This document shows positions 1 to 64,000 of a stretch of 64,000 bases of DNA, piece after piece (position 1 is the stretch's first letter; each line of letters starts with the position of its first letter). The stretch spans positions 112,456 to 176,455 of the forward strand of contig CABMGO010000003.1 in NCBI GenBank assembly GCA_902385655.1. Reading direction: 5' to 3'. The translations under genes and the position numbers were made by a program. The notes below the pieces were generated by a model. The model saw nothing but the letters and a program-made list of their open reading frames with translations, ran no database searches and was not told where the DNA came from. The stretch is from an uncultured archaeon (GTDB taxonomy: Archaea; Nanobdellota; Nanobdellia; Pacearchaeales; GW2011-AR1).

Positions 1-5
1 TGAAA

Positions 6-1049
6 TTGATTAATCAGTTTTTAGAAAAGTTAACACATAAGAATTTATCGATTAGGAGAATTCAAGATTTAGAAATTTTAGATAAGTCTCTTCATGATTT
101 TGAGCATTCTTTTGGAAAGATTGGGGGGAATGCAAGATATACTCTTGAAAGCGTTATATTAAAAGCGGCTGCAAAAGAGGACAGAAAAGAGCTTTGGCAA
201 TTTGTTCATGATTCGATTGGTTCTGGACCAGTAAAAATGCCAATGCCCGTCGGAAATTGTATTGGAGGAGGATTGCATTCTGTAGGGATTAAAGGAAAAA
301 AACCTGACTTTCAAGAGTTCTTGTTAATCCCAAATGAAAAAAGATTTTCCACAGCAGTTACTAAAAATATTCATGCACAGAATTATGCAAAAAAGCTAGT
401 GAGAAGAAAAAATAAAGTTTTGTTTTTGAAAAGAAATGATGAAGGAGCTTGGAATACTGGAACAACAAATGAGGAAACTCTAGATATACTAAAAGAGGTT
501 GCAGACAAGTTTAATTTGAGAATTGGATTAGATGTTGCAAGTTCTAGTTTTTGTAATTCTCAAGGATATTATCCATACAAGAATAAAGAATTATTTAGAG
601 ACCGACTTGAACAAGTTGAATATATGAAGAATTTGATTGAGAAGTATAACCTTTTTTATGTTGAAGACCCTTTGAATGAAGAAGACTTTTCAGGATTTAA
701 GGAATTGCTTGCACAAGTTAGTGGGAAAAAAACATTAATTGCTGGAGACGATTTGACGACGACAAATTTGAAAAGAGTTGAGAGAGCTGTAAAAGCAAAT
801 TCAATAAATGCTGTAATTATCAAACCAAACCAAATTGGTTCTTTATTAGAAGTTATGAAAGTTGTTGATTTTTGTAAGAAAAATAAAATAAAAATGATTT
901 TTTCACATAGATCTGGAGAAACAATGGACAATGCGATTGCAGATTATGCAATTGGATTTGGTGCAGATTTTATAAAAACAGGAATTTATGGGCCAGAAAG
1001 GTTGGTTAAGTTGAGAAGGATTATGCAGATTGAAAAGGAGATTTTCTAG
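6..1049 (+). CDS. eno: Enolase, 5'-partial (reading frame open to the left window edge)
   Basis: Enolase barrel motifs IKPNQIGSL, SHRSGETMDNAIADYAIG, FIKTG, ERLVKLRRIMQIE. N-terminal domain is incomplete because the ORF runs off the window. Confidence 0.85.
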   Translation: MINQFLEKLTHKNLSIRRIQDLEILDKSLHDFEHSFGKIGGNARYTLESVILKAAAKEDRKELWQFVHDSIGSGPVKMPMPVGNCIGGGLHSVGIKGKKPDFQEFLLIPNEKRFSTAVTKNIHAQNYAKKLVRRKNKVLFLKRNDEGAWNTGTTNEETLDILKEVADKFNLRIGLDVASSSFCNSQGYYPYKNKELFRDRLEQVEYMKNLIEKYNLFYVEDPLNEEDFSGFKELLAQVSGKKTLIAGDDLTTTNLKRVERAVKANSINAVIIKPNQIGSLLEVMKVVDFCKKNKIKMIFSHRSGETMDNAIADYAIGFGADFIKTGIYGPERLVKLRRIMQIEKEIF

Positions 1050-1056
1050 AGAGAAG

Positions 1057-1566
1057 ATGAAATCTAAACCCTACAAATTTGTTATAAAATGGCAGGGAAA
1101 ATTTTATGATTGTGAATGGTTTGAAAAGTATAATTTTGAGGACTATTCTCAAATAAAAAATGTTCATGGATTTGTTTTTGATGATAAAGGTAGAGTATGC
1201 ATAGTTAGAGTCGTTAAAAAAGATCATTGGAGCGATTTAGGTGGAGGAGTAGAAAAAGAAGATAAAACTTTTGAAGATACATTTATTCGAGAAGTAAATG
1301 AAGAAGCAGATTTGGACTTAAAAGATCTTAAAAGATTGGCACTAATTAAGGTTACCCCCAGACATGATAAGAAAAATATTTTTTATGCATTGAGGTTTGT
1401 TGCTAGAGTAAAGAAAATAAAGCCTCAAACAATTGATCCGGCGGAAGGAACTATCAATGAAAGAAAATTTATTAATCCGAAAGAATTTAACAAGTATTGT
1501 AATTGGGGCGAAAATGGAGATTATCAAATTAAAAGAGCATTGGTGAAATTGAGAGAAAAGAAATGA
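1057..1566 (+). CDS. NUDIX hydrolase
   Basis: Nudix box GGGVEKEDKTFEDTFIREVNEEADL (GX5EX7REUXEEXGU). I chose the ATG at 1057, just after the eno stop, over the TTG at 1030. Confidence 0.8.
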   Translation: MKSKPYKFVIKWQGKFYDCEWFEKYNFEDYSQIKNVHGFVFDDKGRVCIVRVVKKDHWSDLGGGVEKEDKTFEDTFIREVNEEADLDLKDLKRLALIKVTPRHDKKNIFYALRFVARVKKIKPQTIDPAEGTINERKFINPKEFNKYCNWGENGDYQIKRALVKLREKK

Positions 1567-2009
1567 TAATTCGAAAAGCAACTAAAAAAGATTTGAAAAA
1601 TATAGCTGAACTATTTTTAGAATATGGAAAGTATGAAAATTCTTTGAATAAAGAAGTTGAAGCTGGAAGTTTGAAACAGATAATAAAAGAAGAAAAAGAG
1701 CATATGGGACTTGGAACAGAATATTTTGTTGTTGAGGAAAATAAGAAAGTTTTAGGAGTTTTGAATATAAATGTAGACAGACGAGGAAAAGAAAAAGTGG
1801 GAGTTTTACATACATTAATTATAAAAAAAGAAGCAAGAAATAAAGGATATGGAAAACAGCTTGTGGATTATGCTCTGATTTATTTTAAGAAAAAGAATTG
1901 TAAAAGAGCAAGAACATTTATTCATATCTCTAACAAAAATGCTCTTGGTTTCTGGAAAAAACAAGGTTTTCACACGGAAGAAGGTTATGCTGCCAGTAGA
2001 AAACTCTAA
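1563..2009 (+). CDS. GNAT family N-acetyltransferase
   Basis: Acetyl-CoA motif A-like IKKEARNKGYGKQLVDYAL and C-terminal NALGFWKKQGF. ATGA overlap with the upstream gene. Confidence 0.75.
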   Translation: MIIRKATKKDLKNIAELFLEYGKYENSLNKEVEAGSLKQIIKEEKEHMGLGTEYFVVEENKKVLGVLNINVDRRGKEKVGVLHTLIIKKEARNKGYGKQLVDYALIYFKKKNCKRARTFIHISNKNALGFWKKQGFHTEEGYAASRKL

Positions 2010-2041
2010 AACCTTAAATATCCTAAAATTTTCTAGTTAAA

Positions 2042-2812
2042 ATGAAAGGCATATATTCACATTCTAAGATTAGCACATTTGAACAGTGTCCTTACAAGTA
2101 TAAGTTGCAGTATATTGATAAAATTAAACCAGATTTGAAGAATACTATTGAGGCTTTCATGGGAGGAATTGTTCATGAGACATTCGAAAAATTTTACAAG
2201 GATAAAAATTTGGGGTTGAGTCCGACTAGAGAAGAATTATTGAAATTTTTTGAAGAGAGTTGGGTAAAACAATTTACAAAAGACATTCATTTTGCAAAAG
2301 AGTATATGACCGAAGAGAACTATAAAGCAATTGGGAAAAGATTTGTTGTTGATTATTATGAAAGATTCAAGAATCAAAAAATAAAAGTTGTTGCACTTGA
2401 AACTGAAGAAACTATGGCTTTGCCCGACGGAAATGAGTGGCATGTTAGAATTGATAAATTGTGCGCAGATAGCAAAGGAAACTATTATGTTTGTGACTAT
2501 AAAACTAGCTCGAGAAAGAAAAGTCAGGAAGAGGCAGATAAAGACAGACAATTAGGGATGTATTCCATTTGGGTAAAAGACAAATACAAAGACGCAAAAT
2601 CGGTAAAATTGGTTTGGCATATGCTTGCTTTTAACGAAGATGTTTTTTCTGAAAGAACTGATGAACAAATTGATGCGCACAGAAAAGAAGTAGTTGAAGT
2701 AATTAAACAAATAGACAAGGCAACTCAAGAAAATAATTTTCCTGCGAATCCCAGTGCGTTGTGCAATTATTGTTTATTTCAGAATATTTGTCCTAGTTTT
2801 CAGGGAAATTAA
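2042..2812 (+). CDS. PD-(D/E)XK nuclease, Cas4/AddB-like with Cys cluster
   Basis: N-terminal CPYKY cysteine plus C-terminal CNYCLFQNICP (Cas4-type 4-Cys arrangement). Core D...DYKTS (D-x-K) motif. No CRISPR array or cas genes nearby. Confidence 0.7.
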   Translation: MKGIYSHSKISTFEQCPYKYKLQYIDKIKPDLKNTIEAFMGGIVHETFEKFYKDKNLGLSPTREELLKFFEESWVKQFTKDIHFAKEYMTEENYKAIGKRFVVDYYERFKNQKIKVVALETEETMALPDGNEWHVRIDKLCADSKGNYYVCDYKTSSRKKSQEEADKDRQLGMYSIWVKDKYKDAKSVKLVWHMLAFNEDVFSERTDEQIDAHRKEVVEVIKQIDKATQENNFPANPSALCNYCLFQNICPSFQGN

Positions 2813-2818
2813 GAAGGT

Positions 2819-3835
2819 TTAATATTTATCTAAGTCTACTAATTGACCAATCTGTTTCCAGTAATTTAGACGTGCCGGACATGAAAATTCAGGATTACTG
2901 CCTCTTTCTCTTAATCTTCTAAGGCCTTCTGAGATTGAGATGTCTCGAATATTTCCAACAGTGTGTAATTGTCCTGGGCAGTCAGAAATGTCTCCTGAAA
3001 TTGTAAGATATAAACTGGATTTTCCACATTGAGTACAAGGAACTCCTCCTAAATAAGGCAGAAGTCGATTATAATTTATTCCGTAGATTTCTCGATCTAT
3101 TTTTTGAATTTCTCTCCCGATCTTGAGAAACTCTTCCATTGAAACTTCTTTGTCTGTCTTATCTTTTGTTCTTCCGGCAGGTATAAAAGTCGACATTAAA
3201 GGCATGATGTTATTATTTCTGCAGTATCTAAAGATATCATAGATTTCGTTCTTATTCTCTTGAAAAACAATAGAATTAATTCCAAGTCTAGTTTGATAAT
3301 CCGTACTAGGCTTATTAAATCTAGATTCAATTAATAGCCTTAAACCGTAATCTCTTCTATCAGCAAACCAATTACGTCTAACTAACCTATTTTGAAGATC
3401 ATTATTTAAGCTATTCATTTTTATGATTATGGAAGACCCAGTTCTATCAAAAGTTTCAATTAATTCTGTAGTAATTCTACTCCCATTTGTTGCAATTACT
3501 GGAGTTATGTTAAATGATGAAATGTATTTTAAAAGATCTCCCATGGCAGGATCTAAGAGAGGTTCGCCAGCGCCAATAATATTAATTGTTTTTACTCCAA
3601 GCTCTGCTAATTCTTCTATTGAATGAAACAGCTGGCTTCTGGATATTTCTTTATCAAACCTCTTTTTTTCATCTGAAGAAGATCCTCCCCTAAAACAATA
3701 TTCGCAGTCTAGATTGCATAAGTTTGTGTTCTCTATTTGAGCAGTCAATAACCCTAATGAATTATGGTAGTCACTAGGTTTAAAGTCCCATCCCTTCAAT
3801 AAAGGCACATTACCGAAACTATTTGTATTTCCCAT
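2819..3835 (-). CDS. Radical SAM protein with extra C-terminal Cys motifs
   Basis: CNLDCEYCF (CX3CX2C), GAGEPLLDP and ATNGS motifs. C-terminal CTQCGK...DCPGQ suggests an auxiliary cluster. Confidence 0.75.
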   Translation of the reverse strand: MGNTNSFGNVPLLKGWDFKPSDYHNSLGLLTAQIENTNLCNLDCEYCFRGGSSSDEKKRFDKEISRSQLFHSIEELAELGVKTINIIGAGEPLLDPAMGDLLKYISSFNITPVIATNGSRITTELIETFDRTGSSIIIKMNSLNNDLQNRLVRRNWFADRRDYGLRLLIESRFNKPSTDYQTRLGINSIVFQENKNEIYDIFRYCRNNNIMPLMSTFIPAGRTKDKTDKEVSMEEFLKIGREIQKIDREIYGINYNRLLPYLGGVPCTQCGKSSLYLTISGDISDCPGQLHTVGNIRDISISEGLRRLRERGSNPEFSCPARLNYWKQIGQLVDLDKY

Positions 3836-3895
3836 GATCTTTGAAGTTGCTATTTTAGAATGATGTCACTATTTAGCTCTTATCTGAATACTTTC

Positions 3896-3939
3896 TTACA
3901 TAAATAACAATATTTAAATACTAAATGTTATTTATGTAA
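3896..3939. promoter_or_regulatory. Perfect 14-bp inverted repeat flanking a TATA-like box; candidate Lrp operator/promoter
   Basis: TTACATAAATAACA (3896-3909), 16-nt spacer ATATTTAAATACTAAA, TGTTATTTATGTAA (3926-3939). It ends 4 nt before the Lrp ATG at 3943. Confidence 0.6.
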
Positions 3940-3942
3940 AAT

Positions 3943-4917
3943 ATGATGGATAGTATAGATCGAAAAATTATTTATGAACTTGACTTAAATGCAAGAATTT
4001 CCACAGCAAAATTGGCAAGAAAGATGCATGTCTCTAGAGAAAAAGTAAATTATAGAATAAACAATCTCTTAGAGAAAGGAGTAATAAGAAAATTTGTGAC
4101 AATGATAAACCCTGCCAAGTTAGGTTATTCTATTTATAAAATGTTTTTTAAGTTTCAAAATCTCAATAAGAAAAAAGAAGAAGAAATGATTAATTATCTA
4201 ATGAAAAGTGATTACGTCTATTGGATAGCAAATGCTCAGGGCAGATGGGATCTTAATATAACTGTTTTTGCCAAAGACATAAATCATTTTGATTCTATCC
4301 TGTCTGAGTTTATTTCTAAATATGGAAAATTTATTCTCGAGCAAGAGTTTAACACAACTCTTCAAGTAGAAATACTAAGTAAAAATTGGGTGCTTTTAGA
4401 TAATGTTACAGAAAGAAAAATTGCAATTTTTGGGGGAGAAACATCTGATCTTAAAATAGACAAAATAGATGTAGAAATATTAAGAGTTCTTGCGAATAAT
4501 GCCAGAATGAATGCTGTTGACATTGCCTTAAAAACAAAGACTACTGAGAGACAGGTTATTTATCGTATGAGACAACTGGAAAAAATAGGGGTTATACTTG
4601 GATATACTACTTCTTTGAATCTTGACTTGCTAGACATGCAGTTTTTTAAGGCCACAATCAATTTAAACAATTTAAATTTAGAAGAAAGAAACAAGGTAAT
4701 GAATTATTGTAAATCTAATCCAAACATAGGTTTTTTAATATTCTGTGTTGGCAGCTGGCCATTAGAGCTAGAGATGATTGTAAGAGATAACAAGCAATTC
4801 TATGATCTTATGGCAGATTTCAGAGAAAAGTTTCCAGAAGTAAAAGGATATGATACTATAATTTTTCCGACAGAATATAAATTTGACTGGATGCCTCTTT
4901 GCTACAAGGCTGAGTAA
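3943..4917 (+). CDS. Lrp/AsnC-family transcriptional regulator, tandem (two HTH + ligand-domain modules)
   Basis: Two repeats of the Lrp HTH pattern: DRKIIYELDLNARISTAKLARKMHVSREKVNYRINNLLEKGVI and DVEILRVLANNARMNAVDIALKTKTTERQVIYRMRQLEKIGVI. Confidence 0.8.
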   Translation: MMDSIDRKIIYELDLNARISTAKLARKMHVSREKVNYRINNLLEKGVIRKFVTMINPAKLGYSIYKMFFKFQNLNKKKEEEMINYLMKSDYVYWIANAQGRWDLNITVFAKDINHFDSILSEFISKYGKFILEQEFNTTLQVEILSKNWVLLDNVTERKIAIFGGETSDLKIDKIDVEILRVLANNARMNAVDIALKTKTTERQVIYRMRQLEKIGVILGYTTSLNLDLLDMQFFKATINLNNLNLEERNKVMNYCKSNPNIGFLIFCVGSWPLELEMIVRDNKQFYDLMADFREKFPEVKGYDTIIFPTEYKFDWMPLCYKAE

Positions 4918-5036
4918 GTTCACCTCAATAACATTTAAAAAGCCTCAAAATATCCTTAGATTAATGCGAAAGCAGAAGATTAGTACGTACCGACTGAAAC
5001 AAATTCGGACAAACCCGTACACTTATTATACACAAA

Positions 5037-5900
5037 ATGCCAGTCAAAAAGAAAAGAAACATTGTTGAAGAGAAAGAAGTTGAAGTAGTTGAAGACAGCG
5101 CAGAGTCTCAGGCAGAAACTGCTAAAGCAATGAAAGAAACTGCTTCTTCGGGAAAAGATCAGACTTCTTTGACAGATATTGAAGATTATATCAAAACATC
5201 CTCCTATTTAGGAACAAAGGTTATTACTCCTGGAATGAGAAAATATGTTTATAGAAGAAGAATGGATGGTCTTGCAATTCTTAACACATTGATTGTTGAT
5301 AAGAAACTTGCTGATGCTATCAACTTCATAAAACAGTATGATCCAAAAGACTGGGTTTTAGTTTGTAAGAGAGAAGCTGGATGGAGAGCTGTAAAAATGT
5401 TCTCTGAATTAACTGGCGTAAGAATCTTCACAAAGAAATATCCTGCAGGAATTATTACAAATACACAATTACCAGACTTTTTTGAAACAAAGATGATCAT
5501 GATTTGCGATCCTTGGCTTGATAAAAATGCATTGAACGACGCTAAGAATGTAAGAATCCCGGTTGTTGGAATCTGTAACACAAACAATAATACTTTTGAT
5601 ATCGATGTTTTAATTATCGGAAATAATCACAGTAACAAGTCATTAGGCTTATTCTTCTGGTTATTATCTAGAGAATACATGAAAGCTCATGGAATTAATA
5701 AGAAACTTCCATCACTTGAAGATTTCGTTGGTGAGAAATTAGTTTTAGAAGAACCAAAGAAAAAGAGAAAGGAAAAAGTTGCTGAAGAAAAATTGAAAGA
5801 AGCTGAAATCTCTATTGAAGAAAGATTCAAGAAACTTGCTGAACAAGAGGCTGAAGGAAGTTCTACAAAGGTTGGCGAAGGCGCTAAAGAAGGCGTTTAA
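5037..5900 (+). CDS. rps2: 30S ribosomal protein S2 (uS2) with acidic N-terminal and K/E-rich C-terminal extensions
   Basis: Archaeal uS2 core YLGTKVITPGMRKYVYRRRMDGLAILN...ICDPWLDKNALNDA...IPVVGICNTNN. Confidence 0.9.
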   Translation: MPVKKKRNIVEEKEVEVVEDSAESQAETAKAMKETASSGKDQTSLTDIEDYIKTSSYLGTKVITPGMRKYVYRRRMDGLAILNTLIVDKKLADAINFIKQYDPKDWVLVCKREAGWRAVKMFSELTGVRIFTKKYPAGIITNTQLPDFFETKMIMICDPWLDKNALNDAKNVRIPVVGICNTNNNTFDIDVLIIGNNHSNKSLGLFFWLLSREYMKAHGINKKLPSLEDFVGEKLVLEEPKKKRKEKVAEEKLKEAEISIEERFKKLAEQEAEGSSTKVGEGAKEGV

Positions 5901-5944
5901 TTCTAGAATATAAATTCTTATAAGCAGTTAATTTATTGGTTTTT

Positions 5945-7147
5945 ATGGCAAATATGGAAATTCAATTGGAAAATATGCCTATGGCTGACAAGAAGCTTGC
6001 TGACAAACCTATTGCTTTACCAGATCATCCGATTGTTTCTTCTCTTAAGGATTTTGGCTTCGATGAATTGTTGGCAGCGGGAATTGATGTTATTGGAACG
6101 GGAATTGCAGCACATTTGATAAAAGGGAGTGCGAGGATGGCAGTTTTGCCTTTTGTTGGACCAGTTTTAGAAAAAGGAATGTTTTTAGCAAGACATGCCT
6201 GGGATGCACAGAAAATTTACAAGACAACTCCAGAGCATTTGAGACAAACAAGAAGATTTTATTTTAAAGAAGGATTGAAGCATGGTGCTGCTAATCTTAC
6301 AAAAGATGTTTTAATACATGATCCAATTTATTCTTTAGGAGTTCTTGGAGGGTTATACTTTTTTCCAGAAGTTCCTCCAGTGATGTTGTCTTCTCTGAGC
6401 TATATAATCGGAGTTGCATCAGTCGTTGGAATAGATTATTACAGAGGTGAAAGGAAATTTAAAAAATTTAAGCAAGATTTGGAAGGTAGGGGATTTTCTG
6501 AGGACACATTTTGGGAATCTAGATTTATGATAAGAGGAGACAATCCTCCTACGAAAGTTTTGGAGCAAATTGCAGGAGAGTTTGGCTTAAATCCGCGAGG
6601 AGCTTCTTTGTTCGAAGATGTTTATGTTCAAAATACTTTGGGAAATTTTAATGGAAGATCTGGAAAATTAAGAATGAGATCTCGAGAAAGAAGAGAACAT
6701 GAGAAAGAAGGCGATTTAAAGTGGGGTTCAGATCCAGACAGAATAAATACTTTGCAAATAGTTTATTCGAGGGCTCGCGGGAACTCTAGGACAGGACAAG
6801 AACAATTTAACTATTTCCCAATACAAAAAACAAAAATGTGTTTCTTTTTGGACAAGCCTGTTTCAAGTTTGGATGAGCTTGGAGACAGTCCTGCAAGAGA
6901 AATTTTAGAAAAGTATTCTGCACCAGATCCTCATTATCAAAGAGTAAGATTCACTCGAGATTTATGTGATTCTCCAGAACTTGCAGTATGTGCAGATAGT
7001 GTTAGAACTAAAAAACCATATTACTTTATCGAGCTGAAAGTTTTCAAAGATATGAATTTAATGCAACAGGCAATGAGATATGTGATGCTTGAATGTCCTG
7101 TCGTCGCATTGCAAACTACTCATGGAAAAGGAGATTTATTTGTATAA
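5945..7147 (+). CDS. Membrane-associated protein with CYTH-like C-terminal domain (tentative)
   Basis: Hydrophobic N-terminal half. C-terminal half shows a CYTH-like strand pattern (ESRFMIRG, KLRMRSR, RVRFTRD, YYFIELKV), but the EXEXK motif is degenerate. ATG at 5945 preferred over TTG at 5936. Confidence 0.4.
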   Translation: MANMEIQLENMPMADKKLADKPIALPDHPIVSSLKDFGFDELLAAGIDVIGTGIAAHLIKGSARMAVLPFVGPVLEKGMFLARHAWDAQKIYKTTPEHLRQTRRFYFKEGLKHGAANLTKDVLIHDPIYSLGVLGGLYFFPEVPPVMLSSLSYIIGVASVVGIDYYRGERKFKKFKQDLEGRGFSEDTFWESRFMIRGDNPPTKVLEQIAGEFGLNPRGASLFEDVYVQNTLGNFNGRSGKLRMRSRERREHEKEGDLKWGSDPDRINTLQIVYSRARGNSRTGQEQFNYFPIQKTKMCFFLDKPVSSLDELGDSPAREILEKYSAPDPHYQRVRFTRDLCDSPELAVCADSVRTKKPYYFIELKVFKDMNLMQQAMRYVMLECPVVALQTTHGKGDLFV

Positions 7148-7155
7148 TTATTAAT

Positions 7156-7440
7156 ATGAAACTTTATAGAATTCTAAAGCATGGAGAATTTATTCGAAGT
7201 CAAACTCCGGGAGAATATGCAGGTTGGGGACCTGGAAAAATTTTTGGAAGATTAGATTGTAAATCTGGAATGAGGATGAAAAAAGAAAACAGGGTCTTCT
7301 TTCATAGACTTGAAGATGCAATTACAGAAGGATATCGACCTTGCCAAAAATGCCGACCAATTGACGAGAAAGATTTTGAAGAAATAAAACATCTTGTTCC
7401 ACAATGTGAATCACTAGATGATTTCTACAAAATGCACTAG
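7156..7440 (+). CDS. Ada-like zinc-binding domain protein (stand-alone)
   Basis: RLDCKSGMRMKKENRVFFHRLEDAITEGYRPCQKCRP matches the Ada N-terminal metal-binding pattern. The upstream part of track ORF 7093 overlaps the previous gene. Confidence 0.6.
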   Translation: MKLYRILKHGEFIRSQTPGEYAGWGPGKIFGRLDCKSGMRMKKENRVFFHRLEDAITEGYRPCQKCRPIDEKDFEEIKHLVPQCESLDDFYKMH

Positions 7441-7471
7441 CAGAAAAATATTTTAAGTTTGAAAGAGTTGT

Positions 7472-7954
7472 ATGTTTATGCCAAAAATAATAGATTTTTC
7501 AACACTTAATGAAATGGAAAGTCCAGAAGAAAAACATAGACAGCTTCTTGGGAATATAAAGGGCCAGCTACTAACACTAGAAAGAAAATTAGATTTCTAT
7601 TCGAGGGCGAGATTTGAGAATTATTTTTATAGGGCATACTACAATTCAAATGAAGTTTATCAAGTTCAAAGGTTTACTGGAGATATCGTTAAAACATTAA
7701 GATCTCTTTCTCCAAATAAAGAGAAAAGATTAGACAGTATGTTTGAAAGACTGATTATAGAAGGTACTGGAAAGGAATTTGAGTTAGAGCATAATCAAAG
7801 ATGGTTTGAGGAAGCTTTTCCGATGATAAACGCTTTTATGCACTCGAGATATTTTCTGGAACTTGCTGTTAAGTATGGAAAAGAGTTAGAAAAAGCCCCT
7901 GCAAGAATCCCGTCGGGATGGGCGGCATTGCTTTGTCTTTATAGATTGAGATAA
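7472..7954 (+). CDS. Hypothetical protein
   Basis: Clean 160-aa ORF in a co-directional gene string. No motif recognised. Confidence 0.5.
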   Translation: MFMPKIIDFSTLNEMESPEEKHRQLLGNIKGQLLTLERKLDFYSRARFENYFYRAYYNSNEVYQVQRFTGDIVKTLRSLSPNKEKRLDSMFERLIIEGTGKEFELEHNQRWFEEAFPMINAFMHSRYFLELAVKYGKELEKAPARIPSGWAALLCLYRLR

Positions 7955-8050
7955 CAAATATAAAAACATTTATACAGCAATGAGCAAGTCATTCCAATAT
8001 AAAACTTTAATAGGAAGTTTTATAAAGCAACATTTCGCACTAATATTACC

Positions 8051-8084
8051 GATGATCAGTTCATCTGAGAGGGCTTAACTTCTC
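8051..8084 (+). promoter_or_regulatory. Two adjacent hairpins in the predicted 5' leader of rpl7ae
   Basis: GATGA-tcagt-TCATC (8051-8065) and GAGAGG-gcttaa-CTTCTC (8067-8084), flanked by UGAU/CUGA-like boxes. TTTATAAA-like box about 25 nt upstream. Confidence 0.35.
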
Positions 8085-8116
8085 TGTACTGATTATAACT
8101 AAAATTTATTGAAAAC

Positions 8117-8413
8117 ATGGTAACAGCATACGATATTGTAGAGAAAGCAGCTAAAACTGGAAAAGTTGACAAAGGTATTAACGAAGTTACAAAGGCAGTC
8201 GAAAGAGGAACTGCAAAGCTTGTAGTCGTTGCATCTGATGTTAGTCCAAAAGAATTGACACAACATTTGCCTATTCTTGCAAAAGAAAAAGGTATAAAAT
8301 TTGTTGAAGTTGATTCCAAACAAAAGTTAGGACTTGCAGTAGGCATTTCTGTTTCGACAGGAGCCGTTGCAGTAATAACACCAGGCGAAGCAAAGCTTGA
8401 ACAATTAAAATAA
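8117..8413 (+). CDS. rpl7ae: 50S ribosomal protein L7Ae (K-turn binding)
   Basis: GKVDKGINEVTKAVERGTAKLVVVASDVSPKELTQHLPILAKEKGIKFVEVDSKQKLG. Confidence 0.9.
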   Translation: MVTAYDIVEKAAKTGKVDKGINEVTKAVERGTAKLVVVASDVSPKELTQHLPILAKEKGIKFVEVDSKQKLGLAVGISVSTGAVAVITPGEAKLEQLK

Positions 8414-8451
8414 TTCGCTCGTTATTTGACGGAGAATATTAGACATACAAA

Positions 8452-8748
8452 ATGGCAAGTGATAAACCAAAACAAGAAAAGCAAAGTAGCGCTTCTAAAG
8501 GATCTGACAAGATCATGGAGGAAGGAGGAGCTGTGCCAGGAGTTGTAGAAGATGTTGTTGGAAGAACAGGAACAAGAGGAGAATTGACACAGGTTAAAGT
8601 TAGAGTTCTAAAAGGAAGAAATGCAGGAAAACAAATCAGAAGAAATGTTAGAGGACCTATAAAAGTTAGAGATGTTTTAATGATGAGAGAAACTGAAATT
8701 GAAGCAAGAAAATTAATGAAAAGAATAAGTAAGGGGGCTTTTAGTTAA
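8452..8748 (+). CDS. rps28e: 30S ribosomal protein S28e with N-terminal extension
   Basis: VVGRTGTRGELTQVKVRVLKGRNAGKQIRRNVRGPIKVRDVLMMRETEIEARKL. Start could instead be the internal Met at 8515. Confidence 0.9.
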   Translation: MASDKPKQEKQSSASKGSDKIMEEGGAVPGVVEDVVGRTGTRGELTQVKVRVLKGRNAGKQIRRNVRGPIKVRDVLMMRETEIEARKLMKRISKGAFS

Positions 8749-8749
8749 A

Positions 8750-8953
8750 ATGCCAAGATGTTCATTCTGTAAAACAAATTATGATTTCCCTAGAGGAATC
8801 ACCGTTGTTCAAAAAGATGGAACTCCAAAGACTTTCTGTTCAAAGAAATGTAGAAGAAGTTCTGAGATGGGAAGAGATAATAAGAAAGTCAAATGGGTTG
8901 TAAAGAATCCTGAAGCTCAACAGGCTGAAACACTTGTTAAAAAAGAGGAATAA
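8750..8953 (+). CDS. rpl24e: 50S ribosomal protein L24e
   Basis: MPRCSFCKTNYDFPRGITVVQKDGTPKTFCSKKCRR zinc-ribbon pattern, within the canonical L7Ae-S28e-L24e order. Confidence 0.9.
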   Translation: MPRCSFCKTNYDFPRGITVVQKDGTPKTFCSKKCRRSSEMGRDNKKVKWVVKNPEAQQAETLVKKEE

Positions 8954-9001
8954 TTTTTTAGTCTTAATAAGTTTTAAAAATTAATAGTACATATTATTTT
9001 G

Positions 9002-9325
9002 ATGAAGGAAATGATTGGAAAAGAGTTAATTTTTCTCGGTAAAGAATTCGATATTTTGAGAAGTCATGGGCTACTTACGGATATTGCTGAAATGCAAATA
9101 ACCGGTCGTGGAGGGTATACTAATGACGGCGAAGATTTATTCTATAATTGTTTGTTTAGTATGTACCAAAGATTTTGTCAGCTAAGATCAGAACTAAACA
9201 CCATGAAATCAGATCTTTCTCCGGAAGCCTATACTGCAAGAACAGCGAGCGTTGATAAGAGTATAAGAGACATGAGTGAAACTCTCAATAAACTCTTGGA
9301 AGCGGAAATTGAAGGAGACAAATAA
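9002..9325 (+). CDS. Hypothetical protein
   Basis: ORF with ATG at 9002. No motif recognised. Confidence 0.45.
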   Translation: MKEMIGKELIFLGKEFDILRSHGLLTDIAEMQITGRGGYTNDGEDLFYNCLFSMYQRFCQLRSELNTMKSDLSPEAYTARTASVDKSIRDMSETLNKLLEAEIEGDK

Positions 9326-9331
9326 TCATTT

Positions 9332-9721
9332 CTAAATGTGAAAAAAGGACTCATATCTTAAGGACCAATTTTCCCAAAAATCTTTTTTTGAATAATCTCT
9401 TTTTTGTGGGATGAAATGCATATCGGCTTCTATGTGTTTTGCTGCTTCTCTTTGAATTATTTCGGAGTATTCTGATCCATATTTGTTTGTGAATACAAAA
9501 ACGCACTCTTCGATTCCTTCGGAGTGGTGTCGTGCTTCTCGATGGCTTAACGGATAAAATGAATAATCAAACTCGTTTGTCTTTTTACCATAAAACTCAT
9601 CAAACCAAAAATGAATTTCTTTGCTGAATCTAAACGCTGTTTCTTTTTGAGTTTCATAAATTTCTGGATTTAATTTTTTTAGTCTTCTCCAAGAAGACAG
9701 CGTATGCGCGTAATGTTTCAT
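9332..9721 (-). CDS. Hypothetical protein (His-rich motif HREARHHSEG)
   Basis: ORF on the minus strand, ATG at 9721 preferred over TTG at 9751. No family recognised. Confidence 0.45.
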   Translation of the reverse strand: MKHYAHTLSSWRRLKKLNPEIYETQKETAFRFSKEIHFWFDEFYGKKTNEFDYSFYPLSHREARHHSEGIEECVFVFTNKYGSEYSEIIQREAAKHIEADMHFIPQKRDYSKKDFWENWSLRYESFFHI

Positions 9722-9769
9722 ATTTTCTTTCCTCACAAGTTTTAAAAACAAGGGAAGTATATAGAGATT

Positions 9770-11200
9770 ATGGCTGATATAAAAGAAGTGATTGCTAATG
9801 TTTGTCCGAAAAGATATAAAAGCAGCGAGGGAAAACCAAAATCCGAAGCTTCCTATAAACTTACTAGCCAGTCAGATATAACTCAGCTTGAACCAATTTA
9901 TTACTGGATATTGGATTTTATCGAAGGAGCAGGAATAAATGTTGAAAAGATAACTGATAATTTTGCTGCATCTCCTGGATCTGGGCAATTCCAAGATTTT
10001 TCTCAGAGACAATCTGCTATGATGGCAAAAGCAAGTGAATATATGGGCGGAATTAACCAGGTTACTAAGTCTATTCTGAATTTGATTTATGATTTAAAAG
10101 AGTTTGAAATAAGGCTTGAACAGTATAAGCGAGCAAAGTCGAGTGATAAAAAAGAAATGGAAGAAGGAATGCTCGCGTTGAAACAAATTTGGCTAGATAA
10201 TGTTGATCTCAAAAGAGGAAGAGGAAGTATTCATCAGATGGCAAATGAGATTGGATATACTACTCTTAGAGAAGCTTTTCTGATTGCAAATAATATTGAA
10301 GATATTGAGAAAATGGCATCGAAGGAAGGTGGAAGTGTAATTAACGATTCTGTTAAAAGAGTTTTAACTCCGAGAATTGGCGAATTTAAAATTTGGCAGG
10401 ATATTTCAGAAAAAGAATTGAGAAAAAGATTTGAAATAGAAAAAACGTATTTGAAGTCACAAGTTGAAACTCTTAAATTATATACTCGTTGGGCAAGACC
10501 ATATTTGAAAGCGCTTGATGAAATGAAAATGAAAGGTTTTGATAATGAACCTGCGCTTGTCGCTGCTTTTTCCACGTCTATGTTTCAACTAACTTTAATG
10601 GGAAAGAAAAAACAAAAAGCTCCTCCAAAAGAACATCCGGAGTATACAATGAGAAGAGATTATTACCAGATTTTTATAGTTAATTTTGAATATAGAGGTC
10701 ACGTTGGACAAAAAGTTACACAGAAAGGAGATTATGGCTTTGGATTTGGTGGAAAAGTGGATATGACTTTTGATTGTTATTCATTAAACTCTGAAGAACT
10801 TAAATTAATCAATAAACAACTTGAAGAAGAAGATATATCTGATGGATTAAAAGTTCTTCAGGACAATACTTCTGAGACGCTAAAGCAATTAGAAGACGAC
10901 ATTAATCATTTTATTTATGACGACAAAAAGCCTGAAGAAGAGAAGAAAGCGGAGAAAAAAATGGATGACACAAATCCATTTGGTGCATTATTTTCTTTGT
11001 TTAAGTTTGATTTTTCTTTTAAAAAGGATGATAAAAAGAAAGAGATAAAAGACGCAAAGGACATTCCAAAAGATAATTTTGTCGAGGCAAAGGTTAGGGA
11101 AAAAGCAAAGGAAGAAGCGACTGGTTTCTTATATGCCGTTTATGATGTTTACAAGAAGGCTCACGGAATGGCTTCTTCTCCAGAAAAGTTTGACAATTAA
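9770..11200 (+). CDS. Hypothetical 476-aa protein, helical core with K/E-rich tail
   Basis: Long clean ORF, first gene of a three-gene string. No motif recognised. Confidence 0.6.
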   Translation: MADIKEVIANVCPKRYKSSEGKPKSEASYKLTSQSDITQLEPIYYWILDFIEGAGINVEKITDNFAASPGSGQFQDFSQRQSAMMAKASEYMGGINQVTKSILNLIYDLKEFEIRLEQYKRAKSSDKKEMEEGMLALKQIWLDNVDLKRGRGSIHQMANEIGYTTLREAFLIANNIEDIEKMASKEGGSVINDSVKRVLTPRIGEFKIWQDISEKELRKRFEIEKTYLKSQVETLKLYTRWARPYLKALDEMKMKGFDNEPALVAAFSTSMFQLTLMGKKKQKAPPKEHPEYTMRRDYYQIFIVNFEYRGHVGQKVTQKGDYGFGFGGKVDMTFDCYSLNSEELKLINKQLEEEDISDGLKVLQDNTSETLKQLEDDINHFIYDDKKPEEEKKAEKKMDDTNPFGALFSLFKFDFSFKKDDKKKEIKDAKDIPKDNFVEAKVREKAKEEATGFLYAVYDVYKKAHGMASSPEKFDN

Positions 11201-11230
11201 CCATATAAACTTTGAATTCTCAGGTATTAC

Positions 11231-11722
11231 ATGACATCTAAGATAAAAGAAATAAGAATACTTGAACCGAAAATTAAGGAAGTTAAGAAAGAAAAATCTA
11301 AGGAAGAAATTCCGGAGGAAGAAGAAGCTGAGGAAGTAGATGAAGAAGATTTAGAGGACTCGGTTGAAATTAGTAGAGAAGAAGCGAGAGTTGACTTAAA
11401 AAAACTAATTTTAGAGTCCAAACAAGAAGCTGATAAAAATTTAGAACAAAGAGTTTGGAACTTACCTGTTGCAAAAAAAGAAGAAGATCCTCGTTCAGAA
11501 ACAAAGGACTTTTACGACGGAAAGTCTAATATGTATAGTGATTCTAAAAATTTATACACTGGTTCAGGAGATCAAAGAAATTCGGCATATGATGCTGTTC
11601 CGTTAGGAAATGAAAGAGAAGATCTAGTTAAACAACAGAAATATTTGGTTGAACAGAGAAGAGATGCTAATCCTCTTGAAGGTACTGGCCCTAACAGTAA
11701 GAAAGATATGAGGAGAATGTAA
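11231..11722 (+). CDS. Hypothetical acidic low-complexity protein
   Basis: E/K-rich N-terminal half (EEEEAEEVDEEDLED), located between the two large unknown genes. Confidence 0.5.
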   Translation: MTSKIKEIRILEPKIKEVKKEKSKEEIPEEEEAEEVDEEDLEDSVEISREEARVDLKKLILESKQEADKNLEQRVWNLPVAKKEEDPRSETKDFYDGKSNMYSDSKNLYTGSGDQRNSAYDAVPLGNEREDLVKQQKYLVEQRRDANPLEGTGPNSKKDMRRM

Positions 11723-11776
11723 GAGAAAAAGCTTAAATATCTTCGATATGTTATTATTCAATGATAATAAATAGGG

Positions 11777-13738
11777 GTGAAGAATTATAAGGTGGCAGAC
11801 GATTATAGTTATGAGAGCTTTTATGGTGGAGGAATTTCATCGTTTGAGCCAGAATATGGCAGCGCAAAAAATGGTGTGCCAGGTAATTTTACTGGATATA
11901 GACTAAATGCGTATCGACTGGGTTTTCCAGGATCTGTTCAGACAGCTAATCAAATTACCGAGGCAGTTAATGCTATCAAACAAGGTGTAACTGCTTTTGA
12001 AGTTAGTCTTGGAGATGCAAATACTGCGGAACAAATTCCAAAGCAACATTTTGATGAGATTCGAGCTTTGATGAAAATCACAGGAGTTACGCCGTCTGTT
12101 CATGCCCAATTTAATATTGACCCTGCAGGTTTGGGTGGAGAAAGAGGAACTTACGACGAAGTTACGAGACAAGAAAATGAAAGAAGATTTTTTGAAACTT
12201 TACAGAAAGCGAAAATGCTTAATCCAGACGGAAATACACCGGTAGTATTTCACTCCACAGGTATTGGTACTGGAACAGAATACGGCCCAGGAAAAGAAGG
12301 AGAGGAAAGATTCCAGGCGAAAAAACTCGCTCTGATCGATAAAGAGTCTGGGCAAATTGCGACGGTAATAAAGGAAGATCAGCAATATAATCCCTTTGAC
12401 TTAAAAGAATTAGAAAAAGGTGGAGCAAAACTTTCTTTGAAAACTGAAGAGGATATTCAGAAAAGAGTTTTTTCGGTTAATGAAACGCAATGGGACAAAA
12501 CGATGAATACTCTTAATGTTTACAAAAAAGAAGCAGATGAAATTATGGGCATATTGAGACAACCAGAGGCACAAGAGTTAGGAAAAATAATGGATGGGCT
12601 TACACAAGATAGGTTAAAAAAAATAAATGAAGAGGATCCTGAAACTGCTCAAAGAATAGGTGAACTTTCTATACAGCAGGGAAGAATTGGAAGTTTTTTG
12701 GATAACAATCGTCTGGCTTTTGTAAATGCTTTTGATAATGCATATAAGTATGGCTCGGAGAAACAAAAAGAGGAACTTAGGAATCTTTCTGAGGATTTAA
12801 CTGAAATGGAGAAGGAATCTAGAAATGGAGACCCAGTTGCTCAACAGATTATATTTTCCAGTATGCTTGATAAGGGAATTGCAGAATTGCATAAAATAAC
12901 TTCCGCAAGAGGAGAAAGGAAAGATGGAAAAGTTATTTATGATAATGACTGGGGAGCCCCAAAGCAATTTGTCCCAGTTGAAGAGTTTACTAAAGATAAA
13001 GCGACAGATACTTTTTCAAAGCTTGCATTTAGAAGTTTTGATGAACTTGGAAAAGGAGATGCCTCAAAAGCTCCAGTAATTGCAATAGAGAATATGAATC
13101 AAATGGGTTATGCAAAGCCCGAAGATTTTAAGAAAGTTATTGATAAATCCAGAGACAAGTTTGTAGACATGTTAATTGATAAAAAGGGAATGGAAGAGAA
13201 AGAGGCGAGAGAAGTTGCTGAGAAACTTATTGGAGTTACTTGGGATGTTGGTCACTTAAATATTTTAAAGAAAGAAGGTTTCACTGACAAAGATGTTATT
13301 GAGGCGACGGAAAAAATTGCCCCGTATGTAAAACATGTTCATCTTACTGACAATTTTGGTTATTCGGATTCGCATCTTGCGCCCGGAATGGGAAATGTTC
13401 CATTGAAAGAAATTTTAAAAAATTTGGAAGAAAAAGGAAAACTGAATGAAATTTCAAAGATTGTTGAGGCGCCAGGATTTGTTCAGCACTTTAAAAGATC
13501 CCCACATGGTTTGACTCTTGCAGCTTTGGGAAGTCCTTTGTATGGCCCTAAAATGGCACCATATTGGAATCAAGTTGCAGCTATGGGGAATGGAGGAGGA
13601 TATTTTGGTTCTCCATTGGCAATGATGCCGGAAAAACATTTTTCATTATATGGATCTGGATTTTCAAGTTTGCCCACAGAAGTTGGGGGCCAAATACCTG
13701 GAACAGGCTCGAGGTTTAGTGGAACACCCAATGCTTGA
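11777..13738 (+). CDS. Xylose-isomerase-like (AP endonuclease 2 type) TIM-barrel protein with a large helical insertion
   Basis: C-terminal WDVGHLN...KHVHLTDNFGYSDSHLAPGMGNVP is typical of the sugar-phosphate isomerase/epimerase TIM-barrel fold. N-terminal barrel strands (TAFEVSL, TPSVHAQ, VVFHST) are separated from it by about 250 aa of helical sequence. GTG start. Confidence 0.6.
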   Translation: MKNYKVADDYSYESFYGGGISSFEPEYGSAKNGVPGNFTGYRLNAYRLGFPGSVQTANQITEAVNAIKQGVTAFEVSLGDANTAEQIPKQHFDEIRALMKITGVTPSVHAQFNIDPAGLGGERGTYDEVTRQENERRFFETLQKAKMLNPDGNTPVVFHSTGIGTGTEYGPGKEGEERFQAKKLALIDKESGQIATVIKEDQQYNPFDLKELEKGGAKLSLKTEEDIQKRVFSVNETQWDKTMNTLNVYKKEADEIMGILRQPEAQELGKIMDGLTQDRLKKINEEDPETAQRIGELSIQQGRIGSFLDNNRLAFVNAFDNAYKYGSEKQKEELRNLSEDLTEMEKESRNGDPVAQQIIFSSMLDKGIAELHKITSARGERKDGKVIYDNDWGAPKQFVPVEEFTKDKATDTFSKLAFRSFDELGKGDASKAPVIAIENMNQMGYAKPEDFKKVIDKSRDKFVDMLIDKKGMEEKEAREVAEKLIGVTWDVGHLNILKKEGFTDKDVIEATEKIAPYVKHVHLTDNFGYSDSHLAPGMGNVPLKEILKNLEEKGKLNEISKIVEAPGFVQHFKRSPHGLTLAALGSPLYGPKMAPYWNQVAAMGNGGGYFGSPLAMMPEKHFSLYGSGFSSLPTEVGGQIPGTGSRFSGTPNA

Positions 13739-13740
13739 TA

Positions 13741-13912
13741 CACTTTTCCTCTAGCCCTGCATGAAAGAATTTCTATTCTCTAGAGAACCTATTGCACAGG
13801 TCCCGCATATTTTAGTTCTACGCTCTCCAATATCAGGTGTCCTCATCTGCATGATACACTTTTCCTGCATTGAAAACCTCCCATTTCAAAGTGTCCTCAT
13901 CTGCATGAGGAA
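13741..13912 (+). repeat. Three tandem copies (A1-A3) of the dispersed CCTGCAT/hairpin repeat family
   Basis: A3 (13857-13912) is cacttttCCTGCATtgaaaacctcccatttcaaaGTGTCCTCATctgcATGAGGAa. A2 (13800-13857) has the same boxes with a degenerate 3' arm. A1 (13741-13799) is degenerate. Near-identical to the copy at 54819-54874. Confidence 0.8.
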
Positions 13913-13948
13913 CATTTATAAAAGTCTGTTACTAGATAATAATAAAAG

Positions 13949-14833
13949 ATGGCGAAAGAAAAAAAAGGCGATAAGAAAGTTGAATCTAGTCCTGCTGTAA
14001 AAGTTCCTGAAGAAATCAAAGTAGCCATGGAAAAAGTTCCGACTATGAAGATTGTTGCTGAAAGAGATATTGCAATGGATTTTGCTACAAAAGTCTATAC
14101 AAAATTTGAAGAATTGGTGAAGGCAGTTATAATGTTTGGTAGTTCTGTAACTAAAGAATCTAAAAATAGTTCTGATATTGATGTGATTATATTAGTCGAT
14201 GATGCTACACTAAAATGGGACGATGAGTTGGTCTCAACTTACCGAGAAGAACTTGGAAAAATTATTCAGGCCAATCCTTACAGAAAACCATTACATGTCA
14301 ATACTGTGAAATTGACGACTTGGTGGCAAGATTTGATGAGAGGAGATCCAGTTGTGATTAACGTAATAAGGTATGGCGATCCTTTAATTGATCACGCCGG
14401 TTTTTTCTCGCCGATAAAAAATTTATTGAGAGATGGAAAGATAAGATCAACTCCAGAGGCAGTTTATACTTTATTACAGAGAGCTCCTGCGCACTTAGCT
14501 AGATCTCAGGCCTCTTTACTTTCTGCTGTAGATGGATATTATTGGGCTTGTGTTGATTCTGCTCACGCTGCTTTGATTTCTGCAGACATTCTTCCGCCAT
14601 CACCAGAACAAGTTGGAGACATCTTAGACGAAGTTTTTGTAAAGTCAAAAAAGAATTTGAAAAAGGAATATGTTGAGTTTTATAGAGAAGTTCATGAAAT
14701 GGCGAAGGATATTGTTCATGGGAAAATCGTTGAAGTTGATGTGAAGAATTTGAATAGCATACGAGAAGATACTCTTGAATTTGTTAGAGCAATGAGCGAA
14801 CTTGTTGAAGAAATTTTTAAAAGTAAGAAATAA
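13949..14833 (+). CDS. Nucleotidyltransferase (Pol-beta/MNT type) fused to a HEPN-like helical domain
   Basis: MFGSSVTKESKNSSDIDVIILVDD (GS...DxD) followed by a helical C-terminal half (AHLARSQASLLSAVDGYYWACVDSAHAAL). Confidence 0.65.
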   Translation: MAKEKKGDKKVESSPAVKVPEEIKVAMEKVPTMKIVAERDIAMDFATKVYTKFEELVKAVIMFGSSVTKESKNSSDIDVIILVDDATLKWDDELVSTYREELGKIIQANPYRKPLHVNTVKLTTWWQDLMRGDPVVINVIRYGDPLIDHAGFFSPIKNLLRDGKIRSTPEAVYTLLQRAPAHLARSQASLLSAVDGYYWACVDSAHAALISADILPPSPEQVGDILDEVFVKSKKNLKKEYVEFYREVHEMAKDIVHGKIVEVDVKNLNSIREDTLEFVRAMSELVEEIFKSKK

Positions 14834-15442
14834 TTACTTCTGATAACTGTCCAATAAAAATTGAGCCATATACTGCTCATTTTCATGTTCTCCAACTAAG
14901 AGAGATTTTATTTTTTGACCATTGCCAGTTTTTTGCATTACTGCTACAGTGCATAATCCTCCCGCGAAAAGAAGATATCCTTCTTGTCTGACCATGGATA
15001 AAATGTTATCTAAATGTCTCTTGAATGTTTGAGGATTTCCAGGGTTAAAAGTGAAACCTAAGTTATTCATACAAAATATTCCGTCGAAATGTTCTGCTGG
15101 AAAAGGTTTTCTGAAACCGTCTCCGAGAATAAATTCTATTTCTGGAACATTAACTCTTTCTCTAGCTATTTCTAATGCCCTAGGATTCATATCAATTCCG
15201 TAAACATTACAAGAAGGGTAAAGAGAAGCAATTTCTTCAGTAGTCATACCAATTGAACAACCAAGATCTAGTATTCTTCCTGAAGGAATTTGAGGTAAAC
15301 TTTCTTCAAAAGTGGATTTCACCCTTCTACCAGTTTCAGTCATTGTCCAATACCCATTTAGAACTTTAATTTCGAATTTAAATGGATCAAATGGAGAACT
15401 CAGTCTTTCCTGATATTTCGAGTATCCGTCTTGAGAAACCAT
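14834..15442 (-). CDS. Class I SAM-dependent methyltransferase
   Basis: Motif I ILDLGCSIGMT, then YGIDMNPRALEIARE. Last gene of the co-directional block. Confidence 0.75.
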   Translation of the reverse strand: MVSQDGYSKYQERLSSPFDPFKFEIKVLNGYWTMTETGRRVKSTFEESLPQIPSGRILDLGCSIGMTTEEIASLYPSCNVYGIDMNPRALEIARERVNVPEIEFILGDGFRKPFPAEHFDGIFCMNNLGFTFNPGNPQTFKRHLDNILSMVRQEGYLLFAGGLCTVAVMQKTGNGQKIKSLLVGEHENEQYMAQFLLDSYQK

Positions 15443-15769
15443 TTATTCCTCCCCTTCAATTAAGGATTCTAATTCAGAAAAAGCTGTCTGATGCATACTA
15501 TGGTTCGGTATAATTGTCAAAAAAGTGTATTTTGAAAAATCAATCTCGGTCTTTGGAGTTTCCTCTATAGGCTGAGGTAATGCAACCGCAATTCCTGATT
15601 TCCCATCAGCAGATTTTCCTGCAAAAATATGTCTTTTCTTTTCTAGATAATGATTAAACAAGACTGCTTTATCTCCACAATATTGGAGGGTTGTAAATCC
15701 GTATTCACGAAAAGGAAAATTTTCTGGAATTTGAACTACGTCTCCATGTTTTAAATCGGTTATAGCCAT
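15443..15769 (-). CDS. Hypothetical protein
   Basis: ORF abutting its neighbours. No motif recognised. Confidence 0.45.
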   Translation of the reverse strand: MAITDLKHGDVVQIPENFPFREYGFTTLQYCGDKAVLFNHYLEKKRHIFAGKSADGKSGIAVALPQPIEETPKTEIDFSKYTFLTIIPNHSMHQTAFSELESLIEGEE

Positions 15770-15771
15770 TG

Positions 15772-15963
15772 TTATTTACTCCTTACGTAAGCCCAAGCAG
15801 CTTCGTATCTCGCAGATTCTTTTGTAATCCAAATATTTTCTAGAAAAAATCTTTTGATTGGATTAATTGAAGTAAGATATTCTTGTGCGAAAGGTTTTCC
15901 TTTTGATTCAAATTCTCTTCTTGAAGAAGCATATTCTGTATGCCAATTATCTAGAAATTTCAT
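15772..15963 (-). CDS. Hypothetical small protein
   Basis: 63-aa ORF with ATGA overlap to the upstream gene. Confidence 0.4.
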   Translation of the reverse strand: MKFLDNWHTEYASSRREFESKGKPFAQEYLTSINPIKRFFLENIWITKESARYEAAWAYVRSK

Positions 15964-16205
15964 TTTGCTCTCCGATTATTTAGACTTAGGTAATATTCTG
16001 CTTCTTTCTTTCCTGGTTCGGACTCTTCATATGCTTTTAGTGCTTCATTAGAATCAAAAGTTCGAGTAATAACTTCTTTTCCATTTACTAAATAAGTTAT
16101 ATGGGGCTGACTGTCATAATATCCGTCTACTAATGACTTGACTAGGGCAGTTCCAGCAGCAGTTATAATCAATCCTGCACCAATTATTTTTGCTAATGTT
16201 TTCAT
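15960..16205 (-). CDS. Hypothetical small protein with N-terminal transmembrane/signal segment
   Basis: MKTLAKIIGAGLIITAAGTALV hydrophobic N-terminus. ATGA overlaps on both sides. Confidence 0.5.
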   Translation of the reverse strand: MKTLAKIIGAGLIITAAGTALVKSLVDGYYDSQPHITYLVNGKEVITRTFDSNEALKAYEESEPGKKEAEYYLSLNNRRAK

Positions 16206-17158
16206 TTCTTACCTTCCTTAGCTTTCGCTTCAGCTTCTTTCTTTTTCTTTTCTGCTTCAGCCTTCTTCTTAGTTTCTTCTACTTTGTACTTTTGTTCAAC
16301 GAGACCGAGTAATCCCGGCATTTCTTCTGCGCCGTTCAATAAGAATTGTCTTGCGCCAGTTAATCCAGTGTATTTCTTTTGAAGCTCAGCAAGCTCAGCA
16401 GAATATTTATCTCTGATTTTACCTTCTTCTAGAGGAGTAATTGGACCTGCACTTAATTTTGCTTCTAATTCTGACTTTGCTTTTTCGTTGATTGCATTTG
16501 CTTTTTCGGATAATTCTTTTTCAGATTTTTCAGAGATTGCTAGAGCATCCTTAATGTAAGTTGTGACTCCATAGTCTACTATTGCTTTCTGTAATTTTCT
16601 TTGAGCTTTTTGAGATCTATATTTTATGAAAGCTTCAGCACCTAAAAGACCTAACCAAAATTTCTTTGAAAAGTCATTTACTCCATCAAATTCTGCATCT
16701 AATTCTTTTTGTGCACCATCTTTTGTTTTCACAGCTTCTACGATTTTCTTTAAGCTGTCTCCAGCACTTACAATTGAATTATATTTTTTATCAGAATCAG
16801 ACAACTCTTTCCCGTCTTCTGCTTTTCTTTTTGCATAAGGCAGATTTATTGCAAGAGGCAAAACCTGTTGGTTACCTACATAACCTACTGCATCTTTAAC
16901 ATTTCCAATTACATAATCTCCAATAGAAGAGTTAACCATACCCTTATAGCCTTCCAAAGCTGCATTCCTCATTTCTGCATCAAAATTAACAAACTCAGGT
17001 CCGAGAAAATCATTCATTAAAGACTCTAATCCCTTTCCAGAACTTGGATCTAAGGAATTAAGTTGCCTTGCTTTTCCTAAAGCGCCTGCTAAAACTTCAG
17101 GTTTCCATCCGTCGCCCTTTTTTGGAGGGACGTATTTTAAATCATATCCGCTCGGCAT
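16202..17158 (-). CDS. Hypothetical helical protein with Lys/Glu/Ala-rich tail
   Basis: 318-aa ORF ending in KKKAEAEKKKKEAEAKAKEGKK. No family recognised. Confidence 0.55.
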   Translation of the reverse strand: MPSGYDLKYVPPKKGDGWKPEVLAGALGKARQLNSLDPSSGKGLESLMNDFLGPEFVNFDAEMRNAALEGYKGMVNSSIGDYVIGNVKDAVGYVGNQQVLPLAINLPYAKRKAEDGKELSDSDKKYNSIVSAGDSLKKIVEAVKTKDGAQKELDAEFDGVNDFSKKFWLGLLGAEAFIKYRSQKAQRKLQKAIVDYGVTTYIKDALAISEKSEKELSEKANAINEKAKSELEAKLSAGPITPLEEGKIRDKYSAELAELQKKYTGLTGARQFLLNGAEEMPGLLGLVEQKYKVEETKKKAEAEKKKKEAEAKAKEGKK

Positions 17159-17348
17159 TGTATTATTTTTTCGGAACTAAAACAGCTCCTTTTTGTTAAA
17201 ATACTAGAGTAAAACACCTTTATAAACCTTTTGTATGTTGTATCTTTATAGGAGTAACAAAATATGAAAATTACTTCTTTGCTTCAATAAATATTAGATA
17301 CTAATTACTATAAAAATCCTTACAAAAAAATTTAATTTATTAAACAAC

Positions 17349-17504
17349 CTATTCACTTTCGTTATCTAAAATATCGATAGTGACCTTCACAAGCATCCCA
17401 TGATTAACTTTGTCTCTAAGAACTGCGGGGATAACAATTACAGCTTGTGCTCCATGCTTTGCTATTTTTTTAGTAATCGTAAACTGCTTATTTGGGAGCG
17501 TCAT
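17349..17504 (-). CDS. AbrB/SpoVT-like small DNA-binding protein (51 aa, absent from the ORF track)
   Basis: My translation is MTLPNKQFTITKKIAKHGAQAVIVIPAVLRDKVNHGMLVKVTIDILDNESE. It is a paralog of the 25315..25530 product (FTITKKIAKHGSQAVIVIP). Its ATG overlaps the stop of 17501..18196 (ATGA). Confidence 0.65.
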   Translation of the reverse strand: MTLPNKQFTITKKIAKHGAQAVIVIPAVLRDKVNHGMLVKVTIDILDNESE

Positions 17505-18196
17505 TTTTTCCTCCGTAGTTCAAATGCATAAAATGTTCTCAAATCATCAACAACATTTTTTCCAATTTCTTGAACAGAGAAACCAGTTTTGTCTGCTCTT
17601 TCAACCATTTCGTCTATTGCTCCAAAACTTGCTTGAGTAACGTAGGCTCTCGCTGTAGGGATATGTTTTAAAACTCTGTCAAGCCCATCAAAAAAACTTT
17701 TCTGAACATGCAAGGCAGGATCCCAAACTGTTAATTCAGCATAATCTCCAACTTCTTTTTTATGGTCCGTAAATGGAGGATTCATTGTAACTACCTCGAA
17801 TCTTTCTTCAGATTTTAATGCAGAAAAAACATCTGATTGTCTTGCTTCGATTATATCTCCAAGGTTATGATATTTTGAATTTTCTAGAGTAGACTTTATC
17901 GCATTAGGATTAATATCTAAAGCAACAACTTTCTTAGCTCCCTTCCAAGCAGAATGAACTGCAATAACTCCACTTCCAGTGCAAACATCACAAACTTCTT
18001 CTCCAGGATTAATAGCATAATTTTTTACAAGTGCTTCAGAATCTTTACTCGGCCAGAAGACTCCTTCATGAACAATAAATAATCTTCCCAGGTAAGGTAG
18101 AGGTTCGCCATAAATACTATTGACGTGCCTAAATTTCTGATGCATACTTCTTTGGATATCATAGACTTTTTTCATTTCTTCAGGAGAGAGTGTCAT
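17501..18196 (-). CDS. HemK/Mtq2-like methyltransferase (NPPF motif; N5-glutamine or N6-adenine class)
   Basis: Motif I VCDVCTGSGVIAV, ALDINPNAI, motif IV VTMNPPFTD. Confidence 0.7.
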   Translation of the reverse strand: MTLSPEEMKKVYDIQRSMHQKFRHVNSIYGEPLPYLGRLFIVHEGVFWPSKDSEALVKNYAINPGEEVCDVCTGSGVIAVHSAWKGAKKVVALDINPNAIKSTLENSKYHNLGDIIEARQSDVFSALKSEERFEVVTMNPPFTDHKKEVGDYAELTVWDPALHVQKSFFDGLDRVLKHIPTARAYVTQASFGAIDEMVERADKTGFSVQEIGKNVVDDLRTFYAFELRRKK

Positions 18197-18624
18197 TGCA
18201 TTTCTCCAAAAATTTGTTTTAATTGAGTGTCAAGTGCTTCGCAATCCAACATATCTTCAAGATGTTCTCCACTAGCTAGCGTTCCAGAAACTTCTACGTC
18301 ATAGGTTGTTCCATTTTCTGTAGCGTGATAACCTCTTTCATTTCTAGAATTATGGTTAGTTAAAACAAATCCCATATTTCCTATTGTTCCAAAATCTTTC
18401 AATCCTTTGGCATTGTATTGACTTTCTAAAAATTGTTTTATTGCATCTTTAACCGCTGATTGTCTAGCGTCTCTTCTTTTGTTTATCTTTTTTGCTGCCT
18501 CTTGCCATTCTTTATCTTTTCCAGGTTCATAATGTGGAAAGAATATATTTTCTTCATACGCAAATCTTCCCCTAACTGTTGCATGTCCATCTTGTTTTTT
18601 TGTTGCACTTAAAGAGTATGTCAT
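18193..18624 (-). CDS. Hypothetical protein
   Basis: 143-aa ORF between two methyltransferase genes. No nuclease motif recognised. Confidence 0.45.
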   Translation of the reverse strand: MTYSLSATKKQDGHATVRGRFAYEENIFFPHYEPGKDKEWQEAAKKINKRRDARQSAVKDAIKQFLESQYNAKGLKDFGTIGNMGFVLTNHNSRNERGYHATENGTTYDVEVSGTLASGEHLEDMLDCEALDTQLKQIFGEMQ

Positions 18625-18625
18625 A

Positions 18626-19336
18626 TTATTTTGTTCTCCCAGCTCTTTCTAATTTTTCTTTTGCAATTTCAAAGTAAATGGGGTTTGATTCATAACCTCT
18701 GTATTCTCCCCCTCTATGAAGAACTTCTTTGCCTAGGCCTGCTGTTCCACTAAACTGTTCAAGAACTCTATTCCCTGGAACAAAATAAGTATCTAAGATA
18801 TCTTTTACTAACTCGGAGGGAAAAGGACAAGGATGCCCTTCTTTCTGTGTATAATAATATTTTCTTCCTGTAGGGAATTTGGTTAATTTCTGATGCATTT
18901 GCCCGAAAACCATCCCGACCATTTCTTGAGTATGACTGTTTTCAGGAGTAGTTGCATTTTCAAGTTCATTTAATGGAACACAACTAAAATCTTCTTCATA
19001 TACTTTGAATGAAAAAGAATCAACTAAGATTAGTCCTGCATTATCGCATAATCTGTCGTACTCTTCAGGATACTCGTGAACTCTCCCCTGTTTTTTTATT
19101 TTTACAGGAAGAAGTATGAGGGCTAGCCCAATTGGTTTTAAGACTCTCTGGGTTTCTTTTATAACTTTATTCATTGAGCTGAGATAGTTTAAATGTGAAG
19201 TTTCATCAACTTGTCCCTCATAGGCTAGGCCAATATTAAACGGTGGATCCATAACTGCTAGATCAATAGATTTTCCATTCAACTCATGCATCTTTTCAGA
19301 AGAACTATTGTATATTGCAAATTTTTGTGCTTCCAT
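18626..19336 (-). CDS. DNA methyltransferase, beta-class N4/N6 (motif IV before motif I)
   Basis: DLAVMDPPFNIG (DPPF) near the N-terminus and FSGTAGLGKEVL (FxGxG) near the C-terminus. Confidence 0.75.
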   Translation of the reverse strand: MEAQKFAIYNSSSEKMHELNGKSIDLAVMDPPFNIGLAYEGQVDETSHLNYLSSMNKVIKETQRVLKPIGLALILLPVKIKKQGRVHEYPEEYDRLCDNAGLILVDSFSFKVYEEDFSCVPLNELENATTPENSHTQEMVGMVFGQMHQKLTKFPTGRKYYYTQKEGHPCPFPSELVKDILDTYFVPGNRVLEQFSGTAGLGKEVLHRGGEYRGYESNPIYFEIAKEKLERAGRTK

Positions 19337-19347
19337 AGTATATTTTC

Positions 19348-20046
19348 CTAAAATTTATATCCCACACCAACAGAACCCCAATTCAAATCTTCTATTTTGG
19401 AGTCTAATGATTTTTGCATTTTCCCGGAAACATCTAAGCTTAAATTTCCTTTAGAAACTCCAAGTTTGATTCCAGCACTTATTTGAGAAAATCCATATTG
19501 ACCATACCAGTTGTTTGCCCAAGCACTATCTAGTGAAGGTGTAAGACTTATTTTTACTTTTCCATCATAAACAGGTACGCTTTTGTTTATTCCAAAAGTT
19601 ACTCGGTCTCCTAGCTTTACAGCGTCGTGTCCAACAAGATGAGCATAGCCCAAATTTGCATTTAACATACCACCATAATTTAGCCCTGCTGTTTGAACTG
19701 CATCAAAGTCTCCGAATCTTCCGTTTGGATAATCCCAAATTTGTGCTCCCACACTTCCAGAAAATTTGTCATTAATTTTTGAGGCATAGGTCACGCAATA
19801 ATCTCTTTCGCTTATTCCTTTCTCTCCAAGAAATTGATTCTCCCAGATTGCAAAATTAAATTTGCCAAAATTTAGAGACACTAAGTCTTGTCTACATTCT
19901 TCTTTTATAGCTGCTCCGACTGGAGAAACAAAGTCTGAAACCAAACTTGTTTCAAAATATGGTTTTGGTATGTCTGCTTTTACACTTCCAATTAATGCTC
20001 CAGCTCCAAGGATAATTCCTGCGACCAAACTTCTTACAGCTTTCAT
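19348..20046 (-). CDS. Secreted beta-barrel-like protein resembling the bacterial TorF/Gcw_chp outer-membrane family
   Basis: Signal peptide MKAVRSLVAGIILGAGALIGSVKA. Alternating-polarity strands, Gly/aromatic rich, C-terminal ...VGVGYKF. Segments VSDFVSPVG, FNFAIWENQ, ERDYCVTYA and IWDYPNG resemble the Gcw_chp pattern. Confidence 0.55.
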   Translation of the reverse strand: MKAVRSLVAGIILGAGALIGSVKADIPKPYFETSLVSDFVSPVGAAIKEECRQDLVSLNFGKFNFAIWENQFLGEKGISERDYCVTYASKINDKFSGSVGAQIWDYPNGRFGDFDAVQTAGLNYGGMLNANLGYAHLVGHDAVKLGDRVTFGINKSVPVYDGKVKISLTPSLDSAWANNWYGQYGFSQISAGIKLGVSKGNLSLDVSGKMQKSLDSKIEDLNWGSVGVGYKF

Positions 20047-21119
20047 TTTTTACCTCCGAATTCATGCCTTACTGCTAAGTATACTGCATGTTCTGGTTTA
20101 CTGTCTTGATTGAAATTTCCTCTATACCAAACTTGTGTAGGGCCGAATTGTCCACATATAGATGCTTCGAGTCCGTAATTATCTTTTACTAGATCCTTAT
20201 GAACTCCAGGAGTAACTAAGACATCCTTAACAAAACCATAATCTCCGACGTTTAGAGCAAACCTTGCGTAGGCAGATTTTCCATCTGTGTATCTTATATC
20301 TCCACCAACGTCTCCAGTTTTTTCTCCGCATTGGGCTTCTGCAGTTAAGAAATTGAAATTTCCAGATAATGCATACGGCATGGTTACATCAGATGAGATT
20401 GTCAAACTGTCAGTAGCCTCGCTAGGATCATTGACAAATCCTGGCATGACGCCGTATGAACCTGCACCATTTAATGCACTAGCTTTTCTTCCAAATCTTA
20501 CTCTAGCTTCGAAGAACCCGTTGTCTCCAGTTTTTATTCCACCATTTGCATTGTAGTTTTCAGTTATTTTTGTTGTTCCGAAAAATTGTGCTTCCCTGTA
20601 TAGCCCTTCATTTTGTCCGCCAGCCATACCTACTTTAGAATTTTTTCCAACTTGAACAAGAGTCATTGCTCTCCAGTCTCCGATAGTGTTAGCAGAAGCT
20701 TGTACTTCTAAGTTGTCTGTTGGTTTTAATCTCATTCTTCCTGCATAGCAGTCTTCTTTTTTTGGATCATCGAATTTGTCAGATTCTACTTCTATAAAAT
20801 TTATACCACTTTTCAAACCAAAAGAGTAATTAGCTATGTCTGAATCTGCTTTGTCATATTGTTTGACTCCAGCGTTTAATCTAAAATTATCATTTTCTGC
20901 ATTGACTCCGTAAGTGTCTCTTCCTTCGGATGTTTGCACTAATGCACGATTCATCCCGTAAGTAGCAATACTTTGAGATATTGGTTTTCCAGGATTTTCT
21001 AAGACCACTCTTTCTTCGAGGTTTAGAGCAGTTCCAGCATTTGCAAATGAAGAGATTAAGCTTGCTCCAGCAATTAAAGCTGTTCCAAATAATCTTCGAA
21101 AACTTGTTTTTATTGCCAT
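20043..21119 (-). CDS. Secreted beta-rich protein, porin-like (tentative)
   Basis: Signal peptide MAIKTSFRRLFGTALIAGASLISSFANA. Gly/Asn/aromatic-rich alternating strands, ends ...AVYLAVRHEFGGKK. ATG at 21119 preferred over TTG at 21143. Confidence 0.5.
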   Translation of the reverse strand: MAIKTSFRRLFGTALIAGASLISSFANAGTALNLEERVVLENPGKPISQSIATYGMNRALVQTSEGRDTYGVNAENDNFRLNAGVKQYDKADSDIANYSFGLKSGINFIEVESDKFDDPKKEDCYAGRMRLKPTDNLEVQASANTIGDWRAMTLVQVGKNSKVGMAGGQNEGLYREAQFFGTTKITENYNANGGIKTGDNGFFEARVRFGRKASALNGAGSYGVMPGFVNDPSEATDSLTISSDVTMPYALSGNFNFLTAEAQCGEKTGDVGGDIRYTDGKSAYARFALNVGDYGFVKDVLVTPGVHKDLVKDNYGLEASICGQFGPTQVWYRGNFNQDSKPEHAVYLAVRHEFGGKK

Positions 21120-21120
21120 A

Positions 21121-21777
21121 TTAGAATGTCCCCCTGACTGCAAGTCTTGCTTCTAATTCTGGAGTGATCTTTCCGTCGGCTGTTCCATTCATTGCCACAT
21201 TAGCTGCAACTTTTAGATTACCGATTCTTTTTCCTAATTCAATTTCTCCATAACACCATGTAGGCCCTGCTTTAGCAGCTAGATTTGCTTCTCCATAATT
21301 TGAAAGATAAAAATTTCCTGGAAGATCTTGTGAGACAAAATATCCTAGTTTGAATACATTGTGTTCTCTTCCATTTTCGTTAAACCATGCAGGCATAGCA
21401 TGTAAACATGCAAATGTTCCGTTTGGTAAACCGTGTAAATTATATTTTAATCCAAGCCCTGCTTCTGTGAATGGTTGATCAGCTTCTACAATTTGTAATC
21501 TTGCAGATAAATTATCGGTTAAATTTCTAGTTAAAGCTGTTTTACTAACATAAGCTCCATGGTCTTGATATTGATCTACAAAAGTATATCCTTGGACTTT
21601 ACCGGGCAAACTGTAAAAGGCATTAAGCTCTGCATAAGCATTTTTTGTATTTCTATCGCTGATTACTCCAATGTCTCCAGAAATAGGAGATGCACTGCCA
21701 TTCAATGTTAATCCAAGAAGCATGGATCCGATTAAGGCCATTTTCTTCCATTTACTTGTTTTTTGCGGTGTTACCAT
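21121..21777 (-). CDS. Secreted beta-barrel-like protein (tentative)
   Basis: Signal-like MALIGSMLLGLTLNGSASP, alternating strands, C-terminal ...EARLAVRGTF (terminal Phe). Confidence 0.5.
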   Translation of the reverse strand: MVTPQKTSKWKKMALIGSMLLGLTLNGSASPISGDIGVISDRNTKNAYAELNAFYSLPGKVQGYTFVDQYQDHGAYVSKTALTRNLTDNLSARLQIVEADQPFTEAGLGLKYNLHGLPNGTFACLHAMPAWFNENGREHNVFKLGYFVSQDLPGNFYLSNYGEANLAAKAGPTWCYGEIELGKRIGNLKVAANVAMNGTADGKITPELEARLAVRGTF

Positions 21778-21967
21778 TTTCTCATTTACTCAAGAATTAG
21801 CAGCTTGAGAAACTGCAACACCTCTCTGTTACTCACACCTGTTGTGTTAAGTATACATAAATGACACATAAAAACCAGATTTAAACTTTTTTATTAAACT
21901 ATATATATTAGTATATTTGTATATATATTTTGAAAAAGTTTATAAATAAGAGATAACTGAGAAAATA

Positions 21968-22867
21968 ATGGTATCCAGAAAATTAGTCAAACAGGGAGCA
22001 GCAACGTTGATGATTAGCTTGCCTAGTAAATGGATAAAGACGAATAAATTGGACAAAGGTGATGAAGTAGAAATGGAAGAAAGAGGAAAAGACTTAGTTA
22101 TCTCTACAGAAAATATGGCGCAGAAGAGCAAAAAAGTTTTGGACATAACAGGATTTTCCCCACTAGTCAATAGAATTCTTATTTTCGAATATGTAAAGGG
22201 CTATGATGAATTGGAAGTTAAGTTTAAAGACAGCCAAGAAATAAAAGATTTTCAGAAGAGAGTGATAAATGAACTGTTAGGTTTTGAGATAGTAAGACAA
22301 ACTCAAACAAGTCTTTTCATAAAGGATATAACTGGCGCGGAAAATCAAGATATAGATGAACTTGTAAAAAGAATATTTTTTATTTTAGATTCTATGGTTG
22401 ATGAACTAATTATTGCCCTAGAGAAAAATCAAGATTTGGATCCAATAATTGACACAGACATCGCTGTAAACAAATTTGTACATTTTTGTTTGAGAATGTT
22501 GAATAAAAAAGGATATAATATTCCTGAAAAAACAATTTCGATTTATTCGATAGTATCCAATTTGGAAGATATAGGGGATTGCTACAAAAGATTAGCGAAG
22601 GATTTCAAAAAAATAAAACCAACCAAAGAATATCTCAATATCCTTCGGGAAATTAAAGGTCAGCTTTCTCTGTTTAAAGATTTGATATATGGGTATGACA
22701 AAAAAAAGCTAATAAAATATGCTCAAGATTACGAAAGAATAAAAGAGAACATAAAGAAAATAAAAAGTAAAACAGTTATTGATTTTCATCTCTTTGAAAC
22801 TAACGAGATCTTAATAGGACTCAATAATCATCTTTTGTCTATGCTGGATGTTGCATCGCTAGTATAA
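21968..22867 (+). CDS. AbrB/SpoVT-domain + PhoU-like domain regulator
   Basis: N-terminal SRKLVKQGAATLMISLPSKWIKTNKLDKGDEVEME (SpoVT/AbrB) followed by helical PhoU-like repeats. Confidence 0.65.
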   Translation: MVSRKLVKQGAATLMISLPSKWIKTNKLDKGDEVEMEERGKDLVISTENMAQKSKKVLDITGFSPLVNRILIFEYVKGYDELEVKFKDSQEIKDFQKRVINELLGFEIVRQTQTSLFIKDITGAENQDIDELVKRIFFILDSMVDELIIALEKNQDLDPIIDTDIAVNKFVHFCLRMLNKKGYNIPEKTISIYSIVSNLEDIGDCYKRLAKDFKKIKPTKEYLNILREIKGQLSLFKDLIYGYDKKKLIKYAQDYERIKENIKKIKSKTVIDFHLFETNEILIGLNNHLLSMLDVASLV

Positions 22868-24633
22868 ATTGCTTTTCTGTAACCAATAAGTTTATCTGAC
22901 CATTCTTTAGAAGGAGATGGCTCGATACTTGAATAGTAACTTGCTGAACCAGTGTTGTAAGACATTCTTTCAGTCCTAATCGGGAAAAAAGTACAACCCT
23001 CGATATTGGTTCCATTTTTAACAAGTACTTGTAAAGTTCTTTCCTCTTCTGATTTAAAATTAGGCACACTAAAACTATGAGAAAGTTGACTTTGTACTGC
23101 ACTGTCATTAGTGTAGCAAGACTTGAAGCCTGGCTCTTCTGGACAAGAAAGTTCAATTTCTATTCCGCTTGGAAAAGCTGCCTGAACCTTATTAGAAATC
23201 GTTTGATTTTCTATTGAAAAATAACCACCCATATATGAATTTAATCTTAGCATGCTCATACTGTATTTTAAAGACGGATTTCCTACTGTAACGGGAACTC
23301 GTTTTCTAGCAATACATTTGCCCCACTTTTCATAATTTATTTCTTGAGTACCGTCTATAACGTTTCCACCAGTTGGGGCATTTTGTGCATAAATTTCAAC
23401 AGCTAAATTGTAATTTCCATCTTGAATTTCTTTAGGAATTTCAAAACTTAGATCATAAGGTAGATTTGGTCCGGCCATGTCATATCCTGTGGGGTCTGCC
23501 ATGATTAAATCAGTGTTAAAAGTTTTGCCTTCCAAACCCTCTACATAAACTTTTCCAGTAAAACCAGATAGACCGCTTTTTAGGACTAAAAGTTGTTGTG
23601 GTGAAAGATAAATTTCATATTTTTTTCCTCTTTCTAATGAGACTGAAGGTTCAACACGAGAAGACACTCCCTCACTTTCTTTTTTAGAACTAAGAGTGTC
23701 ATAGACAACTTCTGAAGGTTTATCCTTTGACCTCATATGAAAGTTTAAGCTAAAAAGAGGGTTTCTTGTTTCAAGTTTGTAACCATCAAAAGTAGGGATA
23801 ATTGGAATTTTAGATTTTTGTTCTACTGCTTGAGTGTCTGGTCTTGCTAAGGGACCATACGCGACTGTGCTTCCTGCAATACCTAATGCAATTAGACCTG
23901 AAGCTGCAACACCCAATGCTCCGCCCCGGACTAGTTTTGACAACTTTGAAGGTTTGCATGCTTTGTCAAAATCTTCGAATAGATCTTCTAACTTGGTGTA
24001 TCTTTCTCCTTGATTAAGTGTCAATGCTTTTCTCATCCATTTGAGATGATTTCTTAATGCAAAACGTTTAGCTAAAGGAATTTGACTTATTGCTTGATCA
24101 ATAGCCACCTTATGTTTTTCTGGAACTACTCTTCCTTTCTCATCAAGAAGACTTTCCCCAGTAAAATTATTTATTGCAGTCCCATTTCTGTAGTCATATA
24201 AAACTGGAGGTTGAGAAGTTAAAGTGTTCAATGCAGTGAATGCTAAACCGTAGGCCTCTGAGTCTTCCCCGTAAGATTTAATTTGGTCTGTAAAAAAACC
24301 ACCTACAAGAGGATCACTTGAAAATTTTGCAAGAGTTGTTTGAACATGATCATTTCTTTCGTCTCCTTTTTTGACAGCACTACCGGTATCAATAGTAAAC
24401 ATTTCTAGCCCGCCGTGATTTCTTCTTACTAATTCATTTGCTGGATGCCTGTCTCTGTGTAATATTCCGTTGCTGTCAAGCAATTTTGCTCCTCTAAACA
24501 TGCACTTCATTCCGTCTACAAAATCTTTTGCTGAAAATGGCCCATATTTTTCTAGCCAGGCTTTTAATGAAACTGCCTCTTTGATTTCTGGAACAACCAA
24601 TGTTTCTTCATTACCTGAAGAGTTATATTCCAA
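22828..24633 (-). CDS. Ser/Thr protein-kinase-like C-lobe + transmembrane helix + large extracellular domain (downstream part of an interrupted gene)
   Basis: Catalytic loop ILHRDRHPANELV, IDTGSA (DFG-like), TM segment GGALGVAASGLIALGIAGSTVAYG. The frame continues upstream through one TAA into 24661..24903. Confidence 0.7.
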   Translation of the reverse strand: MEYNSSGNEETLVVPEIKEAVSLKAWLEKYGPFSAKDFVDGMKCMFRGAKLLDSNGILHRDRHPANELVRRNHGGLEMFTIDTGSAVKKGDERNDHVQTTLAKFSSDPLVGGFFTDQIKSYGEDSEAYGLAFTALNTLTSQPPVLYDYRNGTAINNFTGESLLDEKGRVVPEKHKVAIDQAISQIPLAKRFALRNHLKWMRKALTLNQGERYTKLEDLFEDFDKACKPSKLSKLVRGGALGVAASGLIALGIAGSTVAYGPLARPDTQAVEQKSKIPIIPTFDGYKLETRNPLFSLNFHMRSKDKPSEVVYDTLSSKKESEGVSSRVEPSVSLERGKKYEIYLSPQQLLVLKSGLSGFTGKVYVEGLEGKTFNTDLIMADPTGYDMAGPNLPYDLSFEIPKEIQDGNYNLAVEIYAQNAPTGGNVIDGTQEINYEKWGKCIARKRVPVTVGNPSLKYSMSMLRLNSYMGGYFSIENQTISNKVQAAFPSGIEIELSCPEEPGFKSCYTNDSAVQSQLSHSFSVPNFKSEEERTLQVLVKNGTNIEGCTFFPIRTERMSYNTGSASYYSSIEPSPSKEWSDKLIGYRKAIYTSDATSSIDKR

Positions 24634-24660
24634 AAGAGGAACAAGATTATTCTGGACTGC

Positions 24661-24903
24661 TTAATCTATGCCTATGCCTGAAAGTATGGATGCCTCATTT
24701 GAGATTCCGTAACCTCTACTTTGATATTCTGCAGATTCATCTGAATTCAAAAAAACTATTACTGGTCGTGTAATTCCATTAGCTCCTTGATCTGCTCGGA
24801 AAGCTGCCTTCTTTTTTCCAGCATTATTTTCTAAGGGTCGAATATTGTGATATTTACCTGGAGGAAGTATTCTTTGAAGTCGTTCATCTAAGCTCTCATT
24901 CAT
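24661..24903 (-). CDS. Kinase N-lobe-like fragment (upstream part of the interrupted kinase gene)
   Basis: Same frame as 22828..24633, separated by a single TAA at 24661-24663 (...ILSGIGID*AVQNNLVPLLEYNSS...). ATG at 24903 overlaps the upstream stop (ATGA). Confidence 0.55.
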   Translation of the reverse strand: MNESLDERLQRILPPGKYHNIRPLENNAGKKKAAFRADQGANGITRPVIVFLNSDESAEYQSRGYGISNEASILSGIGID

Positions 24904-25340
24904 TTTTTCATCCTCCACTTTAAGAAGCTCTGCAATCTCAGAGAAGACTCACCAGTTAGGCTGTCTATTAAGCCTAATCTTTCGAAAAAGGATCTTACTC
25001 CTGAAATACAATATCGAGGGTCTGTTGAAGGAACCGCGATTATTGGCTGAGGAGAACCAAATTGATCATGAGTCACGTCTAAATAAAGTTGTCTTTCAGG
25101 GTCGTAATTCCATCCATGATCAGCTCTAGTATTTCCAAGAATAAAATCTCCTGCAACTTGTTTCAGAGGAGTAACTTGAGAAATAAGTCTTGACGCAGGA
25201 TGACAATTTCCATATGGTTCAAAATTTGGAATATTTTCTTCAAAATATTTTCTAACCTCGACCAGTCTTGAATAATATGGTAGATCGGTTAAAGAAGCTC
25301 CTTTTTCTAAAGTTTTATTTTCCATTATTTTTCTCCCCAT
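24900..25340 (-). CDS. Hypothetical protein with papain-like Cys-His-Asp pattern (tentative)
   Basis: GNCHPASRLI ... ADHGWNY ... YLDVTHDQF. Overlaps both neighbouring genes. Confidence 0.45.
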   Translation of the reverse strand: MGRKIMENKTLEKGASLTDLPYYSRLVEVRKYFEENIPNFEPYGNCHPASRLISQVTPLKQVAGDFILGNTRADHGWNYDPERQLYLDVTHDQFGSPQPIIAVPSTDPRYCISGVRSFFERLGLIDSLTGESSLRLQSFLKWRMKK

Positions 25341-25530
25341 CAAATTTAATTTCTTTATCTTCTGAAATAGAAATAATATTTATCCCAAGTTCTACAATTG
25401 TTCCAGGTTTCAAATGTTGTTCGAGAATTCTTGGAATAACTATAACCGCCTGACTTCCATGCTTAGCTATTTTCTTAGTTATTGTAAAGCTCTTTTTAGT
25501 TTGTTCCGTTAAAGCTATTCCTTTTTCCAT
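25315..25530 (-). CDS. AbrB/SpoVT-like DNA-binding protein
   Basis: FTITKKIAKHGSQAVIVIPRILEQHLKPGTIVELGI. First gene of the kinase operon. Confidence 0.65.
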   Translation of the reverse strand: MEKGIALTEQTKKSFTITKKIAKHGSQAVIVIPRILEQHLKPGTIVELGINIISISEDKEIKFDGEKNNGK

Positions 25531-25554
25531 TTTGTGACTACTTTTAAGTTATAA

Positions 25555-25577
25555 TTTATACATAAAATATGTATAAA
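25555..25577. promoter_or_regulatory. 9-bp inverted repeat overlapping TATA-like sequence upstream of the AbrB-like gene
   Basis: TTTATACAT-aaaat-ATGTATAAA, 25-47 nt upstream of the ATG at 25530. A GTTACT-ttaaa-GTTACT direct repeat follows at about 25603-25619. Confidence 0.45.
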
Positions 25578-25671
25578 CTCCTATTTAAACCTTTCTATTT
25601 AGTGTTACTTTAAAGTTACTACAAATAGGCGAATTTAAATAAGGTTCTTACTAGGTTTTTTAAGTTACAAA

Positions 25672-26370
25672 TTGAGAGTAAGAACAATGATGCTTGGAAA
25701 ATATTACTTGGCCGTTAATAAAAAACATAGAAGGAGAATCGGACTAGTCACGCCAGAAAGAGAAATAGAGCTGAAAAGAAGTATCTCAGATTTGGGAGAA
25801 ATTATTGGGGGCGGTTTTCCTTGGATTCTTACAGGAAGTTTAGCCGTAGCTTTAAATGTGAAAAGATTTTATCGGGATTGCAATGATGTAGATATTATTC
25901 TTAACCGAAAAGATTTGAGTCAAATGATAAATTCAGCAGGATCTAGAGGATATCGACTATGCCACAGGCTTGCAAGCTTGAAGGTTAGTTCACAAAAAAA
26001 TCTCTATGTTTACCAAGAAATTGATGAGAATGGTGCATTGAAACAAAATTACAAACATCTGAAGCTGATAAGAAGAGATTCTTTAGGCAATTTAGTAGAC
26101 AATGAAGGAATATTGGACTCCATAGATCTATTTCCTTACGAACAGATTGATGAAGAAAATGTTATGGTTGATGGAGAAGTACTTTTCCCCGAGGAAAGGT
26201 TGTCAGTCCATACTGAAACCCCTCGAGGACAAAAAGTTTTAATTGCAAGCCCGGATTATCTTATGAAATTTAAAGAACAGTATATTGAAAAAAGAAGGCG
26301 GTCTGCCCCTCCTAAACACGCACTAGACTTAAAAGTCTTGAAAGAATTTGTTACTCAGAGGAACTCTTAG
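25672..26370 (+). CDS. Nucleotidyltransferase-fold protein (MNT/aminoglycoside-NT-like)
   Basis: GGGFPWILTGSLAVALNVKRFYRDCNDVDIIL (G-S...D-x-D). The ATG at 25687 may be the true start. Confidence 0.55.
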   Translation: MRVRTMMLGKYYLAVNKKHRRRIGLVTPEREIELKRSISDLGEIIGGGFPWILTGSLAVALNVKRFYRDCNDVDIILNRKDLSQMINSAGSRGYRLCHRLASLKVSSQKNLYVYQEIDENGALKQNYKHLKLIRRDSLGNLVDNEGILDSIDLFPYEQIDEENVMVDGEVLFPEERLSVHTETPRGQKVLIASPDYLMKFKEQYIEKRRRSAPPKHALDLKVLKEFVTQRNS

Positions 26371-26384
26371 AATTAAAAATTAAT

Positions 26385-26780
26385 TTATCGTTGTAAAAAG
26401 TCTCTTATCTCTGAATTAGGAACTTTTATTCGAACATCGGAACATCTGTTGTTAAATACTAGTTGAGGATAGTCAGCTATTGAAACAGGTGTTGGTAAAA
26501 TTGGATCCCAAATAATATCCTCAACGCCTGCAAAAATGTGACACGCCCATCGAACTTTTCCAGAATATCTTGCTGGTTCAAGCATAGGCCTATCTAACTC
26601 CCTTTCTGCAAGCATTCTACCAACCCAGTAAATGGCTGGTTCCTTATTTTCTGCTAAAAGTCTTCTAGCCATTTCAAAAGAAATATATGCGCAACTTTCT
26701 GAAAAGAACCCATCCGGAGTTCGGTAATTATTAGCCAAAGAATTATGCATTCTTAAAAAATATTCTTGAGCAGATTCCAT
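26385..26780 (-). CDS. Hypothetical protein with papain-like Cys-His-Asp pattern (tentative)
   Basis: SESCAYISFEMARRL ... RWACHIFAGVEDIIWDP. Same residue order as the 24900..25340 product. Confidence 0.4.
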   Translation of the reverse strand: MESAQEYFLRMHNSLANNYRTPDGFFSESCAYISFEMARRLLAENKEPAIYWVGRMLAERELDRPMLEPARYSGKVRWACHIFAGVEDIIWDPILPTPVSIADYPQLVFNNRCSDVRIKVPNSEIRDFLQR

Positions 26781-26794
26781 AGGACAGGATAAAT

Positions 26795-27397
26795 TTATCG
26801 TTGTAAAACTTGTCTGTGGGGTGTTGTATTCTTTTCGTGAGAAGCGTTTGTTGTGTGTTTCTTTGCTTTTGCTTCTGCTTTATTTTCCTTTAATCCTGCT
26901 TCAATAACTGCTTTTTCTTTTTCAACTTCGTCTTTTTTATCTTCTTGATTGTTTGATTCTACATGATCATGCTCAGCGTCATGCTTTAAATTTGTTTTAA
27001 CAACTCTGTTTGCTCTGTTTTCATCTTTTTGTTTTTGGAATTTTACATAAGCAGGAAGTTCAGCTAATTCAACATAAACAACACCAGCTATTTTCTTTGC
27101 TTTTACTTTTACTTTGCTGATTGGATTTTTGATTCCTCTGTACCATAATTCTTGATTAAGGTACTTGTCAAGCTTTACTAATCTTGTGTCTCTGTTTGCA
27201 ACATGCATGTGTTTTGCGATGAATTCTTTCAAAACCTTTACTGCTTTTCTTGCTCTTTTGTACTCAACAGCAACTAAGATTTTCTCCTTAAGTGGAACGA
27301 TATATTCTCTTTCAAGTTCTACTTTTTTCCCCAAGGGATGACTCTGCTGAGCCTCAGTCTTAACTTCAGTTTTTGGTTGGGTTTTTTCGTCTGCCAT
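26795..27397 (-). CDS. rpl31e: 50S ribosomal protein L31e with long N- and C-terminal extensions
   Basis: EREYIVPLKE...EYKRARKAVKVLKEFIAKHM...VKLDKYLNQELWYRGIKNPISKVKVKA. 200 aa total. Confidence 0.85.
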   Translation of the reverse strand: MADEKTQPKTEVKTEAQQSHPLGKKVELEREYIVPLKEKILVAVEYKRARKAVKVLKEFIAKHMHVANRDTRLVKLDKYLNQELWYRGIKNPISKVKVKAKKIAGVVYVELAELPAYVKFQKQKDENRANRVVKTNLKHDAEHDHVESNNQEDKKDEVEKEKAVIEAGLKENKAEAKAKKHTTNASHEKNTTPHRQVLQR

Positions 27398-27401
27398 GTT
27401 A

Positions 27402-27611
27402 TTATCCTAAGAAGTTCTTTACCAATCTTCTTGGTTTTATCTTTAATTTTCTTGTTCTCCAGTTTCTTTTAACGTGAGTGATTGCAGATGGATGGACTCT
27501 TTTGCCCTTTCCTTCCTTTTTCATAACAGCCCAAAATGGAGCCCATTTTGTTCTTCTTCCCCATACATCTAAATGAGATTTCTTTGATTTTTGATTATGT
27601 TTCATTACCAT
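27402..27611 (-). CDS. rpl39e: 50S ribosomal protein L39e
   Basis: Basic 69-aa protein with RRTKWAPFWAVMK...HVKRNWRTRKLKI. Confidence 0.8.
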   Translation of the reverse strand: MVMKHNQKSKKSHLDVWGRRTKWAPFWAVMKKEGKGKRVHPSAITHVKRNWRTRKLKIKPRRLVKNFLG

Positions 27612-27612
27612 T

Positions 27613-28125
27613 TTATTCTTCCTGTTCCTCGTTTATTTCTGGCATTTCCAGTTCTGGTTCAGCCTGTCTTGGTTTAGAAGTATATTCGTTTAAACCGATT
27701 GTTTTTACTTCTTCAACTTTGATTGCGTCTAAGAAATCTCTTCCTTTCTTTGTTAATCTTCTTCCGAATTGAGAACCAGTTATTTTTTCTACAAGTCCAG
27801 CTTTTTCAGCTTGCTGTAACATAACTCTTAACATTTTACCGGATGATTTTTTGAATCTTGCAGGTTTTACTCCTCTGTTTTTTCTTCCGCCGTATCTTGT
27901 TCTTAATCTTTCAACACCAACTACGCCTTGAATATATAATTGTCTTAAAATAGAAGCTGTTCTCGTGTACCAGAAATCTGCTTCTTCAGGAACTCTTTGT
28001 TTTGAAACTCCAGTTTTTACGTAGAAAGACCATTCTGGAGCTTTTATTTCAGGAATGCCTTTTAGAGCTTCTGCTAAAGCAACGTTAAATGCTTGTGGCT
28101 CTTTTGAAAATATTGTTTTTGCCAT
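27613..28125 (-). CDS. rps19e: 30S ribosomal protein S19e with acidic C-terminal tail
   Basis: APEWSFYVKTGVSKQRVPEEADFWYTRTASILRQLYIQG...RYGGRKNRGVKPARF...QQAEKAGLVE. ATG at 28125 preferred. Confidence 0.9.
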   Translation of the reverse strand: MAKTIFSKEPQAFNVALAEALKGIPEIKAPEWSFYVKTGVSKQRVPEEADFWYTRTASILRQLYIQGVVGVERLRTRYGGRKNRGVKPARFKKSSGKMLRVMLQQAEKAGLVEKITGSQFGRRLTKKGRDFLDAIKVEEVKTIGLNEYTSKPRQAEPELEMPEINEEQEE

Positions 28126-28218
28126 TATTTTAAGTGTGCTCGTTGTGAAACGATAAATTGTCAACTTCTTTCGAAGGACTTGGACACAATAATGTGTTAG
28201 TTTGAGGGTTTATAAATG

Positions 28219-28482
28219 TTATTCTCTAACTTCCCTTCTGAATTTTTGAACTGTAGCAACGTAACCGACTAATCTTGCTGTGAAGTTTTTTCCCAAGGCA
28301 TCAAGAAGTTTGTTTACCATTTCTTCTGCTTCTTTTTTGTCTCGACATGCAGATTTCAAGATAGAAATTTTTATAATTTTTTCTGTTTCAAAGAGTCTTT
28401 TTGCTTGACCTATGAAACCTTCAGTAAGTCCATTCTTTCCTATTTGTAATTGAAGTATTTCTGATCTGTGTTTTATTGCCAT
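28219..28482 (-). CDS. YhbY-like CRM-domain RNA-binding protein
   Basis: LQIGKNGLTEGFIGQAKRLFETEKIIKISILKS pattern. Confidence 0.7.
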   Translation of the reverse strand: MAIKHRSEILQLQIGKNGLTEGFIGQAKRLFETEKIIKISILKSACRDKKEAEEMVNKLLDALGKNFTARLVGYVATVQKFRREVRE

Positions 28483-28527
28483 ATTCTACTTTAACGAATT
28501 TAGTATATAAATGTATCAAACTGCGTG

Positions 28528-28592
28528 TATACTCTAGCCCCGTATGTTTTCTTTCTACCTCCTCCATCCTCCAGAGTCCTTCCCACAAAAAA
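28528..28592 (+). repeat. Degenerate copy (F) of the dispersed repeat family
   Basis: tatactctagccccgtatg...gagtccttcccacaaaaaa aligns with copy E (tatactctcgtcctgcat...gagtccttctatgcagaaggaaaaa) and A1 (ctctagccctgcatg). The hairpin is lost. A second possible remnant begins at cacctgcat, about 28655. Confidence 0.45.
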
Positions 28593-28746
28593 TTTTGCAT
28601 TTCTAATTTTTATTTTTGTTGCTTCGCATATACTTTGAAAAGTGAAATTTTTTCACCTGCATATGAACAAACCAATTCTTGGAGACATTCTTGCATAACG
28701 CCCATGCTGAAGGAATGTTTATAATCTTGAATAATGTTTAGATACT

Positions 28747-29700
28747 ATGTTGGAAAGAAAGAAGGTAGGTCTTGCACTTGGGGGTGGCGGTGCGAGAGGA
28801 ATTGCGCATATTGGAGTTCTGAAGGCTTTAGAAAAACATAAAATTCCGATAGATTTTATTTCGGGAACTAGTATCGGTGCTTTGATTGGAGCAATGTACT
28901 CTGCTCAACCAAATGCTAAGAAGTTAGAGAAAGAAATTCTTGAAACTAAGTGGCAAGATTTGTTTGATTATAAAATCCCTAGCGATGGTCTCATAAAAGG
29001 AATGAAGATAGAAAAGTTTCTTGAAGAAAAATTGGACAAATTAAAATTTAATCAATTGAAGATTCCTCTTTTTGTGACTTCCTATGATCTCGAGAAAAAG
29101 CAAGAAGTTATATTTCAAAAGGGAGATGTTGCTGCCGCAATTAGAGCAAGTATATCTATCCCCGGGATATTTGTACCTGCGGAGAACAGTGGGCGTTTGT
29201 TAGTGGATGGAGGGATTGTGGACTTAATTCCTGTGGAAATATTAAGAAAGAAAGGTGCAGAAAGTATTATTGCAGTAAACGCAGATTATATCCGAGAGAA
29301 AAAACCAATATTGGGACAAAATTCTGTTCCTAGTTATGGAAAGAGAAAAATTCCAGGAATAATTCATACACTTACTAAGTCTTTACAAGTAATTGAGGCT
29401 GAAGCTTCGAAAACCGAGTTGAGTATAAGCAGACCAGATCTACTCATAAATCTAAACTTAGAAGAAATTCCGACTCTGGACTTTTCTAACATGAAAAAAT
29501 TGATTAGGAAAGGAGAATTAGCGACCAACAGAACTATAAAACAGTTGAAGAAACTTACAAACCCGAATCCGATAAAAGAAATTTTAGAAGGAATAAGTTC
29601 AATTCCACTTGTTAAAGGAGTTGAGAAAAATATTGGTAAAGTTGCGGAAGATATCAGAGAGCTTGCGGTTGGAAAAAGCTCACCAGCCGATAAAAGTTAA
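28747..29700 (+). CDS. Patatin-like phospholipase
   Basis: GLALGGGGARGIAHIGVL (oxyanion GGGxRG), GTSIGA (GxSxG), VDGG (catalytic Asp). Confidence 0.85.
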   Translation: MLERKKVGLALGGGGARGIAHIGVLKALEKHKIPIDFISGTSIGALIGAMYSAQPNAKKLEKEILETKWQDLFDYKIPSDGLIKGMKIEKFLEEKLDKLKFNQLKIPLFVTSYDLEKKQEVIFQKGDVAAAIRASISIPGIFVPAENSGRLLVDGGIVDLIPVEILRKKGAESIIAVNADYIREKKPILGQNSVPSYGKRKIPGIIHTLTKSLQVIEAEASKTELSISRPDLLINLNLEEIPTLDFSNMKKLIRKGELATNRTIKQLKKLTNPNPIKEILEGISSIPLVKGVEKNIGKVAEDIRELAVGKSSPADKS

Positions 29701-29707
29701 GGAAGAA

Positions 29708-30121
29708 TCACTCCTGTCCTGCATTTTTACCAAGCTCGTGAGTTGTTCCCTGCGGAACAAAATTCAAAATATCTTGTTTTTTTACTTTTATTTCTTTAAA
29801 TTTTTTTACGCCAAAAGTCCCAGTTTTCATATCTTTGTCTTTTTTCACGTCATTGCTTAAGAAGTAATGAACCAAAACATCTTTTTTATTGTCTCTCCAA
29901 TCTTGAGAATGTTTTGCGCACATAACAGCCGCTTCGTAAAGTTCTTTTTCTGAAACTTCTACAGAATTTGATTTTATATTAGCAAACGGACTTCCAGGTT
30001 TTGAAGTGTGTAAAAGAATTTCCCCATTTTTTGCTTGTCCAATTAACTCTTCATTTGTTTCCGCAGATTTTCCTAGGAAAACTTGTTTCCCAGTTGTTGT
30101 TAAATATTTACGTAGGCTCAT
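29708..30121 (-). CDS. DUF814 / NFACT-R-like RNA-binding domain protein
   Basis: VFLGKSAETNEELIGQAKNGEILLHTSKPGSPFANIK. The last ~17 codons are encoded by repeat copy D. Confidence 0.6.
   Translation of the reverse strand: MSLRKYLTTTGKQVFLGKSAETNEELIGQAKNGEILLHTSKPGSPFANIKSNSVEVSEKELYEAAVMCAKHSQDWRDNKKDVLVHYFLSNDVKKDKDMKTGTFGVKKFKEIKVKKQDILNFVPQGTTHELGKNAGQE
29709..29760 (+). repeat. Copy D of the dispersed repeat family, overlapping the 3' end of the DUF814 gene
   Basis: cactcctgtCCTGCATttttaccaagctcgtgagttGTTCCctgcGGAACaa. Closest to copy E at 53161-53218. Confidence 0.7.
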
Positions 30122-30957
30122 CCTATTTTCTTTAATTCCTCAAGCCTTTTATTTGCATCGATTGACTGGGAGAAGATTTTCCAAAATATTTTTGAGAGCC
30201 ATTCTGTCCAATCTTTATCTTTTATTGTGTAGAAAATAAATATCTTCTTGTCAAGTTCGTGTGTTCTACCTGTGGGCTCTTTTATCTCTTTTATTCTGAA
30301 TAGTTTTCCATCAACAATAAATGCCCTTATTGGATGCTCTTTGTGGTGAATTTCAATTAATTCTTTTCCGTTTTTAAAATTGAGAGCCAATATTTTCTCA
30401 ATATTTTCTCTGCCAGCCAAGTCTACTCTACAAACAATTTTTATGCTGATTCCTTTTTTTACAAGTTTGTCTAGAACTTCTAACAGGTCATATTTTTTAT
30501 TTTTTAAATTTGTAAAAGATAAATTTCCTGAGAAAATTAATATTTGTTTTTCTGCACTTGATAAGAATTTAGCCAGATTTTCAATGTCCGTATCCTCTTC
30601 TTTTATTGCTTTTTGAATTTCTGCAGATTTCGATTTGTCTGGAACATGTTGAAATATATCAAAAGCGGAAAAATCTTCTTTTCTTCTTGCACGCATTATA
30701 TCTTCTTCTAGTTTTTCTTGGAAAATACTGGAAGAAATCTTTTCAACACTTGACCAGAAGACAATTTTCAAAGCCCCCCTAGTGCCTTCTCTAAAAACTC
30801 TTGTTGAAACTGTTCCGTAATCTTTTTGGATTTCATCTATATATCTGTCTGCAGTTCTCCAGCTTATATCTAAATGTTCAGCAATTTCTTGAATAGAACG
30901 AGGTTTAGAATAGATAAAATCTTCAATTTTTTTTATTTCTACGTTGTTCAGTACCAT
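30118..30957 (-). CDS. HTH transcriptional regulator with PLD-like/TrmB-C-like C-terminal domain (tentative)
   Basis: N-terminal KPRSIQEIAEHLDISWRTADRYIDEIQ (HTH). The C-terminal domain contains HHKEHPIRAFIVDGK. Divergent from the 31054 operon. Confidence 0.55.
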   Translation of the reverse strand: MVLNNVEIKKIEDFIYSKPRSIQEIAEHLDISWRTADRYIDEIQKDYGTVSTRVFREGTRGALKIVFWSSVEKISSSIFQEKLEEDIMRARRKEDFSAFDIFQHVPDKSKSAEIQKAIKEEDTDIENLAKFLSSAEKQILIFSGNLSFTNLKNKKYDLLEVLDKLVKKGISIKIVCRVDLAGRENIEKILALNFKNGKELIEIHHKEHPIRAFIVDGKLFRIKEIKEPTGRTHELDKKIFIFYTIKDKDWTEWLSKIFWKIFSQSIDANKRLEELKKIG

Positions 30958-30989
30958 AGTGCTAGTAGGGTTTTATGCTATTTAAGCTT

Positions 30990-31038
30990 TTGCAACACCA
31001 TGGACAAAATTTGTGCAGCAAAATGTATATTGTTGCAA
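30990..31038. promoter_or_regulatory. Inverted repeat TTGCAACA...TGTTGCAA in the divergent promoter region
   Basis: 8-bp arms at 30990-30997 and 31031-31038, bracketing TGTATAT (TATA-like), about 16 nt before the ATG at 31054. Confidence 0.4.
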
Positions 31039-31053
31039 TGTCTATGAGAGAGT

Positions 31054-31560
31054 ATGAAACAGAAAGAATTACAAAAGCAACTTGAAAGAATTGCAAAGAA
31101 AGTTGAGAAAAAAGAAATTGTAAAAAAGGCTGAGGAAGTTGCTAGAAAGCATGGAGATTACAAATCTGAAGTGTATCCATATCGGATAAAAGTTCACTAT
31201 AGATTTTCTGGAAAAGATTATGTTGGTGGCGAAATTGACATTAAAGGAAGTTCTGGATGGAGTGACTTTGGTGGAGAAGATCAAGAAATTTTTTATAATA
31301 GAAAAAGAGTTTTTTATGTTTCAACCTCTCCTGCATACACAGATTTTGGAACGCCGCAAGTAAAAGAACAACCAAATCAAGTAAAAATGGGCGAACTCTA
31401 TTTGCATGAATACTCGCCGGGACAATGGGAAACTCAGTTGAATAGAATCTATAAAAATGGTCCGAAAAAAGAAAAACCAAAAGTTGTAAAACCTGAAGAA
31501 AGAGAAGTAGAAAAATCTAAGCTGGAAGAATTGGCAGCGAGGTTGCCTTTAAAGATATGA
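31054..31560 (+). CDS. Hypothetical protein, paralog of 32877..33380
   Basis: N-terminal K/E helix then a beta-rich domain. EIDIKGSSGWSDFGG aligns with RIDLGGTSGYDGGYN in the paralog. Confidence 0.6.
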   Translation: MKQKELQKQLERIAKKVEKKEIVKKAEEVARKHGDYKSEVYPYRIKVHYRFSGKDYVGGEIDIKGSSGWSDFGGEDQEIFYNRKRVFYVSTSPAYTDFGTPQVKEQPNQVKMGELYLHEYSPGQWETQLNRIYKNGPKKEKPKVVKPEEREVEKSKLEELAARLPLKI

Positions 31561-32096
31561 TAAAGCGACCGTCCAGAATTGTCTTTACTGGCGGACCGTG
31601 TAGCGGAAAAACAACATTGCTTGAACAACTTGCTCTAAAAGGTTTAACTATTGTTCCTGAAACAGCAAGAATAATTATTGAACAAGAACAGAAAAGAGAT
31701 TCTGAAATTTTACCTTGGAGAAATTTATATGGTTTTCAAGAGGAAGTTGCGAGAGTACAATTAGAACAAGAACATTCTTATGAAGGCAGACATTTATTTT
31801 TAGATAGAGGAGTTGTAGACGGACATGGTTTCTCATTAAATGGGAAAATTCCTACTCCTGAAATAATTATGGATTTTGGAAAGAGCAGATACAATCTTGT
31901 TTTTCTTCTTGATCCTTTGCCAAATTACAAAAATGACTCATCTAGAAAAGAAACTCCTCAAATGGCTAGAAAAATACATGACAGACTTGATGAAGCATAT
32001 AGACATTTTGGATATCAACCAATTAGAATTCCAGTGCTTGGATCTGTAGAAGAAAGGGCAAACTATGCAACTAAATTATTGGAGAGAGTTTTATGA
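31557..32096 (+). CDS. AAA_28-type P-loop NTPase/kinase-like protein
   Basis: Walker A FTGGPCSGKTTLLEQL, then VPETARIIIEQE...LPWRN...FLDRGVVDGHGF, typical of the NadR-C/AAA_28 ATPase family. ATGA overlaps on both sides. Confidence 0.7.
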   Translation: MIKRPSRIVFTGGPCSGKTTLLEQLALKGLTIVPETARIIIEQEQKRDSEILPWRNLYGFQEEVARVQLEQEHSYEGRHLFLDRGVVDGHGFSLNGKIPTPEIIMDFGKSRYNLVFLLDPLPNYKNDSSRKETPQMARKIHDRLDEAYRHFGYQPIRIPVLGSVEERANYATKLLERVL

Positions 32097-32374
32097 GTTG
32101 GGGCGATGCCTTCATTGAAATAGAAGCAGAACGAAAAAGAAAGGAGAGAGCACCGATGGAAAAAAAATTGGAAAGATCATTTCCAAAACTTAACCAATAT
32201 GAAAGACTTTGTGCTTCTTTAAAGACGACTGAACTTCACGGAGATTGTTATGGCACTTGCAATGACGAAGAAAATCGAGGATCTTGCCCAGCATTTAAAC
32301 ACAGTTTAATGGCTAGTTATGTTGAGGTAAATGAGATTCACGAATGCCCTTATAGGAAGGAGAGAAGATCATGA
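32093..32374 (+). CDS. Small Cys/His-rich protein (93 aa)
   Basis: HGDCYGTCNDEENRGSCPAFKH ... HECPY. ATGA overlaps on both sides support translation. Confidence 0.55.
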   Translation: MSWGDAFIEIEAERKRKERAPMEKKLERSFPKLNQYERLCASLKTTELHGDCYGTCNDEENRGSCPAFKHSLMASYVEVNEIHECPYRKERRS

Positions 32375-32880
32375 GTAACGGAAAGGAAGTAGAAGTGAAA
32401 ATTGAAATTGATAGAGAGAAAAAATTTGAACAGATTTATGAGATGATTGGAAGACCAGATTGGACTCTACAAAGAAATTATATTTTTGCATTTTCTGGAA
32501 ACATTCTTCGATTAAGATATGAAGATAGGACTGGAAAAGCCTACTTAACATTCAAAGGAAAAGATATTGGCGAAACTTTTAATTGTAGAGAAGAGAAGGA
32601 GAGCGATATACCTGCGGAGCTGTTTAGAAGTATAGCGAGAAGTCTGTCAAAGAGACCAATACAAGAATTCTCTAATCAACCACATTACTATGAAAAAAGT
32701 CGTGCACAAGCAAACTATGGGAATTGTGTTGTCTGTCTAGATAATTTTTTTGGAACATATTACTGCGAGATTGAAGGCGATGAAAAAAGCATTAAAAAGC
32801 TCATACGAAAATTTGGTCTTGAAGATTTCCCTCGTGAAAAAAGAAGTTATCTTAAAATGTTAATGGAGAAACAAAAATGA
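32371..32880 (+). CDS. CYTH-domain triphosphate tunnel metalloenzyme (CyaB/ThTPase-like)
   Basis: EVEVKIEI (EXEXK), LRLRYE, LTFKGK, CREEKE, YEKSRAQ, VCLDNFFGTYYCEIEGD. Confidence 0.8.
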   Translation: MSNGKEVEVKIEIDREKKFEQIYEMIGRPDWTLQRNYIFAFSGNILRLRYEDRTGKAYLTFKGKDIGETFNCREEKESDIPAELFRSIARSLSKRPIQEFSNQPHYYEKSRAQANYGNCVVCLDNFFGTYYCEIEGDEKSIKKLIRKFGLEDFPREKRSYLKMLMEKQK

Positions 32881-33380
32881 AAAGTCTTGAAGAGTATCTT
32901 AAAAAAAGAGAAGCTGAACTTGAGAAAATAAGAAAAGAAGTCGGACTTTTAAGAAGCGCGAAAATGCCTTTGAAGATCAGAGAGTATTCTAACGGAATTG
33001 GACTAATTTCTGAAGATTATTCTTTGGCAGAAGATTTTGAAATAAAAAAGAGAAGAATAGATCTTGGCGGAACAAGTGGTTATGATGGAGGCTATAATTC
33101 GGGGAGATATGAAAGTTATCCGCGATTTTATTTTAACTTAGAATTTGAAGGACTTGTCGAACCAGTTTATATTGAACATGAAGGATTTGAAAAAGATGAA
33201 AGAATTGTGATTCGTAGTGTTACTGTAACTCATGGCACTAAAGAATATTCTAGTATGAATTCAACAAATGAGAATTTCGTTGATGTGCGAAAAACTTTTA
33301 ATTTTTTTAGAGAAAGAGGAGTGAAACCTGTGCTATTAGATCGTCTTGCAAAGAGAATTAAAGAGGCGGAGGAATTTTGA
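32877..33380 (+). CDS. Hypothetical protein, paralog of 31054..31560
   Basis: Same architecture and shared ID(I/L)xGxSG(W/Y) motif. Confidence 0.6.
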   Translation: MKSLEEYLKKREAELEKIRKEVGLLRSAKMPLKIREYSNGIGLISEDYSLAEDFEIKKRRIDLGGTSGYDGGYNSGRYESYPRFYFNLEFEGLVEPVYIEHEGFEKDERIVIRSVTVTHGTKEYSSMNSTNENFVDVRKTFNFFRERGVKPVLLDRLAKRIKEAEEF

Positions 33381-33388
33381 GGTGAAAA

Positions 33389-34255
33389 GTGGCATGCATT
33401 GAAAAAATTTATAGCGTATCGGCACTAGTTGGTGATGGGAGATGCAATGCCAATTGTGGATTTTGTGCTGGAAAATATTTGAGACCACAAGCAAAACCTA
33501 ATCCTAATTATGAAAAAAATTTAGAGGCTGCAATAAAACTATCTGCGCGTTATGGCGGCTGGTCCCTATCTTTAACTTCTAGTGGTGAGCCAACTTGTGA
33601 CCCGGCTTCTTTGACCAGAGCATTAGACATTTATAAAAAATGTGCGGACCAGGGAGCATATTTTCCAAATGTGAATTTATTTACTAATGGAATTTTATTA
33701 GGTGATGAAGAATTTTGTAAACAATATCTTCCAGGGTGGAAAGAGCGAGGATTGACAAACGTTGCACTTTCAATACATCATCCGGATGAAAAAATGCAAG
33801 CAGAAGCATACGGTCTTCAAAGTTATCCGCAATTTGAAAAAATTGTTGCGAATGTAAGAGAACAGGAATTAGGAGTTAGAGCTACCTTGTTATTAAGAAA
33901 AGATGGAATAGACGACTCAAGTAGTTATGGTTCGGCAATTGAAGATTTAGTTGAGAAAGGAATTGATAATATAACTTCTTGGCCAATTGGAAATCCGGAT
34001 GGAACAAGAAATGAGTTTACTCCTTCCAGACTAGGACTTTTTGGAATTAGAAGATGGTTGCACAAAAATGCTAAACTCTGTCACGGGCATGAGTGGGGCG
34101 GAGGAGTTTATGATTACAAAGGAAATATTTTGAGAATAACAGATTATGTTACGAAACATGATCCGAAAAAAGATTTTGTCAGACAGCTTGTTGTTTTTCA
34201 AGATGGGACTGTTGCTTATTCGTGGATAAAGGAAGGTGCACTATGTATGAAGTAA
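33389..34255 (+). CDS. Radical SAM enzyme, compact (288 aa), paralog 1
   Basis: GDGRCNANCGFCAGK (CX3CX2C), SSGEPTCDP, FTNGILL. GTG start 5 nt after a GAGGTGA Shine-Dalgarno-like sequence. Confidence 0.8.
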   Translation: MACIEKIYSVSALVGDGRCNANCGFCAGKYLRPQAKPNPNYEKNLEAAIKLSARYGGWSLSLTSSGEPTCDPASLTRALDIYKKCADQGAYFPNVNLFTNGILLGDEEFCKQYLPGWKERGLTNVALSIHHPDEKMQAEAYGLQSYPQFEKIVANVREQELGVRATLLLRKDGIDDSSSYGSAIEDLVEKGIDNITSWPIGNPDGTRNEFTPSRLGLFGIRRWLHKNAKLCHGHEWGGGVYDYKGNILRITDYVTKHDPKKDFVRQLVVFQDGTVAYSWIKEGALCMK

Positions 34256-35058
34256 AACCTGAAGAAAAGTTAACAAGTTTATCTATATTAGTGGGCACAG
34301 GAAATTGTAATGCTAATTGTGGATTTTGCGCTGGGAAACCATTAAGAAAATATGCTCCAAAAGCAGATGGACAGTTTGATGAGGCCCTAGTTAGAAAAAC
34401 TCTGGCAGATTGTTTCAAACGAGGAGCAAGTTATCTTTCTTTAAGCAGTTGTGGTGAACCGACGCTATCGCCTCTTTCAGTAACTAAAGTTTTAGGTCTT
34501 GTTCAAGAATGTGCAAATGAAGGAATGAGTTATTCTCCAGTTAATCTTTATTCAAATGGTATTCGAATAGGAGAAGATAAAAAATTCTCTGAAAAGTATT
34601 TGCCACTTTGGAAAAATCTTGGACTTACTACAATGTATATTACAGTTCATGATATCGATGAAGAGAATAATGCAAGAGTTTATGGAGTTAAATCTTATCC
34701 TTCTCTCGAGGATGTTTTTTCGCGAGTTAGAGATGCTGAATTGTCAATTAGGACTAATTTGGTTTTGAGTCGCGGAGCAGTTGATTCTTATGAAAGATTT
34801 ATTGAGGCAATTGATTATTTGCAAAAAATTGGTGCAGATAATATTTCTGCTTGGCCACTGCGTGATGAAACTGATGGAATTGATCTTGCACGTTCTCCGG
34901 ATAAATCTGAATTAGTAAGAATACATGATTTTGTTGAAAGAGATACTAGTGGAAGATTAAGGATGATTTTTGAAGAAAAACCAACACACTATCATTCTGA
35001 AAAGAAATTGACATTATTCCCAGATGGAAGTCTTGCGAGTTCTTGGTGTAATAGATAA
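34243..35058 (+). CDS. Radical SAM enzyme, compact (about 271 aa), paralog 2
   Basis: GTGNCNANCGFCAGK, SCGEPTLSP, YSNGIRI, colinear with paralog 1. ATG at 34243 overlaps the paralog 1 end by 13 nt. Confidence 0.8.
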   Translation: MYEVKPEEKLTSLSILVGTGNCNANCGFCAGKPLRKYAPKADGQFDEALVRKTLADCFKRGASYLSLSSCGEPTLSPLSVTKVLGLVQECANEGMSYSPVNLYSNGIRIGEDKKFSEKYLPLWKNLGLTTMYITVHDIDEENNARVYGVKSYPSLEDVFSRVRDAELSIRTNLVLSRGAVDSYERFIEAIDYLQKIGADNISAWPLRDETDGIDLARSPDKSELVRIHDFVERDTSGRLRMIFEEKPTHYHSEKKLTLFPDGSLASSWCNR

Positions 35059-35700
35059 TTAGAAAACGTCTTCGGAAGTTAATTCTTTTGCTGGAGTTTC
35101 TGATGCTTCTCCACCTTTCTCTTTTAATCTTTTCAAAGCTGCACGAACATTTTTGTTCAATTGCTTCATAGATTCTTCTAATTGTTCCTTATTCTTTGTT
35201 CCAGTACATACAAGTTTTCCGTTGCTGAAAAGCAAGAAAGTTGCAGTTGGGTCTTCGAGTTTGTAAACTAAGCCTGGGAATTGTTCAGGTTCATATTCTG
35301 TATTTTCTAATTCCAAAGAAAGTGTGTTTAAGTTTAAGTCAAGATTGATACTTCCTGAAGCTACAATGTTTTGAACATTAATCTTTGGTTTGATTTTTAC
35401 ATGAACACCAATTTTCTTTAATTGTTTTATAACTTGATCAATGACTTCTCTGACTTGGGCAATAGATTTAACTCCAGTACAAACAAGATTTCCGGATGAG
35501 AAAACTAAAACTGCAGATTTAGGTTGTTTGATTCTTAAAACAAGTCCTGGAAATGTTTCAGGATTATACTCTGTATTTGGCTGTGTTCTTGCTAATTTTG
35601 ATAAAGAAACTTCTTCTTCAAGAGAGGTTGTAGCGACGATATTTTGAACTTTTAAAGAATCTTCAGGCTTCTCAACTTTTTTTGATTTTGCTGCTGCCAT
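35059..35700 (-). CDS. tbp: TATA-box binding protein
   Basis: Two TBP repeats (VQNIVATTSLEEEVSL...FPGLVLRIKQPKSAVLVFSSGNLVCTG and VQNIVASGSINLDLNL...FPGLVYKLEDPTATFLLFSNGKLVCTG) and an acidic tail. Confidence 0.95.
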   Translation of the reverse strand: MAAAKSKKVEKPEDSLKVQNIVATTSLEEEVSLSKLARTQPNTEYNPETFPGLVLRIKQPKSAVLVFSSGNLVCTGVKSIAQVREVIDQVIKQLKKIGVHVKIKPKINVQNIVASGSINLDLNLNTLSLELENTEYEPEQFPGLVYKLEDPTATFLLFSNGKLVCTGTKNKEQLEESMKQLNKNVRAALKRLKEKGGEASETPAKELTSEDVF

Positions 35701-35705
35701 TTCTA

Positions 35706-35730
35706 TTTATAAAGGGAGTGGCTTTATAAA
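35706..35730. promoter_or_regulatory. Two palindromic TTTATAAA boxes upstream of tbp
   Basis: TTTATAAA at 35706-35713 (5 nt from the ATG) and 35723-35730 (22 nt from the ATG), each within CTTTATAAA. Confidence 0.5.
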
Positions 35731-35804
35731 GGCTTTGGTTTGACCGAGATAATACTAATTTCCAAGATATAAATTCTTAAAAATAGCGAATATGTTTTTT
35801 TGAA

Positions 35805-36764
35805 ATGCTAGAAGAAAAAGTTAACTGGTTAATAACTCTGAGATGTAATGAAAATTGTAGTTACTGTTTTAGACCTGGTTCTGTGGAAGAATATCAGGAT
35901 AAAATTCTTTTTGCAAAAAAAATTGCTGATGCTAAACTCAAAAAAGTTACTATCTCTGGAGGCGAGCCAACAATAATAGAAGATTTACCCGAGATTCTAA
36001 AAATTTTGCATGATTCTGGAGCGTATGTAAGCCTTCACACGAATGGGAGATTATTAACTCCTAAACTTGTGGAAAGTTTTGGAAAATTTATTGATGATGT
36101 GGCGATTCCCGTGGATAGTGTCTATCCAGAAGTACAAAGAGAATTAAGGCCAAAGGGATCGGTAGAAATATTTGACAGAGCACATGATTTGCTTTTGTCT
36201 TCTGGAATTAATGTCGGAGTTCATACGGTTGTAACTCCATTAAATATACGAAAACTTAATTCTCTTTATAATCATGTAAATAAAAAAGATTTCAAATATT
36301 GGAAATTTTATCAGGAAGAAAATGCGGCTTCAAAATTTGGAGATTCTTCTTGTGATGTAGAGTCATTTTTGTCAGACTTTGTTTTAACATGGAGAAATAT
36401 GAAAAGAAGATTAAATGATCCTAGAGTTAGTTTTGTCGCAAGTCATAATCGCATGCCTTATGTTTTTCTTAAACCAAATGGAGAAATAAGCTATGTTGCA
36501 TGGTTTGAAGAGAAAATGCACTCTTTTGGAAATTTGGCTCGCGGAGATTTAAGAAAATTTTATGGAGAGATTGAGAAACATATAGGAAGCCAGAATGATG
36601 CTGACAAATTTTTCGAGGGCAGATGGTCTTTGCCATTATGGGTAAGATTGTCAGGTATAGAAACTGATCCAGAGTTATCTAAAATGCAATTAGATGGACT
36701 TACAAAGTCTGAAAGAAGAAAATTTTGGAGACTTGCACACGCCTATGAGGAAGTTGGGGAATAG
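35805..36764 (+). CDS. Radical SAM protein
   Basis: LRCNENCSYCF (CX3CX2C), ISGGEPTII, HTNGRLL. Confidence 0.75.
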   Translation: MLEEKVNWLITLRCNENCSYCFRPGSVEEYQDKILFAKKIADAKLKKVTISGGEPTIIEDLPEILKILHDSGAYVSLHTNGRLLTPKLVESFGKFIDDVAIPVDSVYPEVQRELRPKGSVEIFDRAHDLLLSSGINVGVHTVVTPLNIRKLNSLYNHVNKKDFKYWKFYQEENAASKFGDSSCDVESFLSDFVLTWRNMKRRLNDPRVSFVASHNRMPYVFLKPNGEISYVAWFEEKMHSFGNLARGDLRKFYGEIEKHIGSQNDADKFFEGRWSLPLWVRLSGIETDPELSKMQLDGLTKSERRKFWRLAHAYEEVGE

Positions 36765-36798
36765 CTAACGTTTTAAACCCATCAAAATTGGTATTTTT

Positions 36799-37644
36799 AT
36801 GAATAAGACAATAACTGAACTTTTGAATTTTGGAATAATTGTAATTGATAAACCAACTGGACCTACTTCATTTTCTATTTCGGATTATGTTAGAAAAAAA
36901 TTGAAATTGAATAAGACTTCTCATTTTGGAACTTTAGATCCAATGGTAACAGGAGTTTTGCCAGTTGCTTTGGGAAGAGCTTGTAGATTGACCGGTGTTT
37001 TTTTAGGACATGATAAAACTTACATCGGAATAATGCACACACATAAAGAGCAAGATATGAAAAATTTGCAGGAGATAATTAATAAAAATTTTATGGGAAA
37101 GATAATGCAACTTCCTCCAAAAAAATCAAGGGTTAAAAGAGCTCTACGTGAAAGAGAAATTAAGAGATTTGAACTTCTAGAACAATCTGAAGATAAAAAA
37201 GATTTCTTGTTTGTAACAGAAGTTCAGGGCGGAACATACATAAGAAAACTCTGTTCTGATTTGGGGGACATGATCGGAGGAGCACACATGGCCGAATTAA
37301 GAAGAACAAACGCTGGAATTTTTGACGAAGCTCAATGTGTTAAACTATATGATTTTGAAAAGGCAGTAGAGGAATATGAAAAGAATCCTGCGAACTGCAA
37401 GAAATTAAAAGAAATGATAATTCCTGCTGAAGAAGCAATAAAGACGATTCTTCCATGCTACGAAGTTAAAGAATTTGCGGTGTTTAAACTAAAGACTGGA
37501 AAACCTCTGTTCAAAAATGACTTATTAGACAAAATGCCTAGGGAAGAGAAATTTGCAATTTTCTTTAAGGAAAAGTTCGTCGGTATTTTTAGAAAAGTTT
37601 CTGATGGAGATATTATCGGCAAGGCAGAGTTTATTTTTAATTAA
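36799..37644 (+). CDS. cbf5: H/ACA RNP pseudouridine synthase Cbf5 (TruB family) with PUA domain
   Basis: IIVIDKPTGPTSFSISDYVRK...SHFGTLDPMVTGVLPVALGRACRL. Confidence 0.9.
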   Translation: MNKTITELLNFGIIVIDKPTGPTSFSISDYVRKKLKLNKTSHFGTLDPMVTGVLPVALGRACRLTGVFLGHDKTYIGIMHTHKEQDMKNLQEIINKNFMGKIMQLPPKKSRVKRALREREIKRFELLEQSEDKKDFLFVTEVQGGTYIRKLCSDLGDMIGGAHMAELRRTNAGIFDEAQCVKLYDFEKAVEEYEKNPANCKKLKEMIIPAEEAIKTILPCYEVKEFAVFKLKTGKPLFKNDLLDKMPREEKFAIFFKEKFVGIFRKVSDGDIIGKAEFIFN

Positions 37645-37710
37645 CTAACTTTATCTAAGTATATTTTAGAGAATAATAACCTTTTTATAACAAATCGAGT
37701 TCTGAATAGT

Positions 37711-39801
37711 ATGCCAGGTGACGATTTTGAGTTTAATTCGGGAGTAGGCGAATCAGAAGAAGAGGAAGCAATGCCTATTTTGGAAAATGATAAGGTCACT
37801 CAAGATGAGTTGATAATTGAGGCAAAGAATTTTTTTAACACTCAGAAAAAACAACTTGGTGAGAGTGCTAAGACTGGAGAACATGTAGTAAGAGTTGATT
37901 TTACGGAACTTTCTGAACAATCTCCTGAATTGGCTGAGAGAGTTATTATGAAACCAGATGACACTCTTAAAATCTTGGAAATCGCATTGCATGAGGGAGA
38001 TCTTGTTAAGGACGCGAGAGTCAGATTTACAAATTTAGCGAAAACGCAGAATGTTAAAATAAGAAATATCAGAGCAAAGAATCTTAACACTATGATTGCT
38101 ATAGAAGGAATTGTTCGTCAGGCTTCAGAAGTTAGACCTAAAGTAAGTAATGCGCGTTTCGAATGCCCTGCATGTGGGACTATCCACTCGGTTTTACAGA
38201 TTGATGAAAAATTTAGGGAACCTTCTAGATGTTCTTGTGGAAGAAGAGGTGGATTTAGGGAATTGGAAAAAGAAATGGTTGACGCTCAGAGATTAATAAT
38301 AGAGGAGTCTCCCGATGCACTTTCTGGAGGAGAACAACCAAAAAGAATGACCGTATTTTTGAAAGAAGATTTAGTAGAACCAAAAATGGAAGAGAGGACT
38401 ACTCCCGGTTGTAAAGTCCAAGTTATTTGTGTTTTGAAAGAAGTTCCTATTCCTCACAAGACTGGAGGTATTATGACTAGATTTGAGCTAGCTGTTGAAG
38501 CAAATAATCTCACCCCTATGGAAGAGAGCTTTGATGATGTAAAAGTATCAGACAAGGATGAAGAAGAAATTAGAGAACTTGCTGCAGACCCAAGAATTAT
38601 ACAAAAACTTGCAGACAGTATTGCACCATCTGTTTGGGGTTATCCTGAAATTAAAGAATCTTTAGCACTACAATTATTTGGAGGAGTACAAAAAAGAAGA
38701 TCAGACGGAACTCAGACAAGAGGAGACATTCACGTTTTACTTGTGGGAGATCCGGGAGTTGCGAAATCGGTTATGTTAAAATTCATTTCTGGAATTGCTA
38801 CAAAAGGAAGATACGTTTCGGGTAAATCGGCTTCGGGTGCGGGACTTACTGCTACAGTAGTTAAAGATGAATTTTTGAGGGGCTGGGCTTTAGAAGCTGG
38901 AGCGATGGTTTTGTCTAACAAAGGTCTTGTTTGTATTGACGAGTTGGAAAAAATGGATGAAAATGATAGGTCGACTATGCACGAAGCTATGGAGCAGCAG
39001 ACAGTTACTATTTCGAAAGCTAATGTTCAGGCAACACTTAGGGCTCAAACTGCAGTTCTTGCAGCTGCAAACCCGAAATTCGGGCGTTTTGATCCACATG
39101 AGATGATTGCAAAGCAAGTTAATCTTGCTCCTTCTTTACTTAACAGATTTGACGTTCTTTTTATCCTAAGAGATCTCCCTAGTAAAGAAAGAGACGAAAG
39201 TATTGCGGCACACGTTTTACAAGAACACAAACAAGATGTTCATAGAGATGTGATAGAAAAAGATCTTTTAAGAAAATACATAGCTTATGCAAAACAAAAG
39301 TGTCACCCGGTTTTATCTTCTGAAGCAGCAAATAAAATTAAACATTTTTATGTAAGCTTAAGAAATCAACCAGTTATCGGAGGAGACAGCGAAGCAATAA
39401 AACCAATTCCAATTTCTGCGAGACAGTTAGAGGCACTCGTGAGATTGGCGGAAGCAACTGCAAAAGCTAGACTCGGAAAAACAGTAACTGAGGAAGATGC
39501 TGTAAGAGCAATTAATTTGATGAGATATTATATGAGCCAGGTTGGTTATGACGAGGAAACAAAGAGTTTTGATATTGATAAAATTTCAGGAAATCCTGCT
39601 TCAAAGAGAAATAAAATCCACATTGTGAAAGAAATTCTGGAAGATTTGGAAAATAGACTTGGAAAATTAATTCCGGAGGAAGAAGTTGAGAAAGCATCTG
39701 ACGGAAAGATTACTGCAAGTGAGTTGGAAGAAGTAATGGATAAACTTGTTAGGGCTGGAGATCTTTTCAGACCTAGAAAAGGTTTTGTGCAAAGGATGTA
39801 A
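37711..39801 (+). CDS. mcm: MCM replicative helicase
   Basis: Zn finger CPACG...CSCG, Walker A IHVLLVGDPGVAKS, Walker B CIDELEKMD, arginine finger SLLNRFD, SARQLEALVRLAEA. Confidence 0.95.
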   Translation: MPGDDFEFNSGVGESEEEEAMPILENDKVTQDELIIEAKNFFNTQKKQLGESAKTGEHVVRVDFTELSEQSPELAERVIMKPDDTLKILEIALHEGDLVKDARVRFTNLAKTQNVKIRNIRAKNLNTMIAIEGIVRQASEVRPKVSNARFECPACGTIHSVLQIDEKFREPSRCSCGRRGGFRELEKEMVDAQRLIIEESPDALSGGEQPKRMTVFLKEDLVEPKMEERTTPGCKVQVICVLKEVPIPHKTGGIMTRFELAVEANNLTPMEESFDDVKVSDKDEEEIRELAADPRIIQKLADSIAPSVWGYPEIKESLALQLFGGVQKRRSDGTQTRGDIHVLLVGDPGVAKSVMLKFISGIATKGRYVSGKSASGAGLTATVVKDEFLRGWALEAGAMVLSNKGLVCIDELEKMDENDRSTMHEAMEQQTVTISKANVQATLRAQTAVLAAANPKFGRFDPHEMIAKQVNLAPSLLNRFDVLFILRDLPSKERDESIAAHVLQEHKQDVHRDVIEKDLLRKYIAYAKQKCHPVLSSEAANKIKHFYVSLRNQPVIGGDSEAIKPIPISARQLEALVRLAEATAKARLGKTVTEEDAVRAINLMRYYMSQVGYDEETKSFDIDKISGNPASKRNKIHIVKEILEDLENRLGKLIPEEEVEKASDGKITASELEEVMDKLVRAGDLFRPRKGFVQRM

Positions 39802-39860
39802 AGTCCAATAGAATAAATAATCTCATAAATCTTTAAAAATGCATCAAAATTAAGAGAACT

Positions 39861-40484
39861 ATGCCAGAAATGTTTGAGTCTGAACAAAAAAAGAGAAACG
39901 TAGCTTACAAGCTTAGAATTGGAGATGTTTTAAAATCCAAGCCAATAACTGCCGATGGAAGGTTTCTTTTCTTAGAAATGGGAGATAAAAAAATTAGCCG
40001 AGTTAATTTAATTGCAAATGTTGTTGACAAATATTTTAATGATGGTGAAAAGAAGTATGCATCTATTACTGTTGACGATGCTTCTGGACAAATAAAACTG
40101 AAAACTTTTGGAGAAGATATTTTTGTTTTGAAAGATGTTGTTCAGGGCGACACGTTGCAAATTATTGGAACTGTTAGAGAATACAACAGCGAACTTTATC
40201 TTTTACCGGAAGTTGTGAAAAAAGTTGATACAAAATGGCTTTTAGTTAGAAAATTAGAAATACAAAATTCTAGAAAAGATATTCCTTTGCCGACAAATGC
40301 TCCTGTAAGAGATTTAATTTTACAGAGAATAAGAGAAGCAGATAATTCTGGAGGAATAGAAGTTGAAAAGATTATTATGGACATTGAAGCTTCTCCTGAT
40401 TTGATAAACAAAGAGATTAAGAAATTTTTAGAAGAAGGAATGATTTATGAGCCAAGACCTGGGATTTTGAGGTACTTGGGATAG
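39861..40484 (+). CDS. OB-fold protein with C-terminal winged-helix (RPA32/Stn1-like, tentative)
   Basis: ISRVNLIANVVDKY...ASITVDDASGQIKLKTFGED...LQIIGTVREYNSELYL (OB pattern) and a C-terminal wHTH-like EIKKFLEEGMIYEPRPG. Lies directly after mcm. Confidence 0.5.
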   Translation: MPEMFESEQKKRNVAYKLRIGDVLKSKPITADGRFLFLEMGDKKISRVNLIANVVDKYFNDGEKKYASITVDDASGQIKLKTFGEDIFVLKDVVQGDTLQIIGTVREYNSELYLLPEVVKKVDTKWLLVRKLEIQNSRKDIPLPTNAPVRDLILQRIREADNSGGIEVEKIIMDIEASPDLINKEIKKFLEEGMIYEPRPGILRYLG

Positions 40485-40489
40485 ATTCT

Positions 40490-41029
40490 ATGAGTCACAT
40501 TAACATTGAAATAAAAGCGAAATCTACTAATCATGTGCACATAAGAGAAATTTTAAAATCTCTTAATGCAGAATTCAAGGGCATAGATCATCAAATAGAC
40601 ACTTACTTTAAAACTTCTCAAGGAAGATTAAAACTTCGCCAAGGTAATATAGAAAATAGTTTGATAGGCTATAAGCGAGAAAATCAAGAAGGACCAAAAC
40701 AGTCTGATGTTTTTTTGTATAATGTTGATCCAAAAGAAAGAACAAAATTGAAAGAAGCACTTGCGAGTACTTTGGGTATTTTAGTTGAGGTAGACAAGAA
40801 GAGAGAAATTTATTTTGTAGATAATGTAAAGTTTCATTTAGATAATGTAGAAGGTTTGGGAACATTTGTTGAAATTGAAGCGATAGACAAAGATCTGACA
40901 ATTGGAAAAGAAAACTTGCTTAGCCAGTGCAAAAAATATATGGAATTATTTGATATAAAAGATTCCGATCTTATTTCTGTTTCATATAGTGATTTGCTTT
41001 TAGAAAAAGCTCTTTCAAAAAGAAAATAA
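40490..41029 (+). CDS. CYTH-domain protein, class IV adenylate cyclase (CyaB)-like
   Basis: INIEIKAK (EXEXK), RLKLRQ, IGYKRE, VDKKREIYF, FHLDNVEGLGTFVEIEA. Confidence 0.8.
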   Translation: MSHINIEIKAKSTNHVHIREILKSLNAEFKGIDHQIDTYFKTSQGRLKLRQGNIENSLIGYKRENQEGPKQSDVFLYNVDPKERTKLKEALASTLGILVEVDKKREIYFVDNVKFHLDNVEGLGTFVEIEAIDKDLTIGKENLLSQCKKYMELFDIKDSDLISVSYSDLLLEKALSKRK

Positions 41030-41374
41030 TTAATTTCCGAAAGGTTTTCCTTGGGCGTGAGGTTCGGTCTGAGTTTCTCTAATCTTTCTTAATAAATCTA
41101 TTTGAGAATTTCTCGAAGGTTTAGCAGTTCTTTCTTCAAAAATTGCTTCAGTTACATCAATAACTAGAGGAAAAGTGCCGAAGCGAACTTTTCCCTCAGC
41201 AATTTCTTTTAAAACTGGATGTTTTTTGTAGACTTCTTCTCTTGTATCAAAGTGCCTATGTCTTCCAGGAGAATAATAAACAACTATAAATCCGCTTGAA
41301 TATTTACTTAAGATTCTGTCTCTATTTTCTGCCCAATAATCCCTCATCTCATTTAAGCTTTGAAGATGAACCAT
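41030..41374 (-). CDS. Hypothetical protein
   Basis: 114-aa ORF downstream of the MBF1-like gene. No motif recognised. Confidence 0.45.
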   Translation of the reverse strand: MVHLQSLNEMRDYWAENRDRILSKYSSGFIVVYYSPGRHRHFDTREEVYKKHPVLKEIAEGKVRFGTFPLVIDVTEAIFEERTAKPSRNSQIDLLRKIRETQTEPHAQGKPFGN

Positions 41375-41378
41375 AGAA

Positions 41379-42296
41379 TTATCTGCCTCTTGAGTCTCTC
41401 ATTTTCTTGAGTTCTGCAAGATCTTGGAGCTTAATATTGTCAAGTTTTTTTCTGTCTGAAAAATCAAAATCCTCTGATTCGATTTGGGTCCTAACTTGTG
41501 AAATTCGTTTATTGTGTTCTTCTTTCTTTTGTTCTTTAAGCTTTTCTACATCAATAACTTTGTGTTGAATTTCTCTTGGAGACTCGGCTTCTTGCGCCAT
41601 TTCTTTTCTTATGTCAGCTATATTTGTCGAGTCATAGTCTGATCTTAAGTCTGCATTCTCTTTTTCATCTTGATCTCTTTTGAAAAATGAAAAAATCCCT
41701 CTTTTCTTTTGTTCTGCAACTTTTTGATTTACTGAAGTAAGAATTTCTTTTTCTACCTCTTTTCTTTGCTCAGGCGTCCTATTTATTCTTGCAATAGGTT
41801 CATAATTTTTAATAATTTTTACATCCAAAACTTTTTCTATTTTTTCTACTACTTTCTCAAATCCTGTGAAGACCTGGCCAGATTCTAAAGATTCTAGTTG
41901 AGAACGATCAATACCTGCCATTTGGGCTAGTTGAGTTGTGGAGAGTTTTCTATGTCTTCTTGCCTGTTTTAAAACCCAGTCATAGTTTTGAACTAAATCC
42001 GTATGTTCTTGTTTCATTGAAGGAAACTTTAATTTTGCTAAATTTTTGTGGGCAATCATAGAATCTTTTGACATAATTTTTGCTTGGGGACTTGAAAGTT
42101 TCTCCATTAATTGTCTAACCGACTGTCTTTTTTCTGCTTCCTTGAGCTGCTCTTCAGTAGGTTTTTTTACCAGAGTTATCTTCTCGTTAACTGAACAGAA
42201 CCTACAGACCGGTCTAACTGATCCATTATAAATTCCTTCAAACAAAAGTGTATCTGCACCTGCTTTTCCACACACAGCACAATTTCCGCTCACCAT
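41379..42296 (-). CDS. MBF1-like protein: N-terminal Zn ribbon + XRE-type HTH + long K/E-rich tail
   Basis: CAVCGK...CRFC, then HTH RRHRKLSTTQLAQMAGIDRSQLESLESGQ. Confidence 0.65.
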   Translation of the reverse strand: MVSGNCAVCGKAGADTLLFEGIYNGSVRPVCRFCSVNEKITLVKKPTEEQLKEAEKRQSVRQLMEKLSSPQAKIMSKDSMIAHKNLAKLKFPSMKQEHTDLVQNYDWVLKQARRHRKLSTTQLAQMAGIDRSQLESLESGQVFTGFEKVVEKIEKVLDVKIIKNYEPIARINRTPEQRKEVEKEILTSVNQKVAEQKKRGIFSFFKRDQDEKENADLRSDYDSTNIADIRKEMAQEAESPREIQHKVIDVEKLKEQKKEEHNKRISQVRTQIESEDFDFSDRKKLDNIKLQDLAELKKMRDSRGR

Positions 42297-42352
42297 AGAT
42301 TCAAAAGAGGTGTAGTCTTTTTAAGGATTATTGGGGTAGAGTGTAAGATTAA

Positions 42353-43009
42353 TTAACCTAAAGTCTTCATTACTTTGTCCGCATCGTCATAAGAAAAAAC
42401 GATCTTTTCATTAACAACTAATAACACGCTTTCATTAGAACCAGGGTATTTCGAAGTTTGTTCATCAAGTTCTTTAATGCCTAAATTTTTAGCGATAGGT
42501 ATTAAGATTGTGCCTTTTCCTGGAAGATCTTTTAAGTCTGAAGTTATTCTTTCCATAACTCTTTGTTTTGCTATCTCCTCCGTAGTTGTAGCGGGATAGT
42601 TATATAGGTAGATTACTGTGTTGAATACATCGCTGCCACACATAGATTTTATACGGATACTATTAACCCAAAAAGAAGTTCTTAATTTGTCAAACTTTCT
42701 GTGTTCAATTGAAAGCTGATCTTTTGTAAATATCGCAGCATCCTCATACTCCTGAAATATCTTTGCTTGATTGTAGATTTCATTACCTAGTTCGAAATTT
42801 CTAGAAACCAGCTGTGAGCAGTTGTACTTTCCTAAGTTTGAGACATCTAGTTCTGAACCTAAGTCGGCAATTTCTTTTTCCACAGAAAGATAAGATGCAG
42901 TTAAGTAATTGTTTCTTGCTTTTTCAACACCGAGTCCAAACATAAACCCTACAGAAAATAACAGCATAGTCATAACTAAAGCCTCAATAAAATAATATCT
43001 ATACCTCAT
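42353..43009 (-). CDS. Membrane-anchored hypothetical protein
   Basis: N-terminal TM YYFIEALVMTMLLFSVGFMFGLGV. The ATG at 43009 makes an ATGA overlap with the GT2 stop. Confidence 0.5.
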   Translation of the reverse strand: MRYRYYFIEALVMTMLLFSVGFMFGLGVEKARNNYLTASYLSVEKEIADLGSELDVSNLGKYNCSQLVSRNFELGNEIYNQAKIFQEYEDAAIFTKDQLSIEHRKFDKLRTSFWVNSIRIKSMCGSDVFNTVIYLYNYPATTTEEIAKQRVMERITSDLKDLPGKGTILIPIAKNLGIKELDEQTSKYPGSNESVLLVVNEKIVFSYDDADKVMKTLG

Positions 43010-44232
43010 CGCCATTTTTTCTCTCCCTTCGCCCACTTGTATATAGACCAGATAATCATGAACGGATAAACAACCAAATAGAGAGTCATGTAAACTAAGA
43101 TCTCAAAACTATTTTCATTCCGAAGCAATTTGTCTTTCATTACAAATAACACAAACATAGTGAATATTAAAAATAAAACAAAAAGAGCAATTCCGAAATA
43201 GTTCAGAACTGTTGGTGTTATAGTTATCCCACTAAAGGAAACAATAGCAACTTTTGCACTCATCTTATATAGTAAGATTTCAATTTGGCCTAATGTCTTG
43301 CTAGCTAATAAAGCGAAAAATATAACTAGACCAAGAATTCCAATAATTAATCCAAATGCGAAAAAAGGAATAACAAAATAACCAAACATCCCTCTCTGAA
43401 ATATATACTTAAGATATTTTTTTAATACTTGAAAACCTCCAATCGTCCATCTTACTCTTTGAACCCACCAAGCCTTGAATCGGCTTGGCACAGTCGTGTT
43501 AACTTTTGCTGCCAGACACATTCTAATTTTCCAACCGTTCTTTAAGATATGCCAAGTAGATTCAATATCTTCGGTAAGATTTGTTTTATCAAATCCTCCA
43601 GTTTCTAGCAACGCCTTTTTTCTATAAACAGACATAGACCCTGGGACAACGTAAATCGAATCAATATACTCCAATAACTTTCTTGTGAAGGCAATTACCT
43701 TGTATTCAATGGTTTGTAATCTTTCTAGAAAATTATTCCTGTTCTTCGGAGTACACGCAGCGGTAACTGCTCCAACTTGCTTATCTGAAAAGTAGCCCAT
43801 CAAGTGAGAGAAGGCAGTTTTCTCAGGATAACTGTCTGCGTCGATTATTGCAATAAATTCTCCTTTTACATATTTTAATGCATAATTTAGACTATCGGCT
43901 TTCCCAGAATTTGCTTTGTCAATTATGACCAATTTTGGATATTGTTTCTTTAACGAATGCGCAATTCGAGAGGTGTTATCCTTGCTTCCGTCGTTAATAA
44001 CAATAACCTCTTTTATACCTCTATAGTTCGACTCAAAAACATGTCTTATTGTGTCAGCAATAGTTTTTTCTTCGTTGTATGCTGGAATTAAAACACTTAA
44101 AGAATAATTTTCAGTTAATTCTGGAATGTGAAATAATCTTTTTTTATTGTGTAGGTAAAGTAATAAAACTAAATTTAAAAAAAATAAAGATACAAACATA
44201 TAAAAAAAATAAACTCCTTCAATGAATTCCAT
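43006..44232 (-). CDS. Family 2 glycosyltransferase, processive synthase type (QxxRW) with C-terminal TM bundle
   Basis: VLIPAYNEE, VINDGSKDNT, IDADS, QRVRWTIGG. Multiple TM helices on either side. Confidence 0.8.
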   Translation of the reverse strand: MEFIEGVYFFYMFVSLFFLNLVLLLYLHNKKRLFHIPELTENYSLSVLIPAYNEEKTIADTIRHVFESNYRGIKEVIVINDGSKDNTSRIAHSLKKQYPKLVIIDKANSGKADSLNYALKYVKGEFIAIIDADSYPEKTAFSHLMGYFSDKQVGAVTAACTPKNRNNFLERLQTIEYKVIAFTRKLLEYIDSIYVVPGSMSVYRKKALLETGGFDKTNLTEDIESTWHILKNGWKIRMCLAAKVNTTVPSRFKAWWVQRVRWTIGGFQVLKKYLKYIFQRGMFGYFVIPFFAFGLIIGILGLVIFFALLASKTLGQIEILLYKMSAKVAIVSFSGITITPTVLNYFGIALFVLFLIFTMFVLFVMKDKLLRNENSFEILVYMTLYLVVYPFMIIWSIYKWAKGEKKWR

Positions 44233-44903
44233 TATTGAATGTTACTTTCTCTATTTACTTCTTCTTTTTCTTTTATTTCTTCAAATTCTTTCTCGCGGTT
44301 TGCATTTGTAACTTTTTCTTGTTTGTCGTTTTTACGTTCATCACTCAAAAGCGAATCGCTCGTTTCATCATCCTCTCCGGTAATTGTTTTTTTCTGAACA
44401 CTAAAATATTCATAGAATTCTTCAGATAAATTTAGGTCATTTGTATGGCCTACTTTTTTGGATTGAACTAGACCCAGCTCGACAAATTTTTTAATGTGGT
44501 CGTAAGCTTTATTCCCTCGGATTTTTATAACGACTGATTGTTTTATCGGCTGTTTGTATGCAATAACTGCGAGTGTTTCTTGCTCGGCTTTTGTAAATTC
44601 TGTGCTTCCTGTTGCAAGTTTATTTACCATATAATTATATTTTTCAGCGACGTCCATTTTCCAAGAATTATTTCGATTTACAATTTGGATTGCTCCGATT
44701 GCATGTTTCTTTTCAAGTCTTTTTAGAATTTCTTTTAGCATAATCGGATTTATGTCAGTAAGCATAATTAACTCTTGTACATTTAGAAACCTTCCAGAAA
44801 TAAAAAGAGCCGCTTCAACTTTTTCTTCTGCCTCCCTTTCTTTCTCGTCAAAAAGATTGTCCATCTGTTCGGCTGTCTCACCACTAATTATAGGTTCTGC
44901 CAT
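44232..44903 (-). CDS. scpB: Segregation and condensation protein B (ScpB)-like
   Basis: VEAALFISGRFLNVQELIMLTDI... and LAVIAYKQPIKQSVVIKIRG (two wHTH), acidic tail. Confidence 0.7.
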   Translation of the reverse strand: MAEPIISGETAEQMDNLFDEKEREAEEKVEAALFISGRFLNVQELIMLTDINPIMLKEILKRLEKKHAIGAIQIVNRNNSWKMDVAEKYNYMVNKLATGSTEFTKAEQETLAVIAYKQPIKQSVVIKIRGNKAYDHIKKFVELGLVQSKKVGHTNDLNLSEEFYEYFSVQKKTITGEDDETSDSLLSDERKNDKQEKVTNANREKEFEEIKEKEEVNRESNIQ

Positions 44904-44940
44904 AAATTATTGAAGGAAAATGGGTTTTTAAGCAATTTGT

Positions 44941-45444
44941 TTATCTGGTTGGTTTAGCAATTGTCCAGTATTTCCAAAGTGGCTTTTCCTTCCAAGAATG
45001 AAATTTGAGATTTACTCTGCCTTCAAATTCGATTTCCATCAAATGATCATCAAGAATCGTTCTTAAGATGGATTTTTTAGGTTCTGGAAGTTTTGGATCA
45101 TATGGATCTATTCCGCAACCTAAATTGATTATTCTCCCAATTCCATCTTCAGAAGGTTCAATTCTTTCATAAGCTAAGGAAAAACCCTTGTAGTAAGTTC
45201 TCAATGGAAAATGAAATACTTCCCAAGTGTCAATTAACATGTGAAGCCCAGACTTATCTTTCCTAAAATCAAGAATTTTATCTTTTAAATCTGCATTTAC
45301 TTTTGCCTTTCCATGACAATCAAATCCCCCATTTTCTCTAATTCCTCCACAGTCTCTTATGAATAAATAAGTAGGATTATAATTTTCTAAACATAATCTT
45401 AAATTTCTGAAATTGAGCTTTTTTGGCATCCAGTACTGTTCCAT
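44941..45444 (-). CDS. Hypothetical protein
   Basis: 167-aa ORF. No motif recognised. Confidence 0.45.
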   Translation of the reverse strand: MEQYWMPKKLNFRNLRLCLENYNPTYLFIRDCGGIRENGGFDCHGKAKVNADLKDKILDFRKDKSGLHMLIDTWEVFHFPLRTYYKGFSLAYERIEPSEDGIGRIINLGCGIDPYDPKLPEPKKSILRTILDDHLMEIEFEGRVNLKFHSWKEKPLWKYWTIAKPTR

Positions 45445-45448
45445 AATT

Positions 45449-45730
45449 TTATAATTTGTCTTCTAATTTCGGCTTTTCTAAAGAACAATTTTGAATATGA
45501 CTAAAAGTATTTGTTTCGTGGGTTAAATGGTAATTTGGCATTGTTTTTACATGATTGTCTCCTTCGGTTATTGCTGCAGTTATACCTATCGCACCAACTA
45601 CTCCGAAACCGAGCATCACTAAACCCATTCCAAATTTTCCGATACGTCTTATCTTACCTCCGAAACTTAATTCATAATAAGCACAATCGTCTTCGTCATT
45701 TTTTACATATCTATATGGCAGATCCTTCAT
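45449..45730 (-). CDS. Hypothetical small membrane protein
   Basis: Central hydrophobic segment FGMGLVMLGFGVVGAIGITAAI. Confidence 0.45.
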   Translation of the reverse strand: MKDLPYRYVKNDEDDCAYYELSFGGKIRRIGKFGMGLVMLGFGVVGAIGITAAITEGDNHVKTMPNYHLTHETNTFSHIQNCSLEKPKLEDKL

Positions 45731-45792
45731 AAAACTTTAAGAAATTTCTTCTTTAAAAAGAAATAGGAATTGTAAAATATATTTTCAAATGA

Positions 45793-46884
45793 TTAACTCA
45801 TTGCGTACCTTAAAATTCCGCCAATTCCGCCGATGTTATCAAATTGGACTCCCTCAGGAGTTTCTTTAGAAACAAGATGAATTTCCACTGAAGAAGCCTT
45901 TGCAAGTTCTTCGAGATGTTTGATTTTTTCTCTAGCTAATGACTTTGAAATAATTAATTTTCCGACAGCGCCCAGGTTTAATTTTTCTTCTACTTCTGCC
46001 TCCCCATAGGCAACCTTATCGGGTTGTTTTGCAAGCATCATAAAGAATTCGTCTAAGATTAACTTTTGTTTTGTAATTGCTTGTTCAGCTAAAATATCTT
46101 GGCAAGATTCTACAAGTTCCTTTAAACCATGAAGTTCACTTCCCCCGATATCCTTTACTGCAATAACTTTATCTTTTAGTTGAGTAACTAGATTTCCCGT
46201 GTCTAAGAATTCGTCTTTTGTTGGAATTGGTCCGCCAACTAAAATTCCTTTTAATTTTTTATTCTCGAAAAATTGAAGTTTCATTTCATCTGCAACTCTT
46301 CTGTAAAATTCTTTTGCGTAGCTTTCAGTCAAGTTACGATATCTGTTTGAAGACTGTCCACCCGCCCTAACTTTTGAAGGAATACCCGAGGTCATTGTTT
46401 GCAAAACTTTGATATTTGTTCCGTCGAGAATCCCGATTGTTGCTTCTTTTCTTTCGATTACTAAAAGACCATAAACTTCTTCAGTTTCCAACATCTCTTT
46501 TAATGGTTCAATAACAAAAGTTTGATCACATCGATACATTCTGCTCTTTAATGGTTTTGGAGGAACGATTGCCCAAATTTGAAAGTCATCTTTTCCTTCA
46601 ACTGGAGAAACATTTCCAGAATAAATTGCTAATCCATTTTCTGGCGTTCTTCCAATTTCCTTCATTTTTCTTGCAGCTCTTTCAAGCGCAGTTATAACAT
46701 TTTTTCTTGTAGAAGTTGATTTGATATTTGTTGCTGTTCCTTTTTCATCTTCAATTTGTTTTATAACTTGAAAAATATTGAAACCTGCCGGTATTAAAAC
46801 GGTTATGAGTTCAGTGTGTCTTCCCCTATAACCTTCAAGTTCTTTGACTGTTTCTTCTAGCTCATATTTTTCTGCTTCGTCCAT
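45793..46884 (-). CDS. prf1: Peptide chain release factor aRF1
   Basis: NIKS motif (TATNIKSTSTRKNV) and GGQ motif (RAGGQSSNRY). Confidence 0.9.
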   Translation of the reverse strand: MDEAEKYELEETVKELEGYRGRHTELITVLIPAGFNIFQVIKQIEDEKGTATNIKSTSTRKNVITALERAARKMKEIGRTPENGLAIYSGNVSPVEGKDDFQIWAIVPPKPLKSRMYRCDQTFVIEPLKEMLETEEVYGLLVIERKEATIGILDGTNIKVLQTMTSGIPSKVRAGGQSSNRYRNLTESYAKEFYRRVADEMKLQFFENKKLKGILVGGPIPTKDEFLDTGNLVTQLKDKVIAVKDIGGSELHGLKELVESCQDILAEQAITKQKLILDEFFMMLAKQPDKVAYGEAEVEEKLNLGAVGKLIISKSLAREKIKHLEELAKASSVEIHLVSKETPEGVQFDNIGGIGGILRYAMS

Positions 46885-46987
46885 AAATTAGAAAACATTT
46901 GAGTATTTATAAAGGTTTTATATTAGACATAACTTGTAAAAAGAAATCTTTCATTAGATTTATAAATCAATAAAATTTTAACGATAT

Positions 46988-47647
46988 ATGAGAAGTGAAA
47001 AGTTAGTTTTGATTTGTTTTGCGTTTTTCTTATTTGTGCAAATGGTTTCAGCTACTGCATATGATAATCTTGCATATGAAAAAACATACTCTGTTCAAAC
47101 AGTTCCAACAGGTGAAAAATCTGATGTCATTGTATCTGTTTTAAAGTATGAGCCTTACCCAATAATTGCAGGTCAGTGGTTTGATCTTTGGGTTAAAGTA
47201 CAGAATGTTGGTCAGGACAGCGCGAGGAATCTTACTGTTCAACTTATCCCCGAATATCCCTTCTCCTCTAGTGATGATCTTGTAAGAAATTATGGAGTAC
47301 TTTATGGAACACAAGCTGCATTTAAAGTTGATCAGACTTATGATTCTTCTCAGTTAATTTTGAAGTATAGAATGAAAGCTACAGATAATGCGCCTTCTGG
47401 AATTTCTAATATAACTTTGAAGATTACTCCTGATGTTTCTGATTCTTCTCTGATCGCAAAAGAAATAGACTTGCCGGTTGAGGTTTTTTCATCCACAAGT
47501 TTGCCTACACCAAATGAGCCTACACCTATTGATAACTCGCAAGGAATGTTTTATGGAATTATAGGATTATTGGTCGGTATGTTCTTGGTTTCCTTTTTAT
47601 GGATAGTTAGATCTAAAAAATCTCATCAGGTTCATCATCAACATTAA
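46988..47647 (+). CDS. Cell-surface protein with CARDB/COG1361 S-layer-like domain and C-terminal TM anchor
   Basis: Signal peptide, LKYEPYPIIAGQWFDLWVKVQNVGQDSARNLTVQL, C-terminal TM GIIGLLVGMFLVSFLWIV. Confidence 0.55.
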   Translation: MRSEKLVLICFAFFLFVQMVSATAYDNLAYEKTYSVQTVPTGEKSDVIVSVLKYEPYPIIAGQWFDLWVKVQNVGQDSARNLTVQLIPEYPFSSSDDLVRNYGVLYGTQAAFKVDQTYDSSQLILKYRMKATDNAPSGISNITLKITPDVSDSSLIAKEIDLPVEVFSSTSLPTPNEPTPIDNSQGMFYGIIGLLVGMFLVSFLWIVRSKKSHQVHHQH

Positions 47648-47649
47648 TT

Positions 47650-48360
47650 ATGGCAACTCAACAAGGAATTTCGAAGGTAAGATCTATTGTGCAGCATGAG
47701 GAGAAAAAGTTAGCTTCTGAAATAAAACAAGAAGAAAAGGCTGCAGGTTGGTTTTTTAAAAGTCATACATTTCGATTGATTTTGTTAATATTGGTTTTTT
47801 CTGTATTAGTATTTGGAACACTCTATTTGTCAAACTCATCCAAGATGATCTACATTGAAAAATCTGAAGTTTATGCACCGACCATCTCGTTATCCTCTGC
47901 ATCCTCGGGCGTACTACAAAAGATTTTTGTGAAAGAGGGAGACTCAGTGTCTGAAGATATGATGGTGGCTCAAGTTGATGGTAATCCCGTTCGAACAAAA
48001 GTAGATGGGTTAGTTATCTATGTTCAGAATACCCCTGGCCAGATTGTAAATGCGCAGGTCCCGATAGTAAAAATGATTAATCCTAATGAGCTCTCAGTTA
48101 TTGGGCACATTCAAGAAGATAAGGGATTGAAGGATATTCGAGTTGGACAGAAGGCGATTTTTACGGTTGATGCATTTGATTCTAAAAAATATGAAGGAGT
48201 TGTTGACTCTATAAGCCCAACTTCACGAAGTTCTGATATTGTTTTTAGCATTTCTGATAAACGACAGGAGCAAGAGTTTGATGTTAAAGTTAAATTTGAC
48301 GTAAACGCTTATCCAGAACTCAAGAATGGAATGTCTGCTAAGATGTGGGTTTACAAGTAA
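47650..48360 (+). CDS. HlyD-family membrane-fusion (efflux adaptor) protein, short form without coiled-coil hairpin
   Basis: N-terminal TM, lipoyl half-motifs GVLQKIFVKEGDSVSEDMMVAQVDG / VDGLVIYV, beta-barrel domain IRVGQKAIFTVDAF...YEGVVDSISP. Confidence 0.7.
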   Translation: MATQQGISKVRSIVQHEEKKLASEIKQEEKAAGWFFKSHTFRLILLILVFSVLVFGTLYLSNSSKMIYIEKSEVYAPTISLSSASSGVLQKIFVKEGDSVSEDMMVAQVDGNPVRTKVDGLVIYVQNTPGQIVNAQVPIVKMINPNELSVIGHIQEDKGLKDIRVGQKAIFTVDAFDSKKYEGVVDSISPTSRSSDIVFSISDKRQEQEFDVKVKFDVNAYPELKNGMSAKMWVYK

Positions 48361-48517
48361 ATAGATATGGCTGATGGAAATAGAGTAGGGCGTTTTTCGA
48401 ATGATTTCGAGCTGTTGGCTCAATCGAAAAAACCCGTTAGCGGTAACTCGACAACCTTGTTGCTCGTTACCTTACCAACTCTCAAACTAAATTTTAATAC
48501 TTGGAGAGTTTGGTAAA

Positions 48518-50005
48518 GTGGCATCAGAATCAAAAAATTTAAAGTGGTGGATACTCTTTACAGTTATTATTGGAACATTCCTCGGAAGACTTGATTCTAG
48601 TATTCTTAACCTTGCACTGCCTAAGATAATTGAAAACTTTGGAATTAGTGTTTCAAGTGCTGGTTGGATTGCAACTGCGTATATTATTGCTAATGCGGTT
48701 TTTGTTCCAATTTGGGGAAAATTAGGAGACACTATTGGAAGAAAAAGAGTTTATTTGTGGGGTTTTGGAATATTTATTGTTGGATCTGTCCTTTGTGGCC
48801 TTGCTTGGAATTTGGGGTCGATGATTTTATTCAGAATTGTTCAGGCTATTGCTAGTTCTGCAGATTATCCCACAGCTATGGCTATTATTACAGTAACATT
48901 TGAAAGAGGAAAAGAAAGGGCACAGGCATTAGGAATTTGGAGTTCAAGTTTTGCTACTGCGGTGATCCTTGGTCCGTTGATTGGCGGACCGCTGATAGAC
49001 TCCTTTGGATGGAGATCCGTATTTTTTGTTAACATTCCTATCGGATTGTTGGGAGTTTTTATGGCTATGAAATTTGTTAAGGAATCTATCTCTACAAGAA
49101 AAACAAATGAATTTGATTGGAGTGGTGCAATAAATTTGGGGATCATACTTTCGTCTCTTGTGCTGGTTTTGGATCAGGGAGGATCTTGGGGTTGGTTTTC
49201 TACAAGAAGTTTAATTTTGTATTTTGTAATTGTTTTATTCAGCTTTTTGTTTTATCATTTTGAGAAAAATCATCGGGAACCTATTATTGACTTTAAGTTT
49301 TTTAAGAACCCAGTTTTTGTAGGAACATTGACTAATAATTTTATAGTATTTATGGGGATGATGGGCGGAGTTTTTTTAATCCCTCTTTTTGCGCAAACTT
49401 TCTTAGGGTACAATGCAACTCAGTCCGGATATCTATTTATTCCGATGGCTGTTTTTATGATGCTATCCGCACAAATTGGCGGGAGACTTGTAGGAAAAGT
49501 AAAATCGAATAAAGTCATTTTTGTAAGTACTGCTATTGCAGCTTTGGGATTGTATTTATTTAGCTTATTTTTAGACCCTCGATCCAGTGCATTAGATGTT
49601 ATTATTCCTCTTTCTATTTTTGCATTCGGCATGGGTTTAGGTATGGCTCAAAGAACTAGCCTGATTGCTAATGCGGTTCCAGAACATGAAATCGGTGTTG
49701 CTTCTTCAATTCTAGCGCTAGTGAGAAATATTGCAGGAGGATTTGGTATTGCGATTTTTGCCACAGTTCTTGAAAACAGTATAAAGAGTAACGTTTTAAA
49801 TCTGACACAAAGTTCTGTGCTTAACAGTACTGATCCATCAGTTATTCAACAATTCATGAGTTTGATTATTTTAAAAGCACAAATTTTAGGATATATAGGA
49901 GTATTCAAATTATCTGCTCTATTTGTTCTAGTTGGTGCAATTGCAATATTATTCTTAAAACTGAATAAAGAAACTCCAAATAAGGTTAAGGTTCATGTGG
50001 AGTAA
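48518..50005 (+). CDS. MFS transporter, EmrB/QacA (DHA2, 14-TMS) type
   Basis: LDSSILNLALPKI, GKLGDTIGRKRV (motif A), LFRIVQAI, about 14 hydrophobic segments. GTG start. Confidence 0.8.
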   Translation: MASESKNLKWWILFTVIIGTFLGRLDSSILNLALPKIIENFGISVSSAGWIATAYIIANAVFVPIWGKLGDTIGRKRVYLWGFGIFIVGSVLCGLAWNLGSMILFRIVQAIASSADYPTAMAIITVTFERGKERAQALGIWSSSFATAVILGPLIGGPLIDSFGWRSVFFVNIPIGLLGVFMAMKFVKESISTRKTNEFDWSGAINLGIILSSLVLVLDQGGSWGWFSTRSLILYFVIVLFSFLFYHFEKNHREPIIDFKFFKNPVFVGTLTNNFIVFMGMMGGVFLIPLFAQTFLGYNATQSGYLFIPMAVFMMLSAQIGGRLVGKVKSNKVIFVSTAIAALGLYLFSLFLDPRSSALDVIIPLSIFAFGMGLGMAQRTSLIANAVPEHEIGVASSILALVRNIAGGFGIAIFATVLENSIKSNVLNLTQSSVLNSTDPSVIQQFMSLIILKAQILGYIGVFKLSALFVLVGAIAILFLKLNKETPNKVKVHVE

Positions 50006-50042
50006 CTAAATATTTAAATCGATTTATATAGACTATGTCAAG

Positions 50043-50741
50043 ATGAAAGCAAAAGAATACTGGAAACTTATTTCTATTCCAATCAGTTTGTTTATTGTTT
50101 ATACGATTGTTGTACTTATTTGGAACTTGCTTAAACTTCCGGTTGGGGAGGAGTTAGTTTTGATTACCACGAATTATTTTAATCATTATGGCCTTGTTAC
50201 GGTTCTTATTGGAGCGCTACTCGAAGGGTTTTTCATAGTTGGACAATACTTTCCCGGAGGACTTATTATTTTCTTAGGAGTGATTTCTGCTGGTCCGAAT
50301 ATTCTTAGAGCAGCACAAGTTGTTTTGGTTGTAGATGTTGCATTTGCTATTGCTTATTCACTAGACTATCTTGTAGGAAGGTATGGTTGGTACAAAATTT
50401 TTATGAAGTTTGGTTTAAAGCATTCATTAGAAAATGCTCAGGATAAACTGAAAAAGCGAGGACTTAGCACAATTTTGTTAAGTTACTGGGAACCAAATTT
50501 GTCTTCGATAATGGCTACAGCTGCGGGCGTTCTTAAGTTGCCTTTTAGAAAATTTTTCTATTACTCTCTTTGCGGAATACTTATTTGGGAAACTTTTTGG
50601 GGAGTTCTAGTATTTAATCTTGGGAATCGAGCGTTAGACATAATGAATTTAGGATTGGGATATATGTTTATTATTTTACTAGTCTGGATTCTGATTATAA
50701 TTATTGTAGAATATTTTAGAAAAAGGTATGATCGTGATTAA
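50043..50741 (+). CDS. DedA/SNARE-associated family membrane protein
   Basis: LIGALLEGFFIVGQYFPGGLIIFLGV pattern and multiple TM segments. Confidence 0.6.
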   Translation: MKAKEYWKLISIPISLFIVYTIVVLIWNLLKLPVGEELVLITTNYFNHYGLVTVLIGALLEGFFIVGQYFPGGLIIFLGVISAGPNILRAAQVVLVVDVAFAIAYSLDYLVGRYGWYKIFMKFGLKHSLENAQDKLKKRGLSTILLSYWEPNLSSIMATAAGVLKLPFRKFFYYSLCGILIWETFWGVLVFNLGNRALDIMNLGLGYMFIILLVWILIIIIVEYFRKRYDRD

Positions 50742-53119
50742 GCTAATTTATGACAAACCTTCAATTCTTTTTCAAATTCTTCGAGATCTTCTGGAACTGA
50801 AATTCCGGAAATTTCTTTGTTTAATGCTAATTGTTTTTCTTTCTTTTGCTTCCAAACTTCAGAATCGAAATCCATTATTTTTTGTATAAGAGATAAATCT
50901 GATTTCCCAGTTTTGGATTTTGGCCATTCAGATTCTAAAAGATCTAAACCAAATTCCTTACCAATAGTACTCGTAATTTGAGGTATTACTGGATAAATTA
51001 AAGTTAAAAATCTTTCAAGCAAAAAGTAGAGAGAGAATCTTGCCGAGTCTGATTCCTCGTCCGTAAAATTCTTGTCTTGATTGTATGCTCGGTTCTTTAC
51101 AATTTCTAAATAATGCGATGCAAATTTATCCCACATAAATTCTCTAAGCTCTTTCACAATAGCTTGAAATTCGTAAACGTCGTAATTTTTATCTGCTCTA
51201 GAAGTTAAGTCTTCAATGTAATCGATAAATAATTGATCGATTGGCATAATTGTTTTTGGCTTCTTTGATGGTTTTTGGAATTGCAAAATAAATCTTGAAA
51301 CGTTTAGAAGTTTGTTTAATGTTTTTAATTCACCATTGATTTTTTCTTTTGAACAAGGAACATCTCCTTTAGATAAATCTCCTTCAGTGCCTGCCCACAT
51401 TCTCATTGCTTCTGCACCATAATTCTTCAACAATTCTTGAGGGTCGATAACATTTCCTTTTGACTTTGACATTTTCATTCCTTTTTCGTCTGTGATGTGT
51501 TGATGTACCCAAACATCTTCAAAACAAACTTTTCCAGTTTCTAAAAATCCTCTTAACAAAGTGTAGTAAAGCCAAGTTCTAACAATTTCTTTTCCTTGAG
51601 GTCTTAAAGTTGCGGGGAATGCTTTTTGGAAGAATTCATTGTTTGTTTTATATTTCAAAATAAATAAATCGGAAATTGAAGAGTCCATCCAAGTGTCTAA
51701 AACTCTTGTGTCTCCTTCCCATTTTAAATCTTTGAAATCTGAAACTTTTTTTCCTGTATTTTTTCCTGCTTTCCAAACTTCTGCATCTTGAGGAACTTGT
51801 TCTTTCCAGGGTTGGTAGTATTTTCCTGTTTTTGGAACAGCTACGTGTTCTTCGGAATGCCAAAGAGGAACTGAAGTTGCGTAATATCTTCTTCTCGAGA
51901 TTGGCCAGTCGATAGAAACTGAATCAATCCAGTCGTCTAAAATTCTTTTTGCTTCTTTAGGATAGAAATTTATTTGTTTTGCAATTTTTCTCATGTCATC
52001 TTTAAATTCTAATTGTCTCAAATAAAATTCAGGCATTGCAATGAATTCAATTTCTGCTCCGCCTCTTTCTGAAACTGGAGTTCTGTGAGTGATTTGGGTT
52101 TGTTTTACAAGAAGACCTTTTTCTTTTAGAGTTTCAATTATTTTTTGTCTTGCTTCTTTTACTTTTAGTCCTTGGAAATCTTTTGCATTTTCATTCATTG
52201 TTCCATCTTGATTTATGGAGATTACTGGTTTGAGATTTTGCTCTCTGAAAAACTGGATATCTGAAAGATCTCCTGCGGAGCACATCATAACCAAACCTGT
52301 TCCTTTGTCGATTTGTGCAAGGGGATGTTCTTTTATTGGAACTTCTAAATTAAATAAAGGAGTGATTGCGGTTTTTCCTTTCAAGTGTTTGTATCTTTTG
52401 TCTTCGGGATTATAAATAACCATCCCACAAGAGCACATTAATTCGGGTCTTGTTGTTCCTATTACAATTTCTTCGCCAGTTTCCTTAACTTTCCACTTTA
52501 CATCATTGAATGTTGAAGGAATATCTTTGTAGTCTATTTCGGAATCCGCTATTGTTGTTCTTAATTTTGGATCCCAATTGTTTATTCTGTTGTCCTCGTA
52601 AATTAGACCTTTTTTGTATAAGTCTATGAATGTTGTTTGTGTTAAAGAACGGTATTCTGGAGAGTCTGTTTCGTAAATATTTCCTATGTCTTGTCCTTTT
52701 TCATATGAGGAAAATGAAATTCCTAATTTTGCAAAACTATCCACGGACTCTGTTCCGGCTTCTTCCAAAAGCTTTCTGCAAGCCTCTACAAATTTTTCTC
52801 TGCCTACAATGAAGGGAGAGATATTGTATTTCTTTTCTGCGCCAACTTCGATTGGTAAACCGTTATTATCTAAACCCAATGGGAATAAAACTTCGAAACC
52901 TTTCATTCTTTTGTAACGTGCAAAGAAATCCATGAAAGAATAAGTGATTGCATGTCCTAAATGAATTGGAGAGTTAACATATGGAGGAGGTGTGTCGATT
53001 GAGTAAATTTTTTTCTTAGTATTTGGATTAAAAAAATATCTTTTTGACTTCTGCCATTCTGGAGTTATAAGCTGCTCTACTTCTGGTGACCAGTTCTTAA
53101 TTTCTTTGATTGAGACCAT
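50738..53119 (-). CDS. valS: Valine--tRNA ligase (compact, 793 aa)
   Basis: DTPPPYVNSPIHLGHA (PPP + HIGH), FMDFFARYKRMKG, KMSKSKGN (KMSKS). Confidence 0.8.
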   Translation of the reverse strand: MVSIKEIKNWSPEVEQLITPEWQKSKRYFFNPNTKKKIYSIDTPPPYVNSPIHLGHAITYSFMDFFARYKRMKGFEVLFPLGLDNNGLPIEVGAEKKYNISPFIVGREKFVEACRKLLEEAGTESVDSFAKLGISFSSYEKGQDIGNIYETDSPEYRSLTQTTFIDLYKKGLIYEDNRINNWDPKLRTTIADSEIDYKDIPSTFNDVKWKVKETGEEIVIGTTRPELMCSCGMVIYNPEDKRYKHLKGKTAITPLFNLEVPIKEHPLAQIDKGTGLVMMCSAGDLSDIQFFREQNLKPVISINQDGTMNENAKDFQGLKVKEARQKIIETLKEKGLLVKQTQITHRTPVSERGGAEIEFIAMPEFYLRQLEFKDDMRKIAKQINFYPKEAKRILDDWIDSVSIDWPISRRRYYATSVPLWHSEEHVAVPKTGKYYQPWKEQVPQDAEVWKAGKNTGKKVSDFKDLKWEGDTRVLDTWMDSSISDLFILKYKTNNEFFQKAFPATLRPQGKEIVRTWLYYTLLRGFLETGKVCFEDVWVHQHITDEKGMKMSKSKGNVIDPQELLKNYGAEAMRMWAGTEGDLSKGDVPCSKEKINGELKTLNKLLNVSRFILQFQKPSKKPKTIMPIDQLFIDYIEDLTSRADKNYDVYEFQAIVKELREFMWDKFASHYLEIVKNRAYNQDKNFTDEESDSARFSLYFLLERFLTLIYPVIPQITSTIGKEFGLDLLESEWPKSKTGKSDLSLIQKIMDFDSEVWKQKKEKQLALNKEISGISVPEDLEEFEKELKVCHKLA

Positions 53120-53160
53120 GATTTGTAAAGAAACTCCTCGTTTAAAAGGTTAATTATTGA

Positions 53161-53218
53161 TATACTCTCGTCCTGCATTTTTGCCTGGCTCGTGAGTCCT
53201 TCTATGCAGAAGGAAAAA
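53161..53218 (+). repeat. Copy E of the dispersed repeat family
   Basis: tatactctcgtCCTGCATttttgcctggctcgtgagTCCTTCTatgcAGAAGGAaaaa, between the pepS-like stop and the valS start. Confidence 0.75.
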
Positions 53219-53223
53219 TCTTC

Positions 53224-54426
53224 TTAAATCGTAAACTTGCCATCTTGGTAGATGACTTTTTGGGTTCCGTCTTCAAGTGTTGCTGTGACGACCCGATTTT
53301 CTGTAGAAACAATATCTGTATGAACTACGGATTCGTTGTAGCCCATTTCTTTCCATTGTTCTTTGGGAACCTTTGAAGGATCTCCAGGGAAAGCATCTTT
53401 GTATGCGTTTCCTACTGCGATATGAGTGTTACCGTGTTCTCCTCCGAAATTTTCATCGTAAAGAGTTTCTGCCATGAATTTGTCTATTTTTGAAAATCTT
53501 ACGTCTGTAAGAGAAAACTCTCCGATCATATTTGCTCCTTCTGTTGCAATCATTTCTTCAAGAACATCCTGATTTTTCTTTGCGGTTGCCTTCACAACCT
53601 TGCCATCTTTAAACTCTAAATAAATTCCTTCTACTAATGTTCCATATCTATAAAGTGGTTGATTAAAAGTCATGTAACCATTTGTTTTTCTGCAGTCTGG
53701 ACTTGTGAACACTTCGAAGCTCGGGATGTTTCTTCCTGTTCCGCCAAGCCACTTTCTATTTCTGTCTAATCCGATGGTTAAATCTGCTCCCACAGATTGT
53801 ACGTGTAATGAAGTGATCTGCATTGCGCTTAGCGCCTGAGTTAATCTTTCTGTTTCTGAGAGAACTCTTCTCCATTCTGCAAGAGGATCTTCTCTATCTA
53901 GATAGCAAGCTTTGATTATTTGGTCCCAGTATTCTTCTAAAGAGAGCTTAGCTTCTGCGGCCATAACTTCTGTTCCGTAAAGACCCAAGGTCCAAGTAAA
54001 TTTACCAGAATTTTCTTTTTCATCACGCCATTCCATGTAAGGTTTGAATGCTTTCTGTTTTGCCATCAATCTTTTTGGATCTACTCCTTCAAGCTCGTGC
54101 ATGTCATGTTCTGCAATTATGGAAACTAAATGATCAATTTCATCTACTCTGCCCTTAAGATATTTTGATGGAAAGAAATTAATCTGATGCTCACCAGCAA
54201 GATCATAAAATTCTCTACTTATTCCGTCTGGTAAATATTGAATAATTGGATGTGCGCCAGCCCTTAGAACTGCTCTTTGTAACGGGAGTAAAATTGGCTT
54301 TGCACACTCCGGAACTTGCAAAAGAACAACCTCATTATGTTTTACTCCTGCACCGCTGTTTAAGGCGCAACTGATCAAAACGTTTGCATACTTTTCTAAA
54401 ACTTCTTTTGGAGGTTCGTAAACCAT
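53224..54426 (-). CDS. M29 family aminopeptidase (AmpS/PepS-like)
   Basis: N-terminal LEKYANVLISCALNSGAGVKHNEVVLLQ and C-terminal EHGNTHIAVGNAY...HTDIV. Confidence 0.75.
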   Translation of the reverse strand: MVYEPPKEVLEKYANVLISCALNSGAGVKHNEVVLLQVPECAKPILLPLQRAVLRAGAHPIIQYLPDGISREFYDLAGEHQINFFPSKYLKGRVDEIDHLVSIIAEHDMHELEGVDPKRLMAKQKAFKPYMEWRDEKENSGKFTWTLGLYGTEVMAAEAKLSLEEYWDQIIKACYLDREDPLAEWRRVLSETERLTQALSAMQITSLHVQSVGADLTIGLDRNRKWLGGTGRNIPSFEVFTSPDCRKTNGYMTFNQPLYRYGTLVEGIYLEFKDGKVVKATAKKNQDVLEEMIATEGANMIGEFSLTDVRFSKIDKFMAETLYDENFGGEHGNTHIAVGNAYKDAFPGDPSKVPKEQWKEMGYNESVVHTDIVSTENRVVTATLEDGTQKVIYQDGKFTI

Positions 54427-54458
54427 ACAAAATTGGAACTTTTTTGATTTAAAAATAT

Positions 54459-54803
54459 TTATGTGCTCTTAACGAGAGTTATTTTTGAACCTGACGGATC
54501 AACGGGAGAATGTTTTGGGTCTTTTCTATGTTCTCGAAGTATAGCATTATATTCTATATGAAAATTAGAAGGTTTTACTCTTAGTCTGCCCGTTTTAGGA
54601 TTCGAATAGGCTACAATGTATGCTTGAGAATTATCATCCCAACTCGTTAACACATATCCTCCAACTTCTGGAGCAGCATTATTAAGTCTAAATCCAAGGG
54701 TATCGCAGTATCTTGTAACAAAACCATCTTCCTGATTACCTATCCACTTGTAAGGGTATTGCGTCATGCTTTCAGTAAACATTTTCTCTAGGAAATTTTT
54801 CAT
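54459..54803 (-). CDS. Hypothetical protein
   Basis: 114-aa ORF. No motif recognised. Confidence 0.45.
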   Translation of the reverse strand: MKNFLEKMFTESMTQYPYKWIGNQEDGFVTRYCDTLGFRLNNAAPEVGGYVLTSWDDNSQAYIVAYSNPKTGRLRVKPSNFHIEYNAILREHRKDPKHSPVDPSGSKITLVKST

Positions 54804-54818
54804 AATAGGGTTAACTTA

Positions 54819-54874
54819 CACCTGACTTGCATTGAAGACCATCATTTTCAAGTGTCCTCATCTGCATGAGGAAA
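54819..54874 (+). repeat. Copy B of the dispersed repeat family
   Basis: cacctgacttGCATtgaagaccatcattttcaaGTGTCCTCATctgcATGAGGAaaa. The 21 nt spanning the hairpin (GTGTCCTCATCTGCATGAGGA) are identical to copy A3. Lies in a divergent promoter region. Confidence 0.8.
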
Positions 54875-54908
54875 AAGGGTTTAAATATCTCTCCTCATTG
54901 CTATAAAA

Positions 54909-55544
54909 ATGGTAAAAGACAAAAAATCAAAATCATTCAAGATTCTTGCTGCGGCGGATATTCATGGCAACTCGGCGGTTTCTGAATCGCTAGCTAGAAA
55001 AGCGGAGAAGGAAAAAGTAGACTTAGTCATATTAGCTGGAGACATTCATGGATTTGATGAAAATAGAGGAATTATTGCTCCGTTTAAAAAAAGAAATCAG
55101 AAAGTCATTTTTGTTCCTGGAAATTGGGATACAAGTTTTCAAACTAAAGCAACAAAAGATTTCTACAAGATAAAAGATATTGACGGTTATTATGTGCATT
55201 ATGACGGAGTCGATATTATCGGAGTTGGAACAAAAGATTTCAAGATGAATTTGGATGAGAAGAAAACACTTGATAGGCTAATTAAGAATTTTGAAAAAGT
55301 TCAAAATAGGCCTTCGAGAAAAGTTTTGGTTTCTCATTTGCATGCAAGCGGAACGCTTGCGGAATTTTCTGGAATTCCCGGAGAAGAAGTTCTTGCAAAA
55401 GCAATAAAATATTTTCAGCCAGATGTTTTCATTGCAGGCCATATTCACGAAGCTGAGGGGTTAGAGCATAAAGTTGGGAAGACAAAAGTTATTCAGGTTG
55501 GGAAGCATGGAAAGATTATAGAAATAAAAAAGAAAGATGATTAA
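54909..55544 (+). CDS. Calcineurin-like metallophosphoesterase
   Basis: AAADIHGN, LAGDIHG, GNWD, SHLH, GHIHE. Confidence 0.8.
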   Translation: MVKDKKSKSFKILAAADIHGNSAVSESLARKAEKEKVDLVILAGDIHGFDENRGIIAPFKKRNQKVIFVPGNWDTSFQTKATKDFYKIKDIDGYYVHYDGVDIIGVGTKDFKMNLDEKKTLDRLIKNFEKVQNRPSRKVLVSHLHASGTLAEFSGIPGEEVLAKAIKYFQPDVFIAGHIHEAEGLEHKVGKTKVIQVGKHGKIIEIKKKDD

Positions 55545-55954
55545 ATTTCTTCTTCGCTAACAACTTTAATATTGTTCTTTTTTAGAAACTTGGTAAAAAC
55601 TCCATCTCCATCAATAAGTTTTCCAGAAAATGTCCCGTCGTAAATTTTACCACATCCGCAAGAAGGAGATTTGGATTTTAATATTGCTTCAGTACAATTT
55701 GCAAGTTTCGCAATTTTTAGTGCTTCTTCGGCACCTTTGATAACCTGGGCAGTTATGTCCTTACCGTCTTTTGTAAAAACTTTTTCTCTTTTTTGCTCAG
55801 CAATATTTCGCGGAGTAGATAGTCCTCCCAATTGTTCTGGGCAAACTGGAATTGCTTTTCCTTGTTTTACTAAATTAATTATGTCCTGGCAAGGTTTTGA
55901 TTTTCCATCGTATCTACAATTTATCCCGGCTAAGCAAGCACTAACAATTTTCAT
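55541..55954 (-). CDS. DUF523 family protein (YbbK/TudS-like, Cys-rich)
   Basis: MKIVSACLAGINCRYDGKSK plus later CPEQLGG and SPSCGCG. Confidence 0.7.
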   Translation of the reverse strand: MKIVSACLAGINCRYDGKSKPCQDIINLVKQGKAIPVCPEQLGGLSTPRNIAEQKREKVFTKDGKDITAQVIKGAEEALKIAKLANCTEAILKSKSPSCGCGKIYDGTFSGKLIDGDGVFTKFLKKNNIKVVSEEEI

Positions 55955-56014
55955 GATCTTGAGAACAAGGATAGGTTTTTATATTTGCTGAGGCAACCTC
56001 GCCTCTAGAAAGTC

Positions 56015-56614
56015 TTATTTTATTGCAAAAGCTCGGACTTCGGAATGTTCTTTTCCGCCAACCATTAATTTGTTTCCACCAGTTACTTGGAGCGGTTTTA
56101 GACCAGAATTTCGGATCATGTTAGAAATAGACTTTTCGTCATAAAAGAAAAATGTTTTTGGACCTTGAGAAGTTTGTTGATTGCTTTCTTTTGCGGCTAA
56201 ATAAAGAACACCGTTTGGTTTGAGAACTCTTCTCGTCTCTTCGAGAAACTTTTGTACTCCGAGGGCATCCATGTGAACAATTGAGGCACAAGACCAAACA
56301 CCATCGAAATAGTTTTGTTCAAAGAATAAATCTCGCATATCCATAAAATAAAAATCTCCGGTCGGAACTTTAGCTTGAGCCATTTCTAAAAATTCGGGGG
56401 TTAAATCTATGCCTGTTACTCTAAAACCTCTGCCTGAAAAAATTCTACAGTCTCTTCCATCTCCGCAACCAGCATCAAGAATTCTTCCGCCAGCTGGAAT
56501 TCTTCTCATGAATTCTAAACCTTCAGTCACGTGATGAAGACCCGCAACTCTTGCTTCATATTGTTTTGCAGTGTTTGAATATTCGTAAATAGTTCTTATC
56601 AAATGGTCTTCCAT
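56015..56614 (-). CDS. Class I SAM-dependent methyltransferase (type 11)
   Basis: ILDAGCGDGRDCRIF, GIDLTPEFLEMA. ATG at 56614 preferred over the longer track ORF. Confidence 0.75.
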   Translation of the reverse strand: MEDHLIRTIYEYSNTAKQYEARVAGLHHVTEGLEFMRRIPAGGRILDAGCGDGRDCRIFSGRGFRVTGIDLTPEFLEMAQAKVPTGDFYFMDMRDLFFEQNYFDGVWSCASIVHMDALGVQKFLEETRRVLKPNGVLYLAAKESNQQTSQGPKTFFFYDEKSISNMIRNSGLKPLQVTGGNKLMVGGKEHSEVRAFAIK

Positions 56615-56707
56615 GATAATTTGTAAAACTTTAATTTTATAAGGATTTAGAGGATAGAGAAACAAACTTATCAAATCATTTATAAATTCTATTAAACTGT
56701 ATTATTT

Positions 56708-57058
56708 GTGGCTTGGACAAAATATCTTTTGTACTTTTTAACTGGTGGGTTGATCACTACAGCAATTGTAGCTTTAGAAGAATCCGGAATGCCACTGATC
56801 TCGAGATTGGCAGCATTATTTCCAGTTTTCACTTGGATTGCCTACTTATTTATCGGAGAATTTGGCACAGCACAACAAGTTGTCAGTCATGCAAAATTTG
56901 TTCTTATTGGGACAATTGTTTCATGGATCCCATATATGCTTTCGATAATCTATTTTGCTCCCAAAATAGGAGTATATAAGGCAATTGCAGTGTCTATTCT
57001 GATTTTTGTAATTATCGCACTAGTTTTTTCTTACATCTATCTTAAATTTCAGGTCTAA
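56708..57058 (+). CDS. Small integral membrane protein (four hydrophobic segments; GlpM-like, tentative)
   Basis: 116 aa, almost entirely hydrophobic helices. Confidence 0.5.
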   Translation: MAWTKYLLYFLTGGLITTAIVALEESGMPLISRLAALFPVFTWIAYLFIGEFGTAQQVVSHAKFVLIGTIVSWIPYMLSIIYFAPKIGVYKAIAVSILIFVIIALVFSYIYLKFQV

Positions 57059-57118
57059 AAAATCTAGCTGTCAAAAAAATAAAAACTGTAAATTCACTCC
57101 CCTAAAAAAGAGCTAATC

Positions 57119-57694
57119 TTATGTTCCTTGTCTTCTGTTAGCTCTTAAAGAAGGTCTAACTTTTGGAACTGAGAAAGGAGAATTTCTTAAGCCTCTTGCT
57201 TTTTGTCCAGCAGAAGTTAATCCTCGGTAGATTCTTGTGTTATTTGCAGGTCTTGATACGAAAGATAATTCTTTGTCAGCCATTACTTCTGGAGATGTTC
57301 TGTCAACCATAATTACTTCGAAAAAATAATGCATTCCGTCTCTTCCAACCCAGTAGGAGTTTAAAACTTCACAGTTCGGATATTTTCCTGCTGCTCTTTG
57401 TTCTGCAATCTCTCTATAGTTCATTTTTAAATTTACAATAGTGTGCATTCTTCTACCTTTTCTTGCTTTCTTTGGTCTTGGTCTTACGTGACCACCTCTG
57501 ATTACTCTAACTCTAACGACAAAAACACCTTTCTTTGCTTTGTATCCAAGTGAATGAGCTCTGTCTAATCTTAATGGATTTTCAACTCTGACAACAGCTT
57601 CAGAAGCTCTCCATTCGATCATTCTTTGTCTTAATGTTTCTACGTCTGGCTTTTTCCATGCCTGTCTTAAATAATATGATAATCCTTTAACCAT
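57119..57694 (-). CDS. rpl15e: 50S ribosomal protein L15e
   Basis: YLRQAWKKPD...RLDRAHSLGYKAKKGVFVVRVRVIRGGHVRPRPKKARKGRRM. Confidence 0.9.
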   Translation of the reverse strand: MVKGLSYYLRQAWKKPDVETLRQRMIEWRASEAVVRVENPLRLDRAHSLGYKAKKGVFVVRVRVIRGGHVRPRPKKARKGRRMHTIVNLKMNYREIAEQRAAGKYPNCEVLNSYWVGRDGMHYFFEVIMVDRTSPEVMADKELSFVSRPANNTRIYRGLTSAGQKARGLRNSPFSVPKVRPSLRANRRQGT

Positions 57695-57711
57695 ATTTTT
57701 CTTACAAAGAT

Positions 57712-58212
57712 ATGCTTTTTAAAGGTGTTGGTTATGTTAAAATTATGAAGACCGAACAGGAATGGATGGATGAATTGGAAACAGAAGTTAAGGAAAGAAC
57801 TGCAAAGAAAGATCTTTGTCAAATGTTCGACGTGGAATGGTCTGAAAGTTTGAGAGGATTTTCTGTTGGACAACTTAGAGAACAAATAGGACTAAGAGGA
57901 GTAATAGCAAAAAAATATGGGCAAAGATTAAGGGGAGAACATTTTAACAAAACACCTGAAGAGTATGAGAGATGTCTCGCGAATATAGCAGTAAGAACTA
58001 TGACAATTCCTGGAAGATACTCATTAAAACATGCCTCGCGAATTGTGGGCGTACCAGTAGACTATTTGAATCAGATGAGACTAAAGGGAATAGTGAGTTG
58101 TAAATCGATTGGGAGAGCCAATTTCTTTAGTGTCGAAACTTTGAAAGAAGAATTGAAAGGACCAGCAGCACAACAATTTTTTGCGGCGAGAAGATACGAG
58201 TATCAACCTTAA
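57712..58212 (+). CDS. Hypothetical protein with excisionase/MerR-like HTH near the C-terminus (tentative)
   Basis: LKHASRIVGVPVDYLNQMRLKGIVSCKSIGRANFFSVETL. The start may be the ATG at 57745. Confidence 0.45.
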   Translation: MLFKGVGYVKIMKTEQEWMDELETEVKERTAKKDLCQMFDVEWSESLRGFSVGQLREQIGLRGVIAKKYGQRLRGEHFNKTPEEYERCLANIAVRTMTIPGRYSLKHASRIVGVPVDYLNQMRLKGIVSCKSIGRANFFSVETLKEELKGPAAQQFFAARRYEYQP

Positions 58213-60266
58213 CTCTGCCGGATATTTTCTATTCTAGAAATTCCTTCTTTTTTTAATCGGATAATATTATCAACAAATCCTTCAATTTTTTGTTCGTGAC
58301 TAACTAATAATATTTGTTGAGAATCTAACTGATCGAAAATGTCTCTCATTTTATCAAGTTGTTGTTCTGAAAAACCATCCGTAGGTTCGTCTAAGATGAT
58401 TATATCTTTTGTTTTTAGTGTGGACATCATTGAGTTTATTATTTGATTTAATGCTAATCTATAAGCAAGAGCCACAGCAGTTCTTTCGCCACCAGATAAA
58501 AATTCATAATCAAGTTCGTAATCTTGGTTTGTTATTATTGGTGTGAAATCTTCATCAAGTCTAGCTGTCAGAGATTCTGAAACAAGCAAACTAAACCACT
58601 CGTTGAAAACTCTAGAGAAGTCTCTCCTCAATGTTGCAAGTACACTTGTTTCTGTTAAATTTATCAATGATAAAAATTTAACTTCCAACCAGTCCTGCAA
58701 ACTTCTTAATGATGAAATTTGCCCGCGGATTTTCTCTTTCTCAGCAATTTCCATCCCAAGTTCTTCAACTTTTCTAATTAATAATTCATATTCTTTTCTT
58801 TTTTCTGCGACGTTTATTTCAGTTCGTCTAGATTCGAAGTCGATATTATCAAAAAGCTTTTTTTCTGCTTCAAAAGAAATCTTAGACTCTACAAATCTGT
58901 CTAATTCTTTAGAAAGAGTTTTAATTTCCGACTCTAGATTTTTTATTTCTTCTTCTGTTCTTTCAAGAATCATTGCATCACTTTTTATTTTAACTTCTAT
59001 AACCCTTTGGTGCTCGAACTTGACCTTGTTTCTTTCAAGAGATAACTTATCTTGCTCATATCCCGAGATCAAGTCCTTCTCTTTTTTTATGTGCCCCAAT
59101 ATTTGTTCCTTCTCGACGAATTTTCTATCTAGCTCTCTTTGGATGTCTTCTATCTCAAACTGAGTTTTTTTAGAAATTTTGTCTTTATGTTCATGAGAAA
59201 CTCCTTGTAAACACATAGGACAGTTCTCCATGGAAGTAACTTTTTCCTTCATTTTAAAGGCATTTTCCTTTTGAGCATCATAGGAATATATTTTTGAGTT
59301 AACTTCCATAAAAAGATTGTTTAGATCTTCAAGCGTTTTTTTGTGAGTTATAATAAGTGAATTCACATTGATTAACTCCTCATTCTTGAAATCTACTTTT
59401 TCAAGTATTTGATGTTTTGAAGCAAGAATATCTTTTTCTAGACGTACTTTCAGGGATTTTTTACCGTTGAGTTCTCCCTCTTTCTTGGATTTTGTTATGT
59501 CTATCAAAACTTTTTCATCTAGAAGTTTTTTAGATTTATCAAGACGTTCTGAAATTTGCTTTTTTTGTTCATTCAATCTGTCCAAGTTTATATTTAATTC
59601 AATTACTTCTTTGGAAATTTTTATTTTGTCTTCATTACTTTTGCCAAGTTTTTCTCTCAGAAGGTTAATCTCTCTGATTTGCATTTCTTTTATTTTCACA
59701 TCTTCTTTTATTTTTTGAAGAAGAATCTGAGTATTCGCCTTTATTCGTTTGTATCTGTCAATCCCAAAAATATGTCTAATTAAGTCAAGTCTAACTTCAG
59801 GTCTTTCTTGGATTATTTCTTTCATGCCTTCTTGAGGAGTATAGACAGTGTATTTGTAAAGTAAATCTGATTTTTTTGCAAACTCTTTGGGATATTCCAA
59901 AAGAGAAATAACTGTATTCTTCATTTCAGAAGTAGAAACTTCTTCTAATTTTCCGTCGATAGAAATAGTGTTATAATCTTGAGTTATTCCACCAGATTTT
60001 GCTTTTTTTAGTCTTCTCTGAATAACAATTTGTTTCCCACCTATCTCTAATTCGAGTGAAACTTCAGCAGATTCTTCACCATGTCTTAAAATAGAATTGC
60101 CTTTTTGCCCTGGTTGAAGTCCGAATAAGGCAAATTGCAAAGCAAGTAAAATAGAAGTTTTTCCTGCGCCGATATCTCCAGATAGAAGAGTAGAACCGAC
60201 TGGAAATTCTATTTCAAGTTCCCGATAGCTTCTAATATTATTTAATTTTAGTTTTTTGATTATCAT
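58209..60266 (-). CDS. rad50: Rad50 DNA double-strand-break repair ATPase (compact)
   Basis: Walker A GDIGAGKTSIL, zinc hook CPMC, signature LSGGERTAVALAYRLAL, Walker B IIILDEPTDGF. Confidence 0.9.
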   Translation of the reverse strand: MIIKKLKLNNIRSYRELEIEFPVGSTLLSGDIGAGKTSILLALQFALFGLQPGQKGNSILRHGEESAEVSLELEIGGKQIVIQRRLKKAKSGGITQDYNTISIDGKLEEVSTSEMKNTVISLLEYPKEFAKKSDLLYKYTVYTPQEGMKEIIQERPEVRLDLIRHIFGIDRYKRIKANTQILLQKIKEDVKIKEMQIREINLLREKLGKSNEDKIKISKEVIELNINLDRLNEQKKQISERLDKSKKLLDEKVLIDITKSKKEGELNGKKSLKVRLEKDILASKHQILEKVDFKNEELINVNSLIITHKKTLEDLNNLFMEVNSKIYSYDAQKENAFKMKEKVTSMENCPMCLQGVSHEHKDKISKKTQFEIEDIQRELDRKFVEKEQILGHIKKEKDLISGYEQDKLSLERNKVKFEHQRVIEVKIKSDAMILERTEEEIKNLESEIKTLSKELDRFVESKISFEAEKKLFDNIDFESRRTEINVAEKRKEYELLIRKVEELGMEIAEKEKIRGQISSLRSLQDWLEVKFLSLINLTETSVLATLRRDFSRVFNEWFSLLVSESLTARLDEDFTPIITNQDYELDYEFLSGGERTAVALAYRLALNQIINSMMSTLKTKDIIILDEPTDGFSEQQLDKMRDIFDQLDSQQILLVSHEQKIEGFVDNIIRLKKEGISRIENIRQS

Positions 60267-61213
60267 TTCAAATTTTCCTCCAAAAAATCTCGAGTTAATT
60301 TAACATTAAAATTTTTTTTGTCAAAAGAAAAAACAAGACTTCCTTTCTTGTCTAATTCCATCATGTCTAAACAATTTTTCAGATTGAAATTTGGGGGAAA
60401 CTCTGTTGGAAGAGAATTTTTTTCAAGTAACTTTTTTATTTGGTTAATTTTCTCTTCAGTTACTAGATTTAGTTTTTTTGCAAGCACTAACTCTTTTATC
60501 ATCCCTATTGAAATGGCTTCTCCGTGAGATAAGTTGTAAACTCTTTCTAGTGCGTGCCCGACCGTATGGCCAAAATTTAACGTATGCCTAATTCCTATGT
60601 CTCTCTCATCCTCCTCTACAATGGCTAGTTTTATTTTACAACAGTTAGAGATTACATTTTGAGAATTGTTAATATCAAAGTTAAATAGTTCAAAAAAGCT
60701 CGGTTCTCCAAAGACTGAAAAGTATTTTATTGCTTCAGCTAGTCCATTCGAGATTTCCTTTTTGGAAAGGGTCTTTAGAAAATTTGGATCAACTATTATT
60801 TTTTTAGGTTGATAAATAGTCCCTACATAATTCTTCTTTGATCCAAGATTTATCCCATTTTTTCCTCCGAGACTGCTATCGATCATTGCTAAAAGAGTTG
60901 TTGGAACCTGGAAAAGCTCTACTCCTCTTTTGTATGTTGAAGCAACAAATCCAGCTAAATCCCCAGTTACTCCACCCCCGACAGCGATTATCGTCTTTTT
61001 ACCTGATTTGTCTAGAGCTTCTAAGGCAGATTTATAATTTTCCAAAGATTTGCTTTCTTCTCCGGAAATAACTACAAAGAGATTTTTTTTAGATAATTCT
61101 GGGAAATTTTTCAAAACATTTTCATCAACCATAAAAAATCCGTCCAAGTCTAAAACTTGCTTAAAAATTCCTTTATCTATTTCTACTTCAGAGAGTTTTG
61201 AACTAACTATCAT
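60263..61213 (-). CDS. aroB: 3-dehydroquinate synthase family (sugar phosphate cyclase) protein
   Basis: GGGVTGDLAGFVASTYKRGVELFQVPTTLLAMIDSSLGGKNGINL and NFGHTVGHALE...HGEAISIGM. ATGA overlaps with both mre11 and rad50. Confidence 0.8.
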   Translation of the reverse strand: MIVSSKLSEVEIDKGIFKQVLDLDGFFMVDENVLKNFPELSKKNLFVVISGEESKSLENYKSALEALDKSGKKTIIAVGGGVTGDLAGFVASTYKRGVELFQVPTTLLAMIDSSLGGKNGINLGSKKNYVGTIYQPKKIIVDPNFLKTLSKKEISNGLAEAIKYFSVFGEPSFFELFNFDINNSQNVISNCCKIKLAIVEEDERDIGIRHTLNFGHTVGHALERVYNLSHGEAISIGMIKELVLAKKLNLVTEEKINQIKKLLEKNSLPTEFPPNFNLKNCLDMMELDKKGSLVFSFDKKNFNVKLTRDFLEENLK

Positions 61214-62403
61214 GAAATCACCTCCTGAATACTCAAAATCTTTTTTACTTCGTCTAAAAGTCTTTTTTCATAAATTGTTTCTTTTTCGTCTTCGTTTTTG
61301 TCAATTGAAAGTGCGTGCATCAAAGAATTCAAATGAAGATTATAGTCTGCCGGATTTTTTGTTGAATATTCTTTGATAATTTTTTCCTCAATATTTTCTA
61401 CATGTTCTGTACCAATCTCTAAGTCTGCTTCTTGAACAGTTAATGCTGAAATATTTCTTAAGAAAACATAGGCTCCTTTCTTTTTTACAAAGTCTTCGAT
61501 CTCATTAAACCTTATATCTCCTGACTTGCCTTTGAGTAAAACTCCTTTGAGTTTCATTAAAAAAACTTTATCAGACAAATTTAATCTGTCTATTTCAGAA
61601 ATAATTTTTTCTGTTGCTGTTAGACCGTCTACTAAATCAATCTCAATAGATACTACTTCTTTAATTGGGAGAAGAATGCTCTTTGTTTTTATTTTACTTC
61701 CATCAACTTCTACCATGTGAAAGCTTCCATATTTCAAGTCAGTTAGCTCTTGGAAATTATTTGGATAGATTGGACCAGGATAAACATAAACAGCTTCTCC
61801 AATTCTTGATTCGAATCTTTTGTGAATGTGCCCCATCGCATAATAATTCGCTAAAGGAAGAGTTTCTTTTTCTACAGATTCCATGGGCAAATCTCCGACA
61901 ACATCTTTGATTGTCGAGTGAAACATGAAAATACTGAAAGGATGAATTCCATTAAAATAGATTTTTTTTAAGTCTTCAACTTCAAGTCCAGACTTTCTGC
62001 CAGAATAACCATAAATTGCAATTTTTCCAAAAAATTCTGGAGACAATTTTATTTTTCCTTCTGAATCTATTTCTGTTTTTTCGATATTTGTACAGAAACC
62101 TGCCTTTTCTAAAACATCCAGAAAAGTTTTTCCTGAAGCTGAGAAGTCGTGTGATCCGGCTACAATGAAGACAGGTATATTCGCTTCTTTTAATTTTTTA
62201 AATTCTGCAAATGTTTCTTTGAGAATTTCTATGGGAGGATATGCAGAATCAAATAAATCTCCTGCGACTAAAAGAAATTCTGGTTTTTCTTGAATAATTG
62301 TGCTAATTGCTTTTTGAAAAGATAAAAAATTAAGTGTTTGAAGTTCTTCCTGCCTCCAACCCCCAAGATGACAATCTGCGATATGTGCGAATTTTAAACC
62401 CAT
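61210..62403 (-). CDS. mre11: Mre11 nuclease (metallophosphoesterase)
   Basis: FAHIADCHLG, VAGDLFD, AGSHD, MFHS, GHIH. Confidence 0.9.
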   Translation of the reverse strand: MGLKFAHIADCHLGGWRQEELQTLNFLSFQKAISTIIQEKPEFLLVAGDLFDSAYPPIEILKETFAEFKKLKEANIPVFIVAGSHDFSASGKTFLDVLEKAGFCTNIEKTEIDSEGKIKLSPEFFGKIAIYGYSGRKSGLEVEDLKKIYFNGIHPFSIFMFHSTIKDVVGDLPMESVEKETLPLANYYAMGHIHKRFESRIGEAVYVYPGPIYPNNFQELTDLKYGSFHMVEVDGSKIKTKSILLPIKEVVSIEIDLVDGLTATEKIISEIDRLNLSDKVFLMKLKGVLLKGKSGDIRFNEIEDFVKKKGAYVFLRNISALTVQEADLEIGTEHVENIEEKIIKEYSTKNPADYNLHLNSLMHALSIDKNEDEKETIYEKRLLDEVKKILSIQEVIS

Positions 62404-62435
62404 ACTCTTTTCTCCTTAATTCTAAAGAAGGCTTA

Positions 62436-62603
62436 TCATTTATAAGAATTGTTGTGATTATTTTTCGTCAGTTCTCTCTGATTCAAATATACCATAAAAG
62501 CTGCACCGGCAATAAAAATCCAATCGACCAAAAAAGTTAAGGCCATAAAAATTAGGCCGATTAAGGTGTAAATTATTACTTTTTTATTAATTTGTTTTTT
62601 CAT
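62436..62603 (-). CDS. Small membrane protein (55 aa, absent from the ORF track)
   Basis: My translation is MKKQINKKVIIYTLIGLIFMALTFLVDWIFIAGAAFMVYLNQRELTKNNHNNSYK. The ATG is 1 nt after the kae1 stop. Confidence 0.4.
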   Translation of the reverse strand: MKKQINKKVIIYTLIGLIFMALTFLVDWIFIAGAAFMVYLNQRELTKNNHNNSYK

Positions 62604-62604
62604 A

Positions 62605-63681
62605 TTATTTCCAAGTCACTTCGACCTGGTCAGTTCGCTCCCTTGGTTTAATATCTAATTTATCAAAATCTTCTGGTTTGAAGATTATACATTCTGGAGA
62701 TTTACTCTCCTGCGAAGGCACTTGTCCTGCATGAGATCTCCCATTCTCAAGTGTCCTTTCCTGCGAAAGGAATATTTTTATTCCAAGATAAGCGATCATT
62801 GCTGCGTTGTCTACTAAGAATTGTCTTTCTGGACAGAAATATTTTGCTCCTCTTTCTTTGCACATGACCTGACACATTTCCTGAAGTCGAGAATTACAGG
62901 CAACTCCTCCGCCGAGAACAAGTTCTTTTTTTCCAGTATGAGCCATAGCTCTTTCTGCCGCTTCAACTAACATTGCGAATGCAGTCTCTTGTAATGAAAA
63001 AGATAAATCTTCAAGCGAAGCTTGTTTTTTGTTTAACATATTTTGAAGTTTCGTTAGCATTCCTGAAAATGCGACGTCCATTCCTTTTATTGAGTAGCCT
63101 AATTCGATAAACTTTTTTCCATTTTTTGCTAGCTCTTGTATTTTTGGTCCTCCAGGAAAACCTAGGCCAGCTTCCCTTGCAAATGTGTCTATGAAATTCC
63201 CTACCCCTAAATCTAAAGTTTCTCCAAAAATTCGATATTTGCCTGCTTCGTATGCAATTATTTGCGTGTTTGCTCCGGAGGCATAAAGCATTACAGGATC
63301 TTTTGCGCCAGTAATCTCTCCAATTTCTTGATGGGCGATGCAATGATTTACTGGGACTATGGGAATGTTAAGATCTTTTGCAATGTGTTTTGCGAATCTC
63401 ATCCCTTCTAAAAGTGATGGAGCAAGGCCAGGAGCATTTGAAAGTGCGATGAACTTTATTTCGTGAGGAGAGATTTTTGCTTGCTCTAAAGCCTGAGCAT
63501 AGAGTTTTGGTGCAACTTCTTTATGATGTTTTCCAAGTTCATTTGGAATTAAGCCGCCTTTTTCTGTTGTGAATAGATCTTTGATATTTACAAGGAATTT
63601 TGGAGTTTCATCTAAAGAAAGAATTGCAATTCCGAGCGTATGTGCTGTGCATTCTATTCCTAGACAATAATTTTTAGACAT
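62605..63681 (-). CDS. kae1: Kae1, tRNA N6-adenosine threonylcarbamoyltransferase, with about 25-aa repeat-derived insertion near the C-terminus
   Basis: CLGIECTAHTLGIAI, VNHCIAHQEI, YASGANTQI, GGGVACNSRLQEM, C-terminal RTDQVEVTW. Confidence 0.9.
   Translation of the reverse strand: MSKNYCLGIECTAHTLGIAILSLDETPKFLVNIKDLFTTEKGGLIPNELGKHHKEVAPKLYAQALEQAKISPHEIKFIALSNAPGLAPSLLEGMRFAKHIAKDLNIPIVPVNHCIAHQEIGEITGAKDPVMLYASGANTQIIAYEAGKYRIFGETLDLGVGNFIDTFAREAGLGFPGGPKIQELAKNGKKFIELGYSIKGMDVAFSGMLTKLQNMLNKKQASLEDLSFSLQETAFAMLVEAAERAMAHTGKKELVLGGGVACNSRLQEMCQVMCKERGAKYFCPERQFLVDNAAMIAYLGIKIFLSQERTLENGRSHAGQVPSQESKSPECIIFKPEDFDKLDIKPRERTDQVEVTWK
62702..62773 (+). repeat. Copy C of the dispersed repeat family, embedded in frame in kae1
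   Basis: ttactctcctgcgaaggcacttgtCCTGCATgagatctcccattctcaaGTGTCCTTTCctgcGAAAGGAat. Same boxes and spacing as A3/B, with a compensated stem. Confidence 0.75.
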
Positions 63682-63793
63682 GATTATAACAAAAAATTAG
63701 ACTATAAAAATGTTTTTTGAACAAAATGGAACAGAATTAGAAACCGAACCTAGAAAATTTTAAAGAAAATTAAATAAATTTTGGTAAAATCCC

Positions 63794-63872
63794 CTCGTTT
63801 TGTTTTGACATAAGAATAAAGTCAAAACGAGAAAATTTTAGATGGACCGGCGGTCCCTAAACCCCGGTCCAT
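63794..63872. other. Two hairpins between kae1 and the downstream-facing small gene
   Basis: Imperfect CTCGTTTTG...GTCAAAACGAG (63794-63831), and a perfect 9-bp GC-rich stem ATGGACCGG / CCGGTCCAT (63842-63850 / 63864-63872) whose loop holds a second CGGTCC. Confidence 0.5.
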
Positions 63873-63908
63873 TAAATATGAAATGAATAAATTTTTTATG
63901 AAAAAGAA

Positions 63909-64000
63909 TTACTTCTTCTTTTTCTTTTTACCGCCTCTAGCCATCTTAGCTTCACATACGTTTCCTTTTCCGTCAACATAGTAAAGGTATCCTGGCTTTC
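63909..64000 (-). CDS. Hypothetical small basic protein, 5'-partial (runs off the right window edge)
   Basis: My translation of the minus strand is ...KPGYLYYVDGKGNVCEAKMARGGKKKKKK, with stop at 63909-63911. Confidence 0.4.
   Translation of the reverse strand, partial: KPGYLYYVDGKGNVCEAKMARGGKKKKKK

Follow-up and report, generated by a model that had tools for sequence, protein, structure and literature searches.

Double-hairpin repeats between and within genes of DPANN archaea are probably a family of selfish mobile DNA

Palindromic parasites that sit in frame within genes are known mainly from Rickettsia and organelles; the Rickettsia palindromic elements (RPEs) were reportedly described by Ogata et al. 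in 2000, and mitochondrial double-hairpin elements reportedly by Paquin et al. in the same year. The genomes of DPANN archaea are very small, and mobile DNA is considered rare in them; we know of no established REP/RAYT system in archaea. RPEs, selfish palindromes of a reduced genome, lie in frame in its housekeeping genes (PMC10969869, PMC3733652), and some REPs are also found inside genes (PMC3733652). The GC clusters and double-hairpin elements of yeast and other fungal mitochondria are short, palindromic and sporadic (PMC4478555), and archaeal MITEs have been described in Sulfolobus, haloarchaea (Halobacterium, Haloquadratum), Desulfurococcus and others (PMC10969869). The repeat family described here shares features with each of these systems, and we found no such element described in DPANN or other archaea in the open full-text literature. 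With a probability of roughly 0.75, we read it as a small, non-autonomous family of selfish mobile DNA of DPANN archaea (Pacearchaeota/Woesearchaeota-like).

The DNA that we analysed is a 64,000-nt stretch of a 242-kb contig; this stretch is referred to as the window. Its gene content is archaeal, with Kae1, MCM, TBP, eRF1 and the ribosomal proteins L15e, S19e and L31e (Pfam), and the best homologues of its proteins come from MAGs annotated as Nanoarchaeota, Pacearchaeota or Woesearchaeota. Sequence reading combined with a covariance model scan revealed eight repeat units at six loci, all on the plus strand (Table 1), which corresponds to ∼1 locus per 10 kb. An earlier note had reported at least eight dispersed copies; all of them exist, and the stem pairs it quoted are correct. 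The note had also proposed a covariance model, which we built from 14 copies (R1) and ran over the window filter-free. Five full copies scored 60-74 bits, and three further units were decayed or truncated. After the two degenerate matches, the remaining scores in the window were at noise level (≤11 bits), as was the best score on the minus strand (10.9 bits). As a control, R1 was run on 649 kb of unrelated DNA chosen for matches to the primary-sequence pattern, where the highest score was 24 bits. This pattern (box plus hairpin, degenerate) had four matches in the window and none in any of 100 shuffles. A hairpin scan of the window found five stems of 7 bp without a mismatch, each closed by an NTGC tetraloop and each on the plus strand. 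The G+C content of the element is 0.40-0.52, compared with 0.34 for the host genome. The copies at 62714-62776 (in the Kae1 ORF) and 29706-29765 (at the end of the NFACT ORF) are not intergenic.

Table 1. Repeat units in the window, with their helices and surroundings, and insertions within genes on metagenome contigs
Feature	Position in window or contig	Strand or sense	Basis (R1 match and score)	P1 arms	P2 (5′ arm / loop / 3′ arm)	Context and remarks
Array unit 1	13741-13794	+	R1 match 13744-13811, 17.9 bits, E 0.005	CTCTAG 13749-13754 with CTAGAG 13780-13785, intact	reduced to AACCTAT-TGC, cut off by unit 2	CCTGCAT box present
Array unit 2	13795-13854	+	sequence reading	CACAGG with CAGGTG, weakened, 4/6 pairs	TCCTCAT / CTGC / only ATGA before unit 3	truncated unit; box mutated to CCCGCAT
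Array unit 3	13855-13912	+	R1 match 13852-13916, 60.7 bits; fold	13857-13862 with 13888-13893	13894-13911, TCCTCAT / CTGC / ATGAGGA (13894-13900, loop 13901-13904, 13905-13911)	intact
Decayed copy	28527-28594	+	R1 12.4 bits, E 0.16; weak alone, supported by register and orientation	CTCTAG with CCAGAG, recognisable	gone	box mutated to CCCGTAT; between YhbY-like gene and patatin gene
Intact copy	29706-29765	+	R1 70.4 bits	29711-29716 with 29737-29742, one mismatch	29743-29760, TTGTTCC / CTGC / GGAACAA	in NFACT-domain ORF
Intact copy	53160-53219	+	R1 74 bits	53165-53170 with 53191-53196, one mismatch	53197-53214, TCCTTCT / ATGC / AGAAGGA	intergenic; between M29 aminopeptidase and class I aaRS genes, both minus strand
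Intact copy	54814-54877	+	R1 59.6 bits	54819-54824 with 54849-54854, one mismatch	54855-54872, TCCTCAT / CTGC / ATGAGGA	intergenic; between ORF 54459-54803 (-) and metallophosphoesterase gene 54909-55544 (+)
Intact copy	62702-62776	+	R1 match 62714-62776, 65.2 bits	62719-62724 with 62748-62753	62754-62771, TCCTTTC / CTGC / GAAAGGA	in Kae1/TsaD ORF; 18-nt partial duplication (CTCTCCTGCGAAGG..) at 62702-62719
Intragenic insertion	L121	element sense				enolase
Intragenic insertion	L120	element sense				arginyl-tRNA synthetase
Intragenic insertion	L123/L129	element sense				GNAT acetyltransferase
Intragenic insertion	L130	element sense				GNAT acetyltransferase, different position

Each unit is built of two helices, P1 of 6 bp and P2 of 7 bp, within a core of ∼50 nt (∼50-60 nt for the whole unit). 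P2, which is closed by an NTGC tetraloop, is the hairpin of the layout given by the earlier note, and this part stands; P1 is added here. It pairs the six bases just 5′ of P2 with six at the 5′ end of the unit, and the pairs seen are CACTTT/AAAGTG, CACTTG/CAAGTG, CTCCTG/CAGGAG, CTCTGG/CCAGAG and CTCAGG/CCTGAG. The P1 loop of 20-25 nt opens with a nearly invariant box, (Y)CCTGCAT, and P1 and P2 abut without a spacer. Each of the 14 aligned copies has GAG or GTG before P2 and an A after it.

We measured covariation in the alignment of these 14 copies, which come from the window, close relatives and six metagenome contigs. Standard pairs occupied 98.3% of the pair cells, and 9 of the 13 pairs showed double-sided changes. 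The covariation score was 0.60, compared with 0.20 after shuffling (0/500 shuffles reached 0.60), and it fell to ∼0.12 when the partner was slid by 1-3 columns. For the 11 non-orthologous copies, from the window and the six metagenome contigs, 97.9% of the cells were paired, 9 of the 13 pairs had changed on both sides and the score was 0.59 (shuffled, 0.19-0.20). Since P1 was absent from every search pattern, its covariation is an independent and unbiased confirmation. The earlier claim that the stems stay complementary through double changes is thus confirmed, now in two helices. Among the 11 non-orthologous copies, only 1 of 142 cells was a G-U pair, a near absence that fits a constraint on both DNA strands better than one on a single RNA strand. 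Some non-orthologous copies have the same stem: TCCTCAT occurs twice in the window, TTGTTCC is shared between the window and L123, and TCCTTCT between the window and L125. This shows that a stem is passed on together with its element. Selection is not the only process that can keep a palindrome perfect; intrastrand template-switch correction can do so too.

The three units of the array at 13741-13912 lie head-to-tail, and their preservation improves from left to right: decay is strongest in unit 1 and weaker in unit 2, and unit 3 is intact. The junction between units 1 and 2 falls 0-1 nt past the loop of unit 1, that between units 2 and 3 falls 4-6 nt past the loop of unit 2, and a single 3′ arm closes the array. 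This decay gradient and the positions of the junctions form the pattern expected of successive head-to-tail insertions into a resident copy. Judged by its sequence, unit 1 is the oldest. Simple tandem duplication was rejected as the origin of the array, given that the P1 loops differ too much between units.

Six independent insertions were found within genes: in Kae1, in an NFACT-domain gene, in enolase, in ArgRS and at two different sites in GNAT. They are read in three frames and on both strands (S1, S2, A2), and all six are stop-free and in frame, with normal protein sequence downstream. Most copies are free of stops in five of the six frames. The residues encoded across P2 vary (SQE, MQM, LHR, PQG) and the base pairing there is perfect, which places the constraint on the nucleic acid and not on the peptide. 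Because the intragenic copies are in frame and stop-free, we infer that the surviving ones are translated as an extra loop or tail of 16-29 residues.

The Kae1/TsaD gene (62605-63681, minus strand) contains its copy on the opposite strand, and the antisense translation of the segment reads IFLSQERTLENGRSHAGQVPSQESKS. The window protein has 358 aa and its orthologue in L116 357 aa, with an insert of 23-29 aa common to both; the shared segment reads IFLSQERTLENG... in the window and IFLSQKRTLENGENAGPE... in L116, where the gene has exactly 69 extra nt between ATT TTC and TTT. The insert is missing from the nearest homologues, which are 71-78% identical and mostly 333-336 aa long, with one of 342 aa (BLASTP and alignments). 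In the AlphaFold model of the window Kae1 (mean pLDDT 81), residues 313-328 have a pLDDT <50 and form the only long internal low-confidence stretch, which falls within the insert. The model is therefore consistent with a tolerated surface loop.

In the NFACT-R ORF (29708-30121), the copy, read on the minus strand, encodes the final 16 residues (VPQGTTHELGKNAGQE) as well as the stop codon. The best 120 homologues listed measure 120-140 aa, most of them 120-132 aa, compared with 137 aa for the window protein, and their alignments mostly stop at ∼88% of the query. In eight aligned homologues, ..DILxFE precedes a short C-terminal tail of unrelated sequence. In the NFACT gene of L141 the same copy lies one base off, which places it in another reading frame than in the window.

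Comparison with related sequences revealed both filled and empty sites. The Kae1 site is filled in the window and L116 and empty in the nearest homologues, and the 3′ end of the NFACT gene carries the element in the window and L141 but not in L140 or L144. The enolase site, filled in L121, is empty in the window's own enolase (3-1049); the element also occurs in a more distant group, with an enolase that is 59% identical. In the GNAT genes of L123 and L130, the insertions lie at different positions, such that each gene provides the empty site for the other. At the site of the three-unit array, L144 has a clean empty spacer of 36 nt that reads stop-AC-ATTTATAAAT, and L140 has a decayed remnant in the spacer between the AP-endonuclease-like and nucleotidyltransferase genes. 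A decayed orthologue of the copy at 53160-53219 is located in L116 at ∼12050-12125, in the spacer upstream of the class I aaRS gene. The L116 spacer orthologous to the copy at 54814-54877 is 60 nt long and contains neither the element nor ORF 54459-54803. As the closest filled/empty pairs are 60-90% identical, the ends of the element are placed only to within a few nt.

Contig Ga0451520_0000119, which was sampled as L116 and L140, belongs to the closest relative, and its proteins are 87-88% identical to those of the window; 41.6 kb of it contained one intact copy and two decayed remnants. One copy was found in L141, a fragment that is closer still (NFACT 91% identical), and none in ∼122 kb from six other relatives (L134 and L143, L135, L137, L138, L139, L144). 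Beyond these, a specific pattern scan of a metagenome collection returned 14 loci. Seven of them, on six distinct low-GC contigs, are genuine copies in which the stems and P1 are perfectly paired (L120; L121 and the near-identical L128; L123; L125; L129; L130), and the remaining loci are chance matches without pairing. L123 and L129 each have a second copy in the same orientation. Viral contigs gave a chance match only (21.6 bits), and phage and plasmid collections gave none. A looser pattern scan of genome contigs produced at least 115 chance matches in bacteria, one of which had a complementary stem, by chance. A distribution this patchy among relatives is that of mobile DNA.

According to the earlier note, every copy has the same plus-strand orientation whatever the direction of the neighbouring genes. 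This holds for 6/6 loci in the window (two-sided p = 0.03), where the bias is suggestive only, and element orientation is indeed independent of gene direction. Copies are also co-oriented in L123 (2/2) and its orthologue L129. We hypothesise that the orientation bias is linked to replication. The GC skew of the window follows gene orientation and is uninformative on replication direction, and the 60 window ORFs include no Orc1/Cdc6 gene or other origin marker (Pfam).

Target-site duplications, for which the earlier note had suggested looking, were not consistently present in the flanks of all copies or in six filled/empty pairs. Isolated look-alikes (AGGGTTAA/AGGGTTTAA at 54814; AAGAGAA/AAGAGGA in L123) do not generalise. 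Nor are there terminal inverted repeats, the inverted repeats being internal (P1 and P2). With neither feature the element is not a classical MITE; the note had not recognised it as any known MITE family. The flank 3′ of P2 is often GGAAA-like, and five empty sites contain purine-rich GGAAA-like runs that resemble the 3′ arm of P2 plus the A tail (GGGAAAAAA, GGAGGAAAA, AGCAGAAAA, AAAGAAAAC and CGAACAATAAAA), a resemblance that is not significant (p 0.12-0.25 each, ∼0.06 combined by Fisher's method). The empty site of L144 has no such run and contradicts a tendency to insert at purine runs. We also considered whether the 3′ arm of P2 derives from the target. This was rejected, as the resemblance is not significant and the stems shared by non-orthologous copies argue against it; the clean L144 site indicates that the whole arm belongs to the insert.

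The patchy distribution, the filled and empty sites, the decayed remnants and the nested array together mean that the repeat behaves as non-autonomous mobile DNA. It has been gained at many unrelated sites, including essential genes, and then decays, and new copies can land head-to-tail in resident copies. Both hairpins would be needed for mobilisation and would be recognised at the DNA level, the folded single-stranded DNA most likely by an enzyme acting in trans, which might be of the HUH/Y1 type as for IS200/IS605 and REP. We propose a single-strand, hairpin-recognising HUH/Y1-type transposase tentatively; the features in its favour are the lack of terminal inverted repeats and of a consistent target-site duplication, the motif at the foot of the stem and the co-orientation of neighbouring copies. 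Only lineages in which both arms are complementary would propagate, and loss of pairing would stop the spread; propagation under this constraint would produce the covariation between subfamilies and the compensatory differences. The earlier note had seen selection on structure. Structure is indeed kept, and what it reflects is best read as selection for propagation and not for a host function; we infer that the element is tolerated and not useful. Neither a transposase nor a recombinase, including Y1_Tnp and integrase, was detected in the 60 window ORFs (Pfam), and no longer element with the same ends was seen in the window or in any other locus examined. It is a long shot that the 5′ arm of P2 guides target choice by pairing with a purine-rich target strand, by analogy with the guide sequences of IS200/IS605, for a candidate single-strand transposase of DPANN archaea. 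If so, altering the arm would direct the element to other targets, new copies would be drawn head-to-tail to resident ones, and the stem covariation would partly be a record of guide-target matching.

Could the helices instead be kept for a host function, in a small RNA gene or a cis-regulatory element of an mRNA? Such a role, at which the earlier note had hinted, would fit the strong covariation in two helices and the folding energies, which are modestly better than those of shuffled sequences (z -1.6 to -3.2). It would also fit the two copies that end 36-37 nt upstream of a start codon, one of them array unit 3, whose end lies 36 nt from the ATG at 13949. We nevertheless consider it very improbable. 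The copies have no fixed relation to genes, lying sense and antisense in ORFs (on both strands and in three frames of coding sequence), in spacers 3′ or 5′ of genes and between divergently transcribed genes; they are missing or decaying at the orthologous sites of close relatives; and G-U pairs are nearly absent. The TATA boxes that adjoin the copies at 13855-13912 (ATTTATAAAAG, directly downstream of array unit 3) and 54814-54877 are host sequence and also occur where relatives have an empty or a decayed site, and promoter donation was rejected on the same grounds. The earlier note had not recognised the element as any known RNA, and it matches none: Rfam 15 gave no match at gathering thresholds in the whole window, and a permissive scan of 13600-14000 yielded only scores of 13-22 bits, below the thresholds of 35-80. 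C/D-box, H/ACA, tRNA-like and ribozyme readings do not fit either (by eye and Rfam). A terminator was discarded because the hairpin is not followed by a T-run on the element strand and has its T-run in front of it on the other strand, and an operator for a transcription factor because the stem sequences differ between copies. The predicted folds are two plain helices without the two 3-nt bulges and 4-bp helix of an archaeal bulge-helix-bulge intron; furthermore, the frame is kept without stops in 6/6 intragenic copies, which argues against splicing, as splicing would require neither.

Conservation of structure more than of sequence, together with co-orientation, is also what recombination sites of a site-specific recombinase would show, resembling integron attC sites, which are recognised in a folded, single-stranded form and between which, when co-oriented, cassettes are gained and lost. 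The patatin gene (28747-29700) indeed lies between two co-oriented copies and is absent in L140 and present with the element in L141, and the genes that lie between two orthologous copies are not the same in L123 and L129. The patatin region is, however, not a clean insertion relative to L140, the alignment contains no core sites (RYYYAAC / GTTRRRY), no integrase was found in the window, and most copies are single, in or beside housekeeping genes, with six in frame in ORFs, all of which makes this account improbable. We see as little room for a spread that needs no enzyme, by replication-associated template switching or annealing at purine-rich microhomologies, with intrastrand correction keeping the hairpins perfect. 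It would be compatible with the purine runs at empty sites, with the lack of a target-site duplication and with the 60 window ORFs, in which no transposase was seen. But the microhomology does not reach significance (∼0.06 combined), the clean L144 site has no such run, and the CCTGCAT box and the covariation of P1 are hard to explain without a recognition step. Finally, a short conserved peptide shared by several proteins, with the DNA similarity as a by-product, is suggested by one antisense frame that is open in nearly all copies (F-L-x-Q-x-R-T-x-E-x-G-K-N-A-G-x-E). This reading is close to refuted: host genes use three frames on both strands, and the window and L141 read the same orthologous copy in different ones; intergenic copies are as conserved as genic copies, some of them with stops in those frames; the residues across P2 vary freely under perfect pairing; and the Kae1 segment is predicted to be disordered.

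Read as selfish mobile DNA, the repeat is a hairpin element that occupies a DPANN genome at ∼1 locus per 10 kb and enters Kae1, enolase and arginyl-tRNA synthetase without destroying them. This suggests that in-frame palindromic parasites recur in the reduced, AT-rich genomes of two domains of life. Such insertions would account for unusual C-terminal tails and internal inserts of annotated DPANN proteins, and their presence or absence could serve as markers for strain-level population genetics. Model R1 could be used as bait for finding an enzyme that moves hairpin DNA in DPANN archaea.

Among the systems with which we compared it, integron attC sites share little with the element, which has no R''/L''...L'/R' cores and no integrase in the window and is embedded in housekeeping genes. 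Archaeal MITEs are likewise non-autonomous, multicopy and archaeal, but they have terminal inverted repeats matching a parent IS and target-site duplications, none of which we found here, and are typically longer. The mitochondrial GC clusters and double-hairpin elements come closer, with a G+C content above that of a very AT-rich host, stems more conserved than loops, a sporadic distribution, merging or nesting and the occasional copy in a protein gene (var1/rps3). They are organellar, however, and unrelated in sequence, and the AG or ACT repeats that flank GC clusters are not seen here.

With REP/RAYT and IS200/IS605 derivatives, the element has in common that hairpins take the place of terminal inverted repeats and that there is no clear target-site duplication. 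Like the subterminal hairpins at both ends of IS200/IS605 derivatives, P1 and P2 lie in the two halves of the unit, without terminal inverted repeats, and the flanks of 10 copies contain no consistent direct repeat. IS200/IS605 derivatives are further marked by insertion beside a fixed tetra- or pentanucleotide; what the present copies show there is the constant A after P2 and a flank that is often GGAAA-like. As in REPs, a conserved short motif stands beside the stem (GAG or GTG before P2), but the GTAG or CGTC tag of REPs is missing: GTAG, CTAC, CGTC and GACG are all absent from both P2 borders in the 14 aligned copies. The orientation bias is compatible with single-strand, replication-coupled transposition as in REP and IS200/IS605. 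REPs are, in contrast, usually extragenic and often paired head-to-head (BIME/REPIN), whereas our element is single or head-to-tail, with six intragenic copies; a scan of the window found no inverted pairs, and its 60 ORFs include no RAYT or TnpA gene (Pfam).

RPEs offer a further close parallel. Both are small palindromic repeats of a reduced, AT-rich genome that lie in frame in unrelated housekeeping genes, here Kae1, NFACT, enolase, ArgRS and GNAT, for each of which orthologues or paralogues without the insert exist. Both appear to be translated as tolerated surface segments, have no known transposase and commonly leave decayed copies. The present element differs in being archaeal (DPANN), in its length of ∼50-60 nt compared with ∼100-150 bp, in its two adjacent short hairpins with a CCTGCAT box and in its head-to-tail, co-oriented arrangement; its length and the lack of the CGTC tag set it apart from RPE-1 to RPE-10. 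Its best reading is that of a new family of mobile DNA with two hairpins, selfish palindromes of the REP/RPE kind that insert in frame into genes of DPANN archaea.

The gene lying between two co-oriented copies of the element differs between L123 and L129, two loci on metagenome contigs. Their flanks are orthologous (L123 5777–7404 versus L129 546–2266): in both, one flank consists of a zinc-ribbon ORF with a copy and the opposite flank of a GNAT gene with a copy. The inter-copy gene encodes a 204-aa unknown protein in L123 versus a 253-aa LAGLIDADG endonuclease in L129. The window itself carries a patatin-like phospholipase gene in such an interval. At L140, sampled from the most closely related contig (Ga0451520_0000119), the NFACT–YhbY gap is 172 nt and the patatin gene is absent; in L141, a still closer fragment, NFACT, element and patatin are all present. 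The patatin gene may have been gained or lost jointly with the repeats. For the 114-aa ORF adjoining another copy, no Pfam match was found, and the orthologous spacer in L116, from the same contig as L140, measures 60 nt and contains neither this ORF nor the copy.

Positions of selected features in the window
Feature	Position	Strand	Setting
Patatin-like phospholipase gene	28747–29700	+	between two co-oriented element copies (region 28527–29765)
114-aa ORF	54459–54803	-	adjoins element copy 54814–54877
N6/N4 DNA methylase gene, then three ORFs	18626–21777	-	
PD-(D/E)XK / Cas4-like nuclease gene	2042–2812	+	

Elsewhere in the window, the methylase gene and the three ORFs that follow it (218–366 aa, no Pfam matches) may form a restriction-modification or defence island. 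Neither a CRISPR array nor cas genes other than the Cas4-like nuclease gene were seen in the window. ARAGORN detected no tRNA genes in positions 1–64000, and Rfam no RNA families at gathering thresholds across the whole 64 kb. A further cluster (31054–36764 and 40490–41029) comprises an AAA_28 ATPase, two CYTH-domain proteins and three radical-SAM genes; a 68-nt repeat is common to the adjacent radical-SAM paralogues at 33389–34255 and 34222–35058.

We also aligned the window's Kae1 (62605–63681), whose gene contains an in-frame element copy, with the homologues P0203, P0209, P0213, P0216, P0235, P0237 and P0215. In this alignment an insertion hot spot lies in the loop that follows ..YLG(I/E).., close to the C-terminus. 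Unrelated K/N-rich inserts occupy the same loop in several DPANN Kae1 proteins besides the window's, and P0215 has a 38-aa insert at a different position.

What the first reader, a model, noticed from the sequence alone, without database searches (positions are those of the whole stretch)
19348..21777. Three consecutive signal-peptide proteins resembling bacterial outer-membrane beta-barrels in an archaeal genome
All three start with Sec-type signal peptides. They are Gly/Asn/aromatic-rich with alternating hydrophobic-polar strands, and two end in a terminal Phe (..VGVGYKF, ..LAVRGTF), as in the bacterial OMP beta-signal. The 232-aa protein resembles the TorF/Gcw_chp family in several segments. 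Archaea generally lack outer membranes and OMP-type barrels. The cluster is flanked on both sides by unmistakably archaeal genes in the same window, which argues against a simple chimeric contig. Possible explanations are horizontal transfer from a bacterial host or partner, a role in a double-membrane envelope, or insertion into a host membrane.
Basis: partly seen in the sequence, partly recalled or inferred. Interest (0 to 1): 0.7.

Follow-up and report, generated by a model that had tools for sequence, protein, structure and literature searches.

The report
Porin-like beta-barrel genes in a DPANN archaeon
A small uncultured archaeon carries three adjacent genes for exported beta-strand-rich proteins, at least one of which is confidently predicted to fold like a bacterial outer-membrane pore and belongs to an undescribed, mostly archaeal family; this matters because such membrane barrels are not supposed to exist in archaea.

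Summary
The three ORFs are real, adjacent, co-oriented genes in an archaeal window (MCM, aRF1, Rad50/Mre11, Kae1). Each has a Sec-type signal peptide and no other hydrophobic helix.

**232-aa protein.** AlphaFold2 gives a confident 12-stranded barrel (pLDDT 80, pTM 0.71). All top PDB matches are bacterial outer-membrane barrels, best NanC, PcoB, Tsx and FapF. Each strand has one hydrophobic and one polar face, and long and short connections alternate. The family C-terminus (Y-G-G-Φ-S-Φ-G-Y-x-F) resembles the bacterial OMP β-signal.

**Family.** It matches no Pfam or NCBIfam model. The TorF/Gcw_chp resemblance is not supported. An exhaustive profile search finds 213 cluster representatives. Contexts examined are low-GC Woesearchaeota-like or clearly archaeal, except one 71 % GC, probably bacterial, contig.

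**Other two proteins.** They belong to separate tiny families. The 358-aa model is all-β but low confidence. The 218-aa protein could not be modelled.

**Genomic unit.** The cassette recurs in independent assemblies beside a membrane kinase and an AbrB/PhoU-like regulator, so chimerism is excluded.

**Verdict.** A new, mainly archaeal family of OMP-like barrels, probably solute channels. Which membrane they sit in, the cell's own outer layer or a partner's, is unknown.

The parts
21121..21777 (-). Gene 1: 218-aa exported beta-rich protein. Signal peptide MVTPQKTSKWKKMALIGSMLLGLTLNGSA|S; C-terminus ...RLAVRGTF. Founder of a tiny family, called the '218 family' here.
   Evidence: ORF. One database homologue, P0008 (53 % identity, E 2e-67), plus L011 6261-6971 and L010, with identical or near-identical C-termini ending in F. 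Highest beta/helix amphipathicity of 64 window ORFs. No Pfam, NCBIfam or PDB-sequence hit. Not modelled, because the structure jobs were exhausted.
20043..21119 (-). Gene 2: 358-aa exported beta-rich protein. Signal peptide MAIKTSFRRLFGTALIAGASLISSFANA|G; C-terminus ...FGGKK. Called the '358 family' here.
   Evidence: ATG at 21119 read and matching NCBI VVB79563. Homologues are P0010, P0011 and L006 8913-10004. The AF2 model has about 20 beta strands but pLDDT 41 and pTM 0.33. Foldseek's best hits are 18-19-strand barrels (OprD/Occ, VDAC, Tom40) at TM about 0.3, which is suggestive only.
19348..20046 (-). Gene 3: 232-aa exported protein predicted to be a 12-stranded OMP-like transmembrane beta-barrel. 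Signal peptide MKAVRSLVAGIILGAGALIGSVKA|D; C-terminus ...WGSVGVGYKF.
   Evidence: AF2 pLDDT 80.4, pTM 0.71, 12 long hairpin strands. Foldseek against PDB gives 137 hits at E<=1e-3; the top 50 are all OM barrels, with NanC TM 0.56/0.63 and PcoB 0.57/0.65. Hydrophobic and polar strand faces, and alternating long and short connections. Family-wide beta-signal-like C-terminus. 213 family representatives.
21778..21967 (.). AT-rich divergent intergenic region between the barrel cassette and the regulator gene. Presumed promoters and operator.
   Evidence: Sequence. Contains a perfect 10-nt inverted repeat, TAAACTTTTT/AAAAAGTTTA, at 21882-21891 and 21933-21942. Function is inferred, not tested.
21968..22867 (+). 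Divergently transcribed AbrB/SpoVT (MazE_antitoxin)-PhoU-like regulator. A conserved neighbour of the cassette.
   Evidence: Pfam PF04014 at 29.3 bits (above cut-off) and PhoU at 21.6 bits (just below cut-off). Homologous neighbours in L005, L006, L009, L011 and L017.
22828..24633 (-). 601-aa membrane-spanning Ser/Thr-kinase-like protein with a large extracytoplasmic C-terminal part. A conserved neighbour of the cassette.
   Evidence: Pkinase E 1.2e-6, below cut-off. Clear Pkinase neighbours in L009, L011 and L017, and kinase-like ORFs in L006 and L008. The transmembrane segment LVRGGALGVAASGLIALGIAGSTVAYG is read.
17501..19336 (-). Downstream co-oriented genes: N6/N4 DNA methylase (18626-19336, 11 nt after gene 3), a 143-aa ORF, and an MTS-type methyltransferase. 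Probably co-transcribed. No functional link is shown.
   Evidence: Pfam. Similar methyltransferase genes lie downstream of the cassette in L009 and L010.

Best explanation
The cluster is a cassette of three Sec-exported, beta-strand-rich envelope proteins of a low-GC, Woesearchaeota-like DPANN archaeon.

Shown by prediction: after signal-peptide cleavage, the 232-aa product folds into a closed 12-stranded antiparallel barrel with the architecture of a small bacterial outer-membrane channel. It has a lipid-facing hydrophobic belt, a polar lumen, short turns on one side and long loops on the other, and a C-terminal aromatic motif. It belongs to an undescribed family that is spread mainly through DPANN-type and other archaea.

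Inferred:
- The 218- and 358-aa products are further, unrelated barrels, of roughly 12 and 18-20 strands.
- The proteins sit in a lipid layer outside the cytoplasmic membrane. The most parsimonious location is an outer membrane of the archaeon itself, as has been imaged for some other archaea, including ARMAN-type DPANN.
- They act as passive, solute-selective channels for scavenged nutrients such as sugars, nucleosides or phosphate.
- Insertion would be spontaneous or use an unknown factor, because archaea lack BamA.
- Expression is probably controlled by the conserved neighbouring regulators: an AbrB/PhoU-like regulator and a membrane Ser/Thr kinase here, and a divergent TrmB regulator at other loci.

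Confidence by step: about 0.8 that the 232-aa protein is a genuine archaeal-encoded OMP-type transmembrane barrel; about 0.35-0.4 that the membrane concerned is the cell's own outer layer. The overall figure given is for the whole statement.
For: Real, conserved genes:
- Homologues at E 1e-50 to 1e-104.
- The same trio (237/362/236 aa) on an independent ENA contig.
- Partial cassettes in L005, L006, L009, L010 and L011.

Fold:
- AF2 pLDDT 80.4, pTM 0.71, with four of five models at 77-80.
- Foldseek against PDB returns only OM barrels in the top 50, best fit to NanC, PcoB, Tsx, FapF and VhGalP. Foldseek against BFVD also returns OMP-like barrels.

Membrane-barrel sequence logic:
- Family-averaged hydropathy is +1.31 on one face of every strand and -1.11 on the other.
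- Connections between strands alternate: 14, 2, 7, 4, 9, 3, 7, 3, 7, 2, 7 residues.
- Terminal F in 90 of 132 members, with alternating hydrophobic residues at -3, -5 and -7.
- Signal-peptide-like N-termini in 116 of 132 members.

Archaeal ownership:
- Window markers.
- L001: aIF5B, archaeal CCA-adding enzyme and TrmB.
- L025: PolB, ABCE1, archaellin and Trm61.
- L023: type-IV-pilin-like genes.
- GTDB and NCBI names: Candidatus Woesearchaeota or uncultured archaeon.

Regulator synteny suggests a nutrient or envelope regulon.

Double membranes are documented in Ignicoccus, Altiarchaeum, Methanomassiliicoccus and ARMAN (review PMC6098224).

All three window proteins rank 1-3 of 64 ORFs for beta-amphipathicity.
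Against: - Everything structural is prediction. No coordinates could be inspected, so barrel closure is inferred from full-length TM 0.63-0.65 matches to closed barrels.
- The 358-aa model is unreliable (pLDDT 41), and the 218-aa protein was never modelled.
- Neither of those two is detectably related to the 232 family.
- No outer membrane has been shown for Woesearchaeota.
- No barrel insertase is known in archaea, and the rest of the genome could not be searched for one.
- The family is rare: 213 clusters among 1.84 billion representatives. The GTDB scan, which used narrow patterns, found 3 species. That is odd for a core envelope component.
- A conserved bacterial-type beta-signal without BAM is unexplained by this model.
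- The channel function and the regulatory links rest on analogy and gene neighbourhood only.
Confidence: 0.5

Rival explanations
1. The barrels are effectors delivered into a partner's membrane. After export, they insert into the outer membrane of a Gram-negative bacterial host or prey, with the conserved C-terminal beta-signal recognised by the partner's BAM complex. Alternatively they insert into an archaeal host's membrane at the contact site. Either way they open a conduit for metabolite theft.
For: - DPANN archaea are mostly ectosymbionts.
- Bacterial hosts or prey have been proposed for Woesearchaeota that carry lytic murein transglycosylases (PMC9723730; PMC8204110).
- The family-wide bacterial-type beta-signal is easiest to explain if a BAM or SAM-like machine reads it.
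- Patchy distribution and strong diversification, with several unrelated barrel families in one cassette, resemble host-interaction gene sets.
- Phages also encode OMP-like barrels for use in host outer membranes (BFVD matches; weak Pfam Phage_OMP hit).
Against: - No delivery route into a partner's periplasm is evident, and no secretion-system genes lie next to the cassette.
- The neighbouring regulators are metabolite or envelope-sensing types (TrmB, PhoU-like) rather than contact-dependent systems.
- About 10 % of members have lipobox-like signal peptides, which would tether them to the producer.
- All cultivated DPANN have archaeal hosts, which lack outer membranes.
Confidence: 0.25
2. The proteins are secreted or S-layer-associated soluble beta-rich proteins, such as beta-sandwich, jelly-roll or lipid-carrier barrels. 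On this view the OMP-like model is an AlphaFold artefact of dyad-repeat sequences.
For: - The alignment behind the good model is shallow (6 sequences).
- One of the five models was poor (pLDDT 49.3).
- The 358-aa model is low confidence.
- There is no sequence-level match to any solved structure.
Against: - Four of five models agree at pLDDT 77-80, with pTM 0.71.
- Foldseek returns no soluble barrels or sandwiches among the top 50 hits in either library.
- Twelve strands of 10-14 residues, each with a consistently hydrophobic face conserved across 132 divergent members, plus a terminal aromatic motif, are hard to reconcile with a soluble protein.
- Scattered members independently touch nine different bacterial OMP Pfam families at sub-threshold level, against only two unrelated families (DUF6805, Melibiase_2).
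Confidence: 0.1
3. The genes are a recent horizontal acquisition of a known bacterial OMP family (TorF/Gcw_chp or KdgM-like) from a bacterial neighbour, with no special archaeal biology. Alternatively they are bacterial contamination or a chimeric assembly.
For: - Three of 132 relatives give weak Gcw_chp hits (best E 3.4e-4), and others touch Autotransporter, Porin_4, DUF481, MipA and YaiO.
- One family member, P0091, lies on a 71 % GC contig with bacterial-type neighbours and Shine-Dalgarno motifs. So the family does cross the domain boundary.
Against: - The window protein and the family consensus do not hit Gcw_chp or any other OMP family in Pfam or NCBIfam.
- GC content (0.37 against 0.34) and strand skew of the cluster are unremarkable.
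- The cassette, with its archaeal neighbours, is syntenic in many independent assemblies.
- Family members occur in archaeal contigs with GC from 29 % to 60 %, implying long residence and diversification in archaea.
- Only one of about 20 distinct contexts looks bacterial.
Confidence: 0.07

Closest known systems
Small 12-stranded bacterial outer-membrane channels: KdgM/NanC family (NanC 2wjr, VhGalP 8xua), the nucleoside channel Tsx (1tlw), and PcoB (7pge)
   Same: - Best structural matches: TM 0.55-0.57 normalised to the query and 0.52-0.65 normalised to the target, over the whole chain.
- Similar size, about 205 mature residues.
- N-terminal signal peptide.
- Alternating long loops and short turns.
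- Hydrophobic belt.
- C-terminal aromatic residue.
   Different: - No sequence similarity: 7-11 % identity in the structural alignments, and no Pfam or PDB-sequence hit.
- Encoded by archaea that, as far as is known, have neither LPS, BamA nor a demonstrated outer membrane.
- Substrate unknown.
TorF / Gcw_chp (PF09694) putative porins
   Same: - Similar length and a predicted beta-barrel.
- It is one of the two Pfam families matched by most relatives (3 of 132, tied with Autotransporter), and it gives the best E-value of those two (3.4e-4).
   Different: The window protein (E<=1) and the family consensus (E<=10) do not match the model. Membership is not met.
Type Va autotransporter beta-domains (EspP, Hbp, BrkA, AaaA)
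   Same: - 12-stranded barrels among the Foldseek hits, TM 0.39-0.56 normalised to the query.
- Three relatives give weak PF03797 hits.
- Two relatives, P0042 and P0090 (about 570-580 aa), carry a roughly 350-aa N-terminal extension ahead of the barrel. This is a passenger-like layout.
   Different: - The window protein has no passenger and no linker helix.
- No PF03797 match.
Known archaeal outer-membrane proteins, such as the Ignicoccus hospitalis pore protein Ihomp1 (recalled from memory, not tested here), and the possible Altiarchaeales PopA relative noted in PMC12228718
   Same: Proteins proposed to reside in an archaeal outer membrane. The PopA paper notes a possible distal porin-like relative in Altiarchaeales.
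   Different: - Ihomp1 is a small alpha-helical protein (from memory).
- PopA-type proteins form oligomeric, lipid-trapping, porin-like assemblies.
- The present family is a monomeric 12-strand design and occurs in different lineages.
OprD/Occ 18-stranded porins and VDAC/Tom40 (relevant to the 358-aa protein only)
   Same: - Top Foldseek hits of the low-confidence model.
- Comparable length and an all-beta hairpin meander of about 20 strands.
   Different: - TM is only about 0.3 on a pLDDT-41 model, so it cannot be interpreted as a fold assignment.
- The C-terminus is FGGKK, not a terminal aromatic residue.

Membership tests
TorF/Gcw_chp (Pfam PF09694) | Match to the family HMM at or above the Pfam gathering score | tested here: not met
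   No hit at E<=1 for the 232-aa protein. No Gcw_chp hit for the 132-member family consensus at E<=10. Only 3 of 132 relatives match, with best E 3.4e-4.
Bacterial-type outer-membrane beta-barrel (structural class) | Cleavable N-terminal signal peptide for Sec export | tested here: met
   n-, h- and c-regions with VKA|D, ANA|G and GSA|S sites, read from sequence. 116 of 132 family members have a hydrophobic N-terminal segment. No dedicated signal-peptide predictor was available.
Bacterial-type outer-membrane beta-barrel (structural class) | Closed, even-numbered, all-next-neighbour antiparallel barrel | tested here: met
   For the 232-aa protein only, and by prediction. AF2 gives 12 strands, pLDDT 80 and pTM 0.71. 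Full-length TM 0.63-0.65 to NanC and PcoB. The 358-aa protein is inconclusive. The 218-aa protein was not modelled.
Bacterial-type outer-membrane beta-barrel (structural class) | Dyad-repeat strands with a lipid-facing hydrophobic face; alternating short turns and long loops | tested here: met
   Family-mean hydropathy is +1.31 on one face and -1.11 on the other, in all 13 strand segments. Connections between strands are 14, 2, 7, 4, 9, 3, 7, 3, 7, 2, 7 residues.
Bacterial-type outer-membrane beta-barrel (structural class) | C-terminal beta-signal (alternating hydrophobic residues, terminal aromatic, usually F) | tested here: met
   - 232 family: terminal F in 90 of 132 members, with motif Y-G-G-[VILF]-[SG]-[LVAI]-[GS]-[YVIL]-x-F.
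- 218 family: all three members end in F.
- 358 family: ends in FGGK(K), so the feature is not met.
Bacterial-type outer-membrane beta-barrel (structural class) | Resides in an outer membrane and is assembled by an Omp85/BamA machine | not testable with these tools
   Only 64 kb of the genome, plus 20-kb pieces of relatives, could be read. No whole-genome search for PF01103/POTRA was possible. There are no localisation data.
KdgM/NanC oligogalacturonate/sialic-acid porins | Sequence membership (Pfam KdgM family) | tested here: not met
   No Pfam hit. The similarity is structural only.
Autotransporter beta-domain (PF03797) | HMM match, and a passenger domain N-terminal to the barrel | tested here: not met
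   The window protein has no hit and no passenger. Three of 132 relatives give weak hits. Two relatives have long N-terminal extensions with no Pfam match.

The most novel reading that the evidence does not exclude
Some DPANN (Woesearchaeota-like) and other archaea possess a genuine second, outer membrane populated by their own families of bacterial-style transmembrane beta-barrel porins. These carry a beta-signal-like C-terminus and are assembled without any Omp85/BamA homologue. This would be the first transmembrane beta-barrel protein family native to the domain Archaea. It would imply either an ancient shared origin or convergent reinvention of the OMP design, and a BAM-independent insertion route.
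Probability: 0.3. Interest if true: 0.9.

Novelty: new variant of a known kind. Interest (0 to 1): 0.72.

Why it matters
Textbook knowledge holds that transmembrane beta-barrels are confined to the outer membranes of diderm bacteria, mitochondria and plastids, and that they depend on Omp85-family insertases.

A diversified, mostly archaeal family with every sequence and predicted structural hallmark of an OMP, but no detectable bacterial parent family, gives three things:
- A concrete molecular handle on the almost unknown envelopes and host interfaces of DPANN archaea.
- A natural test case for BAM-independent barrel insertion, or for hijacking of a partner's BAM.
- A marker gene set for finding diderm or bacteria-associated archaea in metagenomes.

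The proteins are small and could be tested directly by expression, refolding and bilayer electrophysiology.

Tried and rejected
**Searches and comparisons that found nothing**
- Pfam, NCBIfam and PHROGs scans of the three proteins found nothing usable.
- PDB sequence-profile searches with all three family alignments found nothing meaningful.
- Pairwise BLASTP and hhalign among the three families, and against the 132-member family, showed no relationship. The idea that the trio are paralogues is rejected.
- The only hint is a marginal match of the 358-family HMM to two 232-family members (E about 1e-3).
- The family consensus against Pfam, run to rescue the Gcw_chp link, was negative.
- A viral-contig scan for the family found none.
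- tRNA and Rfam scans of the window found none.
- Literature searches for archaeal, DPANN or Woesearchaeota beta-barrels or porins found no prior description. The 'pore-forming toxins' reported in Woesearchaeota are TlyC haemolysins, which are unrelated.

**Runs limited by the tools**
The Foldseek hits on that model are not trusted.
With a narrower alignment it returned only 7 loci.

**Ideas rejected**
- P0091 as a haloarchaeal protein. It has a Tat signal plus lipobox, low Lys and 71 % GC. However, its neighbours have non-acidic pI values, GGAGG Shine-Dalgarno motifs and bacterial-type best matches.
- Chimeric assembly or contamination, rejected on synteny.
Full report
**1. What is at the coordinates**

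Three co-oriented minus-strand ORFs occupy 21777-19348:
- 218 aa at 21121-21777.
- 358 aa at 20043-21119.
- 232 aa at 19348-20046.

The first two are separated by a single base. The second and third overlap by ATGA. A DNA-methylase gene follows 11 nt downstream. The arrangement therefore looks like one transcription unit leaving an AT-rich divergent intergenic region (21778-21967).

The middle gene most plausibly starts at the ATG at 21119 (MAIKTSFRR...), as in the NCBI record VVB79563. NCBI's 200-aa call for the first gene (VVB79565) removes its signal peptide. The upstream ATG at 21777 is supported by conservation of the N-terminal KTSxWK segment in homologue P0008.

Each protein has a positively charged n-region, an uncharged hydrophobic h-region and a small-x-small cleavage motif (VKA|D, ANA|G, GSA|S). 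None has a later hydrophobic helix. They are the only proteins of this kind in the 64-kb window. Of 64 window ORFs they rank first, second and third for the ratio of beta (180 degrees) to helical (100 degrees) amphipathic moment.

**2. The genome is archaeal and the join is real**

The window encodes MCM, aRF1, Rad50/Mre11 and Kae1, together with other genes less diagnostic of domain. GC content is about 0.34 throughout and 0.37 in the cluster. The proteins are deposited as 'uncultured archaeon', on a 242,242-nt contig.

Relatives of the 232-aa protein in GTDB genomes come from the following sources:
- 'uncultured archaeon LaPlata_bin-1599'.
- 'archaeon ELA258'.
- 'Candidatus Woesearchaeota archaeon'.

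A further cluster member is also named Ca. Woesearchaeota.

The neighbourhood is conserved across independent assemblies:
- A membrane Ser/Thr-kinase-like gene and a divergently transcribed AbrB/SpoVT-PhoU-like regulator flank the cassette in the window, L005, L006, L009, L011 and L017. L008 has the kinase only.
- Methyltransferase genes follow the cassette in L009 and L010.
- An ENA contig carries the same trio of 237, 362 and 236 aa.

Chimerism and contamination are therefore excluded.

**3. Three unrelated families in a modular cassette**

BLASTP and profile-profile comparisons show no relationship among the three proteins. The word-indexed search of 5.8 billion proteins found only 6, 2 and 3 members respectively, counting the window's own proteins.

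Local HMMs classify the neighbours as follows:

| Loci | Families present |
|---|---|
| Window and the ENA contig | 218 + 358 + 232 |
| L010, L011 | 218 + 358 |
| L006, L009 | 358 + 232 |
| L005 | Two 232-family paralogues separated by a 160-aa non-secreted protein |
| L001-4, L007, L008, L012-18 | 232 family alone |

**4. The 232-aa protein is predicted to be an OMP-type barrel**

AlphaFold2 on the six-sequence alignment gave mean pLDDT 80.4 and pTM 0.71, with four of five models at 77-80. The model has a signal-peptide helix followed by 12 long beta strands joined as hairpins.

Foldseek against the PDB returned 137 matches at E<=1e-3. All of the top 50 are bacterial outer-membrane barrels. 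The geometrically best fits are small channels:

| Structure | TM (query / target) |
|---|---|
| NanC | 0.56 / 0.63 |
| PcoB | 0.57 / 0.65 |
| VhGalP | 0.55 / 0.60 |
| Tsx | 0.55 / 0.52 |

FapF, OmpG, LpxR and autotransporter beta-domains also appear. The viral structure library likewise returned only OMP-like barrels.

I could not inspect coordinates. Barrel closure is therefore inferred from these full-length matches to closed barrels.

Sequence logic agrees with the model:
- Averaged over 132 divergent relatives, each predicted strand has one hydrophobic face (mean Kyte-Doolittle +1.31) and one polar face (-1.11).
- Inter-strand connections alternate long and short: 14, 2, 7, 4, 9, 3, 7, 3, 7, 2, 7 residues. 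This is the classic loops-out, turns-in layout.
- The C-terminus is Y-G-G-Φ-[S/G]-Φ-[G/S]-[Y/Φ]-x-F. F is terminal in 90 of 132 members, and L, Y or W in 15 more. From established knowledge, this is the pattern of the bacterial OMP beta-signal.

**5. The family is much larger than first seen, has no name, and is mostly archaeal**

An exhaustive HMMER profile search of 1.84 billion cluster representatives found 213 proteins at E<=1e-3. Of these, 120 score E<=1e-10 and 22 score E<=1e-30.

The window protein and the family consensus do not match Gcw_chp or any other OMP family in Pfam or NCBIfam. When 132 members were scanned individually, only scattered sub-threshold hits appeared:
- Gcw_chp: 3 members, best E 3.4e-4.
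- Autotransporter: 3 members.
- Single hits to the TonB-receptor barrel, OMP_b-brl, Porin_4, DUF481, Phage_OMP, YaiO and MipA.

This is a faint echo of bacterial OMP sequence space. It is not membership of any family.

The genomic contexts I could fetch for close and distant members were these:

| Loci | GC | Context |
|---|---|---|
| L001 | about 0.33 | aIF5B, archaeal CCA-adding enzyme, TrmB |
| L023 | about 0.33 | TrmB, a row of archaeal type-IV-pilin-like genes, a T2SSE ATPase |
| L025/L026 | 0.60 | Family-B DNA polymerase, ABCE1/RLI, archaellin, Trm61, TrmB |
| L027, L019, L024 | 0.31-0.39 | Low GC; L027 has two TrmB genes |
| L021/L022 (P0091) | 0.67-0.71 | See below |

The L021/L022 context differs. 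It has a CckA/EspA-like hybrid histidine kinase, a YheT-type hydrolase, a trp operon with GGAGG ribosome-binding sites, and a TrpB about 60 % identical to diverse bacterial TrpBs. It is most likely a high-GC bacterium.

The family therefore crosses the domain boundary at least once. Its observed diversity sits in archaea with GC contents from 29 % to 60 %. This argues against a recent transfer into the window's organism.

A divergently transcribed TrmB-family regulator lies directly upstream of the barrel gene in L001-4, L007, L012 and L027. It is separated from the barrel gene by 1-3 small ORFs on the contig of P0006, in L023 and in L025/L026.

**6. The other two proteins**

The result is an all-beta hairpin meander of about 20 strands, but with pLDDT 41 and pTM 0.33. 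Its Foldseek hits (OprD/Occ porins, VDAC, Tom40) have TM about 0.3 and cannot be trusted. Its family ends in FGGK(K), not in an aromatic residue.

What supports a barrel for it:
- The signal peptide.
- The highest beta-amphipathicity in the window.
- About twelve amphipathic segments, by eye.
- A conserved C-terminus ending in F. The window protein and L011 both end in RLAVRGTF, and P0008 ends in ARYNF.

I regard both proteins as probable barrels, not demonstrated ones.

**7. How it most likely works**

Shown, by prediction and comparative genomics:
- Sec-type export signals.
- An OMP-type 12-strand barrel for one product.
- A conserved, modular cassette with conserved regulators in archaeal genomes.

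Inferred:
- The proteins reside in a lipid layer outside the cytoplasmic membrane and act as small solute channels.
- The closest structural analogues (NanC/KdgM-type, Tsx) are substrate-specific sugar and nucleoside channels.
- The conserved neighbours (TrmB sugar-type regulators, a PhoU-like regulator, an envelope-spanning kinase) fit a nutrient or envelope regulon.

Which membrane they sit in is the open question. I favour the cell's own outer layer, at confidence of about 0.35-0.4 for that specific step. The reasons are these:
- Double membranes have been documented in several archaea, including ARMAN-type DPANN (PMC6098224).
- Roughly 10 % of members carry lipobox-like signal peptides that would tether them to the producer.
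- The regulators are metabolic rather than contact-dependent.

The main rival is delivery into a partner's outer membrane. This would explain the conserved beta-signal through the partner's BAM complex. It also fits proposals that some Woesearchaeota attack bacteria (PMC9723730; PMC8204110). No delivery route is evident, however.

A soluble-protein artefact and a recent bacterial transfer or contaminant are both unlikely, for the reasons given above.

**8. Novelty**

I found no description of transmembrane beta-barrel families in Woesearchaeota or other DPANN archaea in the searchable literature. The nearest item is a one-line remark about a possible distal PopA relative in Altiarchaeales (PMC12228718).

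The fold is a known kind. The family, its mainly archaeal distribution and the absence of any known insertase make it a new variant of that kind.

If the proteins prove to sit in an archaeal outer membrane, this would contradict the textbook restriction of such barrels to bacteria and organelles.

**9. Limits**

- All structural statements are predictions from shallow alignments.
- No coordinates, localisation or whole-genome content could be examined.
- One of the three proteins was never modelled.
- Taxonomic labels come from a few named MAGs and from neighbouring genes.
- For most of the 213 representatives the host is unknown.

Noticed in passing
window 21121-21777 (-) and 20043-21143 (-): There are start-codon problems. 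NCBI's VVB79565 (200 aa) begins at an internal Met and removes the signal peptide of the 218-aa protein. The mechanical ORF list extends the middle gene to a TTG at 21143, whereas the ATG at 21119 gives a proper signal peptide.
   Followed up: yes
P0042 (L024 3280-5028) and P0090: Two family members of about 570-580 aa carry a signal peptide, then a roughly 350-aa helix-rich N-terminal domain with no Pfam match, ahead of the C-terminal barrel. The layout is reminiscent of autotransporters (passenger plus 12-strand beta-domain).
   Followed up: partly
L021 3336-4097 / L022 (protein P0091): One family member sits on a 67-71 % GC contig with bacterial-type neighbours: a hybrid CckA/EspA-like kinase, a trp operon, and GGAGG ribosome-binding sites. 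It has a twin-arginine-like signal peptide plus a lipobox (RRRRRHH...ILASC). It is the only probable bacterial member seen and is relevant to the direction of transfer.
   Followed up: partly
232-family members P0017, P0023, P0029, P0035, P0056, P0058, P0064, P0074 and others: 14 of 132 members have lipobox-like signal peptides (...[GA]-C-[SG]-S...). This suggests lipid-anchored barrels in organisms that are probably archaeal. The regular expression used was loose, and some hits may be spurious.
   Followed up: no
L001 9135-9866, L007 9047-9778, L023 7953-8684, L025 8401-9126, L027 6901-7662: A divergently transcribed TrmB-family regulator recurs next to the barrel gene at loci that lack the kinase and PhoU-like pair. 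This suggests two alternative regulatory contexts for the same family.
   Followed up: partly
L023 10806-13490 and 14992-16518: Immediately downstream of a barrel gene lies a row of five small genes with archaeal class-III (type-IV-pilin-like) signal peptides. A T2SSE/PilB-type ATPase gene lies a little further on, after two unrelated minus-strand genes. This may be a surface-filament locus linked to the barrel.
   Followed up: no
window 21882-21891 and 21933-21942: A perfect 10-nt inverted repeat (TAAACTTTTT / AAAAAGTTTA) lies in the AT-rich divergent promoter region between the cassette and the AbrB/PhoU-like regulator gene. It is a candidate operator, but the region is of low complexity, so it may be chance.
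   Followed up: no
window 28747-29700 (+): A patatin-like phospholipase (PF01734, E 4e-37) is encoded in this archaeal window. It is of possible interest for lipid scavenging by a DPANN-type organism.
   Followed up: no
L019 1-4242: A giant surface protein (more than 2,290 aa) with PQQ/beta-propeller repeats, peptidase M14 and C25 domains and a faint dockerin hit lies about 6 kb from a barrel gene, in a low-GC contig of assembly GCA_964448605.1.
   Followed up: no
window 16202-17158 (-) and 5936-7147, 9770-11200 (+): Several sizeable ORFs (318, 403 and 476 aa) have no Pfam match. The 318-aa protein ends in a Lys/Glu/Ala-rich low-complexity tail.
   Followed up: no

Follow-up and report, generated by a model that had tools for sequence, protein, structure and literature searches.

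In the radical SAM (rSAM) enzymes MoaA and viperin, a hydrogen is abstracted from a sugar, at C3' in the former and at C4' in the latter. The locus described here lies in a 64-kb window (the whole stretch of DNA analysed, whose numbering is used throughout) and is built around g6 (33389-34255, + strand, GTG start codon, 288 aa), the core rSAM enzyme. For its AF2 model (pLDDT 84.4), Foldseek ranked MoaA first (E 2e-12, TM 0.59-0.63) and CTP- or UTP-bound viperins next (E 3e-9 to 1e-8), the top matches reaching a TM of only about 0.6 at ~15% identity, with RiPP and sugar rSAM enzymes close behind. The model places this single-domain rSAM enzyme in the MoaA/viperin structural neighbourhood. Domain profile search returned only Radical_SAM for g6 (36.8 bits, cutoff 29.5), with neither SPASM nor any other domain in g6 or its paralog g7, and g6 lies far below all NCBIfam family cutoffs; no described family fits, in keeping with the candidate novel system of the initial annotation. 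The motif G-x-G-x-CNANCGFCAGK is carried by g6 and g7 alike, the g6 cluster cysteines being C19, C23 and C26, and g6 has four extra invariant cysteines: C3, C110, C230 (in CHxHxWGGG) and C286 (in the C-terminal GAxC).

The relationship between the twin enzymes proposed in the initial annotation was upheld, g6 and g7 (34243-35058, + strand, 271 aa from ATG) sharing 36% identity over 279 residues (E 3e-57). g7 likewise matches Radical_SAM only (37.8 bits, cutoff 29.5) and retains the CxxxCxxC motif and a C-terminal WC. Its 287 homologs are about 50-69% identical, and with only 14% of positions at least 95% conserved it evolves faster than g6. About 17 archaeal loci, three CPR loci (L034, L075, L076) and four phages (L045, L046, L049, L055) have it immediately 3' of g6.

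Both genes belong to a cluster of seven ORFs, all on the + strand, coupled by ATGA overlaps at 31557, 32093, 32371 and 32877, with 8 nt separating g5 from g6 and with g6 and g7 overlapping by 13 nt, exactly as first described. The GC content of the cluster (0.33-0.35) is the same as that of its flanks, so that it does not form a compositional island. The cluster is real, but as a set of seven it is not conserved. The comparison covered loci from 38 species-level genomes and 16 viral contigs together with 10 metagenome loci, with g6 as the constant element. Gene order and content differed from locus to locus, and g1, g3 and g5, which have no family match in Pfam, NCBIfam, PADLOC or PHROG, proved to be rare or unique to the source genome and are lineage-specific accessories. 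For g1 (31054-31560, +, 168 aa) a single distant homolog exists, occupying the equivalent place in the L012 cluster (26% identity, E 3e-8). g5 (32877-33380, +, 167 aa) belongs to a small family with homologs in only 5 of the 38 loci (L005, L006, L016, L018 and L026; 36-58% identity), whose members always adjoin g4 or g6 and which formed only 2 clusters in a 5.8-billion-protein search. The suggestion that g1 and g5 are paralogs did not survive comparison (BLASTP E 0.083 over 9 residues; hhalign probability 0.2% for the g5 family profile against g1). The genome-specific g3 (32093-32374, +) is indeed a 93-aa Cys-rich ORF with 6 Cys, ATGA-coupled at both ends; it has no homolog in the 38 related loci, its slot being filled elsewhere, e.g. 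in L005, by unrelated small ORFs.

The identities given to the remaining two genes proved correct. g2 (31557-32096, +) is an AAA_28 P-loop protein resembling nucleoside/nucleotide kinases (PF13521, 8.5e-38, 130.6 bits, cutoff 27; Walker A GGPCSGKT), found in 13 species-level archaeal loci by tblastn and in 16 loci by ORF clustering. g4 (32371-32880, +) is a CYTH/triphosphate tunnel metalloenzyme (PF01928, 2.6e-6, 27.8 bits, cutoff 23.2) with an intact ExExK motif and invariant E6, E8, K10, R47, K62, E75, E77, E133 and E135, whose family profile matches Sulfolobus acidocaldarius SaTTM (7ns8) at 6e-19 and also Pyrococcus CYTH structures. It occurs in 8 loci and, as AAA_28-CYTH fusions, in L009 and L021 (10 in total). 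The initial annotation would have been refuted by two findings together, rSAM proteins belonging to a well-characterised housekeeping family and a gene combination not conserved outside this genome: the exact combination is indeed not conserved, but the rSAM proteins fall outside every characterised housekeeping family.

What is conserved in archaea is g6 together with a divergent gene, g0, with or without g7. g6 was present in 38/38 genome loci, and its pairing with g0 was almost always seen in archaea. g0 (30118-30957, - strand) encodes a 279-aa regulator with an N-terminal winged HTH (HTH_11 match at 9.3e-5 by profile search; weak match to the ArsR-like PH1932 in the PDB, E 0.02) and a conserved C-terminal domain (FSGNLS ... 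H-x-x-Q-P-L-R-x-x-I-x-D) with weak PLD/DpdK matches only. In 28 archaeal loci it occurs upstream in divergent orientation (37-67% identity). Roughly 96 bp separate g0 from the operon, and within them a conserved 29-nt operator-like element has a TATA box on either side. The box TATTTAAG (30979-30986, -), ~25 nt upstream of the g0 start, is the putative g0 promoter and would yield a leaderless transcript; TATTTAAG / TATATAAA is position-conserved in most archaeal intergenic regions. The box ATGTATAT (31023-31030, +), which precedes the g1 ATG by about 25-30 nt, is the putative operon promoter and would give a transcript with little or no leader; related loci keep (A)TGTATAT / AGTATAT at the same offset. 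Between them, the element TTGCAACACCATGGACAAAATTTGTGCAG (30990-31018, +; family consensus GTaCAACACTATGGACAAAATTTGTaCAG) has a PWM score of 39.6 bits and is the sole site of at least 12 bits within the window; in 20+ archaeal loci it is likewise the sole high-scoring site per locus, always in the interval between g0 and the first + strand gene. g0 probably binds this predicted operator. Both g0 and the operator-like element, the most conserved partners of g6, had been missed in the initial annotation.

Among the 607 homologs of g6, the best 120 are 75-100% identical to it, and identity remains at 63-84% across DPANN archaea, CPR bacteria and phages. Over 52 sequences, conservation reaches at least 95% at 35% of positions; the archaeal sequences form a single, short-branched clade. 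In the same genomes identity is 74-81% for g6 but only 37-67% for g0 and 47-54% for g7; g6 evolves far more slowly than its neighbours and is among the slowest-evolving genes there.

In CPR bacteria g6 lies divergently beside NrdR, the dNTP-sensing repressor, and often occurs alone with it, without other cluster genes. NrdR adjoins g6 in 8/8 CPR genome loci while the other neighbours vary (TIGR00244, E 7e-21 to 5e-17, yet below the NCBIfam cutoff), and a reverse search starting from NrdR recovered g6 as the divergent neighbour in 6/10 metagenome loci. In five CPR loci, tandem NrdR-box-like palindromes overlap the putative g6 promoter: the two are spaced by 42 bp, or about four turns of the helix, at constant offsets, and the second directly adjoins a TTTTAAT -10-like element that precedes the g6 ATG by 57-64 nt. 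Taken singly, the boxes score modestly (shuffle p 0.02-0.2), and no NrdR box was found in L019. Since the source genome lacks NrdR, the dNTP link is transferred from these bacterial orthologs.

The recurrent partners of g6 (g7, the AAA_28 kinase, CYTH, a dCTP-deaminase-like protein with a Tmk-like kinase, and NT5C) all handle nucleotides, which, with the MoaA- and viperin-like fold, agrees with the nucleotide-centred system first envisaged. Directly upstream of g6 are found a dCTP-deaminase-like gene (PF22769, 4.4e-36), a Tmk/dNK-like kinase and another rSAM gene in L012 and L014, and an NT5C-like deoxynucleotidase with a kinase in L030. A 45%-identity relative has HIT, HD/HD_assoc_2 and HAD genes on its flanks and, within a few kb on the upstream side, genes for dCMP deaminase, NUDIX and CYTH proteins. 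Phage copies sit in replication/nucleotide modules with split PolB, FEN, an AAA_33 kinase and NADAR. Our preferred reading, held tentatively and with slightly less than even confidence, is that g6 is a regulated, nucleoside-triphosphate-directed radical enzyme for DNA-precursor supply, rather than a defence or RiPP enzyme. It may possess a SAM-dependent ribonucleotide-reducing activity; a canonical RNR, also present in one carrier genome, runs counter to this.

A viperin-type role, in which g6/g7 turn an NTP into a chain-terminating or toxic analogue, fed or trimmed by the kinase and CYTH, for cell defence or for inter-virus or host-shutoff warfare by phages, corresponds to the antiviral use initially suggested and now appears unlikely. 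Viperins are among the best structural matches of g6, weak pVip matches occur (E 3e-4 to 1e-2), pVip clusters typically include neighbouring kinases and phosphatases (PADLOC 'viperins associated with kinases'), and the 45%-identity relative lies in a HIT-rSAM-HD-HAD-HAD string. However, the viperin models, with a cutoff of 180 bits, give g6 and g7 only 13-21, far behind g9, a separate nearby rSAM protein standing alone (92.7 bits). Defence genes are usually patchy and fast-evolving, unlike the extremely conserved g6 in its fixed, regulated locus outside any compositional island; the orthologs wired to NrdR and the phage-borne copies argue in the same direction.

Quite unlikely is a role in NAD or nucleoside-cofactor salvage, whereby g2 would phosphorylate nicotinamide riboside or a related nucleoside, CYTH hydrolyse a triphosphate by-product, and the rSAM enzymes synthesise or repair a cofactor of the pyridine or adenosyl type. 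Three observations point away from dNTPs and toward NAD: NadR ribosylnicotinamide-kinase domains are the closest match of the g2 family profile (1.8e-8), ahead of adenylate and deoxyguanosine kinases; two independent phage contexts have distant g6 relatives next to NadE, NAPRTase, NMNAT and nicotinamidase; and SaTTM, the archaeal CYTH ortholog that best matches g4, belongs to a conserved TTM-SAM hydrolase-NMNAT operon. An NAD(P)HX dehydratase also lies downstream in L007. Yet the NAD-linked rSAM proteins are only 31-33% identical to g6, g2 scores higher against the phage 'thymidylate kinase' family (best PHROG, 1.2e-11) than against NMNAT/NadR, and neither g6 alone with NrdR in CPR bacteria nor its deoxynucleotide partners (Dcd, Tmk, NT5C) fit a salvage role.

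Modification of tRNA, rRNA or DNA bases, e.g. phage-type hypermodification or a deazapurine-like pathway, would accord with the strong conservation of g6, as is typical for enzymes with macromolecular substrates, with the exonuclease and SpoU-like genes that, besides polymerase, adjoin phage g6 copies, and with the weak DpdK/PLD-like matches of g0, but is improbable given a 288-aa protein with no RNA- or DNA-binding domain, no co-occurring transglycosylase/methylase set, and NrdR control and partner enzymes that point to free nucleotides. Decidedly improbable is that g6 supplies or installs the radical for an RNR encoded elsewhere, class III (NrdD-type) or B12-starved class II: NrdR control is what nrdG would be expected to show and in L029 a class-II-like RNR follows g6-g7 at a distance of about 3.5 kb, but g6 matched neither NrdG nor PflA models at E up to 0.1, its 50 best structural matches include no glycyl-radical-enzyme activase, no NrdD was seen by motif scan in about 1.07 Mb of loci, and to our knowledge 65-80% conservation between domains is not normal for activases. 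Maturation of g3 or another peptide by the twin enzymes, raised at first on account of the Cys-rich ORF, is highly implausible despite the translational coupling of g3 and the presence of SkfB, anSME and EpeE among structural matches, being effectively refuted by the absence of g3 from other loci, where g6/g7 are conserved, and disfavoured by the lack of SPASM, twitch or RRE domains and of an adjacent small ORF family at CPR g6 loci.

Under the preferred DNA-precursor reading, the locus would be one transcription unit controlled by the dedicated divergent g0, through its winged HTH and sensor-like domain. g6 would bind a nucleoside triphosphate or deoxynucleotide, and its 5'-deoxyadenosyl radical would abstract a sugar hydrogen by analogy with MoaA and viperin, the extra cysteines forming a second Fe-S site or acting as redox thiols. 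The product would supply or condition the pool of DNA precursors. g7 would be a facultative partner, performing a second radical step or forming a heteromer, g2 and g4 a kinase/triphosphatase pair tuning the phosphorylation state of substrate or product, and g1, g3 and g5 lineage-specific accessories. g6 is an uncharacterised, very slowly evolving rSAM protein that the tiny symbiotic DPANN archaea share with CPR bacteria and with the viruses of both; the folds nearest to it are those of MoaA and viperin, both of them NTP-using rSAM enzymes.

The seven co-directional + strand genes of the cluster were recovered by ORF calling exactly at the positions originally assigned to them: g1 (31054-31560; 168 aa), g2 (31557-32096; AAA_28, E 8.5e-38), g3 (32093-32374; 93 aa, six cysteines), g4 (32371-32880; CYTH, E 2.6e-6, above cutoff), g5 (32877-33380; 167 aa), g6 (33389-34255) and g7 (34243-35058). 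The ATGA string of the four overlaps was found at 31557, 32093, 32371 and 32877, the gap between g5 and g6 measures 8 nt and the overlap of g6 with g7, counted from the g7 ATG, 13 nt, all as the initial annotation had described; the start codon of g6 is GTG, preceded by GAGGTGA. The last two genes encode radical SAM (rSAM) paralogs (36% identical, E 3e-57) in which PF04055 was the sole domain found, with no SPASM or other domain, again as proposed. This anatomy was thus largely right, but the paralogy also claimed for g1 and g5 dissolved (BLASTP E 0.083 across 9 residues; profile-profile probability 0.2%), and the boundary of the system, its antiviral emphasis and the alternative of RiPP maturation fared no better, as detailed below. 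For g1, g3 and g5 there was no match at all in Pfam, NCBIfam, PADLOC or PHROGs.

The segment is archaeal and of low GC content (~34%), with best database matches to "uncultured archaeon", Woesearchaeota and Nanoarchaeia, and the composition of the cluster is that of its flanks, where ribosomal protein S19e (27613-28164, - strand), TBP (35059-35700, -) and MCM (37711-39801, +) are encoded. The g7 stop codon (35056-35058) abuts that of the convergent TBP gene (35059-35061) with zero spacer, and no terminator-like signal was seen at this junction (35056-35061). The cluster region gave no Rfam match, and sigma-70 and terminator scans of it stayed at background level, in line with its archaeal origin. 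Two genes upstream of g0, the divergent regulator-like gene of the cluster, lies a patatin-like phospholipase (28747-29700, +; PF01734, 3.7e-37) with weak PADLOC "phospholipase effector" matches, which is not kept beside the cluster elsewhere. Beyond the TBP gene, a third rSAM gene of the window, g9 (35805-36764, +; 319 aa, CNENCSYC), resembles viperins much more closely than g6 and g7 do (PADLOC pVip 5.9e-27, 92.7 bits; NCBIfam viperin_w_prok 80.7 bits, below the cutoff of 180) and may be a divergent archaeal viperin-family enzyme. Third rSAM genes near g6 (g9 and those of the related loci L012, L014, L016 and L045) belong to mutually unrelated families and were kept out of the system.

Scanning a single genome for each GTDB species yielded 38 related loci, onto which the window proteins were mapped by tblastn, the neighbouring ORFs being clustered. 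In these loci g6 is found without exception (38/38), and g0 (30118-30957, -), which was missing from the original gene list, occurs in 28 archaeal ones. The other genes are less regular: g7 follows g6 directly in about 17 loci, g2 is found in 13, g4 in 8 and in two more as a fusion with g2 (L009 and L021; hmmsearch E 4e-19 and 6.5e-15), g5 in 5 and g1 as one distant relative only, in L012, with no homolog of g3 in any of the 38. Unrelated "slot" proteins of L016 and L032 showed no significant match to g5. The order is g2-g6-g4-g5 in L006, and L003, L008 and L025 have g0 and g6 only. With order and content both varying, the "seven-gene system" is but one version of a variable cluster whose core is g0 and g6.

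The core gene is also the most constrained one. The 120 best of 607 g6 homologs all have 288 aa and 75-100% identity, and in the same genome pairs identity by tblastn was 74-81% for g6, 37-67% for g0, 47-54% for g7 and 32-63% for g2. In a set of 52 non-identical archaeal, CPR bacterial and viral sequences, at least 95% conservation was reached by 35% of g6 positions versus 14% in g7. Besides the cluster cysteines C19, C23 and C26, four more are invariant in g6: C3 (within M-x-C-I-E-K-I-Y-S-V-S-A), C110, C230 (C-H-x-H-x-W-G-G-G) and C286 (G-A-x-C at the C-terminus). Two irregular copies were encountered: in L039 (2642-3504) g6 is split into two overlapping pieces, by a frameshift or an assembly error, and in L040 (4790-5473) a hybrid gene of 227 aa has g6-type first ~28 residues (MACIEKIYSVSAL...) and is g7-type in the rest, which looks like a deletion fusing g6 and g7.

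In archaea, the divergent 279-aa g0 protein begins with a winged HTH (HTH_11, 9.3e-5) that weakly matches the ArsR-like PH1932 structure. Its C-terminal domain is strongly conserved in the family alignment and, apart from weak PLD/DpdK-like hints, nothing was retrieved for it from Pfam, NCBIfam, PADLOC or PHROGs; the single-sequence AF2 model (pLDDT 47.8) was too low for use. The layout between g0 and the operon is fixed in more than 20 genomes, the conserved intergenic elements being, in window coordinates, a TATTTAAG-type box (30979-30986), a 29-nt element of consensus GTaCAACACTATGGACAAAATTTGTaCAG (30990-31018) and a ATGTATAT-type box (31023-31030), after which the first gene starts with a TACAAGTCTAT-like stretch (more than 20 genomes). 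A position weight matrix built from 16 sites of the 29-nt element found a single site in the 64-kb window (39.6 bits, no other of at least 12 bits) and one site per related locus, always between g0 and the operon. Because it lies upstream of both inferred leaderless starts, the element is read here as a putative DNA operator for both divergent promoters, of which g0 would be the dedicated regulator. In the stretch 31032-31048, GTTGCAA (31032-31038) forms the inverted repeat of TTGCAAC (30990-30996, the 5' end of the operator), the pair bracketing the operon TATA box; related loci present a direct-repeat version instead (TACAACAC ... TACAAGTC).

Orthologs 64-76% identical to g6 are encoded by CPR bacteria (Collierbacteria, Moraniibacteriota, Paceibacterota, Dojkabacteria and unclassified CPR MAGs), and there the adjacent gene codes, in eight loci out of eight, for a ~150-aa protein with a Zn-ribbon and an ATP-cone. 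This neighbour is divergent in seven of them, and co-directional and upstream in L019; its best NCBIfam match is NrdR (E 7e-21 to 5e-17), under the curated cutoff as expected from CPR divergence, and the remaining neighbours of g6 differ from phylum to phylum. When metagenomes were scanned with NrdR as seed, g6 was the divergent neighbour at six of ten loci, the others being short contigs or having different neighbours, in a scan made up mostly of g6-positive or very short contigs. NrdR, which responds to ATP/dATP, represses ribonucleotide reductase (RNR) operons together with a small number of replication genes, and is to our knowledge the only known dedicated dNTP-sensing repressor. Parcubacteria-type intergenic regions carry, at fixed offsets, two NrdR-box-like palindromes matching the core C-w-A-t-A-T-a-T-w-G, reportedly the consensus of Rodionov and Gelfand from 2005. 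In L033, L075, L077, L078 and L079 a distance of 42 bp separates their centres, and the second one directly adjoins a -10-like element, TTTTAAT, that lies 57-64 nt ahead of the g6 ATG. Single-site p values were 0.018 (L027) and 0.04-0.08 (Collierbacteria), with no significance elsewhere, and the positional conservation of the palindromes is the stronger argument. Taken together, the known targets of NrdR, the adjacency and the palindromes point to g6 as a probable member of the NrdR regulon in CPR bacteria, an association that concerns these bacterial orthologs and not the archaeal window itself. In the Dojkabacteria locus (L019 7358-8867, on a 749-kb contig) g6 falls inside the archaeal clade and no NrdR box was detected, the gene being probably a recent archaea-to-CPR transfer.

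The same gene is carried by viruses. Sixteen IMG/VR contigs (GC 27-49%, up to 501 kb) encode g6 with 62-75% identity, often accompanied by g7 or by a 228-aa short form. Their Pfam-confirmed neighbours include a FEN nuclease and an AAA_33 kinase (L049), NADAR (L043) and a split PolB (L055), to which a second NADAR-like gene (L049) and DnaQ-like exonucleases (L048, L057) can be added by eye only. In L055 (6328-11414; UViG_3300033074_001413) the family-B DNA polymerase occupies two ORFs, the exonuclease with the N-terminal polymerase part and then the remaining polymerase, with g6, g7 and an unknown 222-aa ORF in between, a layout suggesting that the two rSAM genes move together as a mobile cassette. 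In phage L058 (8001-8336) g6 is truncated after 111 aa. No g6 homolog was found in 50,697 GenBank phage genomes or in any PHROG family. In a neighbour-joining tree, the archaeal copies of g6 make up a single clade of short branches, inside which the Dojkabacteria copy falls, parcubacterial g6 is interleaved with phage sequences and the Collierbacteria copies stand near those of megaphages. Such a topology agrees with strongly constrained vertical inheritance in archaea and with exchange among CPR bacteria and phages.

The genes found around g6 are repeatedly concerned with nucleotides. Directly upstream of it, L012 and L014 have a Tmk/dNK-like P-loop kinase, a small rSAM and a dCTP-deaminase-like gene (PF22769, 4.4e-36), and L030 an NT5C-like deoxynucleotidase and an AAA_18 kinase. 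The AAA_28/NadR-C-like kinase g2 scored 130.6 bits against a cutoff of 27 (Walker A GGPCSGKT); its family profile comes nearest to NadR ribosylnicotinamide-kinase domains (1.8e-8; best PDB matches), followed by adenylate and deoxyguanosine kinases, and its best PHROG is "thymidylate kinase" (1.2e-11). It is not a trifunctional NadR (TIGR01526, 23.7 versus 341 bits), possessing the RNK-like domain only, without HTH and NMNAT. The triphosphate tunnel metalloenzyme g4 scored 27.8 against 23.2 bits, with ExExK present as EVEVK and E6, E8, K10, R47, K62, E75, E77, E133 and E135 invariant; assignment to class IV adenylate cyclase CyaB was rejected (TIGR00318, 30.6 bits, cutoff 57.95). The natural AAA_28-CYTH fusion proteins, which lie between g0 and g6 (L009 6914-7993, 359 aa; L021 983-2026, 347 aa), provide Rosetta-stone evidence for a joint action of the kinase-like protein and the tunnel enzyme. 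Distant rSAM relatives of ~290 aa (243 clusters, E below 1e-10, none at any NCBIfam cutoff) have contexts that are also nucleotide-related, namely a HIT-rSAM-HD/HD_assoc_2-HAD-HAD string, preceded at a distance of a few kb by genes for dCMP deaminase, NUDIX and CYTH proteins, and, in phages, the NAD-salvage surroundings described below.

The AF2 model of g6, computed from a 40-sequence alignment of g6 and g7, reached pLDDT 84.4 and pTM 0.84, with disorder only in the cysteine-bearing N- and C-terminal tails. Foldseek against the PDB placed MoaA first (1TV7 / 2FB2; E 2e-12, TM 0.59-0.63), viperins bound to CTP or UTP second (E 3e-9 to 1e-8), and then SkfB, BlsE, GDGT-MAS, anSME, EpeE, HydE and DesII, sequence identity being ~15% throughout. 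Both MoaA and viperin act on the ribose of nucleoside triphosphates. By sequence, g6 and g7 belong to the radical SAM superfamily (PF04055, 36.8 and 37.8 versus 29.5 bits; both with CNANCGFC), and nothing beyond it was above cutoff in Pfam, NCBIfam, PADLOC or PHROGs. The cutoffs of the MoaA and viperin families are missed by g6 by an order of magnitude: TIGR02666 gave 16.8 (g6) and 21.3 (g7) versus 284 bits, and NF038283 19.4 and 21.1 versus 180 bits (PADLOC pVip E 3e-4 to 1e-2). MoaA was also rejected by features, given the extra invariant cysteines scattered in g6 and the lack of MoaC/Moco genes in any locus. Searching PDB sequences with the g6/g7 profile returned only weak N-terminal matches to BioB and PqqE, and the BFVD viral structure library generic rSAM matches only, at 17% identity or less.

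The comparative data show an operon with a regulator gene of its own, a core rSAM under exceptional constraint, association with nucleotide (especially deoxynucleotide) enzymes and association with NrdR. The favoured reading, held tentatively and at close to even confidence, is that g6 would be an NTP- or dNTP-directed radical enzyme for DNA-precursor supply, with g7 as an optional paralogous partner, g2 and g4 as a phosphorylation-state module and g1, g3 and g5 as lineage-specific add-ons. That g6, with or without g7, provides a SAM-dependent, RNR-unrelated route to dNTPs or dTMP is a bolder proposition and an unlikely one. Here g6 could be a ribonucleoside-triphosphate 2'-deoxygenase in which, after 3'-H abstraction as in MoaA, the 2'-OH would be lost and reduction by the invariant cysteines would follow; alternatively, it could be a folate-independent thymidylate-forming enzyme. 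This would amount to a compact B12- and O2-independent dNTP route in minimal-genome DPANN archaea, CPR bacteria and their phages, controlled by NrdR in bacteria and by g0 in archaea. A motif scan for RNR, ThyA, ThyX and dUTPase over ~1.07 Mb of loci detected one RNR (L029) and one ThyA-family gene, the latter 5 kb from g6 in phage L057; no RNR was seen among the ten largest ORFs of the window, which spans 64 kb of the 242-kb contig. In L029 (9778-14402; Woesearchaeota JANNSE010000019), the 6 kb that follow g6-g7 downstream include an Elp3-like rSAM-GNAT gene and the class-II-like RNR, whose large subunit (PF02867 8.3e-46, TNPCGE motif) lies ~3.5 kb from the pair. Such co-occurrence of a class-II-like RNR and a ThyA-family gene with g6 speaks against a strict version in which g6 replaces these enzymes and lowers the probability of the dNTP route, which nevertheless survives it since several RNR classes commonly coexist. 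An RNR of classes I-III, with its ten-stranded alpha/beta barrel catalytic subunit, was rejected as the identity of g6, which has an rSAM TIM-like barrel, PF02867 being found only in the separate L029 gene; judging from the model, any RNR-like role would be analogous, not homologous.

Other explanations were ordered by plausibility, from viperin-like activity through NAD salvage, nucleic-acid modification and RNR activation to RiPP maturation. Synthesis of nucleotide analogues by a viperin-like g6, which would agree with the second class of structural matches and with the antiviral role first emphasized, seems unlikely in view of the conservation of g6, its fixed and regulated locus, the NrdR link, its carriage by phages and the family membership not reached. 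Salvage of NAD or of a nucleoside cofactor is doubtful, but draws on several observations: g2 itself, the distant phage relatives and the operon precedent of Sulfolobus SaTTM, to which the g4 family is closest (6e-19). This triphosphatase (PMC8233210), the nearest solved homolog of g4, is encoded in a conserved TTM-SAM hydrolase-NMNAT operon (bioRxiv 10.1101/2025.08.29.672840). The phage relatives in question, members of the ~290-aa rSAM family 31-33% identical to g6 on phage-like metagenome contigs (L067/L068, L071/L072), occur within NAD-salvage sets with NMNAT-like, NAPRTase, NadE and nicotinamidase genes, a separate association that deserves a study of its own; the CPR, Dcd and NT5C contexts lend no support to salvage. 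Modification of nucleic acids, a function that would place g6 on polymers, is more doubtful still, no nucleic-acid-binding domain being present and the partners indicating free nucleotides. Activation of an RNR could agree with the NrdR link and is improbable, since the activase signature is absent in both sequence and fold: TIGR02495 and TIGR02493 (NrdG/PflA) gave no g6 or g7 match at E up to 0.1, glycyl-radical-enzyme activases were absent among the best 50 Foldseek matches of g6, and no NrdD motif was found in ~1.07 Mb of loci. Maturation of the cysteine-rich g3 as a RiPP, the alternative of the initial annotation, is scarcely credible, as g3 has no homolog in the other 38 loci and SPASM, twitch and RRE domains are absent, only PF04055 being found.

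CPR bacteria and DPANN archaea represent a large share of microbial diversity and have a minimal, host-dependent metabolism, and the source of their DNA precursors is poorly understood. With 288 aa, g6 is among the most conserved CPR/DPANN proteins, has no assigned family and is exchanged with phages. Even when read conservatively, it would represent a new rSAM family directed at nucleotides, with two different regulatory circuits dedicated to it. A single evolutionary origin is at present accepted for ribonucleotide reduction; should g6 make deoxynucleotides or thymidylate, this view would need revisiting, and there would be a bearing on the old idea of "SAM as a poor man's B12". The family members being small, soluble and single-domain, such proposals are directly testable. 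Neither g6/g7 nor the g0 operator was found in curated families, solved structures, defence-system models, phage families or papers, and full-text literature searches yielded no description of the g6/g7 family or of an NrdR-linked rSAM.

Among known systems, the locus is akin to rSAM nucleotide-modifying enzymes with kinase and phosphatase partners. MoaA, a GTP 3',8-cyclase whose radical abstracts the ribose 3'-H, resembles g6 in size, in its NTP substrate (predicted in the case of g6) and in a second metal/cysteine site outside CxxxCxxC; however, it has a C-terminal CxxCx13C auxiliary motif that g6 lacks, having C3, C110, C230 and C286. Viperin and pVip, whose hallmark is the production of 3'-deoxy-3',4'-didehydro-NTPs that protect against viruses, are likewise single-domain proteins of ~280 aa with a CN..CGFC-type motif and an association with nucleotide kinases, whereas the conservation and apparent regulation of g6 are housekeeping-like and phages themselves encode it. 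Compared with NrdR-regulated RNR operons (nrdAB, nrdJ, nrdDG), g6 would stand in CPR bacteria at the position of an NrdR target: it is transcribed divergently to nrdR, and its promoter is overlapped by tandem, helically phased palindromes resembling NrdR boxes. Phages often carry it as an auxiliary gene, as they do RNRs, and Dcd/Tmk-type genes are among its neighbours, but it has no sequence or fold kinship to any RNR class, and a canonical RNR large subunit co-occurs with it in L029. The g2/g4 pair, adjacent in the window and fused in L009 and L021, recalls the P-loop kinase-CYTH proteins TTM1/TTM2 of Arabidopsis, although their kinase is a PRK/uridine-kinase domain and g2 is AAA_28/NadR-C-like. 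The SAM hydrolase and NMNAT partners of the Saci_0718 TTM operon are absent here, the pair sharing instead a predicted promoter with the rSAMs. Enzymes of the AprD4-AprD3, DesII and BlsE type (1,2-diol dehydratase/deaminase), of which DesII and BlsE are among the structural matches of g6, eliminate a hydroxyl or amino group of a sugar at the position adjacent to the radical and offer a precedent for deoxygenation without RNR; they differ in being larger, in acting on sugar nucleotides of antibiotic pathways, in their accessory domains and in lacking an NrdR link. What is unusual in comparison with these systems is that the conservation of g6 is the highest in its genomic neighbourhood, that two independent dedicated regulators, g0 and NrdR, are probably involved, and that the gene is spread over DPANN archaea, CPR bacteria and phages.
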